From: a bacterium | GTDB lineage: Bacteria > UBA8248 | Length of the DNA: 64,000 nucleotides | Assembly (NCBI GenBank): GCA_963692865.2 | Contig: OY843592.1 | Location: 2,927,356-2,991,355 of the forward strand | Reading direction: 5' to 3' | Shown: piece by piece, positions 1-64,000 of the stretch | How the letters are laid out: each line of letters starts with the position of its first letter | How positions within the stretch are numbered: position 1 is the stretch's first letter | Position numbers and translations under genes: made by a program | Notes under the pieces: generated by a model | The model's database searches: none | What the model was told of the DNA's origin: nothing | Seen by the model: only the letters and a program-made list of their open reading frames with translations

Positions 1-95
1 ACGCCTGGTTTCGACATTCCATTCGGCAAGTTGCCATGATGAACGGGGGGCATCTTTTTGAGCTTCTGGAAGAGCGAATCAAGTTTGTCAACCAT
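1..95 (-). CDS. 5' end of an unidentified gene running off the left edge (partial)
   Basis: Minus-strand ATG at 93-95 opens MVDKLDSLFQKLKKMPPVHHGNLPNGMSKPG with no stop before the window edge. No family recognised. Confidence 0.25.
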   Translation of the reverse strand, partial: MVDKLDSLFQKLKKMPPVHHGNLPNGMSKPG

Positions 96-240
96 CGCTC
101 TGAATCTGCGTTGCACGGCGCTTGAATCTCCTTGGTTTGGCGTTCGCATTCCTTCACATCAACTGTCCCACTCCCGCTAATTTTGCTCAAGGCAGATACG
201 AAGGAATAACCACCGAAAATGTCTTTACAAACGGGCTCCC

Positions 241-870
241 CTACCCCGCCAACCCGTCGATGATGTTACGCCACTCATCCGGCGTGACCTCCACGATTCG
301 CATCTCGCCCACCGAGACGCTGCATATCACGACGTCCACTTCGAGTTCCCGGAGCGTTGCGAGGCTTCTCGCCAGTTCCGCCTCGTCTCCCCCGTCGTCG
401 GCGACGACGATGGTCTTCCACTCGCCATCATCGAGATAGATCACGTCCCCGGTGAAGAGATACGTCTTGCCGTGAGGGGAGTGGTAGCGGTAGCAGACGC
501 TGTTGTCCGTGTGGCCCGGCGTGTGGATCACCTCCAAGTCGCCTGCGAGATATTCGCGTGGGGGGGAGTCGAAAAGCACATCGGCGGAAACCGTCTTGGG
601 GAGATATGGTTCCACGAGCGTATGGCAGCAGAGCTTGAAGCCGAAACGCCCGGCCACGTCTGCGAGTGAATCGTCCACCTCGTGGCAATGGCTCAGGCAG
701 TGATAGGCGATTCCACCCCGATCACCGATCGCATCGAAATCCTCTTTGCTCTTCGGGTTGTAGAAGAGGACGTTTCCCCCCGGACGCTCCAGCAGATAAG
801 CGTGCACCGTCAGGACGCCAAACTGCTTCTGCTCGGCCGTCTGCCACAGGTCGGGATAGAGTCGCTTCAA
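241..870 (-). CDS. MBL-fold metallo-hydrolase
   Basis: ORF 241..936 contains the HTPGHTDNS metal-binding motif and beta-lactamase-fold-like sequence. Start trimmed to the TTG at 868-870, 8 nt after GGAGGA; the ATG at 936 is the alternative. Confidence 0.8.
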   Translation of the reverse strand: MKRLYPDLWQTAEQKQFGVLTVHAYLLERPGGNVLFYNPKSKEDFDAIGDRGGIAYHCLSHCHEVDDSLADVAGRFGFKLCCHTLVEPYLPKTVSADVLFDSPPREYLAGDLEVIHTPGHTDNSVCYRYHSPHGKTYLFTGDVIYLDDGEWKTIVVADDGGDEAELARSLATLRELEVDVVICSVSVGEMRIVEVTPDEWRNIIDGLAG

Positions 871-948
871 GCTCTTCGTCCTCCGATTGAGAAAACAAGT
901 GTGTCGAAAACCCTGCGATGGAGAACGAAAGAACACCGTAGGAGTTGC

Positions 949-1683
949 CTACCCCCCCAACCTCCGATACGCCTCCGTGCCGCGCAAGTTGGAATCGGGC
1001 TTGACGCCCTCCAGGGGGGTGTGGCCTTCGGAATCTTTCGCGGCGGGGTCGGCGCCGGCGTCGAGGAGGGCTTCGACGACTTCGAGGACGACTTCGTCTT
1101 TCGCCGCCGCGTAGTGAAGAGGGGTCCGCACGCGGTTGTCGCGCACGTCGGGGTTGGCGCCCGCCGCGAGCAGGGCCTTCACGACGGCGGGGGCCGTGCT
1201 GCGCATCCCCGCCCAGTGGAGCGGCGCCAGGCCTCTTCTGTCCGGCGTGTTCACGCGGGCGCCGCCGCGCGCCAGTATCCCCACGTTGGCGCCGATTTTT
1301 CCAAAGGCCGCCGACGCGTGAAGGGGCGTCCACCCGTATATGCCCTCCGCGTTCGGGTCGGCGCCCGCCGCCAGGAGCGCTTCGAGCACGGCGGGGTCCG
1401 CGCGGAACGCCGCCGCCGTGTGAAGCGGCGTCGCTCCCCTCCTGTCGCGCGCTTCCACGTCGGCGCCGGCCCGGAGCAGGACCCGCAAAACGTCCGGGTC
1501 CTGGACGTAGCGCACCGCCCGGTGGAGCGGCGTCGCCCCGTTCTTGTCGCGCCCGTCCACATCGGCCCCGGCCTCGATCAGGCTCCTCACGGCTTCCAGG
1601 GCGTCGCTGCCCATCACCGCGTGGTGCAGGGCGGTGGCGCCGTCTTCATCGCGCGCGTTCGGGCCGTTCGCTTCCGCAGACAT
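949..1683 (-). CDS. ankyrin-repeat protein
   Basis: Repeated ~33-aa units (GATPLHxAA...LLxAGADVxARD) across ORF 949..1788. Start moved to the ATG at 1681-1683 behind GGGAGA. Confidence 0.85.
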   Translation of the reverse strand: MSAEANGPNARDEDGATALHHAVMGSDALEAVRSLIEAGADVDGRDKNGATPLHRAVRYVQDPDVLRVLLRAGADVEARDRRGATPLHTAAAFRADPAVLEALLAAGADPNAEGIYGWTPLHASAAFGKIGANVGILARGGARVNTPDRRGLAPLHWAGMRSTAPAVVKALLAAGANPDVRDNRVRTPLHYAAAKDEVVLEVVEALLDAGADPAAKDSEGHTPLEGVKPDSNLRGTEAYRRLGG

Positions 1684-1827
1684 CAAGATTCTCCCGCTTC
1701 GGCGCGCGCCCGTATGCCAGCCTCCGGCGCTCAAATCTTCACGAGGCGCCCGCCTGGGTACTTTTTTTATCGAACTACATTCAATCAATTATATCAACCA
1801 TATACGACAAACCGAATCAAATGCGCC

Positions 1828-2100
1828 CTAATTCTCCTCGGCGGGCGGGCCGCCTCTTTCGGCGAACTTCTCCGCGCACGAGACGCTGCAGAACGAACGC
1901 CTGCCGCCGCCCGCGCGCTTCGTGATCGCGATGCGCGAGGGGAAGAACGTCTCGCACTCGGGGCAACTCAGCATCTCGTCGTCCAGGCTGTCTTGCGATC
2001 CGCTATTCTTCCGGGCCGCGCTCCCGATACCACTGATCAGGCTGCGCACAAGATAGAATATCAGCCACGATAAAATCAGATAAAAAAGGAATCGGAACAT
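1828..2100 (-). CDS. small membrane-anchored zinc-ribbon protein (PP0621-like)
   Basis: 90 aa. Hydrophobic N-terminal helix (FLFYLILSWLIFYLV), then CPECETFF...FCSVSC cysteine pairs. Family name is from memory. Confidence 0.55.
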   Translation of the reverse strand: MFRFLFYLILSWLIFYLVRSLISGIGSAARKNSGSQDSLDDEMLSCPECETFFPSRIAITKRAGGGRRSFCSVSCAEKFAERGGPPAEEN

Positions 2101-2176
2101 GCGTTCGGGCCTCAGGAAGTGCGGCGAGCGTCTCGAAAAACGCCACTCTACACCCAGAACCGCCGGATGGGAATCC

Positions 2177-5100
2177 TCAGGCGCGCGCGAGGGCGGGCGC
2201 GTTCGCGTGGTAATCCTGCAGGGAGCGCACCGAATACTCGTTCTCGCGCAGGATGCGTATCGCGCGTATGGCCGCCTGGCCCGCGGCGAGCGTGGTGCAG
2301 TAGAAGATGTTCCTCAAGAGCGCCGTTCTGCGGATGGAGTAGCTGTCCCGTATCGACTGCTTGCCCGAGGTGGTGTTGAGCACGAACTGCACCTCCCCCG
2401 CCTCCATCTGCTCCACGACGTGTCCCGCCTCGCCGTCTATCACCTTGTGGACGAAGTCCGCCTCGACCCCGTTCGCCATGAGCGCCGCCCTCGTCCCCGC
2501 CGTGGCCACGAGCGAGAAGCCCAGTTCGACGAGCAGTTGCGCCAAGGGGATGATGGCCGCCTTGTCTTCGTCCCGCACGGAGACGAACGCCCGGCCCGAA
2601 AGCGGGAGGACGGAGCCGGCCCCCTCCTGGGCCTTCAAGTAGGCCGTCGGGAAATCCGCCCCCAGCCCCATCACCTCGCCGGTGGACTTCATCTCGGGCC
2701 CCAGGATCACGTCCACGCCGGGGAACTTCTTGAAGGGGAACACCGCCTCCTTGACGCCGAAATGGCGCGGCTCGGGGTCGCGCTCCATCCCGAGCGCGCG
2801 CAGCGTCTCCCCCGCCATCACGCGGGCGGCTATCTTGGCGAAGGGCGCGCCCACCACCTTGCTCACGTAGGGCACGGTGCGGCTCGCGCGCGGGTTCACC
2901 TCCAGGATGAAGACCTGGCGCTTGTGGACGGCGAACTGCACGTTGTTGAGTCCGACGACGTTCAGGGATTTCGCCAGAATCCGCGTCTGGCGCTTGATCT
3001 CCTCCACGATGTCGGGGCCGAGCGTGTAGGGGGGGATGGAGCAGGCCGAATCGCCGCTGTGGATCCCCGCCTCCTCGATGTGCTCCATCACGCCCGCGAT
3101 GATGACGTCCTCCCCGTCCGAGACCGCGTCCACGTCCACCTCCACGGCGTCTTCGAGGAACCTGTCGATGAGCACGGGCCGCTCAGCGGAGGCGCGCACG
3201 GCGTCCCGCATGTAGGCGGAGAGCTCCTCCGCGTCGTGGACGAGCGCCATGGCGCGGCCGCCGAGCACGTAGCTGGGCCGCATGAGCACGGGATAGCCGA
3301 TGGCGTTCGCGATCGCGAGCGCGTCCCCGGTGTTCGTGGCCGTCCCCGAGGGCGGCTGGGTGAGGTGGAGTTCCTTGAGCAGGTGGCTGAATCGGTCGCG
3401 GTCCTCGGTCAGGTCGATGCTCTCCGGCGAGGTTCCCAGAATCGGCGCGCCTGCGTCTTTCAGCGCGAGGGCGAGCTTGAGCGGCGTCTGGCCGCCGAAC
3501 TGCACGATGACGCCGCGCGGCTTTTCGCGGTGGACGATCTCGAGCACGTCCTCGAGCGTCAGGGGCTCGAAGTAGAGCCTGTCGCTCGTGTCGTAATCCG
3601 TGCTCACCGTCTCGGGGTTGCAGTTCACCATGATGGCCTCGAAGCCCGCCTCGGCCAGCGCCATCACGGCGTGGACGCAGCAGTAGTCGAACTCGATGCC
3701 CTGCCCGATGCGGTTGGGGCCGCCGCCCAGGATGATGATCTTCTCGCGCGCGGTCGGCGGCGCCTCGTCTTCCTGCTCGTATGTGGAATAGAGATACGGC
3801 GTATGGGCCTCGAACTCCGCCGCGCAGGTGTCCACCTGCTTGTAGACGGGACGCACATTCATGCGGCGCCGCGCCGCGCGAACGGTTGCCTCATCAGCGC
3901 CCTGCCTCCGGGCGATCTCCAGGTCGCTGAAGCCGTTTTGCTTCAGGAACCTGAGCGCGGCCTCATCCTCCAGAAGACCGGGCGCGCCGGCGTCTTCCTC
4001 CATATCGACGAGTTCGGCCAGATGCGCGAGGAACCAGGGGTCGACGCCCGAGGCGCGGTATATCTCATCCTCGGACATCCCCTCCCTGAACGCGCGGGCG
4101 ACCGTCCAGAGGCGGTCCGGGCCGGGTATTCTCAATCCTTTCAGGATCAGCTCCTTCCGCTCATTTTCGGATAATCCTTCGAGCTCCTCGGGCCTGGGGT
4201 CCGCCAGGCCGTAGCGGTCGATTTCGAGCGAGCGGACGGCCTTCATCAAGGATTCGCGGAAGGTTCTCCCGATGGACATCACCTCCCCCACCGAGCGCAT
4301 CTGGGTGTCGAGGACGGGGGGCGTCTCGGGGAATTTCTCGAAGGTGAAGCGCGGTATCTTGGTGACGCAGTAGTCGATGGACGGCTCGAACGAGGCGGGC
4401 GTCTGCCGCGTGATGTCGTTGGGTATCTCGTCCAGCGTGAGGCCGACGGCGAGCTTGGCCGCTATCTTGGCGATGGGAAAGCCGGTGGCCTTGCTCGCGA
4501 GGGCCGAGCTTCTCGACACGCGCGGGTTCATCTCGATCACGACCATCCGGCCGTCGGTGGGACTAAGGCCGAACTGGATGTTCGAGCCGCCGCACTCGAC
4601 CCCGACCTTGCGGATGCAGGCGATGGCCGCGTCGCGCATGGTCTGGTACTCGCGGTCCGAGAGCGTCTGCGCGGGGGCGACGGTGATGGAGTCGCCCGTG
4701 TGGACGCCCATGGGGTCGAAGTTCTCGATGGAGCAGATGATGGAGACATTGTCCTTCAAGTCGCGCATCACTTCGAGTTCGAATTCCTTCCAGCCCAGGA
4801 CGCTTTCTTCCAAAAGCACCTGATCCACCGGACTTTCCGAGAGCGCCCAGGCGAGTTTCTCCTCGAACTCGTCTTCGGTGAACGCCACGGCCCCGCCCGA
4901 GCCGCCCAGCGTGAAGGCGGGGCGCAGGATAATCGGGAAGCCGATGCCGCGCGCCGCCGCCCAGCCTTGGGCCATCGTGGTGACGACCTCGCTCCGGGGG
5001 AGATCCAGACCAATCTCGCGCATCGCCCGCTTGAAGAGATCGCGATCTTCCGCGCAGCGGATGGCGGGCAGCTTGGCGCCGATGAGCTCCACGTCCAGCG

Positions 5101-5428
5101 CGTCGAGCGCGCCGCTCTCCGCGAGAGCCACCGCCGTGTTCAGCCCCGTCTGGCCGCCCATGGTGGGCAGCAGGGCGTCCGGGCGCTCCTTCTTGATGAT
5201 CTCCTCCACCACCTTCGGCGTGATGGGTTCGACGTAGGTGGCGTCGGCCATCTCGGGGTCGGTCATGATGGTGGCGGGGTTCGAGTTCACCAGCACCACC
5301 TCGTAGCCCTCCTCGCGCAGGGCCTTACACGCCTGCGCGCCCGAATAGTCGAACTCGCACGCCTGCCCGATGACGATGGGGCCGGAGCCGATGATCAGTA
5401 TCTTGGATATGTCCGTTCGTTTCGGCAT
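2177..5428 (-). CDS. carB: carbamoyl-phosphate synthase large subunit
   Basis: 1083 aa. N-terminus [30 protein letters not shown], a duplicated ATP-grasp half ([21 protein letters not shown]) and an MGS-like C-terminus. Confidence 0.98.
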
Positions 5429-5429
5429 G

Positions 5430-5803
5430 AATCAGGCCACTCGCTCTAAGTAAGAAGGTAAATATAGGGAATTACATACTTGCGTTGACGATTTCTTCTC
5501 GCCGGTCAATTCATCATTCCCTCTCCAAAACCATCCCTCACGCCCGGGTTTCCTTACTCCCCCCTTGTAGGGGTCGGGTATCCCGAGGGGAATGCCCGAT
5601 GAAAAACCCTTGATTCAGCGGTTTGGTTCGACGGTTGTGAAGGTGTAGGTCGGACATATATGTCCGACATATATGCGACCCGGCCTTTTTTCGCCGCCCG
5701 TCATGGGCCGCATATATGTGTGGGACAACCCCGAGGAGGGGTTGTCACCTATAAAAACAACTCCATTCGCCCCATAAGAATCAACTCCGCGCATTTCCTT
5801 ATC
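5430..5803. repeat. repeat-filled carB-carA spacer (palindromic modules)
   Basis: Perfect 20-nt palindrome GTCGGACATATATGTCCGAC at 5649-5668. Hairpin GACAACCCC-gagga-GGGGTTGTC at 5724-5746. Modules recur at 25697-25760, 47340-47360 and 54040-54070. Confidence 0.7.
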
Positions 5804-6895
5804 TCACTCCCCCACGCAGAAGCTGAAAAATTCATCGAACAGCGCGCCCGCGTCGCGCGGGCCGGGGCAGGCCTCGGGGTGGTACTGTACGCTGAACACT
5901 TTGGGAGAGTCCGAACGCAGTCCCTCGCAAGTGTTGTCGTTGAGAGAGGAATGCGTGACGGCCACGCCGGCGGGCAGGCTCTCCGGGTCCACGGCGAAGG
6001 AGTGGTTCTGGGAGGTGATGTCCACCTTTTTCGTGCTCAAATCCTGCACGGGGTGGTTCGCCCCGTGGTGGCCGAACTTGAGCTTGTACGTCCTGCCGCC
6101 CAGGGCCTGCGCGAGTATCTGGTGCCCCAAGCAGATGCCCACAATCGGCGCCCGGCCCATGATGCCCCGCACGTTTTCGACGACGTAGCCGAGGGCCGCC
6201 GGGTCGCCCGGGCCGTTCGAGAGGAAAACGGCGGCGGGCTTTCTCGCCAGTACGCTCTCGGCGGTCTCCGTCGCCGGCACGATTTCGAGATCGAAGCGCT
6301 TCCCGAGTTCCCGGAAAATGTTGTCCTTCGCCCCCAGGTCGTAGGCCACGCAGAGCGGGCGGCCTTTTCTCTCGCCCCAGGCGTGCGCGGCATCGCAGGT
6401 CACGCCGCGCACCATGTCGCGCCCGTCCAGCCCCGGACTCGCCTTGGCGCGCGCGATGAGGCTCCCCTCGTCCAAATCCGTGGAGGAGAGCACCGCCTTG
6501 AGCGCGCCCGCTTCGCGGACGTGGCGCGTGAGCGCGCGCGTATCGACGCCCTCGATTCCGGGAACCCCCTGTTCTTTGAGGTAGGAATCCAGGTCCCCGT
6601 TCGCCCGGAAGTTGCTGTGGCGCCTCGAGACTTCCTTCACGATGAAGGCCTCGACCCAGACGCGGCGGGATTCCTCATCCCCCGGGATGACGCCGTAGTT
6701 CCCGATGTGGGGATAGGTCATCACCACCATCTGGCCGCGGTAGGAGGGGTCGGTGAGCACCTCCTGGTAGCCCGTCATCGCCGTGTTGAAGACGAGTTCG
6801 CCTTCCGCGTCCGCGTCCGCCCCGAAACCCGCGCCCCGGAAGACTCTGCCGTCCTCCAGGGCCAGGAGCGCCGGTTTGATTTTCCGTCCTCTCAT
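5804..6895 (-). CDS. carA: carbamoyl-phosphate synthase small (glutaminase) subunit
   Basis: 363 aa. PSYRGQMVVMTYPHIGNYG N-domain and GICLGHQ...HHGANHPV class-I amidotransferase triad region. Confidence 0.97.
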   Translation of the reverse strand: MRGRKIKPALLALEDGRVFRGAGFGADADAEGELVFNTAMTGYQEVLTDPSYRGQMVVMTYPHIGNYGVIPGDEESRRVWVEAFIVKEVSRRHSNFRANGDLDSYLKEQGVPGIEGVDTRALTRHVREAGALKAVLSSTDLDEGSLIARAKASPGLDGRDMVRGVTCDAAHAWGERKGRPLCVAYDLGAKDNIFRELGKRFDLEIVPATETAESVLARKPAAVFLSNGPGDPAALGYVVENVRGIMGRAPIVGICLGHQILAQALGGRTYKLKFGHHGANHPVQDLSTKKVDITSQNHSFAVDPESLPAGVAVTHSSLNDNTCEGLRSDSPKVFSVQYHPEACPGPRDAGALFDEFFSFCVGE

Positions 6896-8214
6896 GTGGC
6901 GAGCGCCTCCTGGGCGGAGATTTTCATTTCACGGCCAAGCCTGCTCATCCGCACTTCTCCGCCGACGACAGTGGCGACGGCGCAGCCCCTGAGCTTCCAG
7001 CCCGCGAAGGGGGTGTTCCTGCCGTTGCTCTCGAACGCGTCGGGGTCGACCGTGATTTCGCGCTCGGGGTCCAAAATCGTCACGTCGCCCGGAGCGCCCT
7101 CTTTCAGCGTGCCGTGGGGCAGGCCCAGCACCTCGCGCGGCCCCGAGGTGAACTTGGCGATCATCTCGGGGAGGGTGAGCACGCCCCCGCCCACGAGCCT
7201 GTCCAGCGCGAGCGATACGGCCGTTTCCAGCCCCACGACCCCGAACGGCACGGCGTCGAACTCCCTCTGGGTCTCGGCCTCGTAGTGCGGCGCGTGGTCC
7301 GATGCGATGACGGAAATCGTGCCGTCCCTGAGTCCCTCCAGCAGCGCCTGTCTGTTCGCCTCATCGCGCAGCGGAGGCGCCATCTTGGCCGAGGAGTCGA
7401 AGTCCTGTATCACCTCGTCGGTCAGGGAGAAATGGTGCGGCGTCACCTCCGCCGTCACGCGCACCCCGCGCGCCCGCGCCGCCCGCACCAGGTCCACCGC
7501 GCCCGCGGAAGTAACATGTAGAATGTGGAGCCTGCCGCCGGTCAGCTCCGCCAGGCGGATGTCGCGATATACGCAGATGTCCTCGCTCGCCGCCGGGTTG
7601 CCCGCGAGCCCCAGCAGGGTGGAGACCGCCCCCTCGTTCATCACCTTCGCGCCCGAGAGCGACATATCCTCCGCGTGGTCGAGCACGCTCACGCCGAGCA
7701 TTCCGGCGTATTCCAAGGCCGCGCGCATGAGCGCCGCCGTCTTGACGGGCGCGCCGTCGTCGCTGAAGGCCACCGCGCCCGCCTCCATCTGCTCGGCCAT
7801 CTCGCTCAACTCCTCGCCCTTAAGACACACCGAGACCGCGCCGATGGGGAACACGCGGCAGGCGCCCACCTCGCGCGCGCGCTTGAGTATCCGCTCGGTG
7901 ATGGAACTCGTGTCGTTCACCGGGTCGGTGTTCGCCATACACGCCACGCCGGTGAAGCCGCCCGCGGCGGCGGCGCGGGTGCCGCTCTCGATGTCTTCCT
8001 TGTATTCCTGGCCCGGTTCGCGGAAATGGACGTGCATGTCGATGAAGCCGGGCGCGACGACGAGTCCCGCCGCGTCGATGACTTCATCCCCGCCGCGCGA
8101 CGGGATGTTCTTCTTCCTGCGGGCGACTTGTCCCCCCTCGATCAGGATGTCGCATACCTCATCGACGCCGTCCGGGGGGTCGATGAGGCGGCCTCCCCTA
8201 ATGAGCAACGGCAT
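6892..8214 (-). CDS. pyrC: dihydroorotase
   Basis: [14 protein letters not shown] metal-binding motif and SDHAPH motif. Start set to [12 protein letters not shown] (8212-8214) rather than the Arg-rich extension to 8274. 4-nt overlap with the carA start. Confidence 0.92.
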
Positions 8215-9217
8215 CTCTCGCCTCCTCCCGCGATTTCCTGGGCGCGGCGGCGTCTTCCCCCTCCGGATCCGCATCCTCCGACTCCTCGTCCCGACTCACC
8301 GAGAGGAGATAGAGGATCGCCATGCGGCAGGCGACGCCGTACTCGACCTGCTCCAGGATGACGGAGAACGGCCCGTCCGCCACGTCGGGGGACATCTCCA
8401 CGCCCCGGTTGATGGGGCCCGGGTGCATGATGAGCAGGTCGCGCTTGGCCCCCCGGAGCTTCTTCTTGGTGATCCCGTATGTGCTGGCGTACTCGCGCGC
8501 GCTGGGGAAGGCGCTCCCCGCGCCCCGCTCCAGCTGGATTCTGAGCGCGATGAGCACGTCCGCCCCGTCGATGGCCTCGTCGAGCCGCGTCGTCACGCGC
8601 GCGCCCAGGCACTCGACTTCCGCGGGCAGCATCGTGGAGGGGCCGCAGAAGGTGACGTTCGCGCCCAGCTTCAGGAGGCCGGCCACGTTCGAGCGCGCCA
8701 CGCGGCTGTGCGCGATGTCCCCCACGATGGAGACGTTCAGGCCCTCGAACTTCTTCTTGTGCTCCCGGATGGTGTAGAGGTCGAGCAGCGCCTGCGTGGG
8801 GTGTTCGTGGCAGCCGTCGCCCGCGTTCACGACGGCGCAGTCGAGTTCCCGGCCCAGATAGGCGGGCGCGCCCGACGCCGAGTGGCGGACGACGAGCACG
8901 TCGGTCGCCATCGCCTCGATGTTCCGCGCCGTGTCGCGCAGGGTTTCGCCCTTCGCCGCCGAACTCGTGGAGACGGAGAGGTTGATCACGTCCGCCGAGA
9001 GGCGCTTGCCCGCGATCTCGAACGAAGCGCGCGTGCGCGTGCTGTTCTCGAAGAACAGGTTGACGATGGTCTTTCCCCGCAGCGTGGGCACTTTCTTGAT
9101 GTCGCGCTCGTTGATCTCGCGGAAAGAATCGGTCTGATCGAGCAGAAACGTGATTTCCCCGGGCTCCAGTTCCCGGATCGAGAGCAAATCCTTTCTTCGG
9201 TAGGTTTCCAGGCTCAT
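8198..9217 (-). CDS. pyrB: aspartate carbamoyltransferase catalytic subunit
   Basis: [13 protein letters not shown] carbamoyl-phosphate site, HPTQALLD and the HPGP motif. Confidence 0.96.
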
Positions 9218-9256
9218 ATTATCCCCCCCTTGTAACGCCCCGGCTTCGAGGCCCGC

Positions 9257-9781
9257 TTATCGCTTGAAAACGGCGTCGCGGCCGTCTGTTTCCTCCAGAT
9301 GCACCCGCACTTCCTCGGGGTGGACCGCCTCGATGTTCTTGCCCACGAAATCGGCGCGGATGGGCAATTCGCGCCCCCCCCTGTCCACCAGGATGGCGAG
9401 CCGCACCCTGCGGGGCCTGCCGAAGCTCATGAGCGCGGCCAGGGCGGCGCGCGCCGTGCGGCCCGTGTAGAGCACGTCGTCAACGAGAACCACGTCCTTG
9501 CTCTCGCAGGAGAAGGGGAGGTCCGTCTTCTTGAGGCCGGTTCTCACGCCTCCCCCGTGGTTCAGGTCGTCGCGGTAGAGCGTCACGTCGAGCGCGCCCA
9601 CGAGCGGATGCACGCCCACCAGAGACTGGAGCTCCCGCGCCAGCCTTTGCGCGAGCGGCGCGCCCCTCGTGCGGATGCCGATGAAAACCAGATCCGACAG
9701 ATCGGCCGTACGCTCCAGAATCTCGTGCGAGAGGCGCCTCAGGGTGCGCCTCAGTTGCTCGGCGTCGAGTTGTTGCGTCAT
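9257..9781 (-). CDS. pyrR: bifunctional pyrimidine operon regulator / uracil phosphoribosyltransferase PyrR
   Basis: VVLVDDVLYTGRTARAAL PRTase motif and LVFIGIRTRGAPLA. Start set to MTQQLD (ATG 9779-9781) because the ORF-track extension to 9853 runs through an intrinsic terminator. Confidence 0.92.
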   Translation of the reverse strand: MTQQLDAEQLRRTLRRLSHEILERTADLSDLVFIGIRTRGAPLAQRLARELQSLVGVHPLVGALDVTLYRDDLNHGGGVRTGLKKTDLPFSCESKDVVLVDDVLYTGRTARAALAALMSFGRPRRVRLAILVDRGGRELPIRADFVGKNIEAVHPEEVRVHLEETDGRDAVFKR

Positions 9782-9826
9782 CAGGGCGAAATCCGGTGCC
9801 CGGGCGTTTGCGCGTGAAAGGAACGC

Positions 9827-9858
9827 AAAAAAAACTCCATGCCCACAGGGCATGGAGT
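9827..9858 (-). terminator. leader intrinsic terminator (attenuator) upstream of pyrR
   Basis: Minus-strand RNA ACUCCAUGCCC-UGU-GGGCAUGGAGU (11-bp perfect stem) followed by U7-8, 46 nt before the pyrR ATG. Confidence 0.75.
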
Positions 9859-9904
9859 CTCGAAAACAGGCGAGAAAACGGCAATCATCTGCGCATCCTC
9901 CTTC

Positions 9905-9922
9905 GCCGCCTCACGGGACGGC
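9905..9922 (-). promoter_or_regulatory. candidate PyrR-binding loop in the pyr leader
   Basis: Minus-strand RNA GCCGUCCCGUGAGGCGGC. The loop UCCCGUGAGG matches 8 of 10 positions of the Bacillus PyrR binding-loop core UCCAGAGAGG (recalled consensus). Confidence 0.45.
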
Positions 9923-10028
9923 ATTAAAGGGGAATCTCTTTATCACCGGTTTGTTTCCGCCCGGCGAATATCCGGCCGGGCCATTTCCCCGAAACTAGCA
10001 GTCTTTGCCGCAAAGGGCAAGGGCGGAT

Positions 10029-10343
10029 TCAGGTTCGCTTCAAAAAATCCATCGGCCCGCCGGAGATTTCCTCCCTTTCGTCTGGCGCGTGAGCCGTTTC
10101 CTCCAGAATCTCGAACAGGCCGGATGCGTCCTTTTTCGACAGATTGCGCGTCGCCTCCCCCAGCACGCGGACCCGCAGGGTCCTGTTCTCTAACTTAAGC
10201 CTCAGCACGTCGCCGACCTCCACCCGGGAGGAGGCTTTGGCCGCTTTCCCCTCGATCTCGACCCCGCCCGAATCCGCCAGGCTCTTGGCGAGGGGACGAC
10301 GCTTGACCAGGCGGCTAAGGCGCAAGAACTGATCCAGGCGCAT
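10029..10343 (-). CDS. S4-domain RNA-binding protein (Hsp15/YlmH-like)
   Basis: MRLDQFLRLSRLVKRRPLAKSLADSGGVEIEGKAAKASSRVEVGDVL is an S4 alpha-L motif. Confidence 0.75.
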   Translation of the reverse strand: MRLDQFLRLSRLVKRRPLAKSLADSGGVEIEGKAAKASSRVEVGDVLRLKLENRTLRVRVLGEATRNLSKKDASGLFEILEETAHAPDEREEISGGPMDFLKRT

Positions 10344-10352
10344 CTTGCGTCG

Positions 10353-11837
10353 TCATTGGGTGATTTCTTTGGGGTCCGCCACGATGCTGCGCGTCTTCTG
10401 GACCTCCACCTCGAAGTCGAGCCGCGCGGCCTTGTTCTCCGTGTCGAAGGACATCTTTTTCGACCCCGTTTTTCCTCCTTCGTCCTTCGACTGTTCGGAG
10501 AACGCCTTGATCATATCCGCAAAACTGACTTTGTCGATAAACGAGTCGGGCAGCAGATACACGTAGCGGAACAAATAGATGTTCGCCGAGGGGTCGGGAC
10601 TCACGAACAGCCTGTGTCCCGCCGCCAGGGCGCCGATGGCGTCTTTCCCCACGCTGGCGCCCTCGCCCACCTTCACCCTGTCCGATTTCCAGCGGGGCTT
10701 GTCCCGCCTCGCGCCGTAGGTCCACAAAACCCTGTCCTGGCCGAACAGCCCTCCCTTCTCCTTGAGCTTGATGCCGACCAGCCGGAAGCTGATCTGCTCG
10801 CGAACGTCCTTAAAGACGGCGGAAAGGCCGCCGGGCGAAGGGCTGGGGTCGTAGCTGATTTCCAGAAAAGCGGCTCTCTTGAGATCGGTCACCCATTCGC
10901 GGCGTCTCTTGGCGAGTTTTTCCCGGAACATCTTGTCGCGGATTTTGCCGGATACCCTGTCGAGAGTAATCACCTTGCCCGGCGTAACGTCATCGACGCG
11001 AATGACGTGAAAACCCACTCTCGTCCTCGTGGGCTTGCTCGTCGCGCCCTTCGCCGTCGCGAAAATGAGTTGTTCGAGTTCGGGAAAAACCTCGCCCTTC
11101 TTCACGGAGCCCAGCGCGCCGCCTCGGCTCCGGGCGGGGCCTTCGGAATGCTTCTCGGCCAGCCTGGCGAAATCCGCGCCCGGCTTCGCGGCCTCCTCGT
11201 ACGCAAGGTCCGCTTTTTTTCGCTGCGCTTCGATCTCCCCGGCGAAAGCGTCCTTGCTCACGGGAAAGAAAATCTGCCGCACCACCCGGCTCTCGGCCTC
11301 ACGGTAGTCATCGGCATGCGCTTCGTAATAATCCGCGATTTCCTGCTCCACCACCGAGACGCGCGCGCCGACTTCCATGCTCTCCACTTTCCGCGCCAGC
11401 AACTTCTTGCGAAGCTCGTCGCGGTACTTCTCCATCGTCATTCCCTGCAACGACAAAAACGAGCGCAATCCGGCCGTCGTCGTTTTGTTCTGGCGAAGTA
11501 TGCCCGCGATTGCTTTTTCAATTTCTTTTTCGCTGACTTTCAACGCCAGAGCCGAGGAGCGCTTCAAAATGAGTTTGCTCTGGATCATGGCGTCGAGCGC
11601 CTTGATTTCGAGTTCGCGAATCCGCCGGTTCAGTTGCGCTCCCCTGTAATCCCGCCTCAACTTGTCGACCCTCGGCTTCACGAAGTCCTGAAGCTCCGAG
11701 AGCATGATGATGTCATCGTCAACCTTCGCGATGATCCTCTCGATCGTTACGGAGGCGGCGGTCGCCGCGACGGGCGCGCCCGCCAGGGCGCAAAACGCAA
11801 TCGCCGACACGCAGAAACGCCTAGCCCGATACGACAT
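10353..11837 (-). CDS. SurA-like periplasmic chaperone / parvulin PPIase with uncharacterised ~170-aa C-terminal extension
   Basis: Signal peptide MSYRARRFCVSAIAFCALAGAPVAATA, SurA_N-like region and parvulin core GGALGSVKKGEVFPELEQLIF...GFHVIRVDD. Start trimmed from 11948. Confidence 0.8.
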   Translation of the reverse strand: MSYRARRFCVSAIAFCALAGAPVAATAASVTIERIIAKVDDDIIMLSELQDFVKPRVDKLRRDYRGAQLNRRIRELEIKALDAMIQSKLILKRSSALALKVSEKEIEKAIAGILRQNKTTTAGLRSFLSLQGMTMEKYRDELRKKLLARKVESMEVGARVSVVEQEIADYYEAHADDYREAESRVVRQIFFPVSKDAFAGEIEAQRKKADLAYEEAAKPGADFARLAEKHSEGPARSRGGALGSVKKGEVFPELEQLIFATAKGATSKPTRTRVGFHVIRVDDVTPGKVITLDRVSGKIRDKMFREKLAKRRREWVTDLKRAAFLEISYDPSPSPGGLSAVFKDVREQISFRLVGIKLKEKGGLFGQDRVLWTYGARRDKPRWKSDRVKVGEGASVGKDAIGALAAGHRLFVSPDPSANIYLFRYVYLLPDSFIDKVSFADMIKAFSEQSKDEGGKTGSKKMSFDTENKAARLDFEVEVQKTRSIVADPKEITQ

Positions 11838-12807
11838 TTTCAAGATTTTCCAGATAGTATGTGATCTTCGCATTTCGTTTGAGTTCTCCGAGCCAGCCTT
11901 CGAGCCGCGCCCTTCCCTTATCGGCCAGCAAACGTTTTTTGATGTCATTCTTCACGGACGCGAGAGTTTTCTGGAGCGGGAGCCTCCTCTCCGAGACCTC
12001 GAGGAGGTGGAAACCCGCCGGGCTCCGAACGACCCGGCTCACCTCGCCCAATTTCAGCGATTTCACCACGTTCTCGATGTATTCGGGCAACTCCCCCGGC
12101 TGGAAATAGCCCAAATCGCCGCCCACGCCGCGCTCGGGGCCGATGGAGTGCTTTTGCGCGAGAGACGCGAACGATTTGCCGTCGAGAACGAATTTTCTCA
12201 ACCGCTCGGCCATTTTAGCCGAAGAGACGACGATCTGGCGAACCCGCAGGCGCCTCCCGACCCGGAATTTCTCCTTGTTGCGGTTATAGTAATCTTCAAT
12301 CTCGGCTTCGGAGACCTCCAGCTTCGAATACACCTCCTTTTCCAGCAGATGTTCGATTTCGAGCGTCTCGCGCATCGTCTTGAGCCACGACTCCTTGTCG
12401 ACCCCCTGCTCTTTCAGGACGGCGTCCAAATCCTCTCCGCCATATTGGCCGCGAACGAATTCGACGAAACGCCGCACCCTGCCTTCGCTCACATATCCGT
12501 CCCCCTCCCGGAAGCGCTGAAGCAAGAGGCGCCTTTCCACGAGTTGATCCAGCACGATCCTGGATATGGGTTTTTCGGCCCTGCCCGAAACCTTCTCGCT
12601 CGCGCGCGTCATGAAATGCGCGCGCACGTCCGCCTCGGTAATCGGCTCGCCGTTCACCTGCGCCAGCAGGATATCCTTTTTCTCGCTTTTCGCCTGGAAC
12701 GAAAAATCACAGCCCGCCGCGACGAGCAGCGCCGCCCAACAAACCCAAGCCCGCCGTGTTCGACCGCCCCGCATCAGACGCCGCGCGCTTCCCCCGTTTT
12801 CCGCCAT
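11821..12807 (-). CDS. PrsA/SurA-like parvulin PPIase, probable lipoprotein
   Basis: Lipobox LLVAAGC and parvulin core GGDLGYFQPGELPEYIENVV...GFHLLEV. Start uncertain (ATG at 12807 or 12774); the ORF-track start at 12936 overlaps mfd. Confidence 0.8.
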   Translation of the reverse strand: MAENGGSARRLMRGGRTRRAWVCWAALLVAAGCDFSFQAKSEKKDILLAQVNGEPITEADVRAHFMTRASEKVSGRAEKPISRIVLDQLVERRLLLQRFREGDGYVSEGRVRRFVEFVRGQYGGEDLDAVLKEQGVDKESWLKTMRETLEIEHLLEKEVYSKLEVSEAEIEDYYNRNKEKFRVGRRLRVRQIVVSSAKMAERLRKFVLDGKSFASLAQKHSIGPERGVGGDLGYFQPGELPEYIENVVKSLKLGEVSRVVRSPAGFHLLEVSERRLPLQKTLASVKNDIKKRLLADKGRARLEGWLGELKRNAKITYYLENLENVVSG

Positions 12808-12814
12808 GAGAGCC

Positions 12815-15800
12815 TCACGCTCCTTCCACCACAAACTCGCCTTCGGAGACCTTGCACACTTCCAAAGCATCCAGCACCTGAACGAGAAAGTCAAAATCCT
12901 CCGGCCAGCGCCCGCTGATGCCCGCTCGAAAAGCATGGGCGTCGGTGAACACCATGCCCGGCATATCGAGAAAAGCGGCCGTCAACTCGTAGTCGCCCGG
13001 GAAAATCTCCATATGCGCCTCCTTGCCGCGAAAATGAAGGGATTTGATTCCGCAAAGGCGGGCGCGCAAACGGATTTCCCCCAGTTGCAGAAGGTGGAGG
13101 GCGCGCTCCGGCATCTCGCCGTATTTGTCCCTGAGCTCCACGCCCAACTCTCTCAATTCGGCCGGCGCCTGCGCCGATGCGATTCGGCGATACACGTCGA
13201 GGCGCTCGGCCTGGGCCGGAATCCACGAAGGCGGCAGCGTGCCCGCCACCGGCGCGACGATCTCGGGCTCACGGCGCTCGACGGCCTCGCCCTTGGCCTC
13301 CTGCACCACCTCTTCCAGAAGGCGGCAGTACATGTCGAATCCCACGGCCGAGATTTGCCCCGATTGCCGATGCCCGAGCAAATGGCCTGCGCCGCGAATT
13401 TCCAGATCGCGCATGGCCAGCCTGAAGCCGGCTCCCAGTTCGCTCAACTCCTCGAGCGCCTGGAGCCGCTCTCTGGCCTGCCTCGTCAGGGAGCCTCCGC
13501 CGGAGACAAGGAGGTAGGCGTGCGCTTCGAACCTGTCGCGCCCTACCCGGCCGCGCAACTGGTACAGTTGCGCCATGCCGAACGTGTCCGCCCGGTTGAT
13601 CACGATCGTGTTCACCGAGGGGATGTCGAGGCCGCTTTCGATGATCGTGGTGCAGAGAAGCACGTCGGCCCGGCGGGTCACGAACCGCTCCATCACCTCT
13701 TCGAGTTCTCTTTCCTTCATCTGGCCGTGGCCCACCAGTATCCGCGCGTCGGGCGCGAGTTTCTGCAGAAGCTGCCGCATGGCGGGGAGGCTCCTCACCC
13801 GGTTGTGCACGAAAAACACCTGGCCCCCCCGGTCGATTTCCTTGGTGATGGCGTCTTTGATGAGTTTTTCGCTGAAGCGCGATATGTAGGTGCGCGGCGC
13901 GACCCGGTGGCGCGGGGGCGTTTCGATGACGCTCAAATCGCGCGTGCCCGAAAGCGCCATCTGCAAGGTTCGGGGAATGGGCGTGGCGGTGAGCGTCAGA
14001 ACGTCCACGTCGACGCGGAGTTTCTTGAGCTTCTCTTTATGGGAAACGCCGAAACGATGCTCTTCGTCGATGACCAAAAGCCCCAGATCGCGAAACGACA
14101 CGTCTTTCTGCAACAGTCGATGGGTGCCGACGACGATGTCCACGCGACCGGTGGAGAGTCCCTCGACCACTTCGTTCTGCTCTTTTCTGCTTCTGAAGCG
14201 CGAGAGCATCTCCACATGGACCGGCAACGATTCGAAGCGCTTGCCGAACGTGTCCCGATGCTGGTGCGCCAGCAGCGTCGTCGGCACGATGACGGCGACT
14301 TGCTTGCCCGCCGAAATCGCCCGGGCGGCGGCGCGGAGCGCCACCTCCGTCTTTCCGTAGCCGACATCCCCGCAGATGAGGCGGTCCATCGGGCGGGCGC
14401 GCTCCATATCTCCCAGCACGGCGCGAATGGCCTGTTCCTGATCGGGCGTTTCCTCGAACCCGAAGCTGGCGGAGATTTCATGATCGAACGCGCCTTCCGT
14501 CGAAAAGGAATATCCCTCGGCGGCGCTTCGCTCCGAATACAGGCGCACCAGATCGCGAGCGATCCCCCGGAGCGATTTCTTGACGTTGTTCTTCGTCCTG
14601 CTCCACCGGTTCCCGCCCAATCTGTCCAGGGGCGGCGGGACGCCCGCGCCGCGATATTTGTGGATGCGCTCGACGTCGTCCATCGGGACGTAGAGTTTGT
14701 CGCTTCCCGCATACTGGAGAGTGAGGAATTCGTTCTCCCCGTCCCGATGCTCGATGACGCGCGTGCCCATATAGCGGCCGACGCCGTGCTCCACGTGCAC
14801 CACAAGGTCGTTTTCATTGAGGTCCTTCAGGCCCTCGCCGGGCCTCGACTTCGGGAGGCGGCGCGAATCCCCGCCCAAAGCGCCGACCAGCAGGTCCTGC
14901 GCGCGGAACAACACCCTTCGCTCTTCGGGGAGCCGGAAGCCGTCGCCGAGTTTCCCCTCCGCCAGAACGACGTCGTGGCGGCCATCCATCAGCGAGGCGC
15001 CCTGGGGCAAAACTTCCACGCCCACTTCATGCTCGCGCAGGAGCGCCTGTATCCTGAGCGCTAGTGTCCTCTCCTCCGCCACGATGACGACGCTCTCATC
15101 CTCCCGGCGCCATGCGCGGAGTTGATCGACGAACGCCTCCACCCGCCCCCGGAAGGGGCTGATGTTTTCCGCGCGCAAAACCTCGTCCGCCTCGAAGCCC
15201 TCCTCGGGATTCGGGGCGTCCAGCCCCAGGGAATCGAACTCGAGGCGCGGCCAGATGGATAGCTCCTCGCGAATCTCCTCCGGCGCGAGCCACAAACGCT
15301 CGGGGGCGAAGGAAACGAGGCCCCTCTCGGGCGCCAGACGCGCCTCCTCGTTCACTTCCTCCCACAACTTCTCCATCGCCTCGTCGATGTTCTCCGCTTC
15401 GTTCAGGATCCAGAGCGCGCTTCCGGGCGCCACGTCGAACAAGGTCGTCATCTCGGACAGGAACATGGGCGCGAGACCCTCCATGCCCGAAAAGTGCCCG
15501 TCCGCGTCCAGGTATTCGAGAAGGCGCTCCATCCGTTCGATCGTTTCCGGCGCGGCGGCTTCCGAAAGCGCGCCGCGGCCCCTCTCCACCTCCTCCGGCG
15601 AGAAAACAATCTCTTTCGCCGGAAAAACGTCCACGCTTTGCAGGGTGTCCAGATTCCGCTGCGTCTGGGGATGGAAACTTCGCAAGGAATCGAGTTCATC
15701 CCCCCGAAACTCCAGGCGCGTCGGATATGCGTTCTGGGGGGAGAAGAAATCCAGAATACCGCCCCTTACGGCATATTCTCCGGGAGATTCAACCACCGAC

Positions 15801-16282
15801 CTCCTTTGGTACGTCAGTGATTCGAGCGAACCGATGAACGGGTCGCGCTCGATCTCCATGCCTTCGCGCAAGTGAACGATGGCGTCGTTCAACCGCTCCG
15901 GCGGGGGCACGCGCATCCCCATGGCCAGCACGCTCGTCAGGACGACGCCTCGCTCCCCGCCGCGCAAAAACCGCAGCGCGGACATCCTCTCTCCGACGAC
16001 CTCACTGGACGGAGACAACCGGGAGAAGGGGTACACGTCCCACGCCGGGAAGCCCAGCACCGGCAAATTCCCCGCCCCCGACGAGGAAGCGCCGACGAAC
16101 AGCTTCATGTTCGCTTTCATCGCGTCGAGGCGGCGCGGCTCTCCTTCGACGAAAATAACGGGCCCGGCGTGTTCGCGCGCGATCCTGGCCAGCCACCAGG
16201 CGACCGACGCATCGCTGGCGCCGCGCAGGTGAACCCGCTTGGCTCCATCGACATCCAGAAGCGGCAAAAAGGATTTATTCAT
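12815..16282 (-). CDS. mfd: transcription-repair coupling factor
   Basis: 1155 aa. UvrB-homology N-terminus, CarD-like domain (VVHVEHGVGRYMG), SF2 helicase motifs (GDVGYGKTEVA, DEEHRFG) and TRCF C-terminus. Confidence 0.97.
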   Translation of the reverse strand: MNKSFLPLLDVDGAKRVHLRGASDASVAWWLARIAREHAGPVIFVEGEPRRLDAMKANMKLFVGASSSGAGNLPVLGFPAWDVYPFSRLSPSSEVVGERMSALRFLRGGERGVVLTSVLAMGMRVPPPERLNDAIVHLREGMEIERDPFIGSLESLTYQRRSVVESPGEYAVRGGILDFFSPQNAYPTRLEFRGDELDSLRSFHPQTQRNLDTLQSVDVFPAKEIVFSPEEVERGRGALSEAAAPETIERMERLLEYLDADGHFSGMEGLAPMFLSEMTTLFDVAPGSALWILNEAENIDEAMEKLWEEVNEEARLAPERGLVSFAPERLWLAPEEIREELSIWPRLEFDSLGLDAPNPEEGFEADEVLRAENISPFRGRVEAFVDQLRAWRREDESVVIVAEERTLALRIQALLREHEVGVEVLPQGASLMDGRHDVVLAEGKLGDGFRLPEERRVLFRAQDLLVGALGGDSRRLPKSRPGEGLKDLNENDLVVHVEHGVGRYMGTRVIEHRDGENEFLTLQYAGSDKLYVPMDDVERIHKYRGAGVPPPLDRLGGNRWSRTKNNVKKSLRGIARDLVRLYSERSAAEGYSFSTEGAFDHEISASFGFEETPDQEQAIRAVLGDMERARPMDRLICGDVGYGKTEVALRAAARAISAGKQVAVIVPTTLLAHQHRDTFGKRFESLPVHVEMLSRFRSRKEQNEVVEGLSTGRVDIVVGTHRLLQKDVSFRDLGLLVIDEEHRFGVSHKEKLKKLRVDVDVLTLTATPIPRTLQMALSGTRDLSVIETPPRHRVAPRTYISRFSEKLIKDAITKEIDRGGQVFFVHNRVRSLPAMRQLLQKLAPDARILVGHGQMKERELEEVMERFVTRRADVLLCTTIIESGLDIPSVNTIVINRADTFGMAQLYQLRGRVGRDRFEAHAYLLVSGGGSLTRQARERLQALEELSELGAGFRLAMRDLEIRGAGHLLGHRQSGQISAVGFDMYCRLLEEVVQEAKGEAVERREPEIVAPVAGTLPPSWIPAQAERLDVYRRIASAQAPAELRELGVELRDKYGEMPERALHLLQLGEIRLRARLCGIKSLHFRGKEAHMEIFPGDYELTAAFLDMPGMVFTDAHAFRAGISGRWPEDFDFLVQVLDALEVCKVSEGEFVVEGA

Positions 16283-16369
16283 GACGTGAAATTTCAGATG
16301 TCAAATCGAACATCAGGCAATGAAGTGTGTCGAAATATCTCGTATCGCATGAAAAATTGCAGAAAACGA

Positions 16370-17623
16370 TTAATTCAAATACTTTTTGGTGATGATGAAA
16401 TCTCTGAGCACGTTGGAAGAATCCCTGGGCAACGCGATCTGCGAACCGTTCAGGGATATCTGGGTGCCCGCCACGTTTCCCACGGTAAGGCTGAATTTTT
16501 CCGACGCTTCCCAGTTTCTCTCCTTGCCCGCCGACAAAAGGAGTTCTTCCTTGTTTTTCGCATCGATCACGATTCGCAGCCAAGTGTCTTCCGTCGCAAA
16601 AACCTTGAGCGTCAGCGGCGGCGCTCCCGGCTCCGACCGGGCAGGAGCCGCCGCGGTCTGCCGCCCTTGCGGCGTGGCTTGATCGTTCGATGCCCCCTCC
16701 CGGACGACTTGGTTTGCGACCGGAGCGCTCGCTTGCGCCGAAGGGTTCGACGAGGCCGGCGGATTCTCCGGAGGCGAGGGTTCCCCTTGGGCAACGGGAG
16801 TCTCCCGGAGCGGAGCGCGCGCCTGCGCGGCGGAGCCGTCTTGGGCCCGGGCGGCGGGACTCCCCTGAGCCGGAGGGGTCGCCGCAGCCCCAGGAGTCTC
16901 CGGGGCGGGGGCGCCGGCTTGAACGGGCGGCTTCTTCTCCTGGCCGGACTCTTCGGAAACCGGAGGCTCCCTCGAATTCACGGTCGAGACGGGAGGGCGG
17001 CCTTGCTCGGGAACCTTCTCCTCGACGCCGCCTACCCGGCCTTCTCCACCTTCGTTTTTCGCTTTCCCGCTCATGCCGTTAAGCCGAGGGAGCTTATCCG
17101 CCACGGGCGCGACCGCCGTCTTGATCCTGCCGACAATCGAGCCGACCGGAACAAGCTGCTCCGTTCTTCCCTTCATGAACCAGAGAAGTCCGCCGCCGGC
17201 GAGAAGAAAAATCAATACGAAAACAAAGGTCGCGACGGATGAGAACCGATTCGTCCGAAGAGACGGGGAGAACGAGGAGGTGGTCTCGGGAGCGAATCCA
17301 AACTCTTCCGACGGGGCGTCGTCCGCAATTTCGCGTTTATAGCTCTCGGCGACGGCCCGGCTGTCCACGCCGACCGCATCCGCAAAGGCGCGAATGAAAC
17401 CCAAACCGACCGGCCCCGTCGGCAATCTATCGAAATCACCGCTTTCGATATTTTCCAGATAGTATGTTCGGATTCGCGTGTGTTCGGAGATCGAACGCAG
17501 GGTTACGTCTTTTTTCTCTCTCGCGCGCCGCAAGAAAGCGCCCAGACCCTCTTTTTCTATCTGCGCCATCAGTGTCGGGTCGAGATCTGTCATCATGCGC
17601 CCCATTTCGCCAAAATTCAACAA
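16370..17623 (-). CDS. rodZ: RodZ-like HTH / DUF4115 membrane protein
   Basis: N-terminal HTH (LRRAREKKDVTLRSISEHTRIRTYYLENIESGDF), one TM helix, a Pro/Ala-rich linker and a C-terminal DUF4115-like beta domain (LTLKVFATEDTWLRIVID). Exact start uncertain. Confidence 0.7.
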   Translation of the reverse strand: MLNFGEMGRMMTDLDPTLMAQIEKEGLGAFLRRAREKKDVTLRSISEHTRIRTYYLENIESGDFDRLPTGPVGLGFIRAFADAVGVDSRAVAESYKREIADDAPSEEFGFAPETTSSFSPSLRTNRFSSVATFVFVLIFLLAGGGLLWFMKGRTEQLVPVGSIVGRIKTAVAPVADKLPRLNGMSGKAKNEGGEGRVGGVEEKVPEQGRPPVSTVNSREPPVSEESGQEKKPPVQAGAPAPETPGAAATPPAQGSPAARAQDGSAAQARAPLRETPVAQGEPSPPENPPASSNPSAQASAPVANQVVREGASNDQATPQGRQTAAAPARSEPGAPPLTLKVFATEDTWLRIVIDAKNKEELLLSAGKERNWEASEKFSLTVGNVAGTQISLNGSQIALPRDSSNVLRDFIITKKYLN

Positions 17624-17740
17624 AACGACCCGAAATATGGCAATCGAGTCTATTCACAATCGGTTCGAAAGTCAATGTTGGAAAATGGGGAAAGCCTTCC
17701 CGCACCCGCTCGAAGCCCGTCAACGACGAATCGAGCGGCG

Positions 17741-18610
17741 TTACGAAACAATGGAAAGAATCGCGGGCGTTACGTGGCAGATATTCGGATTCGCGGCGGC
17801 GGTGAACAGGGTGTCCCCGCCTCTGCCGTAGAGCAAAATGGGAACGGAGTTCGTCGTGTGCGCGGACGTTTCCATGTCCTCCACGTTGCCGTGGTCGCTG
17901 CTCAGAATGAACGTATCCCCGGACGGGTCGATATGCCGGAGCGCGGCCCGCAGAAACCGGTTCAAATCCGCCAGAACCTCGAAGGCATCCTCCGCTGTTC
18001 CGCGATGTCCGACGTGATCGGTCTGGAAAAACTCATAGACCAGCAGGTCCTTCGCGCGCGCCAGCCTGCCGAGGCGGTCGCCCGCCTCCTCGGGGTCGAG
18101 CCTGGCCACGTCATGGCCCTGCTCGGCGATGATCGCGTTCGTGTAGTCGCGGTAAACGGCCCTGCCCGCGACGAGGTCTTCGAGGCGGTTCAGGCGAAGG
18201 CCCGCGCTTTCGGCCATCACCGTGGTCACCGAGCGGATGCGGTTCCTGCCGCGCATGAAAAAACGAGGCGTATACGTGTTGGCGAATCCGACGGCGGCGC
18301 CCTTCTCGCGGGCGCGCCTCAAGAGCCCGTTTCGAGAGATGATGCGGCGCAACTGCGTATTCGGCAGGGCCTGGACGTGCCTGCCCACCGCCTTGGGCGC
18401 GTTCACCCCCGTGAACAGGGCGGTTCCGCCCGTCGCGCTCTGGGGGACGCCCTCGACGCCGAGGCGGGCATCCGCCTCGATGAGGCGGAAACCGGGCGCC
18501 TCGTTTCCGCAAATAAGCCCCAGCGGAGGCTCCAGGACGCGGGAGAGCGGATTGCCCGGCCCCGGCGGAGCGACGCCCAGGCCGTCCACGAACACGAAAA
18601 GAACGGACAT
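17741..18610 (-). CDS. alkaline-phosphatase-superfamily metalloenzyme (iPGM/phosphopentomutase-like)
   Basis: MSVLFVFVDGLGV...GVPQSATGGTALFTG...TDHVGH...SSDHGN metal-ligand pattern of the Metalloenzyme family. Confidence 0.7.
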   Translation of the reverse strand: MSVLFVFVDGLGVAPPGPGNPLSRVLEPPLGLICGNEAPGFRLIEADARLGVEGVPQSATGGTALFTGVNAPKAVGRHVQALPNTQLRRIISRNGLLRRAREKGAAVGFANTYTPRFFMRGRNRIRSVTTVMAESAGLRLNRLEDLVAGRAVYRDYTNAIIAEQGHDVARLDPEEAGDRLGRLARAKDLLVYEFFQTDHVGHRGTAEDAFEVLADLNRFLRAALRHIDPSGDTFILSSDHGNVEDMETSAHTTNSVPILLYGRGGDTLFTAAANPNICHVTPAILSIVS

Positions 18611-18611
18611 G

Positions 18612-19631
18612 CTACAGCGTTCTTCCGACGGCCTCTGCGAATGCCTTGAGCTCCTCGACGAGGGCGGCGAACTTCTGCGGTTTGAGCGACTGGGGGCCGT
18701 CGCTCATCGCCTTTTCGGGTTCGGGGTGCATCTCGAGCATCAGGCCGTCCGCCCCGACCGCCACGGCCGCCTTCGCCAGCGGCGCGACCAACCGCCAGGC
18801 GCCCGCCGCGTGGCTCGGGTCCACCACGACCGGCAGATGCGTCTGCTCCTTGAGCACGGGCACGGCGCTGATGTCCAGCGTGTTGCGCGTGGCCGTCTCG
18901 AAGGTGCGTATCCCCCGCTCGCACAGCACGACGTTCGGGTTCCCCTGGCTCATGATGTATTCGGCCGACATCAGAAACTCTTCTATGGTCGTGGACATGC
19001 CGCGCTTCAGGAAGATGGTCTTGTTCGTCTTGCCGACTTTTTTGAGCAACGAGAAGTTCTGCACGTTGCGCGCGCCGATTTGCAGCACGTCCGCGTACTC
19101 GCAGCACACGCCGATGTCTTCGGAGTCCATGACTTCCGTCTGGATGGGGAGCCCCGTCCTTTCGCGCGCCTCGGCGAGGAGCGCCAGGCCTTCTTCCGCC
19201 ATCCCCTGGAAGCTGTACGGCGAAGTGCGCGGCTTGTACGCGCCGCCCCTCAGGACGTGGCCGCCGCCCGCCTTCACCGCATCTGCGGATTCCATGATCT
19301 GCTCCTTGCTCTCCACGGAGCACGGCCCGCCGATGACGATGATTTGCTCGCCGCCGATTTCCACTCCCTCGCCCATCGGCAACTGGCTGCGCTCGGGCCT
19401 TCCCTCCGCGCTCGCCAGCTTGAAGGGCTTGAGGATAGGCATCGCGCTTTCCACGCCGTTCAGGGAAACGAGCGACTCCAGCATGTATTTCCCCCGTTCG
19501 TCCCCGATGGCGCCGATCACGGTGCGCTCCACGCCTTTGATGACGTGCTCCTTGTAGCCGAGTTCGTTGATCCTGGCGATGGCGTTCCCAATCTCGTCAT
19601 CCGTCGCGCCCTGTTTCATCACGATAATCAA
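18612..19631 (-). CDS. aroF: 3-deoxy-7-phosphoheptulonate (DAHP) synthase, type I-beta
   Basis: 339 aa. N-terminal ACT/FL-like domain, then a KDSA-like barrel (GPCSVES...[17 protein letters not shown]...DPSH). Confidence 0.93.
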
Positions 19632-19674
19632 AACGAATCTCCTTTTTCCTTCCCTGAATTTTCAGCGTAATCCT

Positions 19675-19707
19675 CAAAAAAAACCGCCGTGAGGCTCTCC
19701 CACGGCG
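19675..19707 (-). terminator. intrinsic terminator-like hairpin plus U9 just 5' of aroF
   Basis: Minus-strand CGCCGUG-loop-CACGGCG followed by nine U (plus-strand A-run 19675-19683). It lies 44 nt upstream of the aroF ATG and ~240 nt downstream of the amidohydrolase stop. Confidence 0.5.
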
Positions 19708-19947
19708 AGTGTTTCCCTATCGTCCGTGGCGACCGGGCCGTCCGCCCGCCCGCCGTTCGTTTTCACATGACGGCGCGCGGACGGACGGTGATAAAGCCGA
19801 AAAAGCAATATCCCTCGCCACATTTCTGGAACGTCCGCATCTTGCTCGCCTTTGAAATTGCGAAAGTTTTAACGCCCTGAAAAACAAGGCCGTAAAATAG
19901 TCCTGGAAAAACGGGTAGTCAACCCCCGTCGGCGAAAACTTTTCGGA

Positions 19948-21114
19948 TTATCTCGGCTTCCGCGCCACCTCGGCGAGCCTGCGCCGTCCCGCCCCCGAGG
20001 GTCTCAGCAGCCTGCCTCCCAGAACCACGTGCGTCGCCTCGAGCATTTGGTCCCCCTTGCGCCGCGCCCCCATGGAATCCTCGAAAACGAACCGGCCCTC
20101 GCGCATCCGGAACACGGCGGCGTCGCCCCGCGCGCCTTTTTTGAGCGTCCCCACCTCGCCCCCCAGGCCAATCCACTCCGCCGCCGTCTGCGTGCTGAGG
20201 CGCACTACTTCAGCAAGAGGGAAGCCCAGGGCCAGGAACTTGCTCATGAGGCTGGGGAAATCATAAACCGGCCCGTGGATGCAGTGCGTGTGGAGGTCGG
20301 TGCTCAGGTTCCCCGGCATCAGCCCTTGCGCCATGGCGCGCTCCATGATCTCGAAGCTGAAGCTCGAACGCCCGTGGGCCACGTCGAGCAGCACGCCCGA
20401 ATCCCGCGCCTCCCACACCGCGCGGCGCACCCGGCCCCGCGTGTCGAGTATGTTCTCCCGCCTGCAGTGAAAGGCGTGCGTGAGCACGTCGCCCGGGCGA
20501 AGGCGCTTCAGGATGCTCGGTAAGGAAGAAGGCGTATCGCCTACGTGCGCCATGAGAGGGACTTTCAGGAACTCCGCCGCCTCGAGCGCCGCGTCCAGGG
20601 GCTTGGAGCCGCTGCGCTCCACCACGTTCTTGCTCAGGCGCACCTTCATGCCGATCAGGTATTTCCGGTGCGCCTCGTAGCACGCCACCGCCCTGTCCAC
20701 GCGCAGCGCGCGCATGTCGATGTTCTCGCCGAGGCCGTCTATCAGGAGTCCGCCTTCGGAGATGTTGAGATACGCGCGCACCGTCGGGCGCGCCTTCTCC
20801 AGGAACCACTCCTGAAAACCGGGATACGTCTGCGCCCCCGCGCTGCCGGTATCCACCGCCGTCGTCACGCCGCGCGAGAGCATGGCGGCGTCCAGGTTCA
20901 CGCCGTAGTGCGTTACGCCCTCGTAAAAATGGCAGTGGAGGTCGACCAGGCCGGGCGTTACGATCTTCCCCCGCGCGTTGAGCGTCTGCCTGCCCTTCGG
21001 TTCGATATGGGGCGCCACCCTTCGTACGCGGCCGCGCGCTATCTCGACGTCCATCGTTCCCTCCAGATTCTGGGACGGGTCGATCACGTATCCGCCGCGT
21101 ATGACGAGGTCCAT
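19948..21114 (-). CDS. amidohydrolase/deacetylase-family metallohydrolase (dihydroorotase-like)
   Basis: MDLVIRGGYVIDP...VTPGLVDLHCHFYEG (HxH metal site) and ...HAFH... Confidence 0.85.
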   Translation of the reverse strand: MDLVIRGGYVIDPSQNLEGTMDVEIARGRVRRVAPHIEPKGRQTLNARGKIVTPGLVDLHCHFYEGVTHYGVNLDAAMLSRGVTTAVDTGSAGAQTYPGFQEWFLEKARPTVRAYLNISEGGLLIDGLGENIDMRALRVDRAVACYEAHRKYLIGMKVRLSKNVVERSGSKPLDAALEAAEFLKVPLMAHVGDTPSSLPSILKRLRPGDVLTHAFHCRRENILDTRGRVRRAVWEARDSGVLLDVAHGRSSFSFEIMERAMAQGLMPGNLSTDLHTHCIHGPVYDFPSLMSKFLALGFPLAEVVRLSTQTAAEWIGLGGEVGTLKKGARGDAAVFRMREGRFVFEDSMGARRKGDQMLEATHVVLGGRLLRPSGAGRRRLAEVARKPR

Positions 21115-21210
21115 GCGGAAAACTCCTCAGAGAAACGGAGCGCATGCCGAGAGGTTCGGCGCACGCCGGAGCAAAAAAGTTAACTCGGGGCATTATTCCC
21201 CCCGAAAGCG

Positions 21211-21240
21211 TTGACATGCAATCACTGCGGAGTGGATTAT
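21211..21240 (+). promoter_or_regulatory. candidate sigma70-type promoter for the acyl-CoA dehydrogenase operon
   Basis: TTGACA (21211-21216), 18-nt spacer, GATTAT (21235-21240), ~55 nt before the ATG at 21295. Pattern match only. Confidence 0.3.
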
Positions 21241-21294
21241 GAAACCCTGGAATTTGGCGCTTTCTCAAAATAATCAAACCACCGGAGCCAAGAA

Positions 21295-22467
21295 ATGAGC
21301 CTGCAAACGGAAACCACGCTGCAATTCGACCTCGACGAAACCCAGAAGATGCTCCGCCGGACGGTGCGCGAACTCTCGGAGCGCTACATCGCCCCGCGCG
21401 CCGCCGAGATCGACGAGAACGAGGAATACCCCGAGGACATCTTCCAGCTCCAGAAAGAATACGGCCTGCTCGGCATCTTCTTCCCCGAGGAATACGGGGG
21501 CGGCGGCATGGGTTTTCTGGGCGGCTGCGTCGCCATCGAGGAAATAGCCCGCGTCTGCTCGAACTCCCCGCTGTTCATCGTGCTCAACATGCTATCGAGC
21601 CGCGTCATCGACCTGAGCGGCACGCAGGAGCAGAAAGACCACTACATGACGGGCCTCGCGAAAGGAGACCTCAGAGGCTCCTACGCCCTCACCGAACCCC
21701 ACGCGGGTTCAGACGCCGGCAACATCCGCACCCGCGCCGTCAAGGAGGGCGACGAGTGGGTGCTCAACGGCACCAAGTGCTTCTGCACGGGGCCGGACAA
21801 GGCGGATTTCATCACCGTCGCCGCCAAGACCGACCCGCACGCGGGAACGCGCGGCATCACCTACTACATCGTGCCCACCGACGCGCCGGGCTTCAGCATC
21901 GCCAAGCACGAGCGCAAGATGGGGATGCGCGGCATCGCGACCTGCATGCTCAACCTCGACAACGTGGCCGTCCCGCTCGAGAACCAGGTGGGCGAGCTCA
22001 ACGCGGGCTTCAAGACCGCGATGATCGGCTTCAACCAGATGCGGCCCGCCATCGGCTCGCGCGCGGTGGGCCTGGCCCAGGGATGCCTCGACTACGCGGC
22101 AAACTACGCCAAGGAGCGCGAGGCGTTCGGGAAGCCCATCGCCCAGCACCAGGCCGTGCAGTTCATGCTCGCCGACATGTTCATGGACATCGAGGCGGCG
22201 CGGCTGCTCGTCTACCGCGCGGCCGCCATGGTGGACGCAGGGAAAATCGGCAAGGAGAACGCCAGGTATTTCTCCACGGCCAAGACCTACGCGGCCGACA
22301 TGGCGATGAAGTGCGCGATAGACAGCATCCAGGTGCTCGGCGGCGCGGGCTACATGAAGGACCACCCGCTCGAGCGCTTCATGCGCGACGCCAAGCAAAT
22401 CCAGATCGTCGAGGGAACGAGCCAGATACAGCGGATGATCATCGCCCGGAACCTGCTCGACCTATAG
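21295..22467 (+). CDS. acyl-CoA dehydrogenase
   Basis: 390 aa. ALTEPHAGSDAGNIRT, QVLGGAGYMKDHPLERFMRDAK and EGTSQIQRMIIAR are ACAD signatures. Confidence 0.95.
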   Translation: MSLQTETTLQFDLDETQKMLRRTVRELSERYIAPRAAEIDENEEYPEDIFQLQKEYGLLGIFFPEEYGGGGMGFLGGCVAIEEIARVCSNSPLFIVLNMLSSRVIDLSGTQEQKDHYMTGLAKGDLRGSYALTEPHAGSDAGNIRTRAVKEGDEWVLNGTKCFCTGPDKADFITVAAKTDPHAGTRGITYYIVPTDAPGFSIAKHERKMGMRGIATCMLNLDNVAVPLENQVGELNAGFKTAMIGFNQMRPAIGSRAVGLAQGCLDYAANYAKEREAFGKPIAQHQAVQFMLADMFMDIEAARLLVYRAAAMVDAGKIGKENARYFSTAKTYAADMAMKCAIDSIQVLGGAGYMKDHPLERFMRDAKQIQIVEGTSQIQRMIIARNLLDL

Positions 22468-22479
22468 GAGCGAGCCGAG

Positions 22480-23646
22480 GTGACGGGAAGTCCGGATTCC
22501 GGGGGCGCGTTCGAACTCAAACCGGCCCAGCGGATGCTGGCCGAGACGGTGTATGAACTGAGCCGCCGCCACGTCGCGCCGCGCGCCGCCGAGATCGACG
22601 AGAACGACGAATACCCCGAAGATATTTTCGAACTCCTGAAATCCCACGACCTGCTAGGCCTCTACGTTTCCGAAGCCTACGGCGGGGCGGGCCTCGGCAT
22701 TCTGGAAACGTGCGTCGCCATCGAGCAGATGGCGCGTTTTTGCTCGAACTCCCCTCTTTTCTTCTCCGTCCACCTGCTCGCCACGCGGCCCGTCGCCATC
22801 GGCGGAAGCGAGGAGCAGAAGCGGACCTACCTCACCGGCGTCGCTCGGGGCGAGTTGCGGCCCGCCTTCTCGCTCACCGAACCGCACGCGGGTTCCGACG
22901 CCGCGAGCATATCGACGAGGGCGGTCCGGGACGGGGATTCGTGGGTCATCAACGGCCAGAAGTGCTATTGCACGGGGTCGAGCGTGGCGGACTTCATCAC
23001 CGTGGCGGCGAAGACCGAACCCGGGATGGGAGCGAGGGGGATATCGTTTTTCATCGTCCCCAGGGGCGAGTTCCGCGTGGGGCGGCACGAGCGCAAGATG
23101 GGGATGCGGGGCATCCCGACGTGCGAGGTTTTTCTCGAAAACGCGCGCGTTCCCCTTGAAAACATGATCGGCGAACAAGGCCTGGGCTTCAAGACCGCCA
23201 TGCTCGGCTTCAACCAGGCGCGGCCCGCCATCGGCGCGCGGGGCGTGGGTCTGGCGCAGGGGTGTCTCGATTGCGCCGGAAACTACGCAAAAGAGCGCGA
23301 AGCCTTCGGAAAACCCATCGCGCAGCATCAGGCGGTGCAGTTCATGCTCGCCGACATGTTCATGGAAACGGAAGCGGCCCGTATGCTCGTTTACCGCGCC
23401 GCCTCGATGGTGGATAATGGCCGCTACCAAAAAGAAGACGTGCATTTCATCTGCGCCGCGAAATGCTACGCCACCGACGCCGCCATGAAGACCGCCGTAG
23501 ACGGCGTTCAGGTGCTCGGCGGCGCGGGCTATATGAAAGACCATCCGCTCGAGCGTTTCATGAGAGACGCCAAGCAACTGCAGATTATCGAGGGTACCAA
23601 CCAGATACAGCGCATGGTCATCGCCCAGAATTTATTGAGTCTATAG
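22480..23646 (+). CDS. acyl-CoA dehydrogenase (tandem paralogue)
   Basis: 388 aa. Collinear with the upstream ACAD over its whole length (SLTEPHAGSDAASIST, QVLGGAGYMKDHPLERFMRDAK). GTG start. Confidence 0.95.
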   Translation: MTGSPDSGGAFELKPAQRMLAETVYELSRRHVAPRAAEIDENDEYPEDIFELLKSHDLLGLYVSEAYGGAGLGILETCVAIEQMARFCSNSPLFFSVHLLATRPVAIGGSEEQKRTYLTGVARGELRPAFSLTEPHAGSDAASISTRAVRDGDSWVINGQKCYCTGSSVADFITVAAKTEPGMGARGISFFIVPRGEFRVGRHERKMGMRGIPTCEVFLENARVPLENMIGEQGLGFKTAMLGFNQARPAIGARGVGLAQGCLDCAGNYAKEREAFGKPIAQHQAVQFMLADMFMETEAARMLVYRAASMVDNGRYQKEDVHFICAAKCYATDAAMKTAVDGVQVLGGAGYMKDHPLERFMRDAKQLQIIEGTNQIQRMVIAQNLLSL

Positions 23647-23674
23647 TTCCAGTTCTTCACCACGGAGATTCGAG

Positions 23675-24283
23675 ATGAGCCAGATGATTGAAATCCTGCA
23701 GCCCACCTCCTTCATCCGCGCGGGCGACCACCCCCTCGCGGAGCGGCCCGAGGACATCGGGGGCCTCAGGGTCGGCTTCTTCCACAACAACAAGCCCAAC
23801 GCCGACGTCCTGCTCGAACAGGTCGAGGAGCTTTTCGCGCGCGAAGACGAGACGCTGCGCGTCGTCCGCTGGGGAAAGCCGAACCCCACCCTCCCCGAAG
23901 ACCGGATTGAGGAATTCATCGAACAGGTGGACGTGGCCGTCTGCGCGGTGGGCGACTGAGGGAGCTGCACGTCATGGAGTATCCATGACTCGGTGGTGAT
24001 GGAGAAGGCGGGCGTCCCCACGGCCACGTTCTGCTCCAGCGAATTCTCGGCCCTGGGCGCGAACGAGAGAACCGCCCTGGGCATGCCCGGCCTCCCGATA
24101 GTCGTCGTGGCGCATCCGGTGGGCGGCATCGCGCCCGAACAAGCGCGCGCCCTGGGCGACGGCGCCGTGGAGGAGATTCGGCGAATCCTCACGAGCGACG
24201 CCGAATCGCTCAGGCGGGAATACCGCGAGCGCGAATACGTCCCGCCCCGCAAGACGGTGCGCCACAAGGCGCTCTTCGCTTAG
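23675..24283 (+). CDS. UGSC-motif selenoprotein (in-frame UGA at 23957-23959 read as Sec)
   Basis: ORFs 23675..23959 and 23993..24283 are in the same frame (offset 318 nt). Read-through gives ...VDVAVCAVGD-U-GSCTSWSIHDSVVMEKAGVPTATFC... A hairpin follows 11 nt after the [11 protein letters not shown] before the ATG. Confidence 0.75.
23971..23989 (+). promoter_or_regulatory. candidate bacterial SECIS hairpin
   Basis: GTCATGG-agtat-CCATGAC, a perfect 7-bp stem with a GU-containing loop, starting 11 nt 3' of the UGA at 23957. Confidence 0.6.
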
Positions 24284-24295
24284 GCGGGCCAGACA

Positions 24296-25372
24296 GTGAA
24301 CGATCACTCTCAGGAGAATATCGTGTTCGAGAGCGAGCGCGTGAAGGTGCGCGACACGCCCGAGGCGATGGCGCGTCTGCTCGAAGCAAGAGGCTGGGGC
24401 GACGGCCTGCCCGTCGTCCCCCCCACGCCCGAGCGCGTCGCCCGGATGGTGGAGGGCGCGGGTCTCGCGCCCGATGCGGAGATCGGCCTCATGCCCCCTC
24501 GGCAGGGAGTCGTCACGGTCGAAGTCCTCGCCGTGAACGCCGTGATGGCAGGCTGTCTTCCGGCATATATGCCCGTTCTCGCGGCAGCGGCCCGCGCGGT
24601 GCTCGAACCCGAGTTCTCGCTACACGCGATTCAGGCGACGACCCACCCGGTGGCGCCCCTCATCATCGTGAACGGCCCCATCGTCGAAGATATCGGCTTG
24701 AACGCCGAGTATGGATGCTTCGCCCCCGGCAACCGCGCGAACGCGACGATTGGCCGAGCGATGCGCCTGACGCTTCTGAACGTGGGCGGCGCGAGCCCCG
24801 GCGTTCTGGACCGCGCCACGCAAGGCTCACCCGCCAAATACGCGTACTGCATCGCAGAGAACGAGGCGGCCTCGCCCTGGGAGCCGCTCCACGTCGAGCG
24901 CGGTTTCTCTCCCGGTGATAGCGCGGTGACGCTCGTGGGCTGCGAGGGTCCCCACAACATCAACGATCACGTGAGCCATACGGCGGAGGGAATACTCGCC
25001 ACCGCCGCCGACACCATGGCCGTCATGGGGTGTAACAATTTCTATCTGCGCGGCGAGCCCGTTCTCGCCCTCGGCCCCGAGCACGCGGCCACCATCGCGG
25101 GTGACGGCCTCACAAAGGCGGACGTGAAGCAGAGAATTTTCGAACTCGCCCGAAAGCCCGTGCGGCAGTTAAAGCGCGGCGCCATGTGGGGGATGCAGAC
25201 CTGGGGCGAGGAGATAGCCGAGCACGAAGACGACGATGATTTCGAGATTCCCCTTCTCGACGGGCCCGAGGACCTGCTCCTTATCGTCGCGGGCGGCGCG
25301 GGCAAGCACTCGTGCTGCATGCCCACCTTCGGTCCCACGCGCTCGGTGACCCGGAAGATCGACACCACCTGA
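24296..25372 (+). CDS. conserved protein of unknown function (358 aa), probably co-transcribed with the UGSC selenoprotein
   Basis: Clean 358-aa ORF 12 nt after the UGSC stop, with normal codon bias for this genome (...LLEARGWGDGLPVVPPTPERVARMVEG...). No domain recognised. GTG start. Confidence 0.7.
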   Translation: MNDHSQENIVFESERVKVRDTPEAMARLLEARGWGDGLPVVPPTPERVARMVEGAGLAPDAEIGLMPPRQGVVTVEVLAVNAVMAGCLPAYMPVLAAAARAVLEPEFSLHAIQATTHPVAPLIIVNGPIVEDIGLNAEYGCFAPGNRANATIGRAMRLTLLNVGGASPGVLDRATQGSPAKYAYCIAENEAASPWEPLHVERGFSPGDSAVTLVGCEGPHNINDHVSHTAEGILATAADTMAVMGCNNFYLRGEPVLALGPEHAATIAGDGLTKADVKQRIFELARKPVRQLKRGAMWGMQTWGEEIAEHEDDDDFEIPLLDGPEDLLLIVAGGAGKHSCCMPTFGPTRSVTRKIDTT

Positions 25373-25870
25373 TAAGGGATTGTTGAAAGACCCTGCCTGC
25401 AGAACCCTGAAGAAGATAGAAATTGCCGGTTCGCTCACTGCCTTGAATCGGGCGCTTTTCCCTCACCCCGAGCAGTAGCCTCCCGACTCGCCTCATCCTG
25501 AGTAGCGGCGAAGCCGCGTATCGAAGGTCAATCGCAACCAATGCGGGAGCGATTGCCTCTCGCCCGGCGCGAAGCGCTCGACTCCCCTCGTCCTTCGATA
25601 CAAACGCTCCTTCATCGGGGCCGTTGAAAAAGCCTGTTCCGGGGTCGGGCGGACACACAGGTCCGCCCCTGCGTTTCGTTTCGCAGAGGTTGGCAGGTCA
25701 GACATATATGTCTGGTATATCATGCGACCCGTATTGTGAAGGCGAAAAGGCAGGGCCGCATGATATGCGGCCCCTACGGCGGGATACCGACCGGCCCGCA
25801 AGGGGTTTTTCAACAACCCCTTCTCAGTCGCGTTTGACCTTCGGCGGCTACTCAGGGTGAGGAGGGGTGG
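25373..25870. repeat. intergenic mosaic of interspersed palindromic repeat modules
   Basis: GTTGAAA(A/G) modules at 25376-25395, 25621-25632 and, inverted, 25806-25820. 37-bp module CCTCATCCTGAGTAGCGGCGAAGCCGCGTATCGAAGG at 25491-25527. GTCAGACATATATGTCTGG at 25697-25715. Confidence 0.8.
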
Positions 25871-26000
25871 TTGCGCGCCAAGGCGGCAAACGCGTCGTCA
25901 ATGCCAAGCGATGAAAGAGAAAATACCGCCGTCATTCCGGCATCAATTCCGACCCATGAGGAAGGGATGGTTATTTTGAAAACCGCTCTTTTTCGGAAGT

Positions 26001-26600
26001 CTAGCAAGCCGCTTCCGGCGGCGGCAACATGGCTTCCACCTGTCCGACGATGGATTGCGGAAAACTCCGATCGGGGGAGACGCGCGCCAACACCCTGAGT
26101 CCGAGAAACAGACCGAACAAAGATTTCGCCGTTTGGTCCGGAACAACTCGGGGGCATATCTCCCCGCAAGCCTGCCCCCGCTTGATGGAAGCGTGAAAAA
26201 ACTCCGTCATGCCGGCGAACGCGCCGGCCACGAACGAAGCCACCTCTTCATCATGCGCCCCGAGCTCGAGGGCGACGTTGACTTCGAAGCAGCCCTCGCT
26301 CGACTCGTTGTCCACAGCCTTCGAGGCGACCGCTTTGAATACAGAGATCACCGCTCTGCGCGGCGAAGAATCCTTTTCGAGTTCCTGTATCGGAACTACG
26401 CGGTAAAACCGGTCGTAATGGTAAAGCGCCCGCAAGAACATCTGACGCTTGCCGCCGAACGCATGGTACAGGCTGCCTCGCAAGAGACCCGTCGCCTTCT
26501 CCAGATCCCGAATCGACGTCGCCGAATAGCCATAGCGCCAAAACTGATCCATTGTTTTCGTCAAAATTTCGTCCATATCGAACTTTGGCGCTTTCCCCAT
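26001..26600 (-). CDS. TetR/AcrR-family transcriptional regulator
   Basis: N-terminal HTH ILTKTMDQFWRYGYSATSIRDLEKATGLLRGSLYHAFGGK. 199 aa. Confidence 0.9.
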   Translation of the reverse strand: MGKAPKFDMDEILTKTMDQFWRYGYSATSIRDLEKATGLLRGSLYHAFGGKRQMFLRALYHYDRFYRVVPIQELEKDSSPRRAVISVFKAVASKAVDNESSEGCFEVNVALELGAHDEEVASFVAGAFAGMTEFFHASIKRGQACGEICPRVVPDQTAKSLFGLFLGLRVLARVSPDRSFPQSIVGQVEAMLPPPEAAC

Positions 26601-26915
26601 GGGTCCTCTCTTCGTTTTTCCCCGTTTTTACGCCGAATCACGGAATTCCTGCTAACGCCATGTCAAAGCTGTAGCGGCTCAAGCCAGCCCACCAATTTGA
26701 TGGTTAGCACACGGGCAAGCCCGTTTCAAGAAAAATCGTTCCCCGGCGGATTATTCCCCGGGAAGCGCTCGTGCGCCTGCGTTTAGAGTCTTTTTTGCCC
26801 GGTGGCGCGGGATAAATCCATTCATTTGCATTGCCTCGTGTTCGGCCCCGTGCTAGATTCTCGTTTCCGGGGAAGCCGACCTTTCTTTTCTGCCGAGACG
26901 CGGGAGGAACAACCC

Positions 26916-27308
26916 ATGGCGAAGCAACGAATCGACTCCGACAAGGTGAAGCCTGTCGCCGCGTATTCCACGGGCTGGAAGGTATCGAACGGACATCTCA
27001 TCATGCTGGCGGGCCAGGTGGCGGTCGCCGTGGACGGCAACACCATCGGCGGCGACGACATCCGGGCACAGACCCGGCAGGTGTACGAGAACATCAAGGC
27101 CGCGCTGGAGGCGGCGGGCGCCGGGATGGCGGACATCATCCGCCTCACGGTCTATATCACCGATCCTGCGAATGTCCCGGGATGTATGGAGGTGCGGCAG
27201 ACCTACTTCGGCGAACCCTACCCTGCGAGCACGCTCCTGATCGTGAGCGGCCTGGCGAAACCGGAGTGGCTCATCGAGATCGACGCGATCGCCTTCGTGG
27301 AAGACTAG
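26916..27308 (+). CDS. ridA: RidA/YjgF-family reactive-intermediate deaminase
   Basis: Start moved to the ATG at 26916 behind GGGAGGA. AAYSTGWKVSNGHLIMLAGQVAV...IRLTVYITD...PASTLLIVSGLAKPEWLIEIDAIA. Confidence 0.9.
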   Translation: MAKQRIDSDKVKPVAAYSTGWKVSNGHLIMLAGQVAVAVDGNTIGGDDIRAQTRQVYENIKAALEAAGAGMADIIRLTVYITDPANVPGCMEVRQTYFGEPYPASTLLIVSGLAKPEWLIEIDAIAFVED

Positions 27309-27312
27309 AAAC

Positions 27313-28167
27313 ATGAGCAGCCGCAGGGCCATCGCCGATACGCTCGTGCTCGTCAAGGGAGGCGGAGACCTCGCCACAGGCGTCGCGCACCGTCTGTACC
27401 GCGCGGGGTTTCCACTCGTTATCACCGAAATTGAAAACCCCACCATGGTGAGGCGCACCGTCTCCTTCGCCGAATGCCTCTACGCCGATGGATGGCAAGT
27501 AGAGGGCGTAACCTCCGCCCGGGCGGACGGCGAAACTCCCTCGGAAAAAGCAATGAGCGCGCGCGCCATCCTGGAGGCGGGTTCGATTCCGGTGATGGTG
27601 GACCCGCGCGCAGACGCAATCGCCCACGTCCGGCCCGCCGTCGTGGTCGATGCGATTCTGGCGAAGCGGAACCTCGGCACGCGCATCGATGACGCGGAGG
27701 TCGTGGTCGGCCTGGGGCCGGGCTTCACGGCGGGCGTGGATTGCCACGCCGTCATCGAGACCTCGCGGGGGCATGACCTGGGACGGGTGATTCTGGAGGG
27801 CGCGGCCAAACCGAACACGGGCGTTCCGGGGCCCATCGGCGGCTACACCACCGAGCGGCTCTTGCGCGCTCCCAAGGCCGGCGTCTTCACCTCCATCGCC
27901 CGAATCGGCGACACGGTGCGCGCGGGAGAAGCCGTCGCCCGCGTGGACGGCGAGGAGGTGCGCTCCGCCATCGACGGCGTTTTGCGCGGGCTTCTGAGAG
28001 ACGGCATCGAGGTGAGCGACGGCTTCAAGGTGGGCGACGTCGACCCGAGGGCCGAGCCCTCCCATTGCCACACGATATCGGATAAATCGCGCGCCATCGG
28101 CGGCGGCGCGCTCGAGGCCATCATGATGTTCCTGTTCGGCGTTTCAGCCATGGAGTATGCGAATTGA
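27313..28167 (+). CDS. yqeB: YqeB-family selenium-dependent molybdenum hydroxylase system protein
   Basis: LVLVKGGGDLATGVAHRLYRAGFPLVITEIENPTMVRRTVSFAECLY matches my recollection of the YqeB-family N-terminus. ~284 aa. True TGA stop at 28165-28167. Confidence 0.78.
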   Translation: MSSRRAIADTLVLVKGGGDLATGVAHRLYRAGFPLVITEIENPTMVRRTVSFAECLYADGWQVEGVTSARADGETPSEKAMSARAILEAGSIPVMVDPRADAIAHVRPAVVVDAILAKRNLGTRIDDAEVVVGLGPGFTAGVDCHAVIETSRGHDLGRVILEGAAKPNTGVPGPIGGYTTERLLRAPKAGVFTSIARIGDTVRAGEAVARVDGEEVRSAIDGVLRGLLRDGIEVSDGFKVGDVDPRAEPSHCHTISDKSRAIGGGALEAIMMFLFGVSAMEYAN

Positions 28168-29048
28168 GTACCGAGATATTGAGTGAAACGGTGGAAAACG
28201 GCGTCTACAACATCGGACGCAGCGAAATCCCCATCAACGAGACCAACGGCAACTCCTTCGTTCCCCCTGCGCAGTTCTATCTGGCGGCGGGCGACGCGCT
28301 CGAGCGCATCGCGTGGGCGGTGAGCCAAAACCTGCCCGTCCTCCTCGTGGGGGAGACCGGCGTCGGCAAGACCCTCTCGGTGCGCCACCTCGCCCACATG
28401 ACGAACAACGGCTTCCGGCGCGTGAACCTAAACGGCATGACCACGGTCGATGAGTTCGTGGGCAAGCTGATGATCAACGAACAGGGCACCTACTGGGTGA
28501 ACGGCATCCTGGTCGACGCCATGGAATCGGGCGACTGGCTGCTTATCGACGAGATCAACGCATGTCTGCCGGAAATCGCCTTCTGCCTGCACAGCCTGCT
28601 CGACGACGACCGCATGATCGTCTTGTCCGAATACGACGGCCGCATCGTCAAGCCCCACCCGAATTTCAGGCTCTTCGCCAGCATGAACCCGCACGAGGAC
28701 CGCAGATACGGCGGCACCAAGCCCCTGAACGAGGCGCTTCTGGATCGCTTCCCGGTCACCGTGAAGATGGACTACCTGCCTTTCGAGGCGGAAGTCGAGG
28801 TCATCATGCAGCAGAGCGGGAACCGCGACGAGGAGCTCGTCAAGCGCATGGTGCGCGTGGGCCACGACGTGCGCGAGGCCATGCAGAACGAGAAGGTGTT
28901 CTGCACGTTCAGCACCCGGCGCCTCATCGACTGGGCGCGCATGGCGGCGCAGTTCGACCCCATGGAAGCCGCCGTCTCGACGATTTTCAGCAAGGTCAAC
29001 TCTTTCGACGCCAAGGTGCTCGAGGACATCGTAGACAACCACTTCTAG
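28164..29048 (+). CDS. AAA+ ATPase, AAA_5/MoxR class (CoxD/CobS/NorQ-like)
   Basis: Walker A LLVGETGVGKT, Walker B WLLIDEINA, NPHEDRRYGGTKPLNEALLDRF sensor/arginine region. TTG start overlapping the yqeB stop. Confidence 0.88.
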   Translation: MSTEILSETVENGVYNIGRSEIPINETNGNSFVPPAQFYLAAGDALERIAWAVSQNLPVLLVGETGVGKTLSVRHLAHMTNNGFRRVNLNGMTTVDEFVGKLMINEQGTYWVNGILVDAMESGDWLLIDEINACLPEIAFCLHSLLDDDRMIVLSEYDGRIVKPHPNFRLFASMNPHEDRRYGGTKPLNEALLDRFPVTVKMDYLPFEAEVEVIMQQSGNRDEELVKRMVRVGHDVREAMQNEKVFCTFSTRRLIDWARMAAQFDPMEAAVSTIFSKVNSFDAKVLEDIVDNHF

Positions 29049-29062
29049 CCGGGAGATGAGGC

Positions 29063-30834
29063 ATGGAGCGCCGACGCGCCCGTCTCGAAGCGCTCGCGCA
29101 GGTGACCGCGCACGATTACGACCTCGCCCTGAACTTCGGCCCCAAGGCGAAGAACGGCGAGGACGCCATTCACGTCGAGGACCCCGAACAGACCCTGGCG
29201 CGCCTGGGCGGCGGACTCAACGACGAGCACGTCCTCAGATTCCAGAAAGGCATGACGCTCATCGAAGTGGCCCACAAAATCCACGGCACGTTCCGCTGGG
29301 CGGGGCGCGCCGCGCTCGCGAACCGCGAGAGGCCGGGTCTTTTCCACATCTGGCACACGCTCGAGGACGCGCGGTGCGAAAACCGCCTCGCCGAATCGCT
29401 GCCCGGCACCAGGAAGAATTTCCGCGCCTTCATTCTGCCTGCCATCGAGGCGGCCGAACGCAACCAGATGAGCGGGCAACTCCCCTTGTTTCTCCAGATC
29501 CAGTGGGGAATCTACCTCGCCGGGATCGGGCAGACGCCCGGCGTCCCCTCCTCGCGGCCCGGAGACTTGCCGGCGGCCTGGTTCGACACCGCCGTCGTCC
29601 AGATATTCCACAGGCTCACCCCGCTGGTAGACCGCGCCTGCGCCGCCGATGACCCCAAGACCGCCTTCGATTGCGCGAACGAGATCTACGACGCCATCCA
29701 GCGCTATCTCACCGAAGAGCAACTGGCCCGGATGAGCGAGGATCAGGACCTCTCGGATATCCCCGAGGAAATTTTAGAGAAAATCGAGAGCCAGAACCTC
29801 GAAGGCGACGACGACGAAGCGATGGAGATGCTTCACCCCGAAGCGGCGGAGGAAATCGACGAAGAGGACGTGGGCGAGCAGGTCGAACTGAGTCCCGAGG
29901 AACTCGCGGCGCTCGGGCACTGGGCCGCCCCCTGGTTCGAGTTAGAGGGCAACAAGAAGGAAATCCACCCCACCGCCGAGCATCCCGACGAGCGCACGGT
30001 CGTACTGCCGCCGGAGGGCAAGGCCGAGGAATACGCGGCGGTCATCGACAATGCGGGCAGCCAAATCAAGGTGCTGGTGTGGAAGCTCATGCAGATCATC
30101 CAGGAGAGAACCTACACCCGCTACAGCGGCTCGCACCGCTCGGGCAAGCTGAACCTCCCCAAGCTGTGGAAACAGCGGCTGGGGAAATTCCATCTCTTCC
30201 ACCGCAGGGAAGAGCCCGACAACTCGACGTGTGCTTCACGCTGCTCGTGGACGAGAGCGGCAGCATGAACCGCGAGTCGAAATACATGGCCGCCCGGGAG
30301 GCGACCATCTTCTTCGCCGAAGCGCTCGACCGCATCGACGTGCCCTTCGAGGTCATCGGCTATTCCACCGAGAGCTCGGAAGCCGCCATGGCGGCGGCCC
30401 TGGGCCACATCCCGGCGTTCAAGTTCCGCCACATCCGGCACTCGCCGCTGCAACACCGCATCTACAAGGGCTTTGAGGATCAGTTCGCCCAGGTGAAGCA
30501 CAGGCTCGTCAACATCTATCCGCGCTTCAACAACTGGGACGAGGAGCACCTGCTCTTCGCCTACCGCAGGCTCATCCAGCGGCCCGAGGAGGAGAAGATC
30601 ATCATCATCACCTCCGACGGCCAGCCCAACGGGGACGCGACCCACCTCGTGAACACGGTGAACCGGCTGCAGAAACTCGGCGTCCGCGTCATCGGCGTCG
30701 GCGTGGTGGACCCATTCGTGGAGCAGATCTACCCCAACCACATCGTCGTGCAGGACCTCTCCCAGCTTTCCACCGAACTCGTGAACATCCTGAGGCGCGA
30801 ACTGCTCGGCGGGTTGGAGAGCCGCGCTTGGTAG
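29063..30834 (+). pseudogene. CobT/CoxE-like protein with acidic linker and C-terminal VWA (MIDAS) domain, interrupted by a frameshift near 30205-30215
   Basis: The N-terminal 380 aa are in the frame of ORF 29063..30268. The VWA domain (LDVCFTLLVDESGSM...IIIITSDGQPNG) is in the frame of ORF 29671..30834 (frame offset -1). There is no start codon upstream of the MIDAS motif in the second frame. Confidence 0.7.
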
Positions 30835-31655
30835 CGCGAGAGAGCGTCGTCCGCTCCCTCGGGGTCGAACCGGGCCAGAGCGTCGCGGCTGTCGGCGGGG
30901 GCGGAAAAACGAGCCTGCTGACGGCCATCGCCAGGCAGTTTCACGCCCAAAACGGAATGCCTGCGATTCTCACGACGACTACGAAGATTTTCGCGCCCCT
31001 CCCCGAAGAAGGAATCCATCTCGCTTTGGGCGACGCCGAGACGCTCGCAGAGAACCTCCGCCCCTACATGGGCGCCTGCGGCATATCCTGGCTCGCCAGA
31101 AAGCGCGAGGGCGAAGCCCCAATTCCGGGCCGGGAGAGCGAGCGGCGCATGAAGCTGGGCGGTTTTACGCCTTCGGAAATTGCCCGCTTCACGCCGGGTG
31201 ACGCCCTGACGCTCATCGAGGCGGACGGCGCGAGAAGACTGCCCATCAAGGCGCCCGGCCCCGGTGAGCCCGTCCTGCCCGAAGGCCTGGACGCCGTGCT
31301 GGGCGTCATCGGGCTGGACGCGCTGGGCGCGCCCTTGAGCGAGGCGCACGTCTTCCGCCCCGATGCGCTCTCACGCATATGCGATCTGGGAGCCGGAGAA
31401 GAGATTACGGCGGAGACGGTCGGGAAGTTGTGCGCGCATCCTGATGGTCTTTTTCATAAAGCGGAGGCCGGCGCCCGCAAGTGGATCGTCATCAACAAGG
31501 CGGATCTGGAAACCTCGCTGGAAAAATTGCGCGAAATCGCATATATTGTATGGGAGTTTGCCGGAAAACCTCATGGCCCGGCGGACGGCATCCTCTTTAC
31601 GTCTTGTACGAACAACGAATGTGAAGTATTCATACGTATCACACAAGATGCGTAA
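30828..31655 (+). CDS. yqeC: YqeC-family selenium cofactor biosynthesis / hydroxylase accessory protein
   Basis: P-loop-like AAVGGGGKTSLLTAIA and ILTTTTKIF motifs typical of YqeC. 275 aa. TTG start behind GGAGA, overlapping the VWA stop. Confidence 0.78.
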   Translation: MVARESVVRSLGVEPGQSVAAVGGGGKTSLLTAIARQFHAQNGMPAILTTTTKIFAPLPEEGIHLALGDAETLAENLRPYMGACGISWLARKREGEAPIPGRESERRMKLGGFTPSEIARFTPGDALTLIEADGARRLPIKAPGPGEPVLPEGLDAVLGVIGLDALGAPLSEAHVFRPDALSRICDLGAGEEITAETVGKLCAHPDGLFHKAEAGARKWIVINKADLETSLEKLREIAYIVWEFAGKPHGPADGILFTSCTNNECEVFIRITQDA

Positions 31656-31686
31656 CGACTGCAATTCCAAGCAGGCGGAGCAAGGA

Positions 31687-32832
31687 ATGAGCAAGGACGT
31701 ATTCAGGGAAATGGCGAAACTCAAGGAAGACGGCCAGGGCGGCGCGCTCGCCACCGTCGTGGCCCGCAAGGGGTCCGCGCCCATGAGCGGCGATGCGAAG
31801 ATGCTCGTGCGCGAGGACGGCAGCACGGAGGGCACGGTCGGCGGCGGCTGTCTCGAAGCCGAAGTCTGGGAAACCGCCATGAGCGTCCTGGAGACGGGCG
31901 CACCCGAAAAGCTGCGCTTCGACCTCACCCAGCAGGAAGCCGAAGACAGCGGGCACATCTGCGGCGGCGTGGTGGAGATACTCGTGGAGCCGTTCCAGGC
32001 GTTCCAGGAAGAGTTGCTCGGCGAGATCAACCGCATCAGAACCGAGGGCGGCAGCGCCGCGCTGGCGACCATCGTTCAGCCGGGCGATATCGACGCGCCG
32101 AATGCGGAGAACAGGAAGATGCTCTTCCGGCGCGACGGCAGCGCCGTGGGCGATATTCCCACCTACTCGACGGAGATATGGGCGGAGAGCACCCAGATCA
32201 TCCGAAACGGCAGCCCCACGCTCCTGCAGTTCAACAGGGACGCCGCGCGCGCCGGAGAAAAGCGCTCGACGCTCACCGAGGCCACCGAAATTTTCGTCGA
32301 ACCCATATCCGGCCAGCCCCTCGTCTATATTTTCGGCGGCGGTCACGTCTCCTTCTGCGTCGCGCAGGCGGCCTACCTCGCGGGATTCCGCGTTTCGGTC
32401 GTCGAGGACAGACCCTCGTTCGCCAACAAGGAGCGCTTCCCGATGGCGGAATCGTTCCACGTGGGGGAATTCCCTGAAATTTTCGAGAAAATCCCGGTCG
32501 ATGAGTCCGACTACCTGGCCATCATCACCCGAGGCCACGCGAACGACGAGGTCGTCCTCGAGTGGGCGATGAAGTCCGACGCGCGCTACATCGGGATGAT
32601 TGGCTCCAAAAGCAAGGTGCTGCTCACCTATCGCCACCTCCAGGACAAGGGGTATGACCGCGGCGAACTCATCGAGCGCGTCCATGCGCCCATAGGCCTC
32701 GACATCGGCGCCGATACGCCGGGCGAGATCGGGGTGGCCATCGTCGCCGAACTCATCCGGCACCGCCGCAAAGGCGAGGCGCAGGGCGAAGGCGCGGGCA
32801 GCAAGAGGGTGCAACTCAGAAGAAAATCCTAA
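31687..32832 (+). CDS. xdhC: XdhC/CoxI(CoxF)-family molybdenum-hydroxylase accessory protein
   Basis: Start at the ATG at 31687 (GGAG 6 nt upstream). GALATVVARKGSAPMSGDAKMLVREDGSTEGTVGGGCLEAEV (XdhC_CoxI N-domain, duplicated) and the Rossmann-like IFGGGHVSFCVAQAAYLAGFRVSVVEDRP. Confidence 0.88.
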   Translation: MSKDVFREMAKLKEDGQGGALATVVARKGSAPMSGDAKMLVREDGSTEGTVGGGCLEAEVWETAMSVLETGAPEKLRFDLTQQEAEDSGHICGGVVEILVEPFQAFQEELLGEINRIRTEGGSAALATIVQPGDIDAPNAENRKMLFRRDGSAVGDIPTYSTEIWAESTQIIRNGSPTLLQFNRDAARAGEKRSTLTEATEIFVEPISGQPLVYIFGGGHVSFCVAQAAYLAGFRVSVVEDRPSFANKERFPMAESFHVGEFPEIFEKIPVDESDYLAIITRGHANDEVVLEWAMKSDARYIGMIGSKSKVLLTYRHLQDKGYDRGELIERVHAPIGLDIGADTPGEIGVAIVAELIRHRRKGEAQGEGAGSKRVQLRRKS

Positions 32833-32912
32833 ATCTTCACGCCGCAGCCGGCCCGTCCGAGGAGGGCCGCATTCCTTAAAACCCGGACCCATGGAAGGTT
32901 CTTGCAGGAACC

Positions 32913-33668
32913 ATGGGTTATCTCCGCAGGCTCATCGGCGCAGCGACGGATTTCCTCATTCCCCCGAAATGCCTCTTGTGTTCGGCTTCCATGAATATCG
33001 GCGAACCGCATGCGATATGCGCGCCATGCACGGAAGCCTTCGAGCGCTTCGAACCGCCCTGGTGCCCGAGATGCGGCAATCCCTTCCATTCCATGACCGC
33101 CCTCGCCCACTCCCCGGCGCACGTCTGCGCGGATTGCCTCGAAAGCGGACATCACTACGACATGGCCCGCGCCATCGGCGCGTATGAGGGCCTGCTGAGG
33201 GACTCGGTCCACCTCTTCAAGTTCCAGGGTTTCACGAAGCTCGCCCGCGAGTTCGCGCCCCTCCTCGCCGGGCTTGCGGCGGAGGAGTTCGGTATCGAAG
33301 ATGACGCGCAGAACGTGGTCGTGACGCACGTGCCCATCGCCCCCGCCCGCTGGCGGACGAGAGGCTTCGATCAGGCGAAGCTGCTCGCCCTCATGACGGC
33401 GGAATGCCTGGAGCGGCCCCACGCGGATTTTATCGAGCGCGCGAAGGAGACCCGCTCGCAGACGGGCCTCACCGCGCGGGAGCGGCGCCGGAACATGCGC
33501 GGCGTCTTCGGTGTTCGGAACAAGGGAGTGCGCGAAAAACTCGAAGCGGCCACGTGCATCCTCGTTGACGACGTCGTCACGACCGGCTCGACCGCCTCGG
33601 CCTGCGCCCGCGAACTCAAAAAAGCAGGCGCCGAAGCGGTGCACCTGCTCACGATATGCAGGTCTTGA
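32913..33668 (+). CDS. comF: ComF-family phosphoribosyltransferase-like protein
   Basis: N-terminal Zn-ribbon cysteines (PPKCLLC...CAPC...CPRCG...CADC) and PRTase motif ILVDDVVTTGSTA. Confidence 0.88.
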   Translation: MGYLRRLIGAATDFLIPPKCLLCSASMNIGEPHAICAPCTEAFERFEPPWCPRCGNPFHSMTALAHSPAHVCADCLESGHHYDMARAIGAYEGLLRDSVHLFKFQGFTKLAREFAPLLAGLAAEEFGIEDDAQNVVVTHVPIAPARWRTRGFDQAKLLALMTAECLERPHADFIERAKETRSQTGLTARERRRNMRGVFGVRNKGVREKLEAATCILVDDVVTTGSTASACARELKKAGAEAVHLLTICRS

Positions 33669-33793
33669 AGGCGAGAGTTTTCGTAGCGCGACCTGTCCCT
33701 ACGGATTAAATCTTCAAAAAACCACGAACAAAATAACGAAACCAAGCAAATATGACGGAAGGCATAACAACGATTTGAATGACAACAAAATAG

Positions 33794-33839
33794 TTGACAA
33801 CATATTTGATGTATGATTAAATTCAACAGATATGTTGAA
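33794..33839 (+). promoter_or_regulatory. candidate promoter plus palindromic operator of the low-GC island
   Basis: TTGACA (33794-33799), 17 nt, TTAAAT (33817-33822). Perfect palindrome TTCAACA-gata-TGTTGAA at 33822-33839. Lies in an AT-rich ~200-bp leader. Pattern match only. Confidence 0.35.
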
Positions 33840-33868
33840 TCACAAAGAAATTTACGAAAGGAATTCGT

Positions 33869-35101
33869 ATGAAATCATCCACTGGCCGCTGGGTGAGCGG
33901 CGACGACTTTTTTGATCGTGAACCCGAATTACAGATACTGGAAGCACAAGTCCAAGACCGCAATCACGTATTGTTGACCGGACAGCGGCGCATGGGAAAA
34001 ACCAGCATTGCCCGAGAACTCGGGAGGTGGCTAGAAGCCAAAGACTGGGTTTTCCTCTTCGCAGACGTAGAGGGGGCAGCTTGTCCGGAGGACGTTATCG
34101 CCCAAATCGCCCAAGCTGCGCATCCGGTTCGCGCGCTCTCCTCGCGTTTCACCGCCTGGTCTGAGCGCTTCTTTAGCGACAACATCGAGGAAATCAACGC
34201 GCTCGATTTTGGCGTGAAGTTCCGCGCCGGGCTGGATGCAGGCAGCTGGCGACGTCACGGAGAGCGACTGTTTCGAGATTGCGCCGAGTATGACAAGCCT
34301 GTTTTGCTCGTCATCGACGAATTGCCGATCTTCCTGAAACGGATGCTCCACAATGACGGCGATGCACGGCGGGTCGACGAGTTCATGAGTTGGCTGCGCG
34401 GCGTGCTTCAGGCGCTGGGAGAAGATTCTCCAGTCCTCATGTTATCAGGAAGCATCGGGCTGGAGCCTCTTATGCGCAGACTCGGCCTGCCCGACCGCAT
34501 CAACCATCTGTACCCCTTTCGCCTGGGTCCGTGGAGCCGCGACACCTCCATCGAGTGTTTCGAACATCTCTCGGAGAGTTACGAAATATCCGTCGAGGCC
34601 GGGGTGGCGGATGCAGTATACGAAACCTTGGGAGTCGGCATACCTCACCATGTGCAGTCTTTCTTTGCGCGTTTGCGGGATTTCGCCACGATGCAGGAGC
34701 GGGAGCGGATAACGGTTGAAGACGTCGGCGAAGTCTATCGCAACGCGCTTCTGGGGGCTTCGGGACAAAATGATCTCGTACACTACGAAACACGCCTGAA
34801 AGAAGGCATCGAGGATGAAAACTACTCCATCGCCATGGAGATTCTGGCCGAGGCGGCGACTCTGGAGGTATTCACGCCCGCTGCCAGAAAGTGTCTCGAA
34901 CGCTTGTATTCCACGGTGGTAGACGATGCGCCCAGTCGCATTGCGGACATTATCGAAGTCCTCGCGTACGACGGGTATCTGGAATCCGGCGATGGCGGCT
35001 ACCGTTTCCCGTCGCGCTTGCTCAAGGATTGGTGGTCGGCGCGCTTCCGCGATCATCACACGCCCCTCGAAAAACGCCGACCCGAGGACAAATCACAATA
35101 G
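33869..35101 (+). CDS. AAA+/P-loop ATPase (archaeal-ATPase / ATPase_2-like) with C-terminal winged-helix-like tail
   Basis: Walker A LTGQRRMGKTSIA and Walker B PVLLVIDELP. 410 aa. Lower G+C and A/T-ending codons relative to the flanks. Confidence 0.8.
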   Translation: MKSSTGRWVSGDDFFDREPELQILEAQVQDRNHVLLTGQRRMGKTSIARELGRWLEAKDWVFLFADVEGAACPEDVIAQIAQAAHPVRALSSRFTAWSERFFSDNIEEINALDFGVKFRAGLDAGSWRRHGERLFRDCAEYDKPVLLVIDELPIFLKRMLHNDGDARRVDEFMSWLRGVLQALGEDSPVLMLSGSIGLEPLMRRLGLPDRINHLYPFRLGPWSRDTSIECFEHLSESYEISVEAGVADAVYETLGVGIPHHVQSFFARLRDFATMQERERITVEDVGEVYRNALLGASGQNDLVHYETRLKEGIEDENYSIAMEILAEAATLEVFTPAARKCLERLYSTVVDDAPSRIADIIEVLAYDGYLESGDGGYRFPSRLLKDWWSARFRDHHTPLEKRRPEDKSQ

Positions 35102-35109
35102 AGGACCCA

Positions 35110-37692
35110 ATGAACGAAACGTCCAACAGGCAAATCCGCAAGTTCAACCCGGGCGCATACCAGTCGGATGAGGAGTTGATGGAGCAATTCGTCGTCCGAA
35201 ACCGCGAACTGGAAATCGTACTCGAAGTGCTCCGCGCGAACATCGACTCCCCATCGTGTCAGCACGTTCTGGCCGTCGCCCCGCGCGGTCGAGGGAAAAC
35301 CATGCTTCTGGCCCGCGCCGCAGCGGAAATCCGCGCAAACGACGAACTCGCCCGACGCCTGTTGCCCGTCCGTTTCATGGAAGAGAGCCAAGAGATTTTC
35401 CATATGGCCGACTTCTGGCTGGAGGCGCTGTTTCACCTGGCCAGAGAGAGCGCCCCTCACGATCCCGAACTCGCGCAAGAACTGCGAGCTACGCACGCCG
35501 ACCTGGCCGCTCACTGGGGAGATCGGTCGCTTGAAGACCGCGCCCGCGCCGCCGTTCTGCAGGCGGCGGATCGACTGGACAGAAAACTCGTGCTGATGGT
35601 CGAGAACCTGCAAGCTCTGTGCGACAGCGTGGATGCGGATTTCGGCTGGAAGCTGCGCGGGGCGTTGCAGTCCGAACCCAAGATAATGCTGCTCGCCTCC
35701 GCCACCAGCCGCTTCGAGAGTCTGGACGATGCGCAGCAACCCTTCTTCGAGTTGTTTCGTATCATCTGCCTGGAGCCGCTGACCACCGAAGAGTGCCGTC
35801 TCCTGTGGCAGGCGGTGAGTGGGGACGAAGTGAGCGGGCGCGAGATCAGGCCGCTTCAGATACTGACCGGAGGCAGCCCCCGCCTCCTCGTCATCGTCGC
35901 CGGATTCGCGCGCCATCACTCCCTTCGCCAGTTGATGGAAGAGTTGGTGACGCTGATAGACGAGCACACCGAGTATTTCCGAAGCCATCTGGAAGTCCTG
36001 GCCAAAACTGAACGCCGCGTCTATCTCGCGGTAATCGACCTTTGGCGGCCGTCGAGCACCTCCGAAATCGCGGCGCGCGCGCGCATGGACGTTCGGACCG
36101 TATCGACCATGCTCGGGCGGCTTGTCGAGCGGGGTGCGGTGATCGTGGAAGGAAAAGGCAGGAAGCGCCATTACGCCGCCGCCGAACGTCTCTACAGCAT
36201 TTACTACAAGCTGCGGCGCGAAAGAGACGAAGCGGCCGTCGTGGAGAATCTGATCCGTTTCATGGTGGTTTTCTACAACGAAGAAGAACGGGCGGAGATG
36301 TTCCCCCGGCTGATTCGGGAGGCGACGGAATCAGCCGCCATTCGGGAGGGTCTCGACAGGGCGGCCGCCGGACTCCCGGAATTCGAGAGCCTGTATACCG
36401 GCATCATGCAGAGAAGCCGGTGGGAGCATCTAGTGGAGGAGATTGCAACGGCGTTCAAAGGGAGGGACTTCCAGAAAGTCATCGAGACCATAGGCCGCGC
36501 GTTTGCCGTCGATGGCGCAAACCGGTCTCAAGCGTCGGAGTCCATCATTGCCTGGCTATTGCTTCGGAAGGCGTATTCACATCAAGAACTAGGCGATTTC
36601 GAAGCGGCGATAACAACCTATGAAGAGATAGCCGAACGCTTTGCCGACAGCGACGAACCTGAAATCCAACAGCGCGTCGCTACGGCGTTGGTAGACAAGG
36701 GAGATGTGCTGGAAGAACTCGGCGACTTCAAGGCGGCGATTGCAACATACAGTGAGTTAGTCAATCGTTTTGGTGGCAGCAACACACTGGATATCCAATG
36801 GTGGGTCGCTACAGCTTTGGTTTGCAATGGAAATGCACTGGAAGAACTCGGGGATTTCGAAGCGGCGATTATCACCTACGAGGAAGTTGTCAAGCGTTTT
36901 TCAAACAGCAACGTACCTGAAATCCAGTGGTGGGTCGCTGCAGCGTTAATCAATCAGGGGGATGTACAAAGCGAACTTGGCAATTGCGAAGTAGCAATAG
37001 CGACTTACAATGAAGTAGTAAAGCGCTTTGGTAACATCAACTCGCCGGAGATTCAGGAGCGGGTCGCCGTTGCGTTGGTCTTCAAGGGAATTGTGCGAGA
37101 AAAACTCGGCGATTTCGAAAGGGCGATTGCGGCCTATAAAGAAGTGGTCGAACGTTTTATCGACAACAGTGCGCCGGAATTGCAATTGTGGATAGCGAGG
37201 GCATTAGCCGATATGAGTATTGCACAAACTCAAATCGGTCGCGCAGATGAAGCACTGCACACTTGCGAGGAACTCGAACGAAGACTCGGAACATTCCTGA
37301 CCGGCGAAGAAGAAACCGAGTTTCGGTGGCGAGTGATGTACACGCGAGTCTTGGCTCTACTAGGAAAGGGAGAACACCGAGCCGCCATGGACGCGTTTCG
37401 CTCCGCGTATGTCGAGTTCCTTCCTCGCAACGAAATCCCGATTCACGAAATGCTGCGATTAGTGCCTAACTTGATCGCAGCGGGCGCATCGACCCATAAG
37501 CTCGTCGAAATCCTCACGAGCGATGAGACGAAATCCGGCGCGTTGGCACCCCTGATCGTCGCCCTGCGTCAACATGCTGGCGAGGCTGTTCGTGCGCCGG
37601 CGGAAGTGCTCGAAGTGGCTGCGGATATCCTTGAACGTATCGAGGAACAATCAGAGAAAGGTGTTTCCGGGGCTTCCCGACAACCTGAATAA
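35110..37692 (+). CDS. STAND-like NTPase - wHTH - TPR-like repeat protein (860 aa)
   Basis: ATG at 35110, 8 nt after the upstream stop. Walker A VAPRGRGKTML and Walker B LVLMVENLQ. MarR/TrmB-like wHTH (VYLAVIDLWRPSSTSEIAARARMDVRTVSTMLGRLVERGAVIVEGKGRKRHY). C-terminal helical repeats. Confidence 0.8.
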   Translation: MNETSNRQIRKFNPGAYQSDEELMEQFVVRNRELEIVLEVLRANIDSPSCQHVLAVAPRGRGKTMLLARAAAEIRANDELARRLLPVRFMEESQEIFHMADFWLEALFHLARESAPHDPELAQELRATHADLAAHWGDRSLEDRARAAVLQAADRLDRKLVLMVENLQALCDSVDADFGWKLRGALQSEPKIMLLASATSRFESLDDAQQPFFELFRIICLEPLTTEECRLLWQAVSGDEVSGREIRPLQILTGGSPRLLVIVAGFARHHSLRQLMEELVTLIDEHTEYFRSHLEVLAKTERRVYLAVIDLWRPSSTSEIAARARMDVRTVSTMLGRLVERGAVIVEGKGRKRHYAAAERLYSIYYKLRRERDEAAVVENLIRFMVVFYNEEERAEMFPRLIREATESAAIREGLDRAAAGLPEFESLYTGIMQRSRWEHLVEEIATAFKGRDFQKVIETIGRAFAVDGANRSQASESIIAWLLLRKAYSHQELGDFEAAITTYEEIAERFADSDEPEIQQRVATALVDKGDVLEELGDFKAAIATYSELVNRFGGSNTLDIQWWVATALVCNGNALEELGDFEAAIITYEEVVKRFSNSNVPEIQWWVAAALINQGDVQSELGNCEVAIATYNEVVKRFGNINSPEIQERVAVALVFKGIVREKLGDFERAIAAYKEVVERFIDNSAPELQLWIARALADMSIAQTQIGRADEALHTCEELERRLGTFLTGEEETEFRWRVMYTRVLALLGKGEHRAAMDAFRSAYVEFLPRNEIPIHEMLRLVPNLIAAGASTHKLVEILTSDETKSGALAPLIVALRQHAGEAVRAPAEVLEVAADILERIEEQSEKGVSGASRQPE
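36586..37230 (+). repeat. five tandem 129-bp (43-aa) coding repeats inside the STAND gene
   Basis: ELGDFEAAITTYEEIAERFADSDEPEIQQRVATALVDKGDVLE and four similar units (ELGDFKAAIATYSELVNRF..., ELGDFEAAIITYEEVVKRF..., ELGNCEVAIATYNEVVKRF..., KLGDFERAIAAYKEVVERF...). Confidence 0.8.
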
Positions 37693-37723
37693 AGCCGCGT
37701 GGATATTCCCAACAACCTTCCCC

Positions 37724-38797
37724 TCACCCATTCCCAACCATCCGCGCCGCGAGGATGAGCGCATCCGCCATGCTGGCGGGGTCGGCGAGGCCGCGCCCGG
37801 CGATGGGATAGCCCGTCCCGTGCTCGACCGAGGTCCTGACGATAGGCAGGCCCAGCGTGACGTTGACGCCGCGCACGCTCGCCTGCCCCCGGGAGTCGAA
37901 GCGAAAGCACATCAGCTTGCCCGGAATGTGGCCCTGATCGTGATACATGGCCACGACGCCGCTGTAGTAGCCGCCGCGCAGTTTGCCGAAAATCGTGTCC
38001 GGCGGCTCCGGGCCGTGCGCGTCGACGCCCATCTTCCTTAAATCCGCAACCGCAGGCGCGATTTCCTCCATCTCCTCTTTTCCGAACAGACCCGCCTCGC
38101 CCGCGTGGGGATTGAGCCCCGCAACGCCGATTCTGGGCGTTTTGCGGTCGAGCAGGCGCAGGGCGTCGTCCAGAACGCGCGCCACGTAGACGATTCTCTT
38201 TTGCTTGACGCGCCGGAGCGCGACTCGCAAGGGGCAGTGGGTGGACAGGTGCGCGATGCGAATCCCCCGGTGCGCCAACATCATCACGGGCTGGCCGCCG
38301 TTGCACAGATCGGCGAGCATTTCGGTATGGCCGGGGTAGTCGTAGCCTCCGGCTTGCAGGGATTCCTTGTTGATCGGCGCAGTCGCTATGGCGTCCACAA
38401 AGCCCGCGCGCGCCATCGAGACGGCCCTTTCGATGTACCGGCCCGCCGCCGCACCCAGTTCGGGGAGAACTTTTCCGTACACGCGGTGCTCGGGAGCGAC
38501 GTTTTTGAGATCGATCACGGGCGTGGCGGCCGAGCCTTCGTATTGCGCCAGTTTCGCCTCATCGGTTACCCGCTCCAGACGCGCGGGAATCTTCATCCGC
38601 CGGGCGTGTTTCCTGAGCACGGCCATATCGCCCACGATGAGGGGCGCGCATTTTTTCAGCACGCTCGGCTCCAGAGCGGCCTTGAGGCACACCTCGGGTC
38701 CCACCCCCGCCGGGTCTCCCATGGTCATGGCGATTACGGGTCTTCGCTTCAACGCGGCTTCCTTTTCTGCTCGGCGCGTCATGCGCAGAAAACGCAC
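37724..38797 (-). CDS. pdxA: 4-hydroxythreonine-4-phosphate dehydrogenase
   Basis: IAMTMGDPAGVGPEV..., GHTEMLA and YHDQGHIP motifs. Exact start among the N-terminal Mets is uncertain. Confidence 0.92.
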   Translation of the reverse strand: MRFLRMTRRAEKEAALKRRPVIAMTMGDPAGVGPEVCLKAALEPSVLKKCAPLIVGDMAVLRKHARRMKIPARLERVTDEAKLAQYEGSAATPVIDLKNVAPEHRVYGKVLPELGAAAGRYIERAVSMARAGFVDAIATAPINKESLQAGGYDYPGHTEMLADLCNGGQPVMMLAHRGIRIAHLSTHCPLRVALRRVKQKRIVYVARVLDDALRLLDRKTPRIGVAGLNPHAGEAGLFGKEEMEEIAPAVADLRKMGVDAHGPEPPDTIFGKLRGGYYSGVVAMYHDQGHIPGKLMCFRFDSRGQASVRGVNVTLGLPIVRTSVEHGTGYPIAGRGLADPASMADALILAARMVGNG

Positions 38798-38937
38798 CCC
38801 GTCCGCAAGAATCCAAGCATATCACTTCGGGCAGGTTATCATATTCCCGCCGTCTCCGATTCGAGCAAAAATTTCGCCGGGAACCCTTGACTTCAAAGAC
38901 GCGCGGCGCGGAAGATGGCCCTTCGGCAGATGAGAAT

Positions 38938-39474
38938 ATGCAATTCCCACCGAGAGGAAAATCCTTGAGCGATAAGGGCGCAAGCGCACAGAAAACCGTT
39001 CAGAAACTTCACGAACTCGGCTTCACGCACGCTCTCATGATCCCCGACAGCGAGAGCCGTCTTCTATACGAAGCGCTGGAAAACGACCCCGAAATCGACC
39101 TGATCACCCCCTGCCGGGAGGGAGAGTCGGTCGCCATTGCGGCAGGACTCTGGACGGGCGGCCTCAAACCCTTGCTCGTCATTCAGAACACGGGCCTGAT
39201 GGAGGCGGGAGACTCCCTGAGGGGCTGCGGCGTCGGCCCCAGGGTGCCCCTGCGCATGATGGTCGGCTGGCGGGGGTACGGCGGGGCGATGGCGGGCAAG
39301 CTCCCCATCGATTCGGCCTATACCTTCACGGAGCCGCTGTTCGGGGCGTGGAAAATCCCGACCTGGCGCCTCATGTCCGACGACGACCTGGGAACGCTCG
39401 AACTGATGGACCAAACTGCGGCGGATACTTCCTATCCGGCGGCCGTGATCACCGGCTACGGGTTCAAACCCTGA
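38938..39474 (+). CDS. TPP-dependent decarboxylase, alpha (N-terminal PYR-domain) subunit, sulfopyruvate/phosphonopyruvate decarboxylase-like
   Basis: LHELGFTHALMIPDSESRLLYEAL...REGESVAIAAGLWTGGLKPLLVIQNTGLMEAGDSLRG. Start uncertain (ATG 38938, or TTG 38965 behind GAGAGGA). Confidence 0.7.
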   Translation: MQFPPRGKSLSDKGASAQKTVQKLHELGFTHALMIPDSESRLLYEALENDPEIDLITPCREGESVAIAAGLWTGGLKPLLVIQNTGLMEAGDSLRGCGVGPRVPLRMMVGWRGYGGAMAGKLPIDSAYTFTEPLFGAWKIPTWRLMSDDDLGTLELMDQTAADTSYPAAVITGYGFKP

Positions 39475-39487
39475 AAGGCGGACTCCC

Positions 39488-40072
39488 TTGATAGAGCGCA
39501 TGGATCTGTTCCGAACCGTGGCGGAACAAAGGACAAACGAGATCGTGGTGATGACGATGACGGCCACCCTGCAGTGGCCGCTGGTTTCCGAGAGTGACCT
39601 CGATTTCGATTTTCTGGCCTTCGGCATGGGGCACGCCGCCGATTTCGGCTTAGGGTTAGCCATCGCCCGGCCCGAGCGAAAAACCATCGTCTGGAAGGGC
39701 GACGGGGGAATGCTGATGAGCCTGGGCTCGCTGGTGACGCTGGCGCGGTATGCGCCGGAAAACCTCGTGGTCTTCCTGCTCGAGAACAGGAGCTACGAGA
39801 TGGTGGGCGGGCAGGAGCTCCCCCCTCGGGCCGATTTCGTCGAACTGGCGCGCGCCTCGGGATTCGAGGGCGGCGGAGCGACGTCCAAAGGCAAGGTCGA
39901 GCAAATCGATTCTCTCGAAGCGTTTCAGAACGCCCTGCCCCGCATACTTGCCGAGGCGGGTCCCCATTTCATCGTTTTGCCGGTTACGAACAGGGAAAAA
40001 CTTCCGCCGGTGAACCACTCCGATCATGCAGGGAGAATCCGGGGCCTGAGAAAGGCCCTGAACGTTTCATAA
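39488..40072 (+). CDS. TPP-dependent decarboxylase, beta (TPP-binding) subunit
   Basis: FGMGHAADFGLGLAIARPERKTIVWKGDGGMLMSLGSLVTLA...LENRSYEMVGGQ is a GDG-X-N TPP-binding motif. Start at 39488 (TTG) or 39500 (ATG). Confidence 0.75.
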   Translation: MIERMDLFRTVAEQRTNEIVVMTMTATLQWPLVSESDLDFDFLAFGMGHAADFGLGLAIARPERKTIVWKGDGGMLMSLGSLVTLARYAPENLVVFLLENRSYEMVGGQELPPRADFVELARASGFEGGGATSKGKVEQIDSLEAFQNALPRILAEAGPHFIVLPVTNREKLPPVNHSDHAGRIRGLRKALNVS

Positions 40073-40087
40073 GCCCCCCACAGGGCC

Positions 40088-40777
40088 TCACTTGTGAACC
40101 AATACCCTCCCCAGTTCGTCGAGCGAGGTGATTTCCGCGTCGATTTCATGCGGGACGCGCTCTTTTTTCTGCGCAAAGCGATTCACCCAGACGACGCGGT
40201 ACCCGAAATGAGAAGCGCCCGCGATGTCCCAGCCGTTTGAGGAGAAAAAACATATCCTATCGGCGGGAACACCAAGGCGGTCCACCGCCAGTTGATAGAC
40301 CGATGCGTGCACCTTGAATATCCCCACACTCTCTACGGACAGGATTTCTTCGAGATATTCCTCGATTCCGGCGTTTTTCACCGCGCTGTCGAGCATTTCG
40401 GGAGAACCGTTCGAGAGAATCGCGGCCCGTACTCCGTCTTCCCGCAGCTTTTTGAGCACGCCCCCCACTTCAGGGTACGCGCTCAGTTGCTTGTAGAGCA
40501 TCATGAGTTCTTCGCGAAGGCCCGGTCTCTCCATTCCCAGCGTATCCATGGCGAAATCGAGCGCATCGCCCGTTACCCGCCAGAAATCCGCATGGTTGCC
40601 CATCAGGCTTCTCAGCCACGTATATTCGATCTGCTTGGTGCGCCAGAGCGAGGAGAGCGCCTGCCACCCCTCGCCGATTTCTGATTGTTTTTCCGCCGCC
40701 GCAGCGGACACGTCGAACAGGGTGCCGTAGGCGTCGAACAGACACAGGTCGATTTCATGATCACCCAGCAGGAGCAT
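40088..40777 (-). CDS. haloacid dehalogenase type II (HAD superfamily)
   Basis: LCLFDAYGTLFDV nucleophile motif, ILSNGSP and SSNGWDIAGASHFGY. Confidence 0.88.
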   Translation of the reverse strand: MLLLGDHEIDLCLFDAYGTLFDVSAAAAEKQSEIGEGWQALSSLWRTKQIEYTWLRSLMGNHADFWRVTGDALDFAMDTLGMERPGLREELMMLYKQLSAYPEVGGVLKKLREDGVRAAILSNGSPEMLDSAVKNAGIEEYLEEILSVESVGIFKVHASVYQLAVDRLGVPADRICFFSSNGWDIAGASHFGYRVVWVNRFAQKKERVPHEIDAEITSLDELGRVLVHK

Positions 40778-40813
40778 CTGTCATCCACCTCCTCGAAGTG
40801 CGGGGATTCCCCG

Positions 40814-41788
40814 CTAGGGCGCCAAATTTATCTTGCCCAAAAACTTGCCGCTCAGAAGAACCTCGTGCGATTCGTTCGCCTGCCCCAGCGGAAGCTCTCG
40901 TCCGATATGCGGCTTGACGGCTCCGCCCTCCAGTAAGGGCTCCAGACGCTTCAGAATGCCCGGGACGAGGGGATTCAGATTGCCCGATGAGAGCGCCAGT
41001 ATCCGGGCGTCCCGCCCCATGGCCGCAGGCAGGGGAATCGTCACATCCGGCCCTTTGCCCGTTCCGGTCCCAACGATGACGATCCGGCCGTTGATGGCGT
41101 TGAGCTTGAGATCCGAAGGCAGGTTGTCACAGCCTATGTTTTCGACGACGACATCGACGCCACGGCCCGAAGTCAACTCCATCACGCGCTCGGGCACGTC
41201 TTCTTCCCTGTAATTGATGGCCGCATCGGCGCCCGCCGCCAGGCAAAAGTCCGCCTTCTCCTTGGAACTCACCGTCGCAAACACCCGGCAGCCCATCGCG
41301 CGGGCGAGCTGAACCGCCAGATAACCCACGCCGCCGGCTCCCCCCTGCACGAGCACGCAATCGCCCGGAGCCGCCTCTCCCTTCACAACCAGGGCGTTCC
41401 AGGCCGTAAGGAGCGGGATTGGCAGCGCGGCCCCTTCCGCGAAGGAGATGGAATCCGGCAGTTTTCCCGTCGAGCCTGCGGGAATCAGCCCTTTTTCGGC
41501 GTACGCTCCGGTGGACGCCCTGCCCCACACCCTGTCGCCCGGCGCAAACGCCTCGACGCCCTCGCCCACCGCCTCCACTTCACCCGCGACGTCCGTGCCG
41601 CAGGTATAGGGCAGCGTCATCGCCCCCGCGCGCGGATGATTCCCCGTGCGTATGGCGACTTCCAGAGGGTTCACTCCCGCCGCTGCGATTCGCACCAGCA
41701 TCTCCCCCGGCCCAGGCTTCGGCTCCGCCACTTCCTCCAACTCCATCGGATTCTCCAGCCCGAACCGCATCACTCTCACAGCTTTCAT
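40814..41788 (-). CDS. NADPH:quinone oxidoreductase / MDR-family zinc-type dehydrogenase
   Basis: VRIAAAGVNPLEVAIRTGNHP..., VLVQGGAGGVGYLAVQLARAMGCRVFATV. Confidence 0.9.
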   Translation of the reverse strand: MKAVRVMRFGLENPMELEEVAEPKPGPGEMLVRIAAAGVNPLEVAIRTGNHPRAGAMTLPYTCGTDVAGEVEAVGEGVEAFAPGDRVWGRASTGAYAEKGLIPAGSTGKLPDSISFAEGAALPIPLLTAWNALVVKGEAAPGDCVLVQGGAGGVGYLAVQLARAMGCRVFATVSSKEKADFCLAAGADAAINYREEDVPERVMELTSGRGVDVVVENIGCDNLPSDLKLNAINGRIVIVGTGTGKGPDVTIPLPAAMGRDARILALSSGNLNPLVPGILKRLEPLLEGGAVKPHIGRELPLGQANESHEVLLSGKFLGKINLAP

Positions 41789-41818
41789 CTCGCTCTCCTT
41801 CTTTGCCTCGGTTCGCGG

Positions 41819-42793
41819 CTACGGAACCAGAACGACCTTGCCCAGGAACTGACCTTCCAGAACATAATCATGCGCCTCGTTCGCTTCCTCGAAACTCGAC
41901 GCCTTGTCGACGTTGATCTTAAACGCCCCCTCTTGCAGCAGGGGCGTGAAACGGCGCACCAGCTCCGGCATTTTCGGAAACAGATTCACCACGGCCAGCC
42001 CCAGCACCACGGCGTCTTTCGTCATGACTGCAGGCACCCGGAATTCCGCGCCCGGCCCTTTCCCCGTGCCCGTGCCGATGACGATGATTCTCCCATCCAC
42101 CCGGATGGCGTCCAGGTCCTTGTCGAAATTATCGCAGGCGCAAAGCTCGACGACGACGTCGACGCCGCGTCCGCTGGTGAGCTCCATGCAACGCTCGGCG
42201 AAATCCTCCTCGCGGTAGTTAATCGTCTCGTCCGCGCCCATGTCCTGGCAGAACTTCGCCTTCGCATCGGAACTCACCGTCGCGAAAACGCGGCACCCCA
42301 GACGCTTGGCGAGCTGAATCGCCGCCATGCCGACGCCTCCCGCGCCGCCTTGCACCAGCACCGTCTCGCCGGGGCCCGCGTTGGCCTTGATGACGAGCGC
42401 GTTCCAGGCCGTGTAGAACGCCACCGTGATGCACGCCCCCTCTTCATAAGAGTAGGCCTCGGGCAACTCGGCCGTAGCGTCGGCCGCGAGCCGCACGTTC
42501 TCGGCGTAGCTTCCGCCGATGGCGCGGCCGTATACGCGCTCCCCGATCCGCCGGCCCGCCACACCATCGCCCAAGGCGATGATCTCTCCCGCCGCCTCGG
42601 CTCCGGGAACATAAGGCGGCGTAACCAGTTTGGCGTAAGGGTGCTTGGCGGCCCGAATGGCAAGGTCCACCGGGTTCACACCGACTGCCCCGGCCTTAAT
42701 CAGCACTTCGCCGGGCGCAGGCTTCGCGTCTTCCACCTCATCCACCCGCATGGGAACGTCCATGTTGAATTGATGCACGCGCACGGCTTTCAT
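41819..42793 (-). CDS. NADPH:quinone oxidoreductase (tandem paralogue)
   Basis: Same length (324 aa) and collinear with the downstream paralogue. VLVQGGAGGVGMAAIQLAKRLGCRVFATV. Confidence 0.9.
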   Translation of the reverse strand: MKAVRVHQFNMDVPMRVDEVEDAKPAPGEVLIKAGAVGVNPVDLAIRAAKHPYAKLVTPPYVPGAEAAGEIIALGDGVAGRRIGERVYGRAIGGSYAENVRLAADATAELPEAYSYEEGACITVAFYTAWNALVIKANAGPGETVLVQGGAGGVGMAAIQLAKRLGCRVFATVSSDAKAKFCQDMGADETINYREEDFAERCMELTSGRGVDVVVELCACDNFDKDLDAIRVDGRIIVIGTGTGKGPGAEFRVPAVMTKDAVVLGLAVVNLFPKMPELVRRFTPLLQEGAFKINVDKASSFEEANEAHDYVLEGQFLGKVVLVP

Positions 42794-42889
42794 CAGAATT
42801 CACTCTCCTCGGTTTTGAGAATCAGTCCGAAAGTTATCGAACGATAGAAAGAATCCACCTCATAACTCATAAAAACATACGAAGAATCA

Positions 42890-43741
42890 CTAATACTCAT
42901 CCGTCCAGCTTCTGCGGCGTCTTTCGCCTGCGTCACATGGCGGGGCCGCTCTCGACACCAGAACGGCGCTTTCCGGAGGGTCCGGCGGATCAACCGCTCG
43001 TTTCTTTTCTTTTTCCGGCAAGTTGACAATCTCCAGAATCAGTTTCCTGCGGATGGCGCGTCCGAAAGACTTGAAATCATTCGCTACCACCAGGAAAGCG
43101 CGCCTGCCTCCGATGACGCATTTCCTGTAATACAGATCCAGGTTCGGCATCGGCATCCTTCCCCAGGGGCTCGGACGGTTGTTCATGATGGGAAGCCCGT
43201 TAATCGTCACGCCGGCGCGCAAGGCCTTGTCCCGCGCATGAATCACGAAATCTCCGCTGTTGTTCGGACCGTCGCCGGAAATGTCGATTACGCGGCGCTC
43301 ACTCTTGTAACCGTTGTTCTCGAACAAGGGAAGTGCGAACTCTATCGCGCCGCTGATTGAGGTGTAGGGACCCACCCCCACCGGTTTTCGAGAGAGCTCG
43401 GAAGCGAACTCCTCGGCGCTCGCTTTGTCATGAATCTGCCTCCAGCCCACGACGACTCTCTGGAAATCGAAGCCCGCCCATTCCATATAACTGACCGCAA
43501 TGCTTTTGCGCCTCCCGGATTGAATGGCGCGCAAAACCGAGGGGGAGCGAAAGGCGTCCACGTACCCCATCCGCTGGAGCTTGCCTTCTTCCTCGTCCAC
43601 GCTCCCGGAAACATCGACGGCCAGGACGAGTTCCAAATCCACACCGACCGGAGCAGGCCACGCGAGACTCGAACCCAGCAGAATCGCGAAACCAGCCATG
43701 AGCACCGCCCGACCGCCTCCCACCCTCAGGTAGCGCATCAT
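42890..43741 (-). CDS. DUF1194 (VWA-like) secreted protein
   Basis: Signal peptide, then DLELVLAVDVSGSVDEEEGKLQRMGY...GWRQI...SISGAI...IDISGDGPNN, matching my recollection of DUF1194. Confidence 0.78.
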   Translation of the reverse strand: MMRYLRVGGGRAVLMAGFAILLGSSLAWPAPVGVDLELVLAVDVSGSVDEEEGKLQRMGYVDAFRSPSVLRAIQSGRRKSIAVSYMEWAGFDFQRVVVGWRQIHDKASAEEFASELSRKPVGVGPYTSISGAIEFALPLFENNGYKSERRVIDISGDGPNNSGDFVIHARDKALRAGVTINGLPIMNNRPSPWGRMPMPNLDLYYRKCVIGGRRAFLVVANDFKSFGRAIRRKLILEIVNLPEKEKKRAVDPPDPPESAVLVSRAAPPCDAGERRRRSWTDEY

Positions 43742-43780
43742 TTCCGCCCGCTCCTCGGGTTTTCGCGAATCACCGGAGAA

Positions 43781-44794
43781 TCACTTCTCTTTCAAAACGC
43801 CGGCAGCGGATTCCAGTTCCAGGCGAATCTGTTCTATCAGGGAGGCATACATGTGTTTTTCTGTCAGCAACGCCCTGGTCTCCTCCGCCACTTCCCGCCG
43901 TTTGCCCAAGGCGTAATCACAGCGAAGAATCCGCCACCGCGAAAACCGGCGGTAGAGTTTCGTGATGTCGCCTTCGGACCGATTGAATCTCGACTGCAAT
44001 TTCGCATATTCCGCTCGCGCGCGCGGGTAATCCCCCGCGATGAAAAAACTTTCCGCATACGCGATGTCGTACAAGGGGTTCTTTGGATAGCGCCCGCGCA
44101 GGAACGCGGCGTCCTTTCGCGCCTCCTTGAATTTCTCCACCCGGTAGAGCGCCCAAATGAGAGCCAGCCGCGCCGAATTGGATATCCACCCTTTTGCATC
44201 GACCGCGCGGCGCAGATAGGTCCTGCCCTTCCCGCTCGTATCGCCGATGAAAAACCGGAACATCCTCACCCAGCTCTCGGTGCTTCCCCGGATGTGGTAA
44301 ATCCCCAGCCCGTAGTAGGCGTCGTGAAGTTTCGGATCCAGTTCGAGCGCCTTTTCCAAGTGCTCCTGCATGGCGCCGGCACGCAGGAACGCTGTGAGGT
44401 AGCTGCCGCCGTCGAGCGCGTCGACGATCCGCATGCCCTCCGTCAGGCCGGCGACGAGGAGGGCTCTCGTGTCTTTCGGGTTTTTCTCCAGCAAAGCCTC
44501 GGAGAGGGCGAGGGCCTTCTCCGCGTTTTTCCGCCATGTTTCCTTATAGCCCTTGCGCTGGATATGCCCTTTGAGTATGTGGAAAACCGACGCCTTGAAG
44601 AAATATCCCTCCGGGCGCTCGGGCGACGACGAGATCACGCGATCAAACGTATCCGAGGCGGCCGAATAATCGCCGGAGGCGACCTGCTCGAGGCCTGCGT
44701 CAATCGACTTTACATTCAGGGGCGCGCCATGACACACGCTCGCCGAGACCGAGGAAACGACGAACAAAACACACGCTTTCATATATTGGCGCAA
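43781..44794 (-). CDS. secreted TPR-like repeat protein, function unknown
   Basis: Signal peptide MKACVLFVVSSVSASVCHG, then helical repeats with an A/Y/L periodicity. No catalytic motif. Confidence 0.55.
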   Translation of the reverse strand: MRQYMKACVLFVVSSVSASVCHGAPLNVKSIDAGLEQVASGDYSAASDTFDRVISSSPERPEGYFFKASVFHILKGHIQRKGYKETWRKNAEKALALSEALLEKNPKDTRALLVAGLTEGMRIVDALDGGSYLTAFLRAGAMQEHLEKALELDPKLHDAYYGLGIYHIRGSTESWVRMFRFFIGDTSGKGRTYLRRAVDAKGWISNSARLALIWALYRVEKFKEARKDAAFLRGRYPKNPLYDIAYAESFFIAGDYPRARAEYAKLQSRFNRSEGDITKLYRRFSRWRILRCDYALGKRREVAEETRALLTEKHMYASLIEQIRLELESAAGVLKEK

Positions 44795-44932
44795 GTCGGC
44801 TCCTCCGGTGAGCAGGCGGCGACAGCCTCCGGGGTCGGGCGGGCGTTTCCCCGAAGGACGGTTTGCCCGCGCTCGGGATTGGGCCTATCGTAGTATTGAT
44901 GATTCGGGTATTTCAACCACGGCGGGGCGACG

Positions 44933-46261
44933 ATGCTGAACATAAAGCCTCCGGATACGGCGATTCAGATTATCGAAGCGCTTCAAGCCTCGGGCTATCG
45001 AGCGCTTCTGGCCGGCGGATGCGTGCGGGACGCCCTGCTCGGCCACGAACCCAAAGACTGGGATATCGCCACGGACGCAACGCCCGAAATCGTGCAGGGG
45101 CGTTTCGAGAAAACCGTCGCAGTGGGGTCGCAGTTCGGAGTGGTGCGCGTGCGGGCGGACGACCACGAGTTCGAAGTGGCGCAATTTCGAGAAGACGGCG
45201 CCTACGGCGACGGGAGACACCCCGACTCTGTCCGTTCCTCCGATGAGCGAGGAGACGCGAGGCGGCGCGATTTCACCATCAACGGGATGTTTTACGACGC
45301 ACTGAACGACCGGGTTCTCGATTACGTCGGCGGCCGGCGCGACCTTAAAGCGGGCATCATCCGGGCCATCGGCGAGCCGAAACTCAGGTTCCGCGAGGAT
45401 CATTTGCGGATGATGCGGGCGGTTCGCTTCTCGGCGCGGTTCGGTTTCGCGCTCGACCCCGCGACCGCCGCCGCCATCGAAGCCCATTCGAAGCTCATCG
45501 TGAAAATCAGCCCCGAAAGAATCCGCGACGAGCTGACGACGATTCTGACCCAGGAGAACGCCGACGCCGCCCTCGCCATGCTCGATTCCACAGGACTCCT
45601 GGAGCACCTCCTTTCTGAAGTCGCCGCCATGAAAGGCGTCGCGCAGCCGCACGAGTTTCATCCAGAAGGCGACGTGTGGACGCACGTGCTCGCCATGCTG
45701 CGCATCAAGAAACGCTCCGCCCCGCCGACGCTCGCCTGGGGCGTGTTGCTCCATGATATCGGGAAACCCCCGACGTATACCGAAACCGACCGAATCCGCT
45801 TCAACGGGCACGACAAGGCCGGCGCGGCGATGAGTTCGGACATCTGCGATAGGCTCCGCATGCCCAAGGCGCGCGCGGCGAGAATCCGCGAACTCGTCGC
45901 CAATCACATGCGCTTCATGCACGTGGAGAAAATGAGGGCGAGCCGCCTCAAGCGCTTTCTGCGCGAACCGTATTTCGAAGAACTGCTCGAACTCCACCGC
46001 CTCGATTGCCTCGCCAGCCACGGGAACCTGAGGACCCATGAATTCTGCAAGCGCAAACTCGCGGAGCTTCGCGAGGAGGATTTGCGTCCGCCCCGCCTGC
46101 TCGACGGCCACGAACTCATGGCGATGGGCTACCCACCGGGACCCGGGCTGGGGGAAATCCTCCTCGCGCTCGAAGACGAGCAACTTGAGGGACGCATCTC
46201 CACCAGGGAGGAGGCCAGGGACTTCGCCGGGCGGAATTTCCCGCTCCACGAGGGTGATTGA
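44933..46261 (+). CDS. cca: CCA-adding tRNA nucleotidyltransferase with HD domain
   Basis: ALLAGGCVRDALLGHEPKDWDIAT, RRDFTINGM, and HD region HPEGDVWTH...LLHDIGKP. Confidence 0.92.
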   Translation: MLNIKPPDTAIQIIEALQASGYRALLAGGCVRDALLGHEPKDWDIATDATPEIVQGRFEKTVAVGSQFGVVRVRADDHEFEVAQFREDGAYGDGRHPDSVRSSDERGDARRRDFTINGMFYDALNDRVLDYVGGRRDLKAGIIRAIGEPKLRFREDHLRMMRAVRFSARFGFALDPATAAAIEAHSKLIVKISPERIRDELTTILTQENADAALAMLDSTGLLEHLLSEVAAMKGVAQPHEFHPEGDVWTHVLAMLRIKKRSAPPTLAWGVLLHDIGKPPTYTETDRIRFNGHDKAGAAMSSDICDRLRMPKARAARIRELVANHMRFMHVEKMRASRLKRFLREPYFEELLELHRLDCLASHGNLRTHEFCKRKLAELREEDLRPPRLLDGHELMAMGYPPGPGLGEILLALEDEQLEGRISTREEARDFAGRNFPLHEGD

Positions 46262-46321
46262 TCCGCGCGCCCGCCGGCGCTAGGATGGCCGAATCCGCAT
46301 CCCTCGACTCTGGACGCCCCC

Positions 46322-46855
46322 ATGACGCGAATCTCCATCATGACGGCGCGCGAACTCGAACTCTCGCTCAGAAGAATCGCCTCCGAGATGGCCGAGGCCT
46401 GCGCGGCGGAAGAGAACGTCGCCCTCATCGGCGTGCTGACGCGCGGAGAACCGCTCGCCAGGCGGCTCAAGCGACACATTGAGGAACTGGAAGGCATCAC
46501 CCCCCCCCTGGGCGCGCTCGACATCGGGCTTCACAGGGACGACGCCGGCCACCCCGCCGAGGGGCGCGGTTTCGAACCCACCCTCATCGACTTCGATCTC
46601 ACGGGGCGGGGGGTGTTCCTGGTCGACGACGTCTTTTTCACGGGCAGGACGGCGCGCGCGGCCATAGACGCCGTGATGGAACTCGGACGCCCGCGCAAGA
46701 TATGGCTCGCCGCCCTCATCGACCGCGGCCACAGGGAGCTCCCCTTCCGGCCCGACTTCATCGGCAAGAACGTGCCCACCTCGCTCGATGAGCGCGTCCG
46801 TGTCGGGATGCGCGAGGTGGACGGCGAGGACGGCGTGTGGCTGCTCAGGCAGTGA
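46322..46855 (+). CDS. pyrR: second PyrR-family protein (pyr regulator / UPRTase paralogue)
   Basis: VALIGVLTRGEPLARRL..., VFLVDDVFFTGRTARAAIDA..., REVDGEDGVWL. 177 aa. Collinear with the pyrR at 9257-9781. Confidence 0.85.
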   Translation: MTRISIMTARELELSLRRIASEMAEACAAEENVALIGVLTRGEPLARRLKRHIEELEGITPPLGALDIGLHRDDAGHPAEGRGFEPTLIDFDLTGRGVFLVDDVFFTGRTARAAIDAVMELGRPRKIWLAALIDRGHRELPFRPDFIGKNVPTSLDERVRVGMREVDGEDGVWLLRQ

Positions 46856-46859
46856 CCCC

Positions 46860-47560
46860 GCCCGACGGCAAGTCCAACGTGGGGATGGGGGAGGGTTCGC
46901 AGCGCGGCCAAATGCGGGGAATTGCGGGCGAGGAGCGATTCCCGGCCGGGGCGGGAGGGGCCGCCGACCGACGAGCAAGGGCCGGATTGCGCGGTTTCGC
47001 AGGGACAGCTGGCGACCCGTCCCTGCAAAGCAACCGGCCGCATCGGGGTTGTTGAAAAAGCCCCCCTGAAAAGGGTGGTTGGGGGTCGAACCCGACCGGG
47101 GAGGGGTTGTTGAAAAAGTCCTCCACCGCCTCATTCTGCGTAGGCGTCTCCCAACCCGCCTCATCCCGATCAGCACCTACCCCAACCACCTCATCCTGAG
47201 TAGCGGCGGAGCCGCGTATCGAAGGATGCCCTCTCGCCACGACGCGGGAGGGTCGGCTCCCCCCGCCGCCTTTGACAGGCTCAGGACAGGCCCCTTCGAT
47301 ACGCGGCTCCGCCGCTACTCAGGGTGAGGAAAGAGACGTCGTCGGTTTGCAGGGTCGCATATGGGGCTTTTTCAACAGCCCCGGGGCGGGAGGGTTTGGA
47401 GGGAATCATGCTTCACCCGCTCCGCTCGCCCTCCCTCGGCTTGAAAACCAACCCCCTTGTCCCCCCCTGGTAAAAGCAACACCCCCGGCGAGAGGTTTTT
47501 CAACAGGTCTGCATCCATGAGGCTCCTGCACGGAAACTCTCCGTTTGCGGAAGCGGTTCT
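46860..47560. repeat. intergenic mosaic of interspersed palindromic repeat modules
   Basis: GGTTGTTGAAAAAG at 47046-47064 and 47094-47112, inverted at 47365-47381 and 47494-47510. The 37-bp module is forward at 47189-47225 and inverted at 47293-47329. Confidence 0.8.
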
Positions 47561-47705
47561 TGACCGTCAAACGCGGAATTTCCCCCTACCCCGGGGCGCG
47601 CGCTTGTTGTAAGATGCCCTGTCCGGCCAAGGACGGCGCGGGCTTCGGTCCGCGTCGTATACCGCCGCTTCCGAACGCCGGGATTTCATATTGGGAGATA
47701 CCCTG

Positions 47706-48671
47706 ATGGCCTCCCCGCCCGACCTTCCCGAGCGCCTCCTGGTCGCCGTGGGCGGCAACGCGACCCATCCGCCCGAGATACGCGGCACCGCCGCCGAGCA
47801 GGCCGCCATCGCCGCAGCGACCGGCCGCGCGCTGCTTCCCCTGCTCCAGCTTGAGAACGAACTCATCATCACGCACGGAAATGGGCCCGTCGTCGGCAAG
47901 ATACTCATGCGCCAGGCGGTATCGAGCGAGCAGGTGACGCCCATGACGCTCGACATCTGCGTCGCCCACAGCCAGGGGGGCATCGCCTACCTCCTCATGC
48001 AGGCGTTCGAGAACGCGCTGAGGCGCGCGGGCGACCCGCGCCACGTGGTCTGCCTGCTGACGCAGGTGGAGGTCGATCCGGCGGACCCGGCGTTCGACGC
48101 GCCCACCAAGTTCGTGGGCTACACCTACACGAAGGAAGAGGCGAAAAGATACGAGAAGGAGATGGGCTGGACGTTCCGCGAGGACGCGGGACGCGGCTGG
48201 CGGCACGTGGTCGCATCCCCAAAACCCAGGCACATCGTGGACATCTCGCTCATCGAGACGATCGCCAAAAGCGGCGCGGTGGTCATCGCGGGCGGCGGCG
48301 GTGGCATCCCCGTCGTGAGGGAAGCCGACGGCGCGCGCCGGGGGCTCGCCGCCGTGATCGACAAGGATTTGACTTCGGCCCTCATGGCGAACGTGCTCGG
48401 GGTCGAGACGATGATGATCCTCACCGCCGTGCCCCGTGTGGCGATCCGTTTCGGGACGCCCGAACAGCAGGAACTGGAAAGAGTCTCCCTTGCAGACATC
48501 AAGGAATACCACGCCGAGGGCCACTTCCCGCCCGGCAGCATGGGTCCCAAGATAGACGCGGCGATCCGCTTTCTCGAAGGCGGCGGACGGCGGGTTTACA
48601 TCGCCGCGCTGGAGGACGCCGTCCCCGCCCTGCGCGGCGAGACGGGGACGTGTATATATGAGGAGGAATGA
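47706..48671 (+). CDS. arcC: carbamate kinase
   Basis: LLVAVGGNA...IITHGNGPVVG...GGGGIPV motifs. ATG at 47706 behind GGGAGA (the ORF track starts at the TTG at 47691). Confidence 0.92.
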   Translation: MASPPDLPERLLVAVGGNATHPPEIRGTAAEQAAIAAATGRALLPLLQLENELIITHGNGPVVGKILMRQAVSSEQVTPMTLDICVAHSQGGIAYLLMQAFENALRRAGDPRHVVCLLTQVEVDPADPAFDAPTKFVGYTYTKEEAKRYEKEMGWTFREDAGRGWRHVVASPKPRHIVDISLIETIAKSGAVVIAGGGGGIPVVREADGARRGLAAVIDKDLTSALMANVLGVETMMILTAVPRVAIRFGTPEQQELERVSLADIKEYHAEGHFPPGSMGPKIDAAIRFLEGGGRRVYIAALEDAVPALRGETGTCIYEEE

Positions 48672-48695
48672 GGCGGTCTCCCCGTATTCAAAAAT

Positions 48696-48866
48696 CACTC
48701 CCCGCTTGAGGGTCTGGCATCCCGAAGGGAAAGCCAGACGCGGAAATCAAGCCCTTGGGCGAAGGTTGACGCGGTGGGGGGAGTTTTTATTTTAGTGGGA
48801 ATCGTCCCCCCACCGAATCAGCCTCGTCGTCGGGCTTTCCCTTCGGGATGCCCGACCCTCAAGGGG
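48696..48866. repeat. ~170-bp nested-palindrome element, copy 1 (diverged)
   Basis: ~40-bp inverted arms (CTTGAGGGTCTGGCATCCCGAAGGGAAAGCC... / ...GGCTTTCCCTTCGGGATGCCCGACCCTCAAG) around the inner inverted repeat GGTGGGGGGA...TCCCCCCACC. Related to 50345-50506 and 53773-53939. Confidence 0.75.
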
Positions 48867-49440
48867 CTGTTGAAAAACCCCTCTCCGCCTCACCCTGAGT
48901 AGCGGCGAAGCCGCGTATCGAAGGCACGAACCCGACGATGAGGGAGGGTTCGCCGGGGCGCATTTCTCCTGCGGACGCGAATTTCGCCCTTCGATACAAA
49001 CGCCCCTTTCTCGGGGTTGTTGAAAAAGTCCGATGCGGCGCAATCTCCTCCTCGCCCTGCGCAGCCCGCCGCTCCGCCTCACCCTGAGTAGCGGCGAAGC
49101 CGCGTATCGAAGGGCGAAGTTCGCGTCCCGCTGGTCAGATGCGTTCCCCCATCCTTCGATACGGCGCTTACGCGCCTACTCAGGATGAGGAAAGAGGCGT
49201 CGGCGGTTTGCGGGGGTCGAAGACGAGGGTTTTTCAACAGCCCCTTCTCAGTCGCGTTTTACTTCCGGCGGCTGCTCAGGGTGAAGTCAATATGGCGGCA
49301 AGGCAAGACGAGGACTTTACGCGAGCGAGGAGCGAGTCTCGAACGCGCCTGTTTCCAGAGCGATTTTTTCAACAACCCCGTAGCACGCAAGAGTCGGAGT
49401 TCGCCTTTGCGCTCCTCCTCAAGCTCGCATAGTCTGTCGC
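48867..49440. repeat. intergenic mosaic of interspersed palindromic repeat modules
   Basis: The 37-bp module is forward at 48888-48924 and 49077-49113, and inverted at 49153-49190. GTTGTTGAAAAAG modules at 48864-48882 and 49013-49031, inverted at 49227-49245 and 49364-49380. Confidence 0.8.
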
Positions 49441-49463
49441 TTCGATTTCAGGGAGGACGTTCC

Positions 49464-50249
49464 ATGTCGATGAAACCACTGGTTCTCATAGAGCGCGACG
49501 GCCCGCTCGCCACGCTCACGCTCAACCGCCCCGAGAAGCGAAACGCCATGAACTCGCAGATGACCGGCGAGGCGAAATCGGCGATTGCCGAACTCGCGGG
49601 GGCGGAGGGCTTGCGCGTCCTCGTCATCGAGGGCGCGGGGGGCGTCTTCTCCGCCGGGGCCGACGTGGTCGAGATGGGCGCGCTCACCGAAGACACCGCG
49701 CGCGAATTCATCTCGAACCTCCACTCCCTCATCCACGTCGTGCGCGAATTCCCGCATCCCGTGGTCTGCAAGTGCCGGGGCAACGTGCTGGGCGGGGCGC
49801 TGGAGTTGATGCTCGGCTGCGACCTCCGGGTCGCGGCGGAGGATACGAAGTTCGGCATGCCAGAGGTGCGGGTCGGCGTGCCGTCGGTCATCGAAGCGGC
49901 GCTGTTCGCCCCCTTCTGCGGTTTGGGCGCCGCGCAGGACCTGCTGCTCACGGGCCGGACGTTCGACGCACACGAGGCGCATCGCCTGGGAATCGTCCAG
50001 CGGATATGCGCGCCTGCGGAACTCGAAGAAGCAACAGGGGAGGTTGTGTCGGAACTGCTCGAAGCGGCCCCCGCCGCGCTCAGCGCCCAGAAAGCGCTTT
50101 TAAGGCGATGGATGCAGGCCTATCTCGAAGCCGCCGTTCCGCCCTCCATCGACGCCTTCGAGGCATCCTTCCGAACCGGCGAACCGCAAGAGGGCATGGC
50201 CGCCGCGCACGAGAAGCGTCCTCCCGCCTGGGCGCCAAGGCAGGGATAA
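49464..50249 (+). CDS. enoyl-CoA hydratase/isomerase (crotonase) family protein
   Basis: ATG at 49464 behind GGGAGGA. LATLTLNRPEKRNAMN...VIEGAGGVFSAGADV...GGALELMLGCDLRVAAEDTKFGMPEVRVG. Confidence 0.9.
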   Translation: MSMKPLVLIERDGPLATLTLNRPEKRNAMNSQMTGEAKSAIAELAGAEGLRVLVIEGAGGVFSAGADVVEMGALTEDTAREFISNLHSLIHVVREFPHPVVCKCRGNVLGGALELMLGCDLRVAAEDTKFGMPEVRVGVPSVIEAALFAPFCGLGAAQDLLLTGRTFDAHEAHRLGIVQRICAPAELEEATGEVVSELLEAAPAALSAQKALLRRWMQAYLEAAVPPSIDAFEASFRTGEPQEGMAAAHEKRPPAWAPRQG

Positions 50250-50344
50250 GACCGCAGAGAGAATCACCTCCCCTTCGGAGGTTGTTGAAAAACCCCGATT
50301 TCGTGATCTCGCGCATGGAGCCAACCGAGGAGGGAGGAGAAAAT

Positions 50345-50506
50345 ACTCCCCCCTTGAGGGGGAGTCACAGAAGCCGAGTCCTTTGGACGAAGGCCGATGT
50401 GGTGGGGGGTAAAACGCGTTTTATTGCCCACTCCGAATTATCCCCCCCACCAGTTCGCTTTCGGGCTTACACCCTCAGCTCACTGACTCCCCCTCAAGGG
50501 GGGAGT
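50345..50506. repeat. ~165-bp nested-palindrome element, copy 2
   Basis: Termini ACTCCCCCCTTGAGGGGGAGT and ACTCCCCCTCAAGGGGGGAGT are each self-palindromic and are mutual inverted repeats. Inner GGTGGGGGG...CCCCCCCACC. Confidence 0.8.
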
Positions 50507-50636
50507 GAACTTCAAAAGCATGCGTGAAACTCAAAATTGCTTCCCGGAACTTATCCAACGGTCCCCTCGCGGTGGCGTTCGCTGGTTTCATGTGGCATCT
50601 TCACTCCTCTCGCCGTAACGAAACAGGAGAACCAGG

Positions 50637-50966
50637 ATGTCGGAAGATGAAATGTTGATCGCGCGCATACGCCCGATTCTCAGGCGGCGCAAGGGATTTT
50701 CGGAAAAACGCATGTTCGGCGGCGTGTGCTTCATGATCAACGGCAACATGTGCGCCGGGACGTGGAAGGGCTCGCTCATCGTGCGGCTCGCTAGGGAGAA
50801 CCACGAAGCGACGCTTGCGGAACCTCACACGAAGCCCGCCGACATGGCGGGCCGGGTGATGAGGGGCTGGGCGCTGGTCGAACCGGCAGGGATTACGACC
50901 GAAGACGATTTGAAATCCTGGGTGCGCCGGGCGGCCAAGTTCGCGGGCTCGCTTCCACCCAAGTGA
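50637..50966 (+). CDS. TfoX/Sxy N-terminal-domain family protein
   Basis: 109 aa. KGFSEKRMFGGVCFMINGNMCAGTWKGSLIVRL is typical of the TfoX_N domain. Confidence 0.78.
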   Translation: MSEDEMLIARIRPILRRRKGFSEKRMFGGVCFMINGNMCAGTWKGSLIVRLARENHEATLAEPHTKPADMAGRVMRGWALVEPAGITTEDDLKSWVRRAAKFAGSLPPK

Positions 50967-51017
50967 ATGCTCCCCGATTCATGATTCTTGGATTCATTTG
51001 TGATGAAGGATGAATAG

Positions 51018-52013
51018 ATGAAAGCGATTACCGTCCAGGGAGACGCCGGAATCGAAGGACTCGTGTACGGCGAGGTACCCACGCCGGATCCGGGAGAGGG
51101 CGAGGTGCGAGTCCGCCTCCTGGCTTCGGGCATCAACCACATCGACGTATACCAGTGCACCCCCGCCATGGTGCGCCACGACAAGCCCCATACCATGGGA
51201 GCGGACGGAGCGGGCGTCGTCGATAAGGCGGCGCCGGACGCGGCCTTGAAACCGGGTGATGAGGTCGTCGTGGACCCCAACCTGTGCGACCCAACGAAAC
51301 CGGGTTACGGCATCGTCGGCGCGCACTGTGCGGGCACGCACGCGGAGTTCATTGTGCTTCCTGAGAAGAATTTCTTTCCCAAGCCCGGGAACCTTTCCTT
51401 CGAGGAGGCGGCGGCGCTTCCCCTCGCCCTTTGCACGGCCTATCGCCAGCTCATCAGCCGCGCCAGACTCAAGTCGGGTGAGAGCGTACTCATCCACGGG
51501 GTGGGCGGCGGCGTCATGCTCTATTGCCTGCAACTCGCCGCGCAGGCGGGCGCCTTCACCATCGTCACCTCATCGAGCGAGGAGAAGCTGGAAACCGCCA
51601 AATCCTTCGGCGCCGACGTCTGCATCAATTACAAAACGGGGGACGTCGCCGGAGCCGTGATGGAGGCCACCGATGGCCAGGGGGCCGACGTGGTGGTCGA
51701 CAACGTGGGCGCTCCAACTTTCGCGCTGAGCGCCAAGTGCGTCGCGCTGAACGGGCGCATCACCATCGTGGGCGGGGCGGCGCACCACGTAATCCCCGAA
51801 GTGAACCTGCGCGATCTCTACTTCAAACAGGTGGACATCCACACCTCCACCATGGCGACGCCCGAGGAATTCAGCGCGGCGATGGCCCTCGCCGCCGAGG
51901 GGAAGATAAATGCCCACATCGATTCCACTTATCCCCTCTCCCGGTTCCGCGAGGCCATCGGGCGCGTGGCGAAGGGCGAACAGTTTGGAAAAGTCGTGAT
52001 AACAAGAGATTAG
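51018..52013 (+). CDS. zinc-type alcohol dehydrogenase / MDR-family oxidoreductase
   Basis: VRVRLLASGINHIDV..., VLIHGVGGGVMLYCLQLAAQAGAFTIVTSSS, FGKVVI. Confidence 0.9.
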   Translation: MKAITVQGDAGIEGLVYGEVPTPDPGEGEVRVRLLASGINHIDVYQCTPAMVRHDKPHTMGADGAGVVDKAAPDAALKPGDEVVVDPNLCDPTKPGYGIVGAHCAGTHAEFIVLPEKNFFPKPGNLSFEEAAALPLALCTAYRQLISRARLKSGESVLIHGVGGGVMLYCLQLAAQAGAFTIVTSSSEEKLETAKSFGADVCINYKTGDVAGAVMEATDGQGADVVVDNVGAPTFALSAKCVALNGRITIVGGAAHHVIPEVNLRDLYFKQVDIHTSTMATPEEFSAAMALAAEGKINAHIDSTYPLSRFREAIGRVAKGEQFGKVVITRD

Positions 52014-52081
52014 GAGCAAGACGCCCGCGCCGCACTCTCACCATTCGCGCGGAGCCATCAATTTCGGAGAATGCCTAAAAC

Positions 52082-53230
52082 ATGAAAAGACACCTCGCCA
52101 AGACCGTCGCCGCGACTGCAGGTGGAGAGCGCGCCAATCACATGACGGCCAGGAAACCGCCGGGCCTGGTGCCGCTCGATTCGGGAACGCCCAACTTCCC
52201 CACGCCGGAGCACATTACGGAAGCCGCCAAGGAGGCGCTCGACCAGGGTCTCACGGGCTACGCGCCCGGACAGGGAGACCCGGAATTCCTCGAAGCCGTA
52301 TGCGAACACGTCGAGCGAGAGGCGAACGCGAAATACACGCCCCACTCCGTCATCGCCACGAACGGGGCGAGTTCGGGCATCTACGCCGTCATGACGGCGT
52401 TCCTGGACCCGGGCGATGAGGCCATCCTGATGGACCCCACGTTTTCCCTCTACGCCCACGTCGCGCTTCAACTCGGAGCCGTTCCCGTCCAGGTGCCCCA
52501 CGATGCGGACTACCAGATCGACGTAGAGGCCGTGCGCCGCGCCATCACGCCGCGCACGCGCCTCATTCTCGTCAACAACCCGAACAACCCCACCGGCGTG
52601 GTTTACCGGCGCGAAGATCTGGCGGCCCTCGCCGGACTCGCCACGGAGCACGACCTCATGCTCGTATCGGACGAGGCCTATGCGAAGATACTGCAGCCCG
52701 GCTTCGAGCACGTTCCCCTGCTCTCGTTCACCGAACACAGGGACAGCCTCATCCTGCTCGACACTTTTTCCAAGACCTATTCGATGACCGGCTGGCGTCT
52801 GGGCTTCATGGTCTTGCCCGAAGACCTGCCCCAGCCGATGTTCAGCGTGCACCGCTCCATCAACGGGCCGATCAACACCTTCGTCCAGCGCGCGGGAGCG
52901 GCTGCGCTCAGGGGTTCTCAGGAGTGCGTGGCGGAGTTCAGGCGCGAGTACCACAAGCGGGGCCGCCTCATGAACGAGATGACGCGCGATATTCCCGGTC
53001 TCATTCCCATCGAGCCCCAGGGCGGCTTCTACCAATACTGCCGCTATGAATACCCCATTCCATCGAGTGAGGTGCGAAAGCGCGTCTGGGAGGCCGGGGC
53101 GGCGATTCGCAGCGGGTCGGAGTTCGGCGCTTCGGGCGAGAACCATTTGCGCTTCACCTATTCGGTAAATGAGGATGTCATCGAAAAAGGCATGAAGATC
53201 GTGGGCGAGGTCTTCCGCCACCTGGGCTGA
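52082..53230 (+). CDS. pyridoxal-phosphate-dependent aminotransferase, class I/II (aspartate aminotransferase-like)
   Basis: GTPNFPTPEHI..., LVNNPNNPTGVVY, FSKTYSMTGWRLGF (PLP lysine), LRFTYS. Start at 52082 or 52142. Confidence 0.92.
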   Translation: MKRHLAKTVAATAGGERANHMTARKPPGLVPLDSGTPNFPTPEHITEAAKEALDQGLTGYAPGQGDPEFLEAVCEHVEREANAKYTPHSVIATNGASSGIYAVMTAFLDPGDEAILMDPTFSLYAHVALQLGAVPVQVPHDADYQIDVEAVRRAITPRTRLILVNNPNNPTGVVYRREDLAALAGLATEHDLMLVSDEAYAKILQPGFEHVPLLSFTEHRDSLILLDTFSKTYSMTGWRLGFMVLPEDLPQPMFSVHRSINGPINTFVQRAGAAALRGSQECVAEFRREYHKRGRLMNEMTRDIPGLIPIEPQGGFYQYCRYEYPIPSSEVRKRVWEAGAAIRSGSEFGASGENHLRFTYSVNEDVIEKGMKIVGEVFRHLG

Positions 53231-53259
53231 GGCTTGTCCGTTCCGCGCTTGAAGGCCGT

Positions 53260-54100
53260 CCTTTTGAGGGGGCTGTTGAAAAAGCCGCCCTGCGCAACCC
53301 GCCAATCCGCCTGACCCTGAATAGCGGCCCTTCGACAGCCTCAGGACAGGCTCCCTCGACTTCGCTCGGGGCAGGCTCCGCCGTCCCCCCACCTTCCTCA
53401 CCCTGAGTAGCCGCCGGAGGTCAAGCGCGACTGAGAAAGGAGCGTTTGTATCGAAGGGCGAACCAGAGAAACGCGCCCCCCATCCTTCGATACGCGGCTT
53501 CGCCGCTACTCAGGATGAGGGTTTGGGGCCGGCCGGGAAGGAAACGCCTTAAGGGGCGTCGCTACCTTTCTCTCCGAGGCGGTGCGGTTTTGTTCACGGC
53601 GGTGGTCAATAGCGAGCGAGATGAGGTTTTTCAACAATCCCAATGAATAAGTGCTTGACACGATTGATGAGAAGATTGCTGAAAAAGTCCTGTTCAGTCG
53701 GACTTGACCCCTATCGGCGCGGCTGCGGATTTCGCCATTGAACAGCTTTGCCAACCGACAAGAGAGGAAACCACTCCCCCCTTGAGGGGGAGTCGCAGAA
53801 GCCGAGCGGTTTGTGCGAAGGCTGATGCGGTGGGGGGAGCATTTTCTCTGTTGGAAACATTTCTTCAAAAATCATCCCCCCACCGAATCGCTTGCGGGCT
53901 TGCGCCCTTACCTCGTCGACTCCCCCTCAAGGGGGGAGTGGTTGTAGAGCGCTCTACAAGGGGGGGTGATTCTCATCTCTTTCAGGTCGGCTCCATACGC
54001 CAAATCACGGAATCAAGGTTTTTCAACAACCCCATATTCGACCCCTACAGTGGAATCCCGACCAAACTGCAAGGGCTTTTTCAACAGTCCCTTTTTCCCG
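53260..54100. repeat. intergenic mosaic of interspersed palindromic repeat modules
   Basis: GTTGTTGAAAAAG-type modules at 53269-53287 and 53675-53690, inverted at 53625-53642, 54017-54034 and 54073-54091. The 37-bp module is inverted at 53484-53520, with variants at 53310-53440. Confidence 0.8.
53773..53939. repeat. ~167-bp nested-palindrome element, copy 3
   Basis: ACTCCCCCCTTGAGGGGGAGTCGCAGAAGCCGAG...GGTGGGGGGAG...TCCCCCCACCGAATCG...GACTCCCCCTCAAGGGGGGAGT. Close to copy 2. Confidence 0.8.
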
Positions 54101-54120
54101 GGCGGCTCCTCACAACCTCA

Positions 54121-55059
54121 TCAATAGACCGGCATTATATCCTTCTCGTAGGTCTCGTCCACGCCCCGGGCGGCGGCGTAGAAGATCTCCTGCAGCCTGC
54201 GTGTGATTTCCCCCGGCTTCCCGTCTCCCACCTCGATGCGGTCGAGTGATAGCACGGGCGCGACCTCCGCGGCCGAGCCGCAAATCATCGCCTCATCGGC
54301 TACGTAGATCTCCGTGCGATCCATCGGCCGCTCCACGGGTTCCGGGCCGATGTGCCTGCCGAACATTTCGAGCACGCTGTCGCGCGTGATGCTCTCGAGT
54401 ATCGAGGCCGTCACCGGCGGAGTGATGAGCTTCCCCTCGCGGACGATCATGATGCACGTGCCCGTGCCCTCGGCCACCGTGCCGTTCTGGTTGAGCAGAA
54501 GGGCGTCGTCGTATCCGTTTATCCGCGCCTCGACGCCCGCGAGCCTGCCGTTCTGGTAGTTCGCCGAAGCCTTGACGCGCGGCGGCACGGAATCGTCCGA
54601 GATGCGCCGCCAACTGCTCACGCACAGGTTCACGCCCCCCTCCTGGCGCCTGCGGTTGCTGTTCGGCCCCCCACTGATGAATACGCAGGTGTCCACCTCG
54701 TCCGCCGCGTATCCCTTCATGTCCAGGGGTCCCGAATCGTCGAAATACACGTTGAGCCTGAAGTGGAGGTCTTCCCTGAATTCGTTCGCCCGTATCCACT
54801 CGATGACGGCGTCCTTGAATTCCTCCGCCGTATAGGGCGGCGTCATCCGCATCACCCGCATCGAATCGAAGAGCCGCCGGATGTGCGGATCCATCTTCCA
54901 GAGGAAGAGATTATTCCGCTCCTCGCTCCAGTAAGCGCGAATCCCCTCGTACACGCTCGAACCCCTGAGGACCGCTTGGCTGAAAACGCTGATCTTGGCC
55001 TCCTCGGGCGGTACCACCTCTCCGTTGAGCCATACCTTGGCATGATCGTAGCTGGGCAC
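54121..55059 (-). CDS. ilvE: branched-chain amino acid aminotransferase (class IV PLP enzyme)
   Basis: VWLNGEVVPPEEAKISVFSQAVLRGSSVYEGIRAY..., ASANYQNGRLA, and EGTGTCIMIVREGKLITPP. Start set to the GTG at 55057-55059, 5 nt after GGAGG; the ORF-track extension to 55245 is Arg-rich and implausible. Confidence 0.86.
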   Translation of the reverse strand: MPSYDHAKVWLNGEVVPPEEAKISVFSQAVLRGSSVYEGIRAYWSEERNNLFLWKMDPHIRRLFDSMRVMRMTPPYTAEEFKDAVIEWIRANEFREDLHFRLNVYFDDSGPLDMKGYAADEVDTCVFISGGPNSNRRRQEGGVNLCVSSWRRISDDSVPPRVKASANYQNGRLAGVEARINGYDDALLLNQNGTVAEGTGTCIMIVREGKLITPPVTASILESITRDSVLEMFGRHIGPEPVERPMDRTEIYVADEAMICGSAAEVAPVLSLDRIEVGDGKPGEITRRLQEIFYAAARGVDETYEKDIMPVY

Positions 55060-55225
55060 GGGAACCTCCAATGTGGACGTGTATGTGGGCCATCGACACG
55101 GAAACACGGCATGATGAACAATTTGGGGGCCGGTTGACAAGGGGCGACCCCGCCTTGACGCTCGGGCGCGCTTGGGCGTAGCGTTGTGCCGGACAAATTT
55201 CAAACTGCCCCATTCGGAGATTTTC

Positions 55226-56596
55226 ATGCAGCAGCCCACGGACACCCCGAAACTCGCGGACGCCTACGCCGAATCCCTGCCCGCCTCGCGCGCCCTCTAC
55301 GAGCGGGCGAATGAGGTCTTCCCCGACGGGGTGACGCACGACAACCGCAGGATGCAGCCGTTTCCCATTTACGTCGAGCGCGCCGAGGGCGCCTACAAGT
55401 GGGACGTGGACGGCAACCGCTACATCGACTACTGGATGGGCCACGGCGCGCTTCTCTACGGGCACAACCCGCCCCACATCCGCGACGCCGTGAGCGAGGC
55501 CGTTCTCAAGGGCTCGCACTATGGCGCCAGCCACAAGCCGGAGGTGGAATGGGGCGAATGGGTGCAGCGCCTCGTGCCATGCGCCGATCGGGTGCGCTTC
55601 ACGGCTTCTGGCACCGAGGCGACGCACATGGCGCTCAGGCTCGCGCGCGCCTTCACGGGCAGAAAGCGCATCGTCAAGTTCGCGGGCCACTTCCACGGAT
55701 GGCACGAGGGGCTCGAAATCGGCGTGCGCGCCCCCTACACGAACGAACCCGAAGCGGGGCAACTGGAAGTCGTTACCGACCTCGTCACCGTCTGCCCGCC
55801 GGACGACTTGGAAGCCGTCCGCGGCGCGCTGGCCTCGGGCGATGTCGCCGCGCTCATCCTGGAGCCGACGGGCGGGCATTTCGGCACCATCCCGATGCGC
55901 GGGGATTTCGTGGCCGCGCTCAGGGAAGAGACGAACAAGGCGGGGGCGCTCCTCGTCTTCGACGAAGTGGTTACCGGCTTTCGCGTTTCGCCGGGCGGGG
56001 CGCAGGCGCACTTCGGCGTGACGCCCGACCTGACGAGCCTCGCCAAGATACTCGCAGGCGGCCTGCCGGGAGGATCCGTCGTGGGCCGCGCGGACGTGCT
56101 CGAATACCTCGCCACCAAGCCGGATCCGGAGGCGAACCGCCACATGAAAATCGCCCACCACGGGACCTTCAACGCGAACCCCGTCTCCGCCGCCGCGGGC
56201 GTCGCCATGCTCTCATCCCTGGCCGACGGCCGGGCGACCCAAGAGGTGAACGCGCAGGCGCAGAAGCTCAGATACGGCATGAACGAGATTCTCGCCCAAG
56301 AGGCGGTGGCCTGGCGGGTGTATGGCGAATACAGCGACTGGAAGATTCTTTTCGACGCCGACGCCCCGCCGAATGACGGAGGGGATCAGGACGTTAGCGG
56401 AATCGACTGGCGGCGTCTCGACTCCAAGAACGCGCAGAAAAGCCGCGCGCTCAGACAAGCACTCATCTTACACGGGGTGGACTTCAACGGCGCGCGCGCC
56501 CTCGTGGGAACCTGCCACACGGACGGCGTGATCGAGGAAACCCTCGCCGCCTTCCGGGCGGGCGTCCAGACCATGAAGGAAGAAGGGGTCGCCTAG
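55226..56596 (+). CDS. class-III (GSA-aminomutase-like) PLP aminotransferase
   Basis: ATG at 55226 behind GGAGA. GNRYIDYWMGHGALLYGHNPP..., FTASGTEATHMALRLARAFTGR, LVFDEVVTGFR, LAKILAGGLPGG. Confidence 0.88.
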   Translation: MQQPTDTPKLADAYAESLPASRALYERANEVFPDGVTHDNRRMQPFPIYVERAEGAYKWDVDGNRYIDYWMGHGALLYGHNPPHIRDAVSEAVLKGSHYGASHKPEVEWGEWVQRLVPCADRVRFTASGTEATHMALRLARAFTGRKRIVKFAGHFHGWHEGLEIGVRAPYTNEPEAGQLEVVTDLVTVCPPDDLEAVRGALASGDVAALILEPTGGHFGTIPMRGDFVAALREETNKAGALLVFDEVVTGFRVSPGGAQAHFGVTPDLTSLAKILAGGLPGGSVVGRADVLEYLATKPDPEANRHMKIAHHGTFNANPVSAAAGVAMLSSLADGRATQEVNAQAQKLRYGMNEILAQEAVAWRVYGEYSDWKILFDADAPPNDGGDQDVSGIDWRRLDSKNAQKSRALRQALILHGVDFNGARALVGTCHTDGVIEETLAAFRAGVQTMKEEGVA

Positions 56597-56640
56597 GTTT
56601 TTCCAACCGATTCATCAAATACCATGAAGGAGAGCCGCAC

Positions 56641-57891
56641 TTGCACAGCGCGCTGAAAGGCCTCTTGAGCCTGGAATCCGGACGCATCGTGGACGACATG
56701 GAACACCCCTTCACTTGCCCCGAGACGGGCGGGAACCTGCAGGGCAGCTACGATGTCGAGTGGGTAAAGGCCCATGTCGACAGGGACGAGATCGCCCGCA
56801 GACCCCGTGGCATCTGGCGCTGGCGCGAACTCTTGCCCGTGCGCGATGAGAAGAACGTGGTCTCGCTCGTTGAGGGCGACACCCCCCTCATCCCCGCCGA
56901 GAGGCTCGGGAAAACGCTTGGATACAGGAACCTCTATATCCTGGATGAATCGAGAAACCCCACGGGGTCGTTCAAGGACAGGGGCGGGTCGGTCACCATC
57001 AGCAAGTGCAGGGAAGTGGGGGTGGACCGCATCGTGCTGCCCTCCTCGGGCAACGCCGCGGCCTGTTTCAGCGCCTACTGCGCGCGGGGCGGAATCGAGT
57101 TCATCGGCTTCGTGCGCGACGACAGCTCTGCCGTCCATTGCCTGCAAGTCGGCGCATACGGGGCGTTCACGCTCATCATCGAGGGCGATCAGGGCACGGG
57201 CGGACGCTTCGCGGAAGAGGTATCCAAGGAACTCGGCTGTCTGCACGCCACCCTGCCCCGGAATCTCTACAGAATCGAGGGGAAAAAGACCGCCGCCTTC
57301 GAGATCGCCGAAAAACTCGGCTGGCGCGCGCCGGACCGCGTCGTCTGCCCCACGGCGGGCGGCACGATGGCGCTTGCGATGGACCAAGGCTTTCGGGAAC
57401 TCCTGGCCTTGGGCTGGATAGACAGGATGCCCGCGATCGACGTCGTACAAGTCGATGGCTGCGCGCCCATCGTCCGTGCCCTTCACACGGGCGGTAAGGT
57501 CGAGCCCTGGGGCGAGGTGCACACGAAATCCGCCGGCCTCACGAGCCCCTCCCCCGGCGCGGGCGAGCGCGTGGCGGGAGTTGTTCGGAAATCAGAAGGC
57601 CACGGCGTGCTCGTGAGCGACGCGATGAACCTCGAAGCCGAGTTTCTCATCGCCGGACGCGAGGGGCTTTTCCTGCAACCCGCTTCTGCGGCGTCCGTGG
57701 CGAGCCTGATGGAGGACGCCGAGCGGCCCCGAAGGCCCGAAGCCGATGAGGTAATCGTCTGCATCGGCACGGGCACCGGAAAGAACGCGGCGGAAGTGGC
57801 GGGCGAAGCGCTCGGCAGGCCGGAACGCATTCCGCCCGATATCGACGCCTTCACACGAGCCCGCGACGCCTGGCGGGGGGACGGCGCCTGA
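56641..57891 (+). CDS. threonine synthase-like PLP-dependent enzyme (TrpB-fold)
   Basis: NPTGSFKDRGGSV (PLP lysine), LPSSGNAAACFSAYCARGG and IGTGTGKN. Start is the TTG at 56641 (AAGGAG upstream) or the ATG at 56698. Confidence 0.85.
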   Translation: MHSALKGLLSLESGRIVDDMEHPFTCPETGGNLQGSYDVEWVKAHVDRDEIARRPRGIWRWRELLPVRDEKNVVSLVEGDTPLIPAERLGKTLGYRNLYILDESRNPTGSFKDRGGSVTISKCREVGVDRIVLPSSGNAAACFSAYCARGGIEFIGFVRDDSSAVHCLQVGAYGAFTLIIEGDQGTGGRFAEEVSKELGCLHATLPRNLYRIEGKKTAAFEIAEKLGWRAPDRVVCPTAGGTMALAMDQGFRELLALGWIDRMPAIDVVQVDGCAPIVRALHTGGKVEPWGEVHTKSAGLTSPSPGAGERVAGVVRKSEGHGVLVSDAMNLEAEFLIAGREGLFLQPASAASVASLMEDAERPRRPEADEVIVCIGTGTGKNAAEVAGEALGRPERIPPDIDAFTRARDAWRGDGA

Positions 57892-57959
57892 GGCGGCCGA
57901 CAAGCGCTATCAAGCCGCAAGACTGCCGAAACACACCACCCGCAACCGGAAAAACACAT

Positions 57960-58270
57960 CCTTCCCCGGGTTGTTGAAAAAACTGGCCCGGCCCTGGGAG
58001 CGGACGCGTTTGATGCCCGTCTTGCATGCCACCGTATCGACCTCATCCTGAGTAGGCGCGCAAGCGCCGTATCGAAGGATGGGAGGCGCGTAAACGCTCC
58101 CTCATCAATCACGTTTGACCCCGCAGGCATGAACTTCGCCCTTCGTACCCGGCTTCGCCGCTACTCAGGGTGAAGGAGATATTACGCGCCGGAGCGGCGA
58201 ATGCGCTGCAGGTATCGGTCTTCCCGAGGAGGAAAAACCGATCCTTGAGGGGACTTTTCCAATAACCCGT
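57960..58270. repeat. intergenic mosaic of interspersed palindromic repeat modules
   Basis: GGTTGTTGAAAAAA at 57968-57985. A 37-38-bp module is forward at 58041-58078 and inverted at 58139-58175. Degenerate inverted GTTGAAAA-type module at 58251-58270. Confidence 0.75.
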
Positions 58271-58473
58271 ATTCGGCAGGCGCGTCTTCACGCATATCCA
58301 TGCGGCGAAAATTGTCCTTCCTTTCGCTTCTACCGTTCACATTCTACTTTATAGTACCCAATATAACTAACTGTTAATTTGTGCATTATAGTTCAATTAA
58401 AAATTTCCTTGATTTTCGTTTTATTTTCGTATACATTTTCTCCCTCACACCAACTCGAACAGGGAGAACAATC

Positions 58474-59718
58474 ATGGTGACGGAAAAAACCCTCCACAAA
58501 CTGGCCATTCTCGGTGGGCAATCCTTCGACGACAGGGAGGGTCCGCCCGGCATGCGGAAAAAGCCCAAATACCGGCGAAAATTCCTGGCCTCGGACACGC
58601 CGGCGATATTTCCGGTCCCCTTCAAGGGCGGGCGCATCATGCCGCTTCTCTCCACCATGATGACCAACGCCTGCAGCTACGACTGCCGCTATTGCCCCAT
58701 GCGGGCTTCTCGCAACATGCCGCGCTATGCCTTCGGCCCCGAGGAGCTGGCCGACACCTTCATGGCGCTCAAGCGGAGAAACCGCGCCGAGGGGCTTTTC
58801 CTCACCAGCGGCGTTCCGGGCAGCGGCGTCACGGGGGTGGACAGGATGATAGCCGCGGCGGAAATCCTGCGCTTCAAGCACCATTTCCATGGCTACATCC
58901 ACTTGAAGATGCTGCCGGGGGTGGAGGATTCCCAACTCGGGCGCGCAGCCCAGATAGCCACGAGACTCTCGGTGAACCTCGAAGCCGCCACCCAACGGGG
59001 TCTTCACGCCATGGCGCCCGAGAAGAGCCTCGACGCCGACCTGAAACCCGCCCTCGAATACGCAGGGGAGATGGCGCGCGAGTCGTTTTTCGAAAGATCC
59101 GGCCTCATCGCCGACGGCGTGACGACGCAGTTCATCGTCGGCGCAAGCGGGGAGAGCGACATGGACGTCCTCTCGGCTTCCCACGCGCTCCAGAAGAAGG
59201 GTCTTTTGCGCCACACCCATTTCAGCGCCTTCAAGGCGGTGGAGAACACGCCGATGGACGGGGTGCCCTCGGTCTCCAAAACGCGCGAGCACAGGCTCTA
59301 CCAGGCGGAACACCTCCTGCGCGAATATGGATTCGGGTTGGATGAAATTCCCGCCTCAGACGGCAACCTGGCGCTCGACGAGGACCCCAAGACGACGTGG
59401 GCGAGGAGAAACCTCTCGCAGTTCCCGGTGGAGATCATGACCGCGGACCCACAGACCTTGATGCGCGTGCCGGGGGTCGGCCCCACATGGGCGAAGCGCT
59501 TGGTGGAAGTCAGGAGAAAAGCCCACATCCGCGATTTCAGGTATCTGACGCGACTGGGCCGCATCCGCAAATCGGCGGCAGGGTGGCTCGCGCTTCGCGG
59601 CAAGCGCCTTGGGCCCAAACCCATGCTCGCCACGCAACTGAGCCTCGGCCTGCAGCACAGGGGAAAAAGGCGCGTTCATCCCTCGATGAGCAACTTACCG
59701 CCGTGTTCATTTCGTTGA
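58474..59718 (+). CDS. putative DNA modification/repair radical SAM protein with C-terminal helix-hairpin-helix
   Basis: ATG at 58474 behind AGGGAGA. CSYDCRYC radical-SAM cluster motif, and the C-terminal HhH LMRVPGVGPTWAKRLVEVRR. Family assignment is from memory of the rSAM_link_UDG family. Confidence 0.82.
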   Translation: MVTEKTLHKLAILGGQSFDDREGPPGMRKKPKYRRKFLASDTPAIFPVPFKGGRIMPLLSTMMTNACSYDCRYCPMRASRNMPRYAFGPEELADTFMALKRRNRAEGLFLTSGVPGSGVTGVDRMIAAAEILRFKHHFHGYIHLKMLPGVEDSQLGRAAQIATRLSVNLEAATQRGLHAMAPEKSLDADLKPALEYAGEMARESFFERSGLIADGVTTQFIVGASGESDMDVLSASHALQKKGLLRHTHFSAFKAVENTPMDGVPSVSKTREHRLYQAEHLLREYGFGLDEIPASDGNLALDEDPKTTWARRNLSQFPVEIMTADPQTLMRVPGVGPTWAKRLVEVRRKAHIRDFRYLTRLGRIRKSAAGWLALRGKRLGPKPMLATQLSLGLQHRGKRRVHPSMSNLPPCSFR

Positions 59719-59841
59719 TGTTGCGGCCAAAATGCGTGGTTGGATTGCGCCCGCCCGCTTGACGCGGATATGCGATGGGACTACCCTTCCCGTCTCTCGC
59801 TGTAGAGCCAATGCGCGCGATGCGAGAGGACACCGCTTCAT

Positions 59842-59916
59842 GGCCCCTTCGTCTAGCGGTCAGGACACCGGCCTCTCACGCCGGTAACAGGGGTTCGAGT
59901 CCCCTAGGGGTCACCA
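59842..59916 (+). tRNA. tRNA-Glu (anticodon CUC)
   Basis: GGCCCCTTCGTCTAGCGGTCAGGACACCGGCCTCTCACGCCGGTAACAGGGGTTCGAGTCCCCTAGGGGTCACCA. Folds as a cloverleaf by hand: 7-bp acceptor stem, anticodon stem CCGGC/GCCGG with loop CUCUCAC, T-loop TTCGAGT, encoded CCA. Confidence 0.9.
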
Positions 59917-59946
59917 GTAAGAACAAGCTCACAAGTGATACTCGCC

Positions 59947-60591
59947 TCAACCCCAGGTGTTCATGTGGACGATCTCATCGAGCGGTCGGCGCTTGGCGGG
60001 CCGGAAATTCATCCCCAGCGTCCAGGCCACTGGGATGAGCGCCACCTGCATGAAGTCTTCCGGCACGCCGAGAAGCTCCGCCGCCTCCATCTCGCAGCGC
60101 AGGTGCAGCGTGGTGAACACCGAACCCAGCCCGCGTGAGCGCAGCGCCAGTTGAAAACTCCACACCGCCGGAATGACGGACCCCATGAGGCCAGCCCACA
60201 TGAAACGCGGCGGATTATCGGGCAGGAAATTCTGGATGCACGGAATCACGTGCACGGGGGCGCGCTCGATGTTCTCGGCCAGATAGATGGCGGAATCGAA
60301 CACCCGCTCATCCTGCGCGGCCCCGCTTTCTCGCGCCTGCGCCAGGCCCTGCGCGAGGTATTCATCCCCTCCCTTGCGGTAGAGCCGCCCGAGTTCACGG
60401 CGTTTGTCCTCATCCGTCACCACGAGCCAGCGCCAGCCCTGGCGGTTCGAACCCGTGGGGGCCTGCAGGCCGAGTTCGAGACAATCCATCACGACCTCTG
60501 TCGGCACTTCACGGTCGAAATCGAGGCGCTTGCGCACCGAGCGCGTCGTGGAAAGGAGTTTGTCGGTCATTGCGAGGTCGAAACCGGCCAT
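59947..60591 (-). CDS. nitroreductase-family protein
   Basis: TTRSVRKRLDFDREVP...APTGSNRQGWRWLVV... 214 aa. Confidence 0.88.
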   Translation of the reverse strand: MAGFDLAMTDKLLSTTRSVRKRLDFDREVPTEVVMDCLELGLQAPTGSNRQGWRWLVVTDEDKRRELGRLYRKGGDEYLAQGLAQARESGAAQDERVFDSAIYLAENIERAPVHVIPCIQNFLPDNPPRFMWAGLMGSVIPAVWSFQLALRSRGLGSVFTTLHLRCEMEAAELLGVPEDFMQVALIPVAWTLGMNFRPAKRRPLDEIVHMNTWG

Positions 60592-60751
60592 GCGGCCCTC
60601 CTTTCAGGTGCAAGATTCGGTTATTTCAAGCGAGATGCGACATGGTATCAAAACGCAAGACTCCGCGTAACGCACGGCGCGCGCCGGTTCCCAAAGGCGG
60701 CGTCGTTCTTCTATAATCCCTCCAATTCCTATCACCAAAACGAGGATAATC

Positions 60752-61435
60752 ATGTCGAACCAGGCAAGCGAAACCAGCAAAATCCGGCTGCTCGACCCCG
60801 ATGCGGCGGCGGGTGATACGGCGCGTTTCTTCGAGGCGACGCGCGAGTTTCTGGGACGCATCCCCAATTCCGCGCTCGCAATGGCGAACACGCCCTACAT
60901 CGCGCGCTTCTACCTCCCCTTCAACGCCACGCTCCAGCGCGAGGGCATGGGCGGTCTGCTGACCTGCAAGATAAAGGAGATCGTGGTTCTCAAGACGAGC
61001 TTCGTGAATTCTTGCGCCTACTGAATCGCGCACAACACGGCGCTTGGTCAAGCGACGGGAATCACGGATGAGCAGATCGAGGCCATCGCCTCGGACGATT
61101 ACATGACCTCCCCCCTTTTAAGTCCGCGCGAGCGCGCCGCCTGCCTGTGGGCGGAGCATTTTACGCGAAACACCGCGCGCGAGAACCCGGACGTGCTCGA
61201 AGAGGTGAAGCGGCATTTCACCGATGGCGAGATCGTCGAGATGTCTCTCATGAGCGGCAAGCAGAGCATGATGAACCGCTTCATGGACTCGTTCGCCATC
61301 CCCATTGAGGACGAGGGCGAGGTGAACAAGATCAAAAAATCTGTGCGCGGGAATCCCGACAAGATGAAGGCGTATCTCCAGGCGCTCATCGACAACTGGC
61401 CCGAGGAGTTCCCCGAACCCAACCCGGATGAATAG
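60752..61435 (+). CDS. AhpD/carboxymuconolactone-decarboxylase-like selenoprotein (in-frame UGA at 61022-61024 read as Sec, CxxU motif)
   Basis: ORFs 60752..61024 and 61103..61435 share a frame (offset 351 nt). Read-through gives ...LKTSFVNSCAY-U-IAHNTALGQATGITDEQIEAI..., so the UGA sits where CMD/AhpD proteins carry the second Cys of CxxC. Hairpin 13 nt downstream. Confidence 0.75.
61038..61057 (+). promoter_or_regulatory. candidate bacterial SECIS hairpin
   Basis: CGG-CGCTT-ggtc-AAGCG-ACG. 5-bp core stem plus 2 further pairs across one G/A mismatch, with apical loop GGUC. Starts 13 nt after the UGA. Confidence 0.5.
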
Positions 61436-61462
61436 GGAGCAAAGACAAAAGCCGCCCCCGGC

Positions 61463-62497
61463 CTACAAATAATCCCGTACTGCCACAGTCCGTCCCATGC
61501 GCGAACTCGCGTCCGCCGCGAAGACGACGGCGAGGTTCTCGTGCGCGACGCGGCCGTCCACCTCGGGCGTTCTGTCTCCGCGCACGCAGTCGGCGAAATC
61601 CTCGAGCGCGTCTCGGAACATGTCCCCCTCGGGCACCTCGTATACGGCGTCTTCGCCCAGCGGATCCCTGTCGACGTGGAGGCGGATGGGTTCCGGCGCC
61701 TTGGAAGGGTCGCGCCACTGCTGGCCCGTGATGCGGAAGTGCGCGACGCCCTTCGTGCCGTGCACGTTCATGTGAAACGCCCAGGGACACGCCCAGCCCC
61801 CGCCGACGTAGGAGAGCGCGCCGCTCTCGTGCTCGAGAATCATCATCGAGGTGTCGTCCACGTCCTCGGTCGCATAGGCGCGCTTGAGCCTGGCGGTGAC
61901 GTTTTTAATCGGACCGTGCAGGTAGCGGAACGTGTCGATGTGGTGGATGGACAGCTGGATGACGACGCCGGTGGGGTTGAGCTCCCGGCTCGAGCGCCAC
62001 TTCTCGGGCGTGAGTTCCAGCCCCCGCTCGGTGCAGAAGTTGCTCTCGCTCATCGAGATTTTTCCAATTTCACCCGCGTCTATCAGCTCCTTCATGCGCC
62101 TCGATACGGCCAGTCGGCGCGCGCTGTGGCCCACCGCCAGCTTGACGCCCGCGCCCTCGGCCGCATCCACGATGGCCCGGGAGTGCTCCAGGCTGTGCGC
62201 GATGGGCTTTTCGCAGTAGACGTGCTTGCCCGCGGCGGCCAGGGCCTCGATGTGCTCCTTGTGGTTGTGGTTGGGCGTCGTGAGGATGACGGCCTCGACC
62301 TCATCGTCATTCAGCAGCGCATCCAGGCTATCCGCCTCGCGCGCGCCGTAGCGCTCCATGAAGGCGCCGCGTTTTTCCGCTGTGCGGCTGAAGCACGAGA
62401 CGAGCCGGATTTTGCCTCCACGGAGCGCTGCGTCTGCGAGCACGTTGGCCCAGCGGCCCAGCCCCATCGAGGCGACGCGCACGGGTTCGAACGACAT
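61463..62497 (-). CDS. Gfo/Idh/MocA-family oxidoreductase
   Basis: VRVASMGLGRWANV..., AVILTTPNHNHKEHIEALAAAGKHVYCEKP. Confidence 0.9.
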   Translation of the reverse strand: MSFEPVRVASMGLGRWANVLADAALRGGKIRLVSCFSRTAEKRGAFMERYGAREADSLDALLNDDEVEAVILTTPNHNHKEHIEALAAAGKHVYCEKPIAHSLEHSRAIVDAAEGAGVKLAVGHSARRLAVSRRMKELIDAGEIGKISMSESNFCTERGLELTPEKWRSSRELNPTGVVIQLSIHHIDTFRYLHGPIKNVTARLKRAYATEDVDDTSMMILEHESGALSYVGGGWACPWAFHMNVHGTKGVAHFRITGQQWRDPSKAPEPIRLHVDRDPLGEDAVYEVPEGDMFRDALEDFADCVRGDRTPEVDGRVAHENLAVVFAADASSRMGRTVAVRDYL

Positions 62498-62598
62498 GTT
62501 GTTTTCTCCTCGGGAAATTGTAAGTCGGTGGATTAGCGGAATCCGATATTCATCAGGGCGAGCGAAACTCTGAAAAACTCCACGATATCAAGCCTGCG

Positions 62599-63057
62599 CT
62601 AGATACTCACCTGGAAATTGGGCAAGCGCACGCCCGCCGCCGGATCCACCGGGGCCGCGCTCAATTCATCGAGCGTTGTGTTGCGCAGCGTCTCGTCTAT
62701 CGCGTCTTCGAGTTTTTTCCACAAGGCGCGGCTTCCGCATACCGGAATGTTCGGACACGGCGACGAGGGAGGCTCATCGCCGCAATCGACGGGCTGAATC
62801 GTCTCCCCCACCGCGGAGAGAACGTCGCGCATGTTGATATCAGAAGGCGGCAGCGCGAGGATGTAGCCGCCCCCCGGCCCCCGCGTACTGCTCACCAGAG
62901 AGGCCCTGCGCATCTTCACGAACAACTGTTCGAGATAGTGCTGGCTGATTCCGAGCCTGCCGGCTATCTGGGGCAAGGGCACGGGATGCGTCTGCGAATG
63001 CCTCGCCAGCTCTATCATGGCGAGCACGGCGTATCGCCCCTTGGTCGATATTTTCAT
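62599..63057 (-). CDS. Rrf2-family transcriptional regulator (IscR-like, Cys-containing)
   Basis: MKISTKGRYAVLAMIELA...LPQIAGRLGISQHYLEQLFVKMRRASLVSSTRGPGGGY. Three spaced Cys (C..C..C) downstream. Confidence 0.9.
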   Translation of the reverse strand: MKISTKGRYAVLAMIELARHSQTHPVPLPQIAGRLGISQHYLEQLFVKMRRASLVSSTRGPGGGYILALPPSDINMRDVLSAVGETIQPVDCGDEPPSSPCPNIPVCGSRALWKKLEDAIDETLRNTTLDELSAAPVDPAAGVRLPNFQVSI

Positions 63058-63088
63058 CGGCGGCGTCCTCTCATCTCACGTCTAAGCC

Positions 63089-63829
63089 TCATGGCTGAAC
63101 GAGCGCTCCCCGCCTCGTGGGGATTTTCGTTTGCTCACTCCCGGCGAGCGCGCAGACGGGGCAATCCGGATCCCGGGCCACACGTACGCTCCCGGCGGTG
63201 TTTTTCCACAAATCGGCCGTCATCAGCCTGTTCGACCAGGCCGGCTCAAGCCCCCCGAGAACACGCAGCGCATCTGCGGCCTGCGCCATGCCCACGAAAC
63301 CGGCCACCGCGCCGAAAACGCCCGCATCCCCGCAGTCGAGGCCGCGCGCGTCAGCGCCCTCCTCGCCCACCAGGCAGCGCAGGCAGGCGCTCTCACAGGG
63401 CAGAATCGTCATCACCTGCCCGAAAAAGCGCAAGACGCCTCCCATGACCCACGGCGTCCCGGCCGCGATGCAGGCGTCGTTAAGAATGAGCTTGGTCGTC
63501 AAATTGTCGCTTCCATCGATCACGACGTCATAAGGCGCGATGATCCGGGCGACATTCTCGCGCGTGATTTTCTGGGGAATCTTGTCCACCGCTACTTCGG
63601 TGGACAGCCTGAATATGGAATCAGCGCCCGAGTCGACTTTTAGACGGCCGATGTCTTCGGTTCGATGGAGAATCTGGCGCGCCAGGTTGTCGAGCGTCAC
63701 GGCGTCGTGATCGGCAAGCCCGATACGCCCCACGCCGGAAGCAGCCAGCGCCAGCGCCGCGGGGCAGCCCAGGCCGCCGACGCCCACAATGAGTGCGGAC
63801 GAACGCGCCAGAGCGCTCTCATCACTCAT
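63089..63829 (-). CDS. ThiF/MoeB/HesA-family E1-like adenylyltransferase
   Basis: LIVGVGGLGCPAALALAASGVGRIGLADHDAVTLDNLARQ, plus the Zn-site pairs CESACLRC...CPVC. Confidence 0.9.
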   Translation of the reverse strand: MSDESALARSSALIVGVGGLGCPAALALAASGVGRIGLADHDAVTLDNLARQILHRTEDIGRLKVDSGADSIFRLSTEVAVDKIPQKITRENVARIIAPYDVVIDGSDNLTTKLILNDACIAAGTPWVMGGVLRFFGQVMTILPCESACLRCLVGEEGADARGLDCGDAGVFGAVAGFVGMAQAADALRVLGGLEPAWSNRLMTADLWKNTAGSVRVARDPDCPVCALAGSEQTKIPTRRGALVQP

Positions 63830-64000
63830 GCGCCCGCCTCCTCGAATATCTCCAGATCGCTTTCGATGAAGGTTTTTTGCTCCGCGTCCCAGGAATACAC
63901 CTTCTGGCCGATAACGGCGCCTTCGCGCACGCTCATGACGACGTGCTCGGCATCCGGAAACGCCGGAATATCCCCGAAAGGAACCGCCGCATCCACGTCT
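63826..64000 (-). CDS. 3' end of an unidentified gene (possibly JAB/MPN-type), partial
   Basis: Minus-strand reading frame ...VDAAVPFGDIPAFPDAEHVVMSVREGAVIGQKVYSWDAEQKTFIESDLEIFEEAGA* with ATGA stop/start overlap with the ThiF-like gene. The family guess rests on context only. Confidence 0.3.
   Translation of the reverse strand, partial: DVDAAVPFGDIPAFPDAEHVVMSVREGAVIGQKVYSWDAEQKTFIESDLEIFEEAGA

What the first reader, a model, noticed from the sequence alone, without database searches (positions are those of the whole stretch)
23675..24283. Split ORF pair is one UGSC-motif selenoprotein with a SECIS-like hairpin
Seen in the sequence:
- The 94-aa ORF ends at TGA 23957-23959. The 96-aa ORF starting at 23993 is in the same frame.
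- The 33 nt between them are open and read GSCTSWSIHDS.
- The joined product is ...AVCAVGD-U-GSCTSW...
- A perfect hairpin GTCATGG-AGTAT-CCATGAC begins 11 nt after the UGA, the spacing expected for a bacterial SECIS.
- TGA is a genuine stop elsewhere in the window (for example yqeB at 28165-28167), so this is site-specific recoding rather than a reassigned genetic code.

Established knowledge (from memory): RefSeq has a 'UGSC family (seleno)protein' family named for exactly this U-G-S-C motif, with no assigned function.

Standard gene callers would report two fragments here.
Basis: partly seen in the sequence, partly recalled or inferred. Interest (0 to 1): 0.65.

Follow-up and report, generated by a model that had tools for sequence, protein, structure and literature searches.

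The report
UGSC selenoprotein gene with SECIS hairpin
The two short ORFs are one ordinary member of the already-catalogued UGSC selenoprotein family, read through an in-frame UGA with the help of a conserved RNA hairpin, and almost always encoded next to, or fused with, one unannotated partner protein.

Summary
The observation and the interpretation both hold. ORF 23675-23959 and its in-frame continuation to TAG 24281-24283 encode one 202-aa protein. It passes the curated cut-offs of NCBIfam NF041046 and Pfam PF24696, and both matches span the UGA. Homologues carry Cys at that position and stay conserved beyond it.

The hairpin at 23971-23989 meets every criterion of the published bacterial SECIS consensus. 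In 115 distinct Sec-type sequences, 96.6% of stem positions pair and 4 of 7 pairs show compensatory changes. The hairpin pairs fully in 103 of 122 Sec forms but only 4 of 80 Cys forms. The post-UGA half is under purifying selection.

No Sec-decoding genes lie in the window. A second selenoprotein gene (AhpD-like, UGA 61022) and YqeB/YqeC point to selenium use.

The family has been described since 2007-2008, so the finding is correct but not new.

Added value:
- UGSC is almost always adjacent to, or fused with, a family of about 350 aa that has no Pfam or NCBIfam model.
- The UGSC model looks flavodoxin/Rossmann-like, not thioredoxin-like as the literature assumed.

The parts
23675..24283 (+). 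UGSC-family selenoprotein gene. 202 aa with Sec at residue 95, ATG 23675, stop TAG 24281-24283. A GGAG Shine-Dalgarno lies at 23664-23667.
   Evidence: Searches give the sequence and translation. NF041046 scores 138.8 bits (cut-off 125) and PF24696 161.9 bits (cut-off 25), residues 6-173, spanning the UGA. Cys homologues align across the site.
23957..23959 (+). In-frame UGA decoded as selenocysteine. It is the first residue of the U-G-S-C motif.
   Evidence: Aligned to an invariant Cys in 9 full-length homologues. TGA is kept at this position in relatives L087, L089, L091 and L093 and in 119 metagenomic UGSC genes.
23971..23989 (+). Bacterial SECIS hairpin. Stem 23971-23977 pairs with 23983-23989, and the loop is AGUAU (23978-23982). 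A23978 and U23982 can close an eighth pair, leaving a GUA triloop. The loop G is the 20th nt after the UGA.
   Evidence: -9.7 kcal/mol. 96.6% of cells paired, 4 of 7 pairs with compensatory changes, 0 of 500 shuffles reach the covariation score. The closing pair co-varies as AU 75, GC 14, UG 13. Fully paired in 103 of 122 Sec forms against 4 of 80 Cys forms.
24296..25372 (+). Conserved partner gene. 358 aa from GTG 24296. The more likely start is GTG 24323, preceded by AGGAG 24312-24316, giving 349 aa. It has no Pfam or NCBIfam model.
   Evidence: No family hit. At least 8000 homologue clusters. Adjacent to UGSC in 76 of 86 Cys-type loci. In Sec-type loci it is directly downstream in 54 and fused in about 34. 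Homologues align from about residue 9-11.
21295..23646 (+). Two tandem acyl-CoA dehydrogenase genes (21295-22467 and 22480-23646) immediately upstream on the same strand, 28 nt from the UGSC start. Probably the same operon in this lineage.
   Evidence: NCBIfam best hits are acryloyl-CoA reductase and cyclohexanecarbonyl-CoA dehydrogenase, both below their cut-offs. The same arrangement occurs in L087, L089, L091 and L093.
27313..31655 (+). Context: selenium-dependent molybdenum hydroxylase maturation cluster. YqeB 27313-28167, MoxR-type AAA 28164-29048, an unannotated 401-aa ORF 29063-30268, YqeC 30828-31655. An XdhC-like gene follows at 31363-32832.
   Evidence: TIGR03309 scores 363 bits (cut-off 220). 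PF19842 YqeC scores 116 bits.
60752..61435 (+). Context: a second selenoprotein gene. AhpD-like/CMD, 227 aa, UGA 61022-61024, motif C-A-Y-U...H. A CGCUU-GGUC-AAGCG hairpin starts 16 nt after the UGA.
   Evidence: The Pfam CMD match of 34.4 bits (cut-off 23), residues 63-135, spans the UGA at residue 91. Hairpin -7.0 kcal/mol. A loose screen for in-frame TGA with coding signal on both sides finds only 23957 and 61022.

Best explanation
One gene (23675-24283) encodes a 202-aa UGSC-family selenoprotein.

Recoding (inferred mechanism, standard bacterial pathway): UGA 23957-23959 is read as selenocysteine. The mRNA hairpin 11 nt downstream is a bacterial SECIS. It has a 7-8 bp stem and an apical loop presenting G-U 20-21 nt after the UGA. 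It would tether SelB.GTP.Sec-tRNA(Sec) at the ribosome, so the UGA is decoded instead of terminating.

Protein (inferred): Sec95-Gly-Ser-Cys98 sits between a beta-strand and the N-terminus of a helix in a flavodoxin/Rossmann-like alpha/beta domain. It would cycle between selenol/thiol and selenenylsulfide.

Partner (inferred): UGSC acts as the small redox subunit of a two-component enzyme. The large subunit is the roughly 350-aa protein encoded directly downstream (24296/24323-25372). In many organisms the two are fused into one chain.

Shown here: family membership, the Cys/Sec alignment, selection on the post-UGA half, the Sec-specific co-varying hairpin, and the UGSC-partner linkage.

Not shown: actual Sec insertion, the redox cycle, physical interaction with the partner, and the substrate.
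For: Family:
- NF041046 138.8 bits against a 125 cut-off. PF24696 161.9 bits over residues 6-173.
- Nine full-length homologues have C-[GA]-S-C at the UGA position, and conservation continues (MPGLPIVVV.HP.GG).
- P0004 (81% identical) stops exactly at ...AVGD.

Read-through:
- pN/pS of the 105 codons after the UGA is 0.11-0.23 against L087, L089 and L091. That is equal to or lower than the N-terminal half.
- An HMM built only from Cys forms aligns across the UGA in 119 of 120 metagenomic hits.

SECIS:
- It meets all four criteria of the consensus in PMC13188914: 7-8 bp stem; loop A-G-U-A-U, which fits N1-G-[G/U]-N-N2 with N1.N2 pairing; 18 nt from UGA to loop; -9.7 kcal/mol.
- The loop G at +20 matches PMC4605307.
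- Stem variants co-vary: GUCGUGG/CCACGAC, GUCAUGG/CCAUGAC, GACGUGG/CCACGUC, AACGUGG/CCACGUU.
- 96.6% of cells are paired, 25 cells carry double changes, 0 of 500 shuffles match, and slid registers give 20-60%.
- In the identical S-W-x-x-H-D peptide context, the three wobble-only pairs are paired in 86/88, 88/88 and 88/88 Sec forms. In Cys forms the counts are 9/12, 5/12 and 6/12.

Sec use in this organism:
- A second selenoprotein gene lies at 60752-61435.
- YqeB and YqeC are present.
- TGA is a normal stop elsewhere.

Partner link.

Fold: a pLDDT 93 model of Cys homologue P0001 has beta-alpha-beta-alpha-beta-[CxxC]-alpha-beta-alpha order. The best PDB hits are WrbA, flavodoxin, receiver domains and MccF.
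Against: - No selA, selB, selD or tRNA-Sec lies in the 64-kb window.
- There is no experimental evidence: no 75Se labelling and no peptide.
- The 66-nt region as a whole folds no better than shuffles (z = 0.06). Only the local hairpin stands out.
- Four of the seven stem pairs are partly dictated by the conserved S-W...H-D peptide, so raw pairing overstates RNA selection. The wobble-only test was designed for this, but its Cys control has only 12 sequences.
- The metagenome scan pattern fixed the first five stem nucleotides' codons (T-S/T-W), which biases the Sec sample towards one subfamily.
- The fold statement rests on a predicted model of a 42%-identical Cys homologue, with weak Foldseek scores (E about 1e-3, TM about 0.45).
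- The function and the partner interaction are inferred only from gene linkage.
Confidence: 0.9

Rival explanations
1. Pseudogene or nonsense allele. A Cys codon (TGC/TGT) mutated to TGA, or a sequencing error produced it, and only a truncated 94-aa fragment or nothing functional is made.
For: TGA is one substitution from TGC/TGT. Cys forms of the family exist. No Sec machinery is visible in the window.
Against: - TGA sits at the same codon in independent assemblies L087, L089, L091 and L093 (70-90% identical partner genes) and in 119 metagenomic genes.
- The downstream half is intact with pN/pS 0.11-0.23.
- A co-varying hairpin is specific to the TGA forms.
Confidence: 0.02
2. Two separate small genes: a 94-aa protein ending at TGA and a 96-aa protein starting at GTG 23993.
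For: This is what ORF finders and the gene calls on related contigs report.
Against: - Single HMM matches run uninterrupted across the junction.
- Cys homologues are single chains of 180-213 aa.
- The 33-nt 'spacer' encodes the most conserved motif of the family, GSCTSW..HD.
- By eye, no Shine-Dalgarno precedes GTG 23993 in the sequence shown.
Confidence: 0.02
3. UGA read-through without selenium. The site would be decoded as Cys or Trp by near-cognate suppression, or UGA would be reassigned genome-wide, and the hairpin would be only a pausing element.
For: Sec insertion itself was not demonstrated. Cys is functionally acceptable at this position in homologues.
Against: - UGA terminates many well-supported genes in the window, for example YqeB with a full-length profile match. 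This rules out reassignment.
- The hairpin has the specific bSECIS geometry and the G-U loop that SelB recognises (PMC13188914, PMC4605307).
- A second gene of a known CxxU selenoprotein family shows the same arrangement, with a GGUC loop.
- YqeB/YqeC indicate selenium metabolism.
Confidence: 0.04
4. Rival on function only. UGSC is a free-standing thioredoxin-like thiol oxidoreductase, as the literature assumes, and its adjacency to the 350-aa gene is just operon co-regulation, not a shared enzyme.
For: [quoted passage not shown] A UxxC motif at a helix N-terminus is typical of thiol-disulfide oxidoreductases. About 10% of loci lack a detectable adjacent partner.
Against: - About 34 independent in-frame UGSC-partner fusions exist.
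- Adjacency holds across bacteria and archaea while the flanking genes are heterogeneous.
- The predicted topology is beta-alpha-beta-alpha-beta-CxxC-alpha with flavodoxin-like matches, and no thioredoxin-fold protein appears among the 50 matches listed.
Confidence: 0.15

Closest known systems
UGSC-containing selenoprotein family (NCBIfam NF041046, Pfam PF24696). First reported from Hyphomonas neptunium, the Olavius symbiont and GOS metagenomes (PMC1976440, PMC2398784). Listed as uncharacterised in the 2026 review PMC13188914.
   Same: The U-G-S-C motif, the length, full-length HMM matches above the curated cut-offs, the Sec/Cys dichotomy, and a SECIS immediately downstream. The 2008 paper already notes a fusion to an 'Unknown_1' domain. 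This is probably the partner family seen here, but that could not be verified because the figure is an image and the dataset is truncated.
   Different: Nothing essential: this is a typical member. The new elements are quantitative. They are the Sec-specific covariation of the hairpin, the near-obligate pairing with the partner gene, and a predicted fold that is flavodoxin/Rossmann-like rather than the assumed thioredoxin-like one.
Bacterial SECIS of the E. coli fdhF type, and the bSECISearch consensus model
   Same: It lies in the coding region. The stem starts 11 nt after the UGA. The stem is 7-8 bp, the apical loop is small with G-U, the loop G is about 20 nt from the UGA, and the MFE is below -7.5 kcal/mol (PMC13188914, PMC4605307).
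   Different: The loop is A-GUA-U (a GUN triloop closed by a co-varying pair) rather than GGUC. No bulged U was identified. SelB binding was not tested.
Selenoprotein B subunits of Stickland-type reductases (GrdB/PrdB, Pfam PF07355, UxxC motif)
   Same: A UxxC selenoprotein subunit that works with a larger, separately encoded subunit. Both are abundant in aerobic aquatic metagenomes (table in PMC2398784). This is a functional analogy only.
   Different: No sequence relationship was detected: no PF07355 hit for any of 41 UGSC members even at E <= 5. The partner is unrelated to GrdE/PrdA by Pfam. No pyruvoyl-forming motif was established.
Thioredoxin-fold UxxC/CxxU selenoproteins (Trx-like, Prx-like, SelW-like, AhpD-like)
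   Same: A redox-type U/C-x-x-C motif at the N-terminus of a helix. An AhpD-like CxxU selenoprotein is encoded in the same window.
   Different: The predicted secondary-structure order and the Foldseek matches of the UGSC model are flavodoxin/Rossmann-like, not thioredoxin-like.

Membership tests
UGSC family (seleno)protein (NF041046 / PF24696) | Score above the curated whole-protein cut-off of the family model | tested here: met
   NF041046 scores 138.8 bits against 125 (equivalog). PF24696 scores 161.9 bits against 25, over profile positions 1-171 of 172.
UGSC family (seleno)protein (NF041046 / PF24696) | A U/C-G-S-C motif at the family's invariant position, with Sec aligned to Cys of homologues | tested here: met
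   The UGA aligns with an invariant Cys. S97 and C98 are invariant in the full-length set A2.
UGSC family (seleno)protein (NF041046 / PF24696) | A single chain of about 180-210 aa with a conserved C-terminal half beyond the motif | tested here: met
   The joined product is 202 aa. D105, E110, G113, P115, F124, G136 and P148 are conserved. pN/pS after the UGA is 0.11-0.23.
Bacterial SECIS element (bSECIS consensus, PMC13188914) | Upper stem of 4-16 bp with an apical loop of 3-9 nt | tested here: met
   A 7-bp perfect stem with a 5-nt loop, or 8 bp with a 3-nt loop.
Bacterial SECIS element (bSECIS consensus, PMC13188914) | G in the first two loop positions, usually followed by G or U (N1-G-[G/U]-N-N2 with N1.N2 pairing) | tested here: met
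   The loop is A-G-U-A-U. Across Sec forms the loops include AGUGU 36, AGUAU 31, UGUAG 14, AGUCU 14 and GGUUC 12. The N1.N2 pair co-varies as AU 75, GC 14, UG 13.
Bacterial SECIS element (bSECIS consensus, PMC13188914) | 16-37 nt between the UGA and the apical loop | tested here: met
   18 nt. The loop G is the 20th nt after the UGA.
Bacterial SECIS element (bSECIS consensus, PMC13188914) | MFE <= -7.5 kcal/mol | tested here: met
   -9.7 kcal/mol for the 19-nt hairpin. -14.4 kcal/mol for UGA to +41, which adds an extended lower stem.
Bacterial SECIS element (bSECIS consensus, PMC13188914) | Structure conserved by covariation and specific to UGA-containing genes | tested here: met
   103 of 122 Sec forms against 4 of 80 Cys forms are fully paired. 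The wobble-only pairs are 86-88 of 88 in Sec forms against 5-9 of 12 in Cys forms.
Bacterial SECIS element (bSECIS consensus, PMC13188914) | Binds SelB and directs Sec insertion | not testable with these tools
   This needs a reporter assay, SelB binding or 75Se labelling.
Sec-decoding trait of the host genome | selA, selB, selC (tRNA-Sec) and selD are present | not testable with these tools
Indirect support comes from the second selenoprotein gene and from YqeB/YqeC.
Thioredoxin-fold thiol oxidoreductases (the literature's assumption for UGSC) | A thioredoxin fold with CxxC after beta1 at the N-terminus of alpha1 | tested here: not met
   The AF2 model of Cys homologue P0001 (pLDDT 93) has four beta-alpha units, with CxxC after beta3 at the N-terminus of alpha3. 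The 50 listed Foldseek PDB matches include flavodoxin, WrbA, receiver, MccF and periplasmic-binding folds, and none is a thioredoxin-fold protein. This rests on a prediction only.
GrdB/PrdB selenoprotein B (PF07355) | A match to the family model | tested here: not met
   No PF07355 hit for the window protein or for any of 41 family members at E <= 5.

The most novel reading that the evidence does not exclude
UGSC is not a stand-alone thioredoxin-like protein. It would be the selenium-bearing small subunit, with a flavodoxin/Rossmann-like fold, of a widespread and entirely uncharacterised two-component enzyme that is often fused into one chain. Its catalytic subunit would be the roughly 350-aa partner family. 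That family has no Pfam or NCBIfam model, at least 8000 sequence clusters, about 80 invariant residues including two Cys and several His, and no convincing structural relative. The enzyme could carry out a new selenium-dependent reductive or lyase reaction on a small organic acid or amide.
Probability: 0.45. Interest if true: 0.55.

Novelty: already known. Interest (0 to 1): 0.25.

Why it matters
For annotation, the locus should be one gene with a Sec codon, not two hypothetical fragments. The gene calls on all the related contigs examined make that error.

For biology, the finding itself adds nothing new. UGSC is one of the most abundant prokaryotic selenoprotein families in aquatic metagenomes (PMC2398784) and already has curated models.

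The useful output is a testable lead on its unknown function:
- It is tightly linked to, and frequently fused with, one unannotated protein family.
- Its predicted fold disagrees with the literature's thioredoxin-like assumption.
- Its SECIS is a clean case of selection for RNA pairing acting on synonymous positions. In one Sec subfamily it coincides with an Asp-to-Val change at a position invariant in the Cys forms.

Tried and rejected
1. Structure prediction of the window protein itself. The tools refuse a sequence with Sec replaced or with an internal stop. I modelled the Cys homologue P0001 instead.
2. PDB sequence searches with profiles of both proteins. Nothing meaningful came back.
3. 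Foldseek of the partner model. The only match of note is weak: class I fumarate hydratase alpha subunit 7xky_A, E 1.5e-3, TMq 0.30. Weaker still are Toblerone-fold cyclic amide hydrolases and PrpD/IRG1. I did not accept these as homology.
4. Permissive Pfam scans of all alignment members (E <= 5). They gave no recurrent weak family for either protein.
5. The genome-contig scan. The tool chose a pattern with Cys fixed at the Sec position, so it returned only Cys forms. Sec forms were recovered through partner homologues and a DNA-pattern metagenome scan.
6. Neighbour census for a third conserved gene. Flanks are heterogeneous: TctC 6, IclR 5, ACAD 4, Amidohydro_2 4 of 128 upstream, and NMT1 12, DUF6282 6, AcnX 4 of 119 downstream. 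No substrate could be deduced.
7. Organism identification through cluster names. No names are held. The nearest named relative is a 'Nitrospinota bacterium' MAG with a 70% identical partner.
8. Checking that 'Unknown_1' of PMC2398784 equals the partner family. The figure panel is an image and the sequence file is truncated.
9. RNAalifold on the raw Sec alignment gave a weak, gapped version of the same helix. I relied on explicit pair counts instead.
10. L090's apparent UGSC-partner fusion was rejected as a frameshift in a 2.4x-coverage contig.
11. The L093 N-terminal pN/pS of 1.2 is an alignment artefact of a one-codon indel.

Full report
**1. The observation**

The sequence is as described. 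ORF 23675-23959 (94 aa) ends at TGA 23957-23959. The same frame stays open for 33 nt (GSCTSWSIHDS), then runs through GTG 23993 to TAG 24281-24283. The joined product is 202 aa and reads ...AVCAVGD-U-GSCTSW....

A perfect 7-bp hairpin, GTCATGG-AGTAT-CCATGAC, occupies 23971-23989 and starts 11 nt after the UGA. Such hairpins are uncommon. The + strand has 80 of them in 64 kb, and only 10 of 753 TGA trinucleotides are followed by a bSECIS-like one. The 66-nt region as a whole is no more stable than shuffled sequence (z = 0.06), so the argument has to rest on comparative data.

TGA is a normal stop elsewhere. Many coding-like ORFs end in it. YqeB (27313-28167) ends in TGA right after a full-length TIGR03309 match.

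**2. What the gene is**

With Sec written as Cys, the joined protein scores 138.8 bits on NCBIfam NF041046, 'UGSC family (seleno)protein' (cut-off 125). It scores 161.9 bits on Pfam PF24696 (cut-off 25). Both matches run across the UGA.

Database homologues at 28-45% identity are single chains of 171-213 aa. They carry C-[GA]-S-C at the UGA position, and conservation continues downstream (D105, E110, G113, P115, F124, G136, P148). One hit that is 81% identical ends exactly at ...AVGD, as a gene call truncated at a Sec codon would.

Related assemblies were reached through the neighbouring gene (L087, L089, L091, L093). They have the same operon and the same TGA, and gene callers split UGSC into two products of about 94 aa, each hitting PF24696. 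Against L087, L089 and L091, the 105 codons after the UGA have pN/pS 0.11-0.23. That is as constrained as the part before it, so the downstream half is translated.

**3. The hairpin is a SECIS**

A metagenome scan for the coding pattern G-D-UGA-G-S-C-T-[ST]-W returned 120 loci. Of these, 119 are UGSC genes in which an HMM built only from Cys forms aligns across the UGA.

- **Pairing.** In the window's register, all 7 stem positions pair in 103 of 122 distinct Sec sequences. Only 4 of 80 Cys-form genes from the genome scan do so.
- **Covariation.** The stem occurs as GUCGUGG/CCACGAC (majority), GUCAUGG/CCAUGAC (the window, L087, L123), GACGUGG/CCACGUC and AACGUGG/CCACGUU.
- **Formal count on 115 distinct sequences.** 96.6% of cells are paired, 4 of 7 pairs have double changes, and 25 cells are compensatory. 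None of 500 shuffles reaches the covariation score, and all slid registers fall to 20-60% paired.
- **Control for the peptide.** Four stem pairs are partly fixed by the conserved S-W...H-D peptide. I therefore isolated the three pairs that depend only on third codon positions. Within the identical peptide context they are paired in 86/88, 88/88 and 88/88 Sec forms. In Cys forms the counts are 9/12, 5/12 and 6/12.

The element meets every criterion of the published bacterial SECIS consensus (PMC13188914):

| Criterion | Consensus | Window |
|---|---|---|
| Upper stem | 4-16 bp | 7-8 bp |
| Apical loop | 3-9 nt, N1-G-[G/U]-N-N2 with N1.N2 pairing | A-G-U-A-U |
| UGA to loop | 16-37 nt | 18 nt |
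| MFE | <= -7.5 kcal/mol | -9.7 kcal/mol |

The N1.N2 closing pair itself co-varies (AU 75, GC 14, UG 13). The loop G is the 20th nucleotide after the UGA, which matches the 'conserved G at ~20 nt' and '6-8 bp stem' of PMC4605307.

**4. Does the organism decode Sec?**

The window holds no selA, selB, selD or tRNA-Sec. The rest of the genome could not be reached, so this stays untested. Two indirect observations support it.

- **A second selenoprotein gene.** A screen for in-frame TGA with coding signal on both sides finds exactly one more site, at 61022. The joined 227-aa product reads ...VNSCAY-U-IAHNT.... It matches Pfam CMD/AhpD-like across the UGA (34.4 bits, cut-off 23). A CGCUU-GGUC-AAGCG hairpin starts 16 nt downstream. 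AhpD-like CxxU is a known selenoprotein family (table in PMC2398784).
- **Selenium-cofactor markers.** YqeB (363 bits, cut-off 220) and YqeC, markers of the selenium-dependent molybdenum hydroxylase trait, lie 3-7 kb downstream.

**5. Context and probable function**

The gene that follows (24296-25372) probably starts at GTG 24323, behind AGGAG. It has no Pfam or NCBIfam match, yet it has at least 8000 homologue clusters.

It is the constant companion of UGSC:

- Among 86 Cys-type loci, it lies directly downstream on the same strand in 73 and directly upstream in 3. These loci come from haloarchaea, sphingomonads, actinobacteria, Dehalococcoidia, Clostridiales and methanogens.
- Among Sec-type loci, it is a separate downstream gene in 54 and fused in frame to the UGSC C-terminus in about 34. 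In 19 the contig ends before it could be seen.
- Other neighbours are heterogeneous, so no third conserved component and no clear substrate emerges.

In the window's lineage the pair follows two acyl-CoA dehydrogenase genes. In relatives it precedes RidA-YqeB-MoxR-VWA.

AlphaFold models are confident:

- **UGSC homologue P0001 (pLDDT 93).** It has four beta-alpha units, with the CxxC between beta3 and the N-terminus of alpha3. The best PDB matches are flavodoxin, WrbA, receiver domains and MccF, and all are weak (E about 1e-3, TM about 0.45). No thioredoxin-fold protein is among the 50 listed.
- **Partner (pLDDT 86).** It has no convincing structural relative. The best match is 7xky_A, with TMq 0.30.

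My inference is that UGSC is the redox-active Sec/Cys subunit of a two-component enzyme, and the partner is the catalytic subunit. The selenoprotein B subunits of Stickland reductases are a functional analogy only, because no sequence relationship was found.

**6. Comparison with what is known, and novelty**

The UGSC-containing selenoprotein was reported in 2007-2008 (PMC1976440, PMC2398784). The GOS survey counted 255 Sec forms and 21 Cys forms, called the fold 'likely Trx-like', and noted a fusion with an 'Unknown_1' domain. The family is still listed as uncharacterised in 2026 (PMC13188914, which cites NF041046).

This analysis adds three things:

- a quantitative demonstration of the Sec-specific, co-varying SECIS;
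- the near-obligate linkage to an unannotated partner family, which is probably the 2008 'Unknown_1' (not verifiable);
- a predicted fold that is not thioredoxin-like.

**7. Verdict**

Observation confirmed, and interpretation supported. I put 0.9 on this being a genuine UGSC selenoprotein gene with a functional SECIS. The functional model has much lower confidence. Novelty: already known. Interest: 0.25. The most novel reading not excluded is a new two-component selenoenzyme with an unannotated catalytic subunit. I give that a probability of about 0.45 and an interest of about 0.55 if true.

Noticed in passing
window 60752-61435 (+), UGA 61022-61024: A second split ORF pair forms one AhpD-like/CMD selenoprotein with motif C-A-Y-U...H. 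The Pfam CMD match spans the UGA. A CGCUU-GGUC-AAGCG hairpin lies 16 nt downstream, and its GGUC loop matches, from memory, the apical loop of the E. coli fdhF SECIS.
   Followed up: partly
window 24296-25372 (+), probable start GTG 24323: The 350-aa protein downstream of UGSC belongs to a very large family (at least 8000 clusters) with no Pfam or NCBIfam model. It has about 80 invariant residues, including C87, C185, H117, H199, H220, H225 and H263, and no convincing structural relative. It is adjacent to or fused with UGSC across bacteria and archaea.
   Followed up: partly
L099, L100, L108, L130, L134, L151, L157, L166, L188, L190, L191 (metagenome loci), the region aligned to window 23971-23989: One Sec subfamily has the stem GACGUGG/CCACGUC and the peptide T-T-W-C-S-H-V. 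The Asp that is invariant in all Cys forms (D105 in window numbering) is Val here, and the change keeps the SECIS stem paired. RNA structure may be overriding protein conservation, or this may be a subfamily difference.
   Followed up: no
window 27313-32832 (+): This cluster holds YqeB, a MoxR/CbbQ-type AAA ATPase, an unannotated 401-aa ORF, YqeC and an XdhC-like maturation factor. It is the accessory set for a selenium-dependent molybdenum hydroxylase, yet no hydroxylase gene was identified among the ORFs scanned. In relatives L089, L091 and L093 the YqeB cluster follows within a few hundred nt of the UGSC-partner pair (RidA-YqeB in L089 and L091).
   Followed up: partly
window 25373-26800: The stretch between the partner gene and RidA carries a divergently oriented TetR gene (26001-26600, minus strand) and about 600 nt without a convincing gene. 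Relatives L089 and L091 have RidA about 150-180 nt after the partner. L087 instead has an unrelated Peptidase_M78 / nucleotidyltransferase insertion. This junction is variable.
   Followed up: no
window 9827-9934 (-): An Rfam PyrR binding site (RF00515, 55 bits, gathering score 54) lies upstream of an ORF run on the minus strand that, judged by ORF sizes only, looks like a pyrimidine operon (pyrR-pyrB-pyrC-carA-carB). It appears ordinary.
   Followed up: no
L090:1134-2828: This locus shows an apparent in-frame UGSC-partner fusion at 87% identity to the window. It is a single-base frameshift in a 2.44x-coverage contig, not a natural fusion. Fusion counts from low-coverage metagenome contigs need this caveat.
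   Followed up: yes

Follow-up and report, generated by a model that had tools for sequence, protein, structure and literature searches.

We asked why a bacterial operon encodes a AAA+ ATPase and a VWA-domain protein between YqeB and YqeC, the accepted markers of selenium-dependent molybdenum hydroxylases and the labile-selenium trait, in a stretch of DNA that holds no such hydroxylase. The window, that is, the whole stretch analysed, comprises 64,000 nucleotides. Overall, we consider it reasonably probable that this conserved, translationally coupled operon acts at a late stage in maturing a molybdenum hydroxylase of the xanthine-oxidase family that is encoded elsewhere in the genome. The arrangement had not been recognised as described in an earlier note on this DNA, and no description of it was found in the literature that we searched.

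Layout and integrity of the operon

ORF calling gave six co-directional, tightly coupled genes with the following neighbours:

26001..26600, minus strand: TetR-family regulator (TetR_N and TetR_C_13 matches)
26916..27308, plus strand: Rid (YjgF/YER057c/UK114) family protein, operon gene 1 (PF01042, 95 bits)
27313..28167, plus strand: YqeB (TIGR03309, 363.3 bits)
28164..29048, plus strand: AAA+ ATPase of the AAA_5/CbbQ_C (CobS/NorQ/CbbQ-like) type (AAA_5 100.5 bits, CbbQ_C 39.9 bits)
29063..30222, plus strand: VWA adaptor, N-terminal part, helical family-specific domain and acidic linker (upstream frame)
30223..30834, plus strand: VWA adaptor, C-terminal VWA/MIDAS domain (CobT_C 67.5 bits, VWA 30.6 bits)
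30828..31655, plus strand: YqeC (TIGR03172, 157.2 bits; PF19842, 116 bits)
31687..32832, plus strand: XdhC-family Moco-binding/insertion chaperone (PF02625, 88.8 bits; PF13478, 128.6 bits)
32913..33668, plus strand: ComF-like double-zinc-ribbon phosphoribosyltransferase (DZR_2 and Pribosyltran matches)

The junctions are spaced, in gene order, by +4, -4, +14, -7 and +31 nt. The end of yqeB, including its stop codon, shares 4 nt with the ATPase gene, which starts with TTG, and the end of the VWA gene shares 7 nt with yqeC. YqeB and YqeC, 2.7 kb apart with YqeB upstream, co-occur in one operon, and they enclose the AAA+/VWA pair in a single translationally coupled unit, as the earlier note had proposed. 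That note called the first gene RidA; membership of the broad Rid family (PF01042) stands, but the RidA subfamily cut-off of TIGR00004 was not reached (77.7 bits against 106.25). The Rid-family gene is an optional member, found in 23 of the 31 complete loci of the YqeB-AAA-VWA-YqeC-XdhC order (type A). The TetR-family gene is divergent to the operon, with 315 bp between them, and is a candidate local regulator; the same divergent gene is kept in the 10 closest genomes (67-77% identity) and is missing from L001. The ComF-like gene begins after an 80-nt gap and lies next to XdhC in 26/31 complete type-A loci; its membership of the operon is uncertain.

Five of the six genes were described correctly as open reading frames, whereas the VWA gene, taken for a single frame of ~590 aa, is split over two. 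Its acidic linker (35% acidic residues) and C-terminal domain with the MIDAS motif DESGS are present. However, the N-terminal 386 codons lie in the frame of 29063..30268 and the VWA domain in that of 29671..30834; one base is missing at ~30222/30223, and the domain is reached only via a -1 frame change. The window reads GACAA-CTCGAC at this site, where the sequence is GACAAGCTCGAC in 13 relatives and GACAACCTCGAC in one. The base is present in 14/14 relatives compared, whose homologues are intact (588-592 aa), and dN/dS against eight intact orthologues is 0.03-0.08 (~0.05) on either side of the deletion. Together, these sequence comparisons point to either a very recent deletion or an assembly error. 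We regard it as unlikely that this organism is losing the module, the deletion having turned the adaptor gene into a pseudogene and left the operon non-functional. In favour of loss, the deletion falls outside any homopolymer and cuts the VWA/MIDAS domain off from the N-terminal part of the adaptor. However, the low dN/dS on both sides and the retention of the base in every compared relative speak against it, and all other operon genes are intact. Occasional splits of this kind are also present in other assemblies (YqeB in L003; VWA in L050, L070 and L072), which suggests assembly errors.

YqeB, YqeC and XdhC

The YqeB and YqeC assignments in the earlier note were well founded. YqeB aligned to positions 1-255 of the 256 in TIGR03309, far above the cut-off of 220 bits, and YqeC exceeded the cut-offs of both TIGR03172 (73 bits) and PF19842 (27.6 bits). 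The E. coli counterparts matched the window proteins at 288 bits (YqeB) and 74 bits (YqeC). YqeC carries a P-loop-like GGGGKTS motif, and the PDB search returned for YqeB weak hints of Rossmann-like and biotinyl-like relatives. The XdhC/CoxI-like gene was also identified correctly: its product has both the N-terminal XdhC_CoxI domain (PF02625) and the C-terminal Rossmann domain (PF13478) and matched PDB 2WE7 at 135 bits, although it missed the XdhC equivalog cut-offs (TIGR02964, 117.9 against 161.6; NF045664, 311.1 against 350).

Similar to E. coli yqeB-yqeC-mocA beside xdhABC/xdhD and to E. faecalis EF2563-2564, the operon combines YqeB and YqeC with an XdhC function. YqeB is frequently fused to XdhC (PMC2276186), and in E. 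coli the two form one 541-aa protein, the XdhC half of which matches the window XdhC at 140 bits. The E. coli gene adjoins yqeC, with hydroxylase genes around it and the AAA+/VWA pair absent. In contrast, the window YqeB stands alone, the motor, adaptor and YqeC genes separate it from XdhC, and neither gene is linked to any hydroxylase, mocA or selD. Genetic evidence shows that the Se-dependent use of purines needs YqeB (PMC11448449). YqeC is dispensable in C. difficile, which counts against our preferred explanation.

Conservation across genomes

The type-A order recurs in 38 species-level Nitrospinota genomes, with VWA identities of 53-97%. Gene order and strand are alike in all 31 complete loci. 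In a second Nitrospinota lineage (type B), AAA/VWA follows YqeB alone, and a CoxMLS-like hydroxylase lies 5-6 kb from YqeB-AAA-VWA in L003, L046 and L049; in the MAG K_2_bin.39, the three genes and a hydroxylase are found in one genome on separate contigs. The window ATPase is 63-71% identical to its type-B and type-C homologues.

In type C, comprising 21 Chloroflexota genomes and metagenomic contigs, the AAA/VWA clade (AAA 63-69% and VWA 34-38% identical to the window) lies directly 3′ of hydroxylase structural genes for FAD, FeS and split Mo subunits. The clade is thus linked to Mo-hydroxylase structural genes in another phylum. An XdhC-like gene is often ~8 kb off in these loci, and YqeB and YqeC are not nearby. 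Both halves of the split Mo subunit have Eubacterium barkeri nicotinate dehydrogenase as their best match (3HRD_A at 250 bits, with the runner-up at 165; 3HRD_B at 240 bits, with the runner-up at 167). Nicotinate dehydrogenase is the structurally defined Mo-Se enzyme.

Selenium or sulfur

The markers in the operon may point to selenium as the chalcogen handled. We give a lesser chance to the module handling sulfur, or Moco insertion alone, in lineages that are mostly aerobic. In that case, YqeB and YqeC would take part in handling the cofactor or in sulfuration, and the motor would aid the insertion of a sulfurated cofactor. The type-C loci fit this explanation, since a motor with XdhC but without nearby YqeB/YqeC is not intrinsically tied to selenium markers, and the known precedent, CoxD, acts with sulfur. 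Moreover, anaerobes make up ~80% of the organisms that have the Se-cofactor trait; the survey reporting this leaves Nitrospinota unmentioned and notes that YqeB or YqeC alone may serve Se-unrelated processes. However, a gene for a UGSC selenoprotein, which contains an in-frame TGA and is kept in relatives, lies 3 kb upstream of the operon. It shows that the host handles selenium and decodes selenocysteine, hence that SelD must exist, presumably encoded elsewhere in the host genome. The similarity of the type-C hydroxylase to nicotinate dehydrogenase argues in the same direction.

Search for the client enzyme

Pfam and NCBIfam scans of ~55 window ORFs detected no Mo-hydroxylase subunit, W-AOR, MocA or SelD. 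Likewise, phmmer searches of all six-frame window ORFs found no match to E. coli XdhA/B/C/D, MocA, YgfK, SsnA or SelD, nor to one W-AOR and two other hydroxylases, and none of the remaining gaps could hold a gene of at least 300 aa. A client hydroxylase was found neither within 26-31 kb in the window nor within 10 kb on either side of the type-A arrangement (0 of 38 Nitrospinota genomes). With the type-B hydroxylase as query, none of the best 120 matches was a close orthologue on a type-A chromosome, and selD was absent from the window and from every flank examined. The absence of hydroxylase subunits and selD from the 64 kb, asserted in the earlier note, therefore holds. Its further statement that no Moco-synthesis gene is present is not strictly safe because of one ambiguous gene:

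63089-63829, minus strand: ThiF/MoeB-family adenylyltransferase (best model MoeB, 222 bits, cut-off 449)

This gene, the VWA frameshift and the upstream UGSC selenoprotein gene had been overlooked.

It is improbable that the XdhC/YqeB/YqeC/motor set serves a pterin enzyme of a different kind, such as a tungsten aldehyde oxidoreductase. An XO-family client was not found for type A, and the best NCBIfam model for XdhC is 'XdhC family aldehyde oxidoreductase maturation factor' (311 bits, cut-off 350). In L004, a distant VWA homologue (39% identity) lies 2.7 kb from a tungsten aldehyde:ferredoxin oxidoreductase (AFOR-family) gene, which is accompanied by a ThiS/MoaD-like gene. However, an AFOR gene is absent from the window and the type-A flanks, and 21 type-C and 3 type-B loci tie the clade to XO-family subunits. 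A xanthine-oxidase-family hydroxylase thus remains the client that we infer.

Family of the AAA+ motor and VWA adaptor

The ATPase has the features of the MoxR class, to which it had been assigned: an AAA_5 core with Walker A (GETGVGKT) and Walker B (LLIDE) motifs, a CbbQ_C lid and a VWA/MIDAS partner gene 14 nt away. Its nearest PDB matches are CobS (97.5 bits), NorQ (82) and CbbQ (80), and that of the VWA protein is CobT (105 bits); Foldseek matched the VWA domain to the NorD VWA and the MDN1 MIDAS domain. The N-terminal part of the adaptor had no Pfam or NCBIfam match and matched only 24 clusters (50% identity) among 1.84 billion representatives; its AF2 model is helical, and a PDB fold search gave no match.

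The earlier description of a CoxD/E/F-like motor is not supported. The adaptor scored 19 bits with VWA_CoxE (PF05762), below the cut-off of 26.4, compared with 67.5 with CobT_C, and the best models of the ATPase are AAA_5 and CbbQ_C, whereas CoxD is described as a BchI homologue. Judged by sequence similarity, the pair resembles CobS/CobT, NorQ/NorD and CbbQ rather than CoxD/CoxE. The PADLOC models gave no support for an anti-phage MoxR-VWA conflict or defence system: the ATPase had a marginal match of 16.5 bits, and the adaptor, YqeB and YqeC had none. It is very improbable that the pair is a CobS/CobT cobaltochelatase, whether genuine or cryptic, or some other chelatase for metals or tetrapyrroles that merely happens to lie among Moco genes: the closest NCBIfam and PDB similarities (CobS and CobT) and the source annotations ('cobaltochelatase CobS' and 'CobT-related') point that way, but the equivalog cut-offs are far off (CobS TIGR01650, 85.1 against 558.6; CobT TIGR01651, 55.4 against 759), the N-terminal 386 aa of the adaptor are family-specific and did not retrieve CobT, the gene tables of the inspected locus contexts listed no CobN-like gene, and in two phyla the pair consistently adjoins genes for YqeB/YqeC/XdhC or for hydroxylase subunits.

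Comparison with known systems and proposed mechanism

CoxD/CoxE/CoxF from Oligotropha carboxidovorans are required for post-translational completion of the XO-family Mo site of aerobic CO dehydrogenase, including ATP-dependent S insertion. The operon likewise encodes AAA+, VWA/MIDAS and XdhC-like proteins together. However, its adaptor has ~590 aa with a unique N-domain (CoxE has 399 aa), its ATPase is of the CobS/NorQ-like type, YqeB and YqeC are included, and the structural genes are not adjacent. CobS/CobT, the closest solved relatives of both proteins, share the AAA_5 motor and the adaptor with an acidic linker and C-terminal CobT_C/VWA domain and, with CobN, follow a motor-adaptor-effector logic; in contrast, the N-terminal domain of the window adaptor is not CobT-like by sequence, and the pair lies among Moco and hydroxylase genes instead of B12 genes. 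NorQ/NorD and CbbQ/CbbO share the CbbQ_C lid, and the window VWA superposes on the NorD VWA of the NorQD complex, in which the adaptor remodels the target and enables metal insertion. Their clients (cNOR and Rubisco) and adaptor N-terminal domains differ, and neither system is linked to Moco genes.

We infer the following physical interactions and catalysed step. XdhC would hold the molybdenum cofactor and hand it over, and the terminal chalcogen would be made ready or carried by YqeB and YqeC, the labile-selenium accessory proteins. The AAA+ hexamer and the VWA/MIDAS adaptor may form a motor-adaptor-effector machine of the CobST/NorQD/CbbQO type; such models exist for CobSTN and NorQD. The N-terminal domain of the adaptor would dock onto either the apo-hydroxylase or the complex of XdhC/YqeB with the cofactor, and its VWA domain and acidic linker would contact the ATPase ring. 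ATP hydrolysis would then remodel the target, so that the cofactor or the terminal Se/S ligand is installed at the buried Mo site. By analogy, this putative step parallels the CoxD-dependent, ATP-driven sulfuration of Mo in folded apo-CO dehydrogenase (PMC4240915).

We speculate further, and only tentatively, that the missing insertase is the CobS/CobT-like pair, which, driven by ATP and together with YqeB, YqeC and XdhC, would put labile Se on Mo in the already folded apo-hydroxylase. If this is true, the AAA/VWA insertase would do for selenium what the CoxD-dependent step does for sulfur, and the Nitrospinota operon would represent the first gene set, complete and compact, for the selenium-utilisation pathway that is least understood. 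The nicotinate-dehydrogenase-like operons of Chloroflexota would then supply a ready client for reconstitution. The operon offers a testable candidate for how hydroxylases gain labile active-site selenium or sulfur.

Composition of the operon

In the operon at 26916-32832 (+), an AAA+ ATPase and a VWA protein, which we call the motor and the adaptor, lie between YqeB and YqeC. Profile searches bore out the identities that the earlier note had given to YqeB, YqeC, XdhC, the ATPase and the VWA protein, with YqeB and YqeC above their cut-offs, and the ORF listing recovered Rid, YqeB, the ATPase, YqeC and XdhC as co-directional frames where that note had placed them. The gene named RidA does encode a Rid-family protein, but its score is under the RidA subfamily cut-off.

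Genes of the operon
26916-27308, +, Rid-family protein; PF01042 match, below the RidA subfamily cut-off
27313-28167, +, YqeB; TIGR03309, 363 bits vs cut-off 220
28164-29048, +, AAA+ ATPase; AAA_5, 100 bits; CbbQ_C lid, 40 bits
29063..30268 (codons 1-386) and 29671..30834 (VWA domain), +, VWA adaptor, split in two frames; CobT_C, 67.5 bits
30828-31655, +, YqeC; TIGR03172, 157 bits vs cut-off 73; PF19842, 116 bits
31687-32832, +, XdhC; PF02625 and PF13478

XdhC scored below both XdhC equivalog cut-offs, the nearest model being NF045664 ('XdhC family aldehyde oxidoreductase maturation factor', 311 vs 350). The motor-adaptor pair carries the Walker A (GETGVGKT), Walker B (LLIDE) and MIDAS (DESGS) motifs, and the adaptor linker is 35% acidic. 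The gene spacings from Rid to XdhC (+4, -4, +14, -7 and +31 nt) are typical of translational coupling. A scan of 25300-34000 found promoter and terminator counts no higher than the shuffled expectation, a neutral result with regard to co-transcription.

A missing base in the adaptor gene

The VWA protein had been taken for a single ORF of ~590 aa, which proved incorrect: codons 1-386 and the VWA domain lie in different frames. Adaptor homologues are unbroken (588-592 aa) and read ...EEPD(K/N)LDVCFTLLVDESGSM, and nucleotide alignment against 14 relatives placed one absent base at ~30222/30223 in the window (GACAA-CTCGAC), outside any homopolymer. A programmed -1 frameshift was ruled out because every relative is in frame and the site, which simply lacks one base, has no slippery heptamer. 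Compared with eight intact orthologues, the adaptor gene shows dN/dS values of 0.03-0.08 on either side of the deletion and is free of pseudogene decay. Therefore, the lesion is either very recent or an assembly error. The YqeB or VWA gene is also split into two ORFs at four relatives' loci, L003 (YqeB, 8206-9061), L050, L070 and L072, and such sporadic frameshifts could be artefacts of how the underlying data were assembled.

Relationships of the motor-adaptor pair

Among solved structures, the ATPase is closest to CobS (97.5 bits), NorQ (82) and CbbQ (80), and the adaptor profile to CobT (105 bits). Neither protein comes anywhere near the equivalog cut-off for CobS or CobT, and to annotate these genes as 'cobaltochelatase CobS/CobT-related' is probably misleading. 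The motor had also been described as CoxD/E/F-like. However, the adaptor's VWA_CoxE score is under the cut-off and CoxD is a BchI homologue according to the literature; therefore, the pair is not CoxD/E-like by descent. A defence-system reading was rejected, as the PADLOC defence models gave no match.

The N-terminal 386 aa of the adaptor are rare, occurring in 24 clusters among 1.84 billion representatives. In the AlphaFold model of the adaptor (pLDDT 76), the N-domain is helical, the acidic linker is disordered and a VWA domain follows. When this model was searched with Foldseek, the VWA part alone matched the PDB, namely the NorD VWA domain of the NorQD complex and the MIDAS domain of midasin; the N-domain had no PDB fold match. 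The single-sequence model of YqeC had a pLDDT of 36, too low to be of use.

Three architectures around one AAA/VWA clade

The operon shares ~90% nucleotide identity with uncultured Nitrospinota MAGs, e.g. SB0662_bin_51 and several complete chromosomes of 4.1-4.5 Mb. A VWA-alignment scan of genomes found 129 relatives, of which 80 loci were kept, and labelling of their flanks revealed one AAA/VWA clade in three architectures. Type A, found in 38 species-level Nitrospinota/'Tectomicrobia' genomes (VWA identity 53-97%), has the order (Rid)-YqeB-AAA-VWA-YqeC-XdhC-(ComF). Order and strand are identical in 31/31 complete loci, with Rid present in 23 and ComF in 26 of them, and seven further loci are cut by contig ends. 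No type-A locus has a hydroxylase within ±10 kb, and the clustered large unassigned ORFs of the type-A flanks are mostly antisense ORFs in high-GC DNA.

Type B, in five genomes and two metagenomic contigs likewise labelled Nitrospinota, consists of YqeB-AAA-VWA and lacks YqeC and XdhC. Three of these loci (L003, L046 and L049) have a CoxMLS-like hydroxylase 5-6 kb downstream, and in the MAG K_2_bin.39 the module and a hydroxylase cluster occupy separate contigs (L045 and L093, respectively). The type-B hydroxylase is nearest to 4-hydroxybenzoyl-CoA reductase and mycobacterial CoxL; when it was used as a query, none of the best 120 matches was assignable to type-A chromosomes.

In type C, from 21 Chloroflexota (Anaerolineales) genomes, AAA and VWA come immediately after genes for an FAD, an FeS and two Mo-binding subunits; 10 of the 21 have an XdhC-like gene in the flank, and no YqeB or YqeC was labelled near any of the 21. 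Both halves of the split Mo subunit match Eubacterium barkeri nicotinate dehydrogenase (NDH), a structurally characterised Mo-Se hydroxylase, best and by a wide margin (3HRD_A, 250 bits vs 165 for the next; 3HRD_B, 240 vs 167). The CO dehydrogenase active-site loop motifs AYxCSFR and AYRGAGR are absent from the type-B and type-C large subunits. When the ATPase, which is better conserved than the adaptor, was sampled instead (452 clusters at E ≤ 1e-20), three of the contexts inspected were of type C and one of type B.

At L005-L007 and L090-L092, the Chloroflexota hydroxylase-AAA-VWA unit sits inside a conserved catabolic cluster (KduI, AP_endonuc_2/xylose-isomerase-like, DHDPS, metallo-beta-lactamase-fold, Zn-ADH, aldehyde dehydrogenase and 2-hydroxyacid dehydrogenases), which hints at the substrate class of the uncharacterised NDH-like enzyme. 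At another locus, L004 (9611-11584 / 14307-16429), a 657-aa adaptor homologue (39% identity) has no ATPase beside it; genes for a tungsten-type aldehyde:ferredoxin oxidoreductase (AOR) and a ThiS/MoaD-like protein are found at a distance of 2.7 kb, and the matching AAA_5 gene is 7.4 kb away. This context suggests a possible different client class.

Client and selenium genes in the window

The absence of a client enzyme and of selD from the window, as claimed in the earlier note, was upheld. Pfam and NCBIfam scans of ~55 window ORFs detected no xanthine-oxidase (XO)-family subunit, tungsten AOR, MocA or SelD. Queries with E. coli XdhA/B/C/D, YgfK, YgfM, SsnA, MocA and SelD, one tungsten AOR and two other hydroxylases (phmmer against all six-frame window ORFs) matched YqeB, YqeC and XdhC only, with no hydroxylase, MocA or SelD. 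No unannotated gap is large enough for a gene of at least 300 aa. The accompanying claim that no Moco-synthesis gene is present overlooked a ThiF/MoeB-family gene, which could belong to a Moco (or thiamine) sulfur relay.

Further features of the window
23675-24283, +, UGSC-family selenoprotein gene; in-frame TGA at 23957-23959 (…AVGD-U-GSCTSW…)
24296-25372, +, conserved 358-aa ORF after the UGSC gene; no match in Pfam, NCBIfam or PDB
62599-63057, -, IscR/Rrf2-type regulator, adjoining the ThiF/MoeB-family gene
63089-63829, -, ThiF/MoeB-family adenylyltransferase; best model MoeB, below every equivalog cut-off

UGSC is a known selenoprotein family, and its in-frame TGA implies that the host decodes selenocysteine and therefore must have SelD elsewhere. 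The same TGA split occurs in ~25 related genomes. This conservation is better evidence for a selenoprotein than the SECIS-like hairpin 14 nt 3′ of the TGA, the stability of which is no greater than that of shuffles (z = -1.1).

One or two co-directional acyl-CoA dehydrogenase paralogues (21295-23646, +) lie just upstream of the module. They recur in most type-A genomes having upstream sequence (L029-L044), including the divergent L036-L039 (VWA identity 54-55%), reflecting either functional linkage or conserved synteny alone. Between comF and pdxA, two STAND-like genes (33869-37692, +; an AAA_16 ATPase, and AAA_16 with a winged helix and a long TPR array) form an insertion relative to L001. 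They occur in some close relatives only (L012, L015, L019 and L022) and therefore represent a variable island beside the operon. Rfam also identified ordinary housekeeping features, namely a PyrR-binding leader (9827-9934, -) 5′ of pyrR-pyrB-pyrC-carAB and one tRNA gene (59842-59913, +).

A putative maturation mechanism

For the CobSTN/NorQD class, recently solved structures back a scheme of motor, adaptor and effector. In CobSTN, the shaft of CobT enters the CobS ring and CobN is bound on the other face of CobT; in NorQD, the NorQ pore receives a VWA finger, and the NorD linker undergoes an ATP-driven twist that enables metal insertion. In CO dehydrogenase, MgATP-dependent Mo sulfuration in the folded apo-enzyme needs the AAA+ protein CoxD, and XdhC proteins bind sulfurated Moco, protect it and insert it (PMC4240915). 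YqeB is often fused to XdhC (PMC2276186), and genetic work shows that Se-dependent use of purines requires YqeB and, less clearly, YqeC (PMC11448449). Our proposal follows from these precedents. The adaptor's unique N-domain would recognise an apo-hydroxylase or an XdhC/YqeB-cofactor complex, and the ATPase ring would then remodel the recognised target so that the cofactor or terminal Se/S ligand could be installed. Two independent genomic contexts, YqeB/YqeC on the flanks and structural genes of the NDH-like type, point tentatively to the selenium-linked branch.

The components are already known, as is the principle that a MoxR-type motor takes part in maturing Mo hydroxylases; what is new is the motor lineage, the adaptor domain, the insertion between YqeB and YqeC and the phyletic pattern. 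Within the incompletely covered literature that we searched (YqeB/YqeC; CoxD/E/F with xanthine dehydrogenase; CobS/CobT with XdhC; Se-dependent hydroxylases with MoxR/VWA/AAA+), we found no description of this operon or of an AAA+/VWA partner for YqeB/YqeC. A Nitrospina genome paper does not mention XO-family enzymes, nor does a large 2016 survey of the Se-cofactor trait mention Nitrospinota; the marker genes of that trait now extend to this mostly aerobic, marine and sponge-associated phylum.

XO-family hydroxylases have a buried Mo site, and how labile selenium or terminal sulfur arrives there is a standing problem. A 2024 genetic study called this the least understood selenium incorporation route and could not assign mechanisms to YqeB/YqeC (PMC11448449). 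Our analysis puts forward the motor and the adaptor as two putative partners; both are strongly conserved, had gone unrecognised and belong to a class that is now structurally understood (CobSTN, NorQD). It also provides two natural experimental handles: the compact Nitrospinota accessory operon, and the Chloroflexota operons in which the same motor accompanies an NDH-like enzyme.

Follow-up and report, generated by a model that had tools for sequence, protein, structure and literature searches.

A pair of adjacent genes between comF and pdxA is best read as a self-contained and self-regulated cassette of two STAND NTPases that acts as an intracellular ligand-triggered switch, most likely a sensor-plus-partner conflict (anti-phage or anti-mobile-element) system, a reading to which we assign a probability of about one half. 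The pair lies within a 64-kb stretch of DNA, the whole of which is referred to as the window, and its parts are located as follows (window coordinates):

33669-33868, + strand: AT-rich leader (35% G+C) from the comF stop to the gene 1 start, containing promoter and operators
33783-33796, no strand assigned: candidate operator O1, CAACAAAATAGTTG, of CAACA-N4-TGTTG type with 1 mismatch, abutting the -35 element (motif scan)
33794-33823, + strand: predicted sigma-70-type promoter, TTGACA (33794-33799), 18-nt spacer, TAAATT (33818-33823); 10/12 consensus positions
33798-33811, no strand assigned: candidate operator O2, CAACATATTTGATG, 1 mismatch, overlapping the -35 element and spacer (motif scan)
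33824-33837, no strand assigned: candidate operator O3, CAACAGATATGTTG, a perfect palindrome directly downstream of the -10 element (motif scan)
33869-35101, + strand: gene 1, 410-aa sensor-less STAND-like NTPase of Arch_ATPase/SSO1545 type (Pfam, profile search, structure prediction, Foldseek)
35110-37692, + strand: gene 2, 860-aa STAND NTPase with TPR sensor (Pfam, predicted structure with pLDDT 80, Foldseek)
35998-36183, + strand: winged-helix domain of the gene 2 NOD, aa 297-358 (Pfam, homologue alignment, predicted structure, charge)
36184-36537, + strand: predicted helical arm (HD2-like) linking NOD to sensor, aa 359-476 (predicted structure and PH0952 domain order, PMC6468293)
36538-37419, + strand: TPR sensor, aa 477-770, with the lowest coding G+C (Pfam, repeat analysis)
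37420-37677, + strand: conserved C-terminal helical domain of ~85 aa (alignment, predicted structure)

Composition and gene content of the locus

The island (33669-37723) has a G+C content of 56.2% against 63.1% for the rest of the window, which places it 4.7 SD under the mean and makes it lower than any of the 1,037 other 4,055-bp windows of the same stretch. The first-pass annotation had recognised this dip and the ~200-bp AT-rich leader, but set the flanks in the high 60s, while they measure 62-63%. The dip is uneven: G+C falls furthest in the leader, in the 5' part of gene 1 and in the TPR repeats (49-52%), and the NOD region of gene 2 is near the host value (61.7%). Codons ending in A or T, which had been described as favoured, are indeed commoner in the pair than in nine flanking genes (34.6% vs 20.2%, chi-square P = 1e-21), and GC3 is 0.65-0.66 against 0.76-0.85 in flanking genes; in absolute terms, however, 65% of the codons of the two genes still end in G or C.

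Both genes are intact and their sizes and 8-nt spacing are as first annotated, with the ribosome-binding site of gene 2 (GAGGA) overlapping the gene 1 stop codon. The start of gene 2 was set at ATG 35110, at which the homologues begin, and not at the upstream GTG (34891) that opens the mechanical reading frame. The leader matches no Rfam family. In agreement with the initial impression that recognisable effector and mobility genes are missing, Pfam, PADLOC v2 and repeat searches revealed no integrase, transposase or other mobility gene and no terminal repeats at the locus, and Pfam found in neither protein a domain of nuclease, TIR, protease, integrase or transposase type. The pair's proteins likewise possess neither a transmembrane segment (maximum Kyte-Doolittle value 1.4), as had been noted, nor a signal peptide. 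No PADLOC v2 model, those of Avs included, is matched by the locus, and the pair, which had been left without a name, appears to match no named system.

Gene 1 is the shorter of the two and the better conserved. In it, Walker A (GQRRMGKTS, aa 38-46, nt 33980-34006) and a canonical Walker B with DE (VLLVIDELP, aa 145-153, nt 34301-34327) are invariant across 64 homologues and are followed by a GxP motif (aa 257-259), an acidic winged helix (aa 334-381, nt 34868-35011, net charge -3) and an invariant basic/aromatic C-terminal helix, LLKDWWSARFRDHH (nt 35012-35059). Pfam places AAA_16 and AAA_22 over and ATPase_2 under threshold, and detects neither sensor, effector nor toxin-like domain. The best sequence match is 2qen (profile E = 1.4e-4), and with the predicted structure (pLDDT 84) Foldseek ranks 2qen and 2fna first (TM 0.60-0.73), followed by Orc1/Cdc6 and RuvB.

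Gene 2 has, by its structural model, the full STAND layout of NBD, HD, WHD, arm and TPR. Its NBD contains Walker A APRGRGKTM (aa 57-65, nt 35278-35304) and, as Walker B, the non-canonical VEN in LVLMVENL (aa 160-167, nt 35587-35610), with E-N instead of D-E; both motifs are invariant across 40 homologues, so that all P-loop and Walker B motifs quoted at first reading are present and conserved. The helical domain contains TGGSPRLL. According to Pfam, AAA_16 covers aa 26-170 and strong TPR matches aa 446-767, and weak TrmB/MarR/Penicillinase_R/DUF7342 matches fall at aa 297-378, whereas a dedicated LuxR- or ArsR-type DNA-binding domain, including a C-terminal LuxR-type HTH, is absent. The weakly matching region had been taken for an added MarR/TrmB-like output domain; its position right behind the helical domain, as in PH0952 of Pyrococcus horikoshii, instead identifies it as the STAND-specific winged-helix domain. 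The STAND architecture itself was correctly recognised, both in the NOD and TPR layout of gene 2 and in the STAND-like gene 1, and the data support the view that both genes are STAND-type and not recent paralogues.

The 43-aa TPR-like repeats noted earlier correspond to five tandem 129-nt units at 36584-37228 (63-71% identical). Gene 2 orthologues range from 508 to 1741 aa through changing repeat number, and identity to the closest relatives is 50-69% in the TPR sensor compared with 85-90% in the NOD. In several of 14 close pairs the TPR region has diverged at synonymous sites 3-9 times as much as the NOD (~2-2.5 times in a further few), which indicates repeat shuffling or replacement. The ~85-aa C-terminal domain, which has no Pfam or PDB sequence match, is retained even in homologues stripped of nearly all TPRs. 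Purifying selection acts on all parts of the pair (dN/dS 0.1-0.7, about 0.19 for gene 1), and no value above 1 was found in the pair among the 14 close pairs compared.

Promoter and palindromic operators

The TTGACA of the predicted promoter, within GTTGACAAC, is conserved across phyla. CAACA-N4-TGTTG has only three matches in the window, all of them in this promoter (33783-33837), and O2 and O3 furthermore pair up as inverted repeat I13. Over 61 loci, the 200 nt that precede gene 1 contain 118 matches (9.7/kb) against 0.026/kb elsewhere, a ~375-fold enrichment, with at least one palindrome in 46 and at least two in 37 of the 61 loci; additional palindromes lie upstream of solo gene 2 paralogues. 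The four plasmid homologues possess other palindromes around their own TTGAC -35 element, which suggests that the module itself supplies the DNA binder and that binder and site evolve together.

Normally, the winged helix of a STAND protein clamps nucleotide rather than binding DNA. That of gene 2 is a candidate operator-binding domain by its charge (net +7, pI 11.2, vs -3 in the winged helix of gene 1) and by its many basic residues, R323, R325, R329, R337 and R341 being invariant and K352 and R353 nearly so (at least 90%), and in a single clade with a variant operator its recognition helix differs as well. The DNA-binding output proposed initially thus does not come from an added domain, but the idea survives through the conserved palindromic operator and the strongly basic winged helix.

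These features would also suit a STAND regulator of transcription, of MalT/LAL/PH0952 type, that integrates signals. In such a system gene 2 would sense a metabolite or protein by its TPRs, bind DNA and control its own operon together with a distant regulon, gene 1 being a co-regulator or anti-activator. Such a role, which we regard as possible yet rather unlikely, would account for the conserved operator, the basic winged helix and the missing effector domain, and the closest solved fold, PH0952, is that of a predicted transcription factor (PMC6468293). It is difficult to reconcile with the lack of a dedicated LuxR- or ArsR-type domain, and with operator matches that occur at chance rate (~0.03/kb) in 1.25 Mb of flanking DNA outside module and paralogue promoters. 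Moreover, sites overlapping the -35 element and transcription start appear to have the geometry of repression, not of MalT-like activation, and it would be atypical for a regulator with itself as sole visible target to travel on ICEs and plasmids through ten phyla.

Linkage, spread and inheritance

Gene 2 lies directly downstream of gene 1 in 62/62 loci, in most relatives with a 4-nt overlap instead of the 8-nt gap seen here, and plasmid homologues of Segatella, Clostridium and Moraxella, 20-26% identical, show the same layout (four distant homologues examined, three further matches covering most of gene 1 being left out); the two-NTPase module suspected at the outset is thereby confirmed. None of the 62 loci had gene 1 in the absence of gene 2, while gene 2 occurs as solo paralogues (L002, L003, L013, L014, L017, L043 and L060) or beside mere gene 1 remnants (L056, L060 and L062). 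Orphans of gene 2 alone, a close-set operon (overlapping in most relatives) with palindromic operators for autoregulation, and copies on plasmids, on an ICE and, in L002, among toxin-antitoxin genes recall a selfish addiction cassette, in which gene 1 would be harmful if unchecked and gene 2 would repress the operon and neutralise gene 1, stabilising the cassette on mobile elements. We consider this improbable, as both proteins greatly exceed typical toxin-antitoxin components in size, the elaborate variable sensor of gene 2 would be unneeded, and the putative toxin, which has no toxin-like domain, precedes the regulator.

The pair occurs in at least ten phyla at 63-88% identity, its carriers including Nitrospinota, Latescibacterota, Acidobacteriota, Gamma- and Alphaproteobacteria, Spirochaetia, Thermodesulfobacteriota, Nitrospirales, Anaerolineales and Gemmatimonadota. 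Several carriers, among them APA_bin_93 and SB0661_bin_36, are MAGs of sponge symbionts (naming confirmed in PMC11706023), and at some loci the neighbours encode ankyrin, LRR, fibronectin-III and cadherin proteins, so that gene 2 could be one of the 'eukaryotic-like' repeat proteins by which sponge symbionts act on host proteins. A symbiosis factor is nevertheless very improbable, given the absence of signal peptide and transmembrane segment, the fusion of the TPR array to a cytoplasmic NOD, and plasmid-borne homologues of the same layout in bacteria from gut, meat, faeces and skin.

The data support horizontal movement of the family between phyla, ICEs and plasmids. One copy is ICE cargo adjoining TraG/TrwB/TrwC, another adjoins a resolvase and DNA methyltransferases, the Moraxella plasmid copy is flanked by Qat genes, a PD-T4-6-like kinase and a retron-type PRTase, and the Segatella copy adjoins a WYL regulator and DUF262. 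A defence-island context, which had been raised for other genomes, holds for some copies as the exception rather than the rule: the 136 deduplicated neighbours are mostly metabolic, and no family is found in more than 2/136. Neither a third conserved gene nor a conserved neighbouring target operon was found in 61 loci, the latter telling further against a regulator, which the metabolic neighbours would suit.

In the present lineage, the comF-pair-pdxA arrangement is shared by seven related genomes, the amino-acid identity of the pair equals that of flanking housekeeping genes, and synonymous divergence from the nearest relative (L004) is 0.37-0.58 in the pair and 0.32-0.45 in the flanks. The pair is thus vertically inherited here and not a recent arrival, its low G+C being a persistent property and no fresh transfer scar; the horizontal acquisition proposed earlier applies to the family, but not to a recent event at this site. 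Stable vertical inheritance amid housekeeping genes is also expected of a regulator. The preferred reading as a conflict system draws on the STAND architecture, the strict linkage, the orphans of gene 2 alone, the module's own operator and basic winged helix, the mobility, the turnover of the sensor and the purifying selection. Against it speak the absence of an effector domain and of a PADLOC v2 match, the metabolic neighbours, the absence of dN/dS values above 1, and the lack of any match in IMG/VR viral contigs to two peptide patterns from gene 1.

A putative switch and its known relatives

If the cassette is a conflict system, the basic winged helix of gene 2 would at rest occupy the operators at the -35 element and transcription start and keep the operon low. 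The variable TPR array would capture a trigger, upon which gene 2, whose E-N Walker B suggests a nucleotide-binding switch with poor hydrolysis, would open up and form multimers in the manner of STAND proteins, and would then draw in gene 1 or seed its assembly. Gene 1, whose Walker B is of the canonical hydrolytic form, would supply the output. This output could lie in ATP consumption or in contact of gene 1's invariant basic/aromatic C-terminal helix with DNA or membrane, or could be no more than derepression.

By sequence as well as by fold, gene 1 comes closest to the archaeal, functionally uncharacterised Arch_ATPase (PF01637) proteins PAB2304 (2qen) and SSO1545 (2fna), with which it shares the NBD, the C-terminal winged helix and, in the helical domain, a G-I-P motif. 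Gene 1 scores 20.8 bits against the Arch_ATPase Pfam, under the gathering threshold of 33.2, and differs by its extra invariant C-terminal helix and constant coupling to a TPR-STAND gene. Archaeal Orc1/Cdc6 with its origin recognition boxes similarly combines an AAA+-like core and winged helix (2v1u, 1w5t) with an adjoining AT-rich region containing inverted repeats; however, the TM-scores of 0.4-0.5 are low, gene 1 has an acidic winged helix, the repeats of the module frame a promoter, and the module resides in bacterial chromosomes, ICEs and plasmids with their own replication systems.

In sensor-helper NLR pairs (animal NAIP-NLRC4, plant paired NLRs), two different STANDs are combined, one a variable sensor and the other conserved. 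By analogy, the two distinct proteins of the module may likewise act together. NLR helpers bear a clear signalling domain (CARD, CC or TIR), whereas gene 1 has none of these.

PH0952, a STAND ATPase with TPR sensor (PDB 6mfv), comes closest to gene 2 in structure (Foldseek E = 6e-8) and has the same domain order (PMC6468293), but phmmer finds no sequence similarity between them, the ~85-aa C-terminal domain is peculiar to gene 2, and no Arch_ATPase partner gene of PH0952 is described in that paper. MalT/LAL-type activators resemble the module in their NOD with helical-repeat sensor and in a ligand-controlled ATP switch tied to promoter DNA sites (here predicted); they differ in that gene 2 has no C-terminal LuxR-type HTH, the operators overlap the -35 element and transcription start where those of the activators lie upstream, no regulated operon is adjacent and a second NTPase is obligatorily linked. 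From Avs/AVAST and other defence STAND NTPases (Lee et al. 2026, PMC13581612) the module is set apart by its two-NTPase operon with own operator, an inconsistent defence context, the lack of a nuclease, protease, SIR2 or TIR effector, and the lack of a match to Avs or other PADLOC v2 models; it shares with them the STAND core, the large variable TPR-like sensor and horizontal spread, with some copies situated in defence islands or carried by an ICE or plasmids.

Composition and history of the island

The interval between comF and the convergent pdxA (33669-37723), which comprises a leader and two adjacent NTPase genes, has a G+C content of 56.2% as against 63.1% in the remaining window, i.e. 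4.7 SD under the mean and lower than in all 1,037 other windows of equal size. The first-pass annotation had described this stretch as poorer in G+C than both flanks, which these values bear out, but it placed the flanks in the "high-60s" while they really have 62-63%. The AT-rich leader of about 200 bp that it pointed out has 35% G+C over 200 nt, and its statement that the genes favour A/T-ending codons holds in relative terms only: such codons make up 34.6% in the pair versus 20.2% in nine flanking genes (P = 1e-21), and GC3 is 0.65-0.66 in gene 1 and gene 2 versus 0.76-0.85 in the clear flanking genes. The dip is uneven; the leader, the 5' portion of gene 1 and the TPR repeats (49-52%) are strongly affected, but the NOD of gene 2 (its NBD, helical domain and winged-helix domain) is almost host-like with 61.7%. 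Two further local dips occur in the window, at 26250-27000 (54-55%) and 42750-43250 (53%), and are far shorter than the island.

Features of the island
33783-33796, 33798-33811 and 33824-33837: candidate operator sites, the three sole matches in 64 kb
TTGACA(33794)-N18-TAAATT: promoter
33869-35101, plus strand: gene 1, 410 aa
35110 (ATG) to 37692, plus strand: gene 2, 860 aa
36584-37228: five 129-nt (43-aa) repeats in the TPR region of gene 2, the TPR-like repeats of the first-pass annotation

The two genes are 8 nt apart, as had been annotated, and the GAGGA ribosome-binding site of gene 2 overlaps the gene 1 stop. Pfam, NCBIfam and PADLOC revealed no nuclease, TIR, protease, integrase or transposase in the pair, nor does it contain a transmembrane segment, in agreement with the earlier reading; NCBIfam gave no match over any cut-off, and an exact-sequence look-up of a window protein returned no record. 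The leader matched no Rfam family at E <= 0.1. Mobile-element boundaries were rejected, as terminal inverted or direct repeats are absent around 33400-37950, no tRNA is found near the island, and integrase and transposase genes are lacking.

In seven related genomes the pair is likewise located between comF and pdxA, with identities of 80-91% versus 79-94% for the flanking genes, and dS relative to the closest related genome (L004) is 0.58 in gene 1, 0.37 in the NOD of gene 2 and 0.32-0.45 in five flanking genes. Because of this shared synteny and matching synonymous divergence, a recent horizontal acquisition in the source genome was rejected, and the low GC3 has persisted rather than being the mark of a fresh insertion. 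In the window and in the loci L004-L007, L042 and L059, the pair has ~54-57% G+C and low GC3 although the hosts have 58-64% G+C and have inherited it vertically over dS ~0.4; amelioration of its composition seems not to be proceeding in the syntenic lineage. Across loci the G+C content of the pair tracks that of the host (r = 0.84) but is drawn to about 57-60%, and it is below that of the flanks in 47 of 61 loci. Upstream of comF, a conserved cluster of a MoxR/CbbQ-type AAA ATPase, CobT/VWA, YqeC and XdhC (27313-32832 in the window, 3434-8954 in locus L063) shows synteny throughout the related genomes and is seemingly an ordinary housekeeping neighbourhood outside the module.

Domain architecture of the two NTPases

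The predicted structure of gene 2 (pLDDT 80) has PH0952 (6mfv), a STAND protein with TPR, as its top PDB match. The NBD is followed by a helical domain (aa 226-294, TGGSPRLL), a winged helix (aa 299-357), an arm (359-476), the TPR array (477-770) and a conserved helical domain of ~85 aa, which is kept even where nearly all repeats are lost; an N-terminal domain, one of the two places for the effector domain of a STAND protein, is absent. STAND proteins are defined by an NBD-HD followed by a STAND-specific winged-helix domain, together forming the NOD, and this layout has been described for PH0952 (PMC6468293). The STAND features found in gene 2 comprise a P-loop NBD, which is matched by AAA_16 (Pfam), the NBD-HD with winged helix, and the arm with repeat sensor. 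Since its domain order matches that of PH0952, the MarR/TrmB-like winged helix previously proposed as an output domain is in fact the winged helix of the NOD core. This domain is unusually basic (net +7, pI 11.2) within a protein of pI 5.1; the Arg residues of its recognition helix are invariant, and the wing residues K352 and R353 are nearly so (at least 90%). The P-loop APRGRGKTM and the Walker B LVLMVENL (window 35587-35610, aa 160-167), including E165 and N166, are invariant in 40 homologues, as are the gene 1 strings GQRRMGKTS and VLLVIDELP in 64, and all four motifs are present as quoted at first pass. The usual Walker B carries D-E, and D-D is typical for STAND proteins; the V-E-N of gene 2 may permit nucleotide binding with poor hydrolysis. 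The C-terminal domain has no Pfam or PDB match, and its interpretation as a LuxR-like HTH or another known domain was therefore rejected.

For gene 1 (pLDDT 84), the archaeal Walker-type ATPases PAB2304 (2qen) and SSO1545 (2fna) occupy Foldseek ranks 1-2 with TM 0.60-0.73, followed by Orc1/Cdc6 and RuvB. Both archaeal proteins belong to Pfam Arch_ATPase (PF01637), with which gene 1 shares fold and domain order, and its family profile matches 2qen by sequence (E = 1.4e-4). The Arch_ATPase score of gene 1 itself (20.8 bits) is below the Pfam gathering threshold of 33.2, which some of its orthologues and the C. estertheticum homologue pass or come close to. The Walker B of gene 1 is canonical (D150-E151), and the protein further has a G-x-P motif, an acidic C-terminal winged helix (net -3, pI 4.5) and an invariant basic/aromatic terminal helix, LLKDWWSARFRDHH; it possesses neither a sensor nor an effector domain. 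Recent paralogy of the two ATPases was rejected, as the P-loop alone aligns (BLASTP E = 0.65; hhalign probability 35%).

Median dN/dS in 14 close pairs is about 0.19 for gene 1, about 0.18 for the gene 2 NOD, about 0.34 for the TPR region and about 0.4 for the C-terminal domain, which indicates that every part of the pair is functional. Positive selection on the sensor was rejected, dN/dS exceeding 1 in just one comparison, a saturated one of the C-terminal domain (1.1, with dS 1.7). In several close pairs the synonymous divergence of the TPR region is 3-9x that of the NOD of the same gene, which points to repeat rearrangement instead. Together with the length of gene 2 (508 to 1741 aa overall, 740 to 899 aa among syntenic relatives) and its identity to the closest relatives (85-90% in the NOD, 50-69% in the TPR region), this divergence argues that the sensor changes by gain, loss and replacement of repeats.

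Conservation, spread and candidate operators

More than 1,500 relatives of gene 1 are found in the 90%-clustered collection, the best 120 having at least 70% identity and 373-472 aa (nearly all 405-424); among 1.84 billion 50%-identity representatives there are 247 relatives at E <= 1e-30 and 1,065 at E <= 1e-10. In 62 of 62 loci recovered via gene 1, a gene 2 homologue is situated directly 3' of it, mostly with a 4-nt overlap, so that the two co-occur outside the source genome, as their earlier description as one module supposed. This linkage is asymmetric: gene 2 can be alone, but every gene 1 seen is accompanied by gene 2. A third conserved gene was rejected, since the commonest neighbour cluster (11 of 61 loci) is explained by synteny inside a single order, and among 136 deduplicated neighbours no Pfam family is seen more than twice. 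Homologues of gene 1 at 20-26% identity are present on plasmids of Segatella copri, Clostridium estertheticum, C. tagluense and Moraxella osloensis and keep the overlapping layout, with a 384-408-aa Arch_ATPase-like protein preceding a P-loop/NACHT-like protein that has a MarR-like winged helix at ~290-360 and a varying tail (none, helical, or TPR). Sequence comparison indicates a family ancient enough to keep its layout at 20% identity and mobile, with 70-88% identity in at least ten phyla.

In seven loci, a solo full-length gene 2 paralogue, 52-56% identical and without its own gene 1, occurs a few kb downstream of the pair; each has its own pair of CAACA-N4-TGTTG sites ~100-200 nt upstream.

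Solo gene 2 paralogues (locus coordinates)
L002: 14554-16995
L003: 14663-17119
L013: ~14694
L014: ~14073
L017: ~15331
L043: ~13804
L060: ~13143

Remnants of gene 1 were observed beside an intact gene 2 near locus position 10001 in L056 (aa 312-408), L060 (aa 1-44) and L062 (aa 381-409). About a dozen further loci have a gene 1 broken up into frames, which could be due to decay or to indel errors of long-read MAG assemblies. The Latescibacterota MAG jk18x34bins.57 (contigs L013 and L056) harbours at least two module copies at different places, one with a decayed gene 1. The gammaproteobacterial locus L029 contains a gene 2 of 1,741 aa with at least 26 43-aa repeats (11261-16441) and, convergently downstream, a further diverged gene 2-like gene of 41% identity (19677-17506, minus strand).

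Carrier MAGs belong to Nitrospinota, Latescibacterota, Vicinamibacterales, Bryobacterales, Gamma- and Alphaproteobacteria, Spirochaetia, Thermodesulfobacteriota, Nitrospirales, Anaerolineales and Gemmatimonadota, and at least two of them are sponge-symbiont bins, a naming confirmed in the literature (PMC11706023). Gene 1 sequences group mostly by host lineage, between-lineage identity is always at least about 70-75% and reaches 79-82% in some cross-phylum pairs, and the flanking genes differ from lineage to lineage. One copy is located on an ICE (TraH/TraG/TrwB/TrwC), others occur near toxin-antitoxin genes, a resolvase with methyltransferases, or a WYL regulator with DUF262, and many further loci have plain metabolic surroundings. 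These patterns show repeated horizontal transfer followed by vertical descent; the proposal of a horizontally acquired module thus stands for the family and fails as a recent event in the window's lineage. Phage origin was rejected: two gene 1 peptide patterns found no relative in IMG/VR viral contigs, and GenBank phages gave one partial weak match.

The distant pair on the M. osloensis plasmid pNP7-2 (locus L069, NZ_CP024445.1 69940-83112) resides in a dense defence island with a QatC-like synthase, QatD, a PD-T4-6-like Ser/Thr kinase, transposases, a dUTPase, a retron type III-A-like PRTase and a further ATPase. Defence genes also adjoin the Segatella plasmid copy, the ICE copy and locus L064, but, by raw count, not most of the 61 loci; occurrence in defence islands, another point raised at first pass, is seen for some copies only. 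In locus L001 a QueC-family gene is found just downstream of the pair.

The ~110 nt upstream of gene 1 contain a motif conserved between phyla, in which CAACA-N4-TGTTG palindromes flank and overlap the TTGACA -35 element, and another palindrome is located 3' of the -10 element. Within 200 nt upstream of gene 1, the 61 loci together have 118 matches (9.7/kb) versus 32 in 1.25 Mb elsewhere (0.026/kb), the latter being the chance rate and including matches upstream of solo gene 2 paralogues. The leading candidate for a binder of these putative operators is the basic winged helix of gene 2. A Vicinamibacterales clade has both a variant operator and a differing gene 2 recognition helix (VSALIARL versus VSTMLGRL), a match which, stemming from a single clade, is weak evidence. 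Around their own TTGAC -35, the four plasmid homologues have palindromes that differ in each case, which indicates that autoregulation by a module-encoded DNA binder co-evolving with its site is a trait of the whole family. An upstream Xre/HTH_3 gene was rejected as general operator binder, as it occurs in only four loci. A ParAB-like partition system or Orc1-type origin, considered because of the cis repeats, was likewise rejected: the Walker A is not of the deviant ParA type, the winged helix of gene 1 is of acidic character, and the repeats surround a promoter. In locus L015, an orphan promoter/operator unit (2486-2518, TTTCAACAAATTCGTTGACAACGGATCTGTTGAA) is found 7.5 kb upstream of the pair, followed by a tiny ORF alone, and may be left over from a module copy that was lost.

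The operator, the closest fold (PH0952) and the quiet housekeeping surroundings in the window's lineage speak for a MalT/PH0952-like regulator with a distant regulon. This main rival to a conflict role is possible but falls short of being probable, and the lack of any visible target besides the module itself speaks against it. If it were correct, the pair would represent a new class of regulators that bind DNA through the winged helix of the NOD itself.

Proposed function and comparison with known systems

Innate immune receptors of animals, plants and bacteria are built around STAND NTPases, and so are regulators such as MalT. We favour a conflict or defence role for the pair, with a probability of about one half, because of its STAND and TPR architecture, the turnover of its sensor, its mobility, the copies in defence islands and on an ICE, and its self-contained, self-repressed design. 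STAND proteins characteristically switch from a closed ADP form to an open ATP form and multimerise under the action of an inducer. In the resting state, gene 2 would repress the operon with its basic winged helix on the operators. Binding of a ligand to the TPR would open the NOD, a slow-hydrolysing switch being suggested by the E-N of the Walker B, and gene 2 would then multimerise and engage gene 1, its hydrolysis-competent and highly conserved partner, which would deliver the output. An addiction module appears improbable and a role in host interaction very improbable, both ranking below the conflict role and the regulator.

A more specific version of the conflict role, which we regard as rather unlikely, would make the pair a bacterial counterpart of sensor-helper NLR pairs. 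The TPR-STAND sensor would sit on its own operator via the NOD winged helix and, upon triggering, leave the DNA and nucleate polymerisation of a sensor-less Arch_ATPase-type executor, the whole being an effector-less two-NTPase immune module exchanged among co-resident sponge-microbiome phyla. The Arch_ATPase family (PF01637) would thereby acquire its first function, and sequence-specific DNA binding by a STAND NOD winged helix would be seen for the first time. Should the pair prove to be an immune module of any kind, it would illustrate how signalling can do without a classical effector and serve as a bacterial model of paired sensor-helper receptors. The pair itself is real, ancient and mobile, with a cis element that is defined and can be tested; whichever reading applies, the large uncharacterised Arch_ATPase family gains from it a context open to testing, in the form of a small, portable cassette whose cis site is defined.

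The components are of known kinds, namely the STAND superfamily, for which the newest survey lists 589 clades, 198 of them defence-associated (PMC13581612), and the Arch_ATPase fold. The pair as a whole fails the tested defining features of Avs, MalT/LAL and Orc1/Cdc6. No Avs model of PADLOC v2, which does not cover Avs7-21, matches it at E <= 0.1, and the fused or adjacent defence effector (nuclease, protease, SIR2, TIR or similar) of Avs/AVAST systems, which are activated by a phage protein and protect from phage, is absent; for the window proteins and the four plasmid homologues, PADLOC v2 returned merely insignificant P-loop/wHTH matches (mad8, PDC-S01, Csa3/CARF). Unlike MalT/LAL proteins, gene 2 has no dedicated C-terminal LuxR-type HTH according to Pfam, and there is no conserved adjacent target operon, the operator clustering solely at the module's own promoters in the 61 loci and their flanks. 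Orc1/Cdc6 proteins have a basic DNA-binding winged helix for the recognition of origin repeats, in contrast to the acidic one of gene 1, and reach a Foldseek TM of 0.4-0.5. The first-pass annotation could not name a system with this pairing, and PADLOC v2 and the literature searched hold no description of it either. To our knowledge, nearly all bacterial STAND systems studied consist of one protein, in which an effector or DNA-binding domain can be recognised; the pair differs from them in lacking a known output domain, in the obligatory coupling of two STAND-type NTPases and in having its own co-evolving operator.
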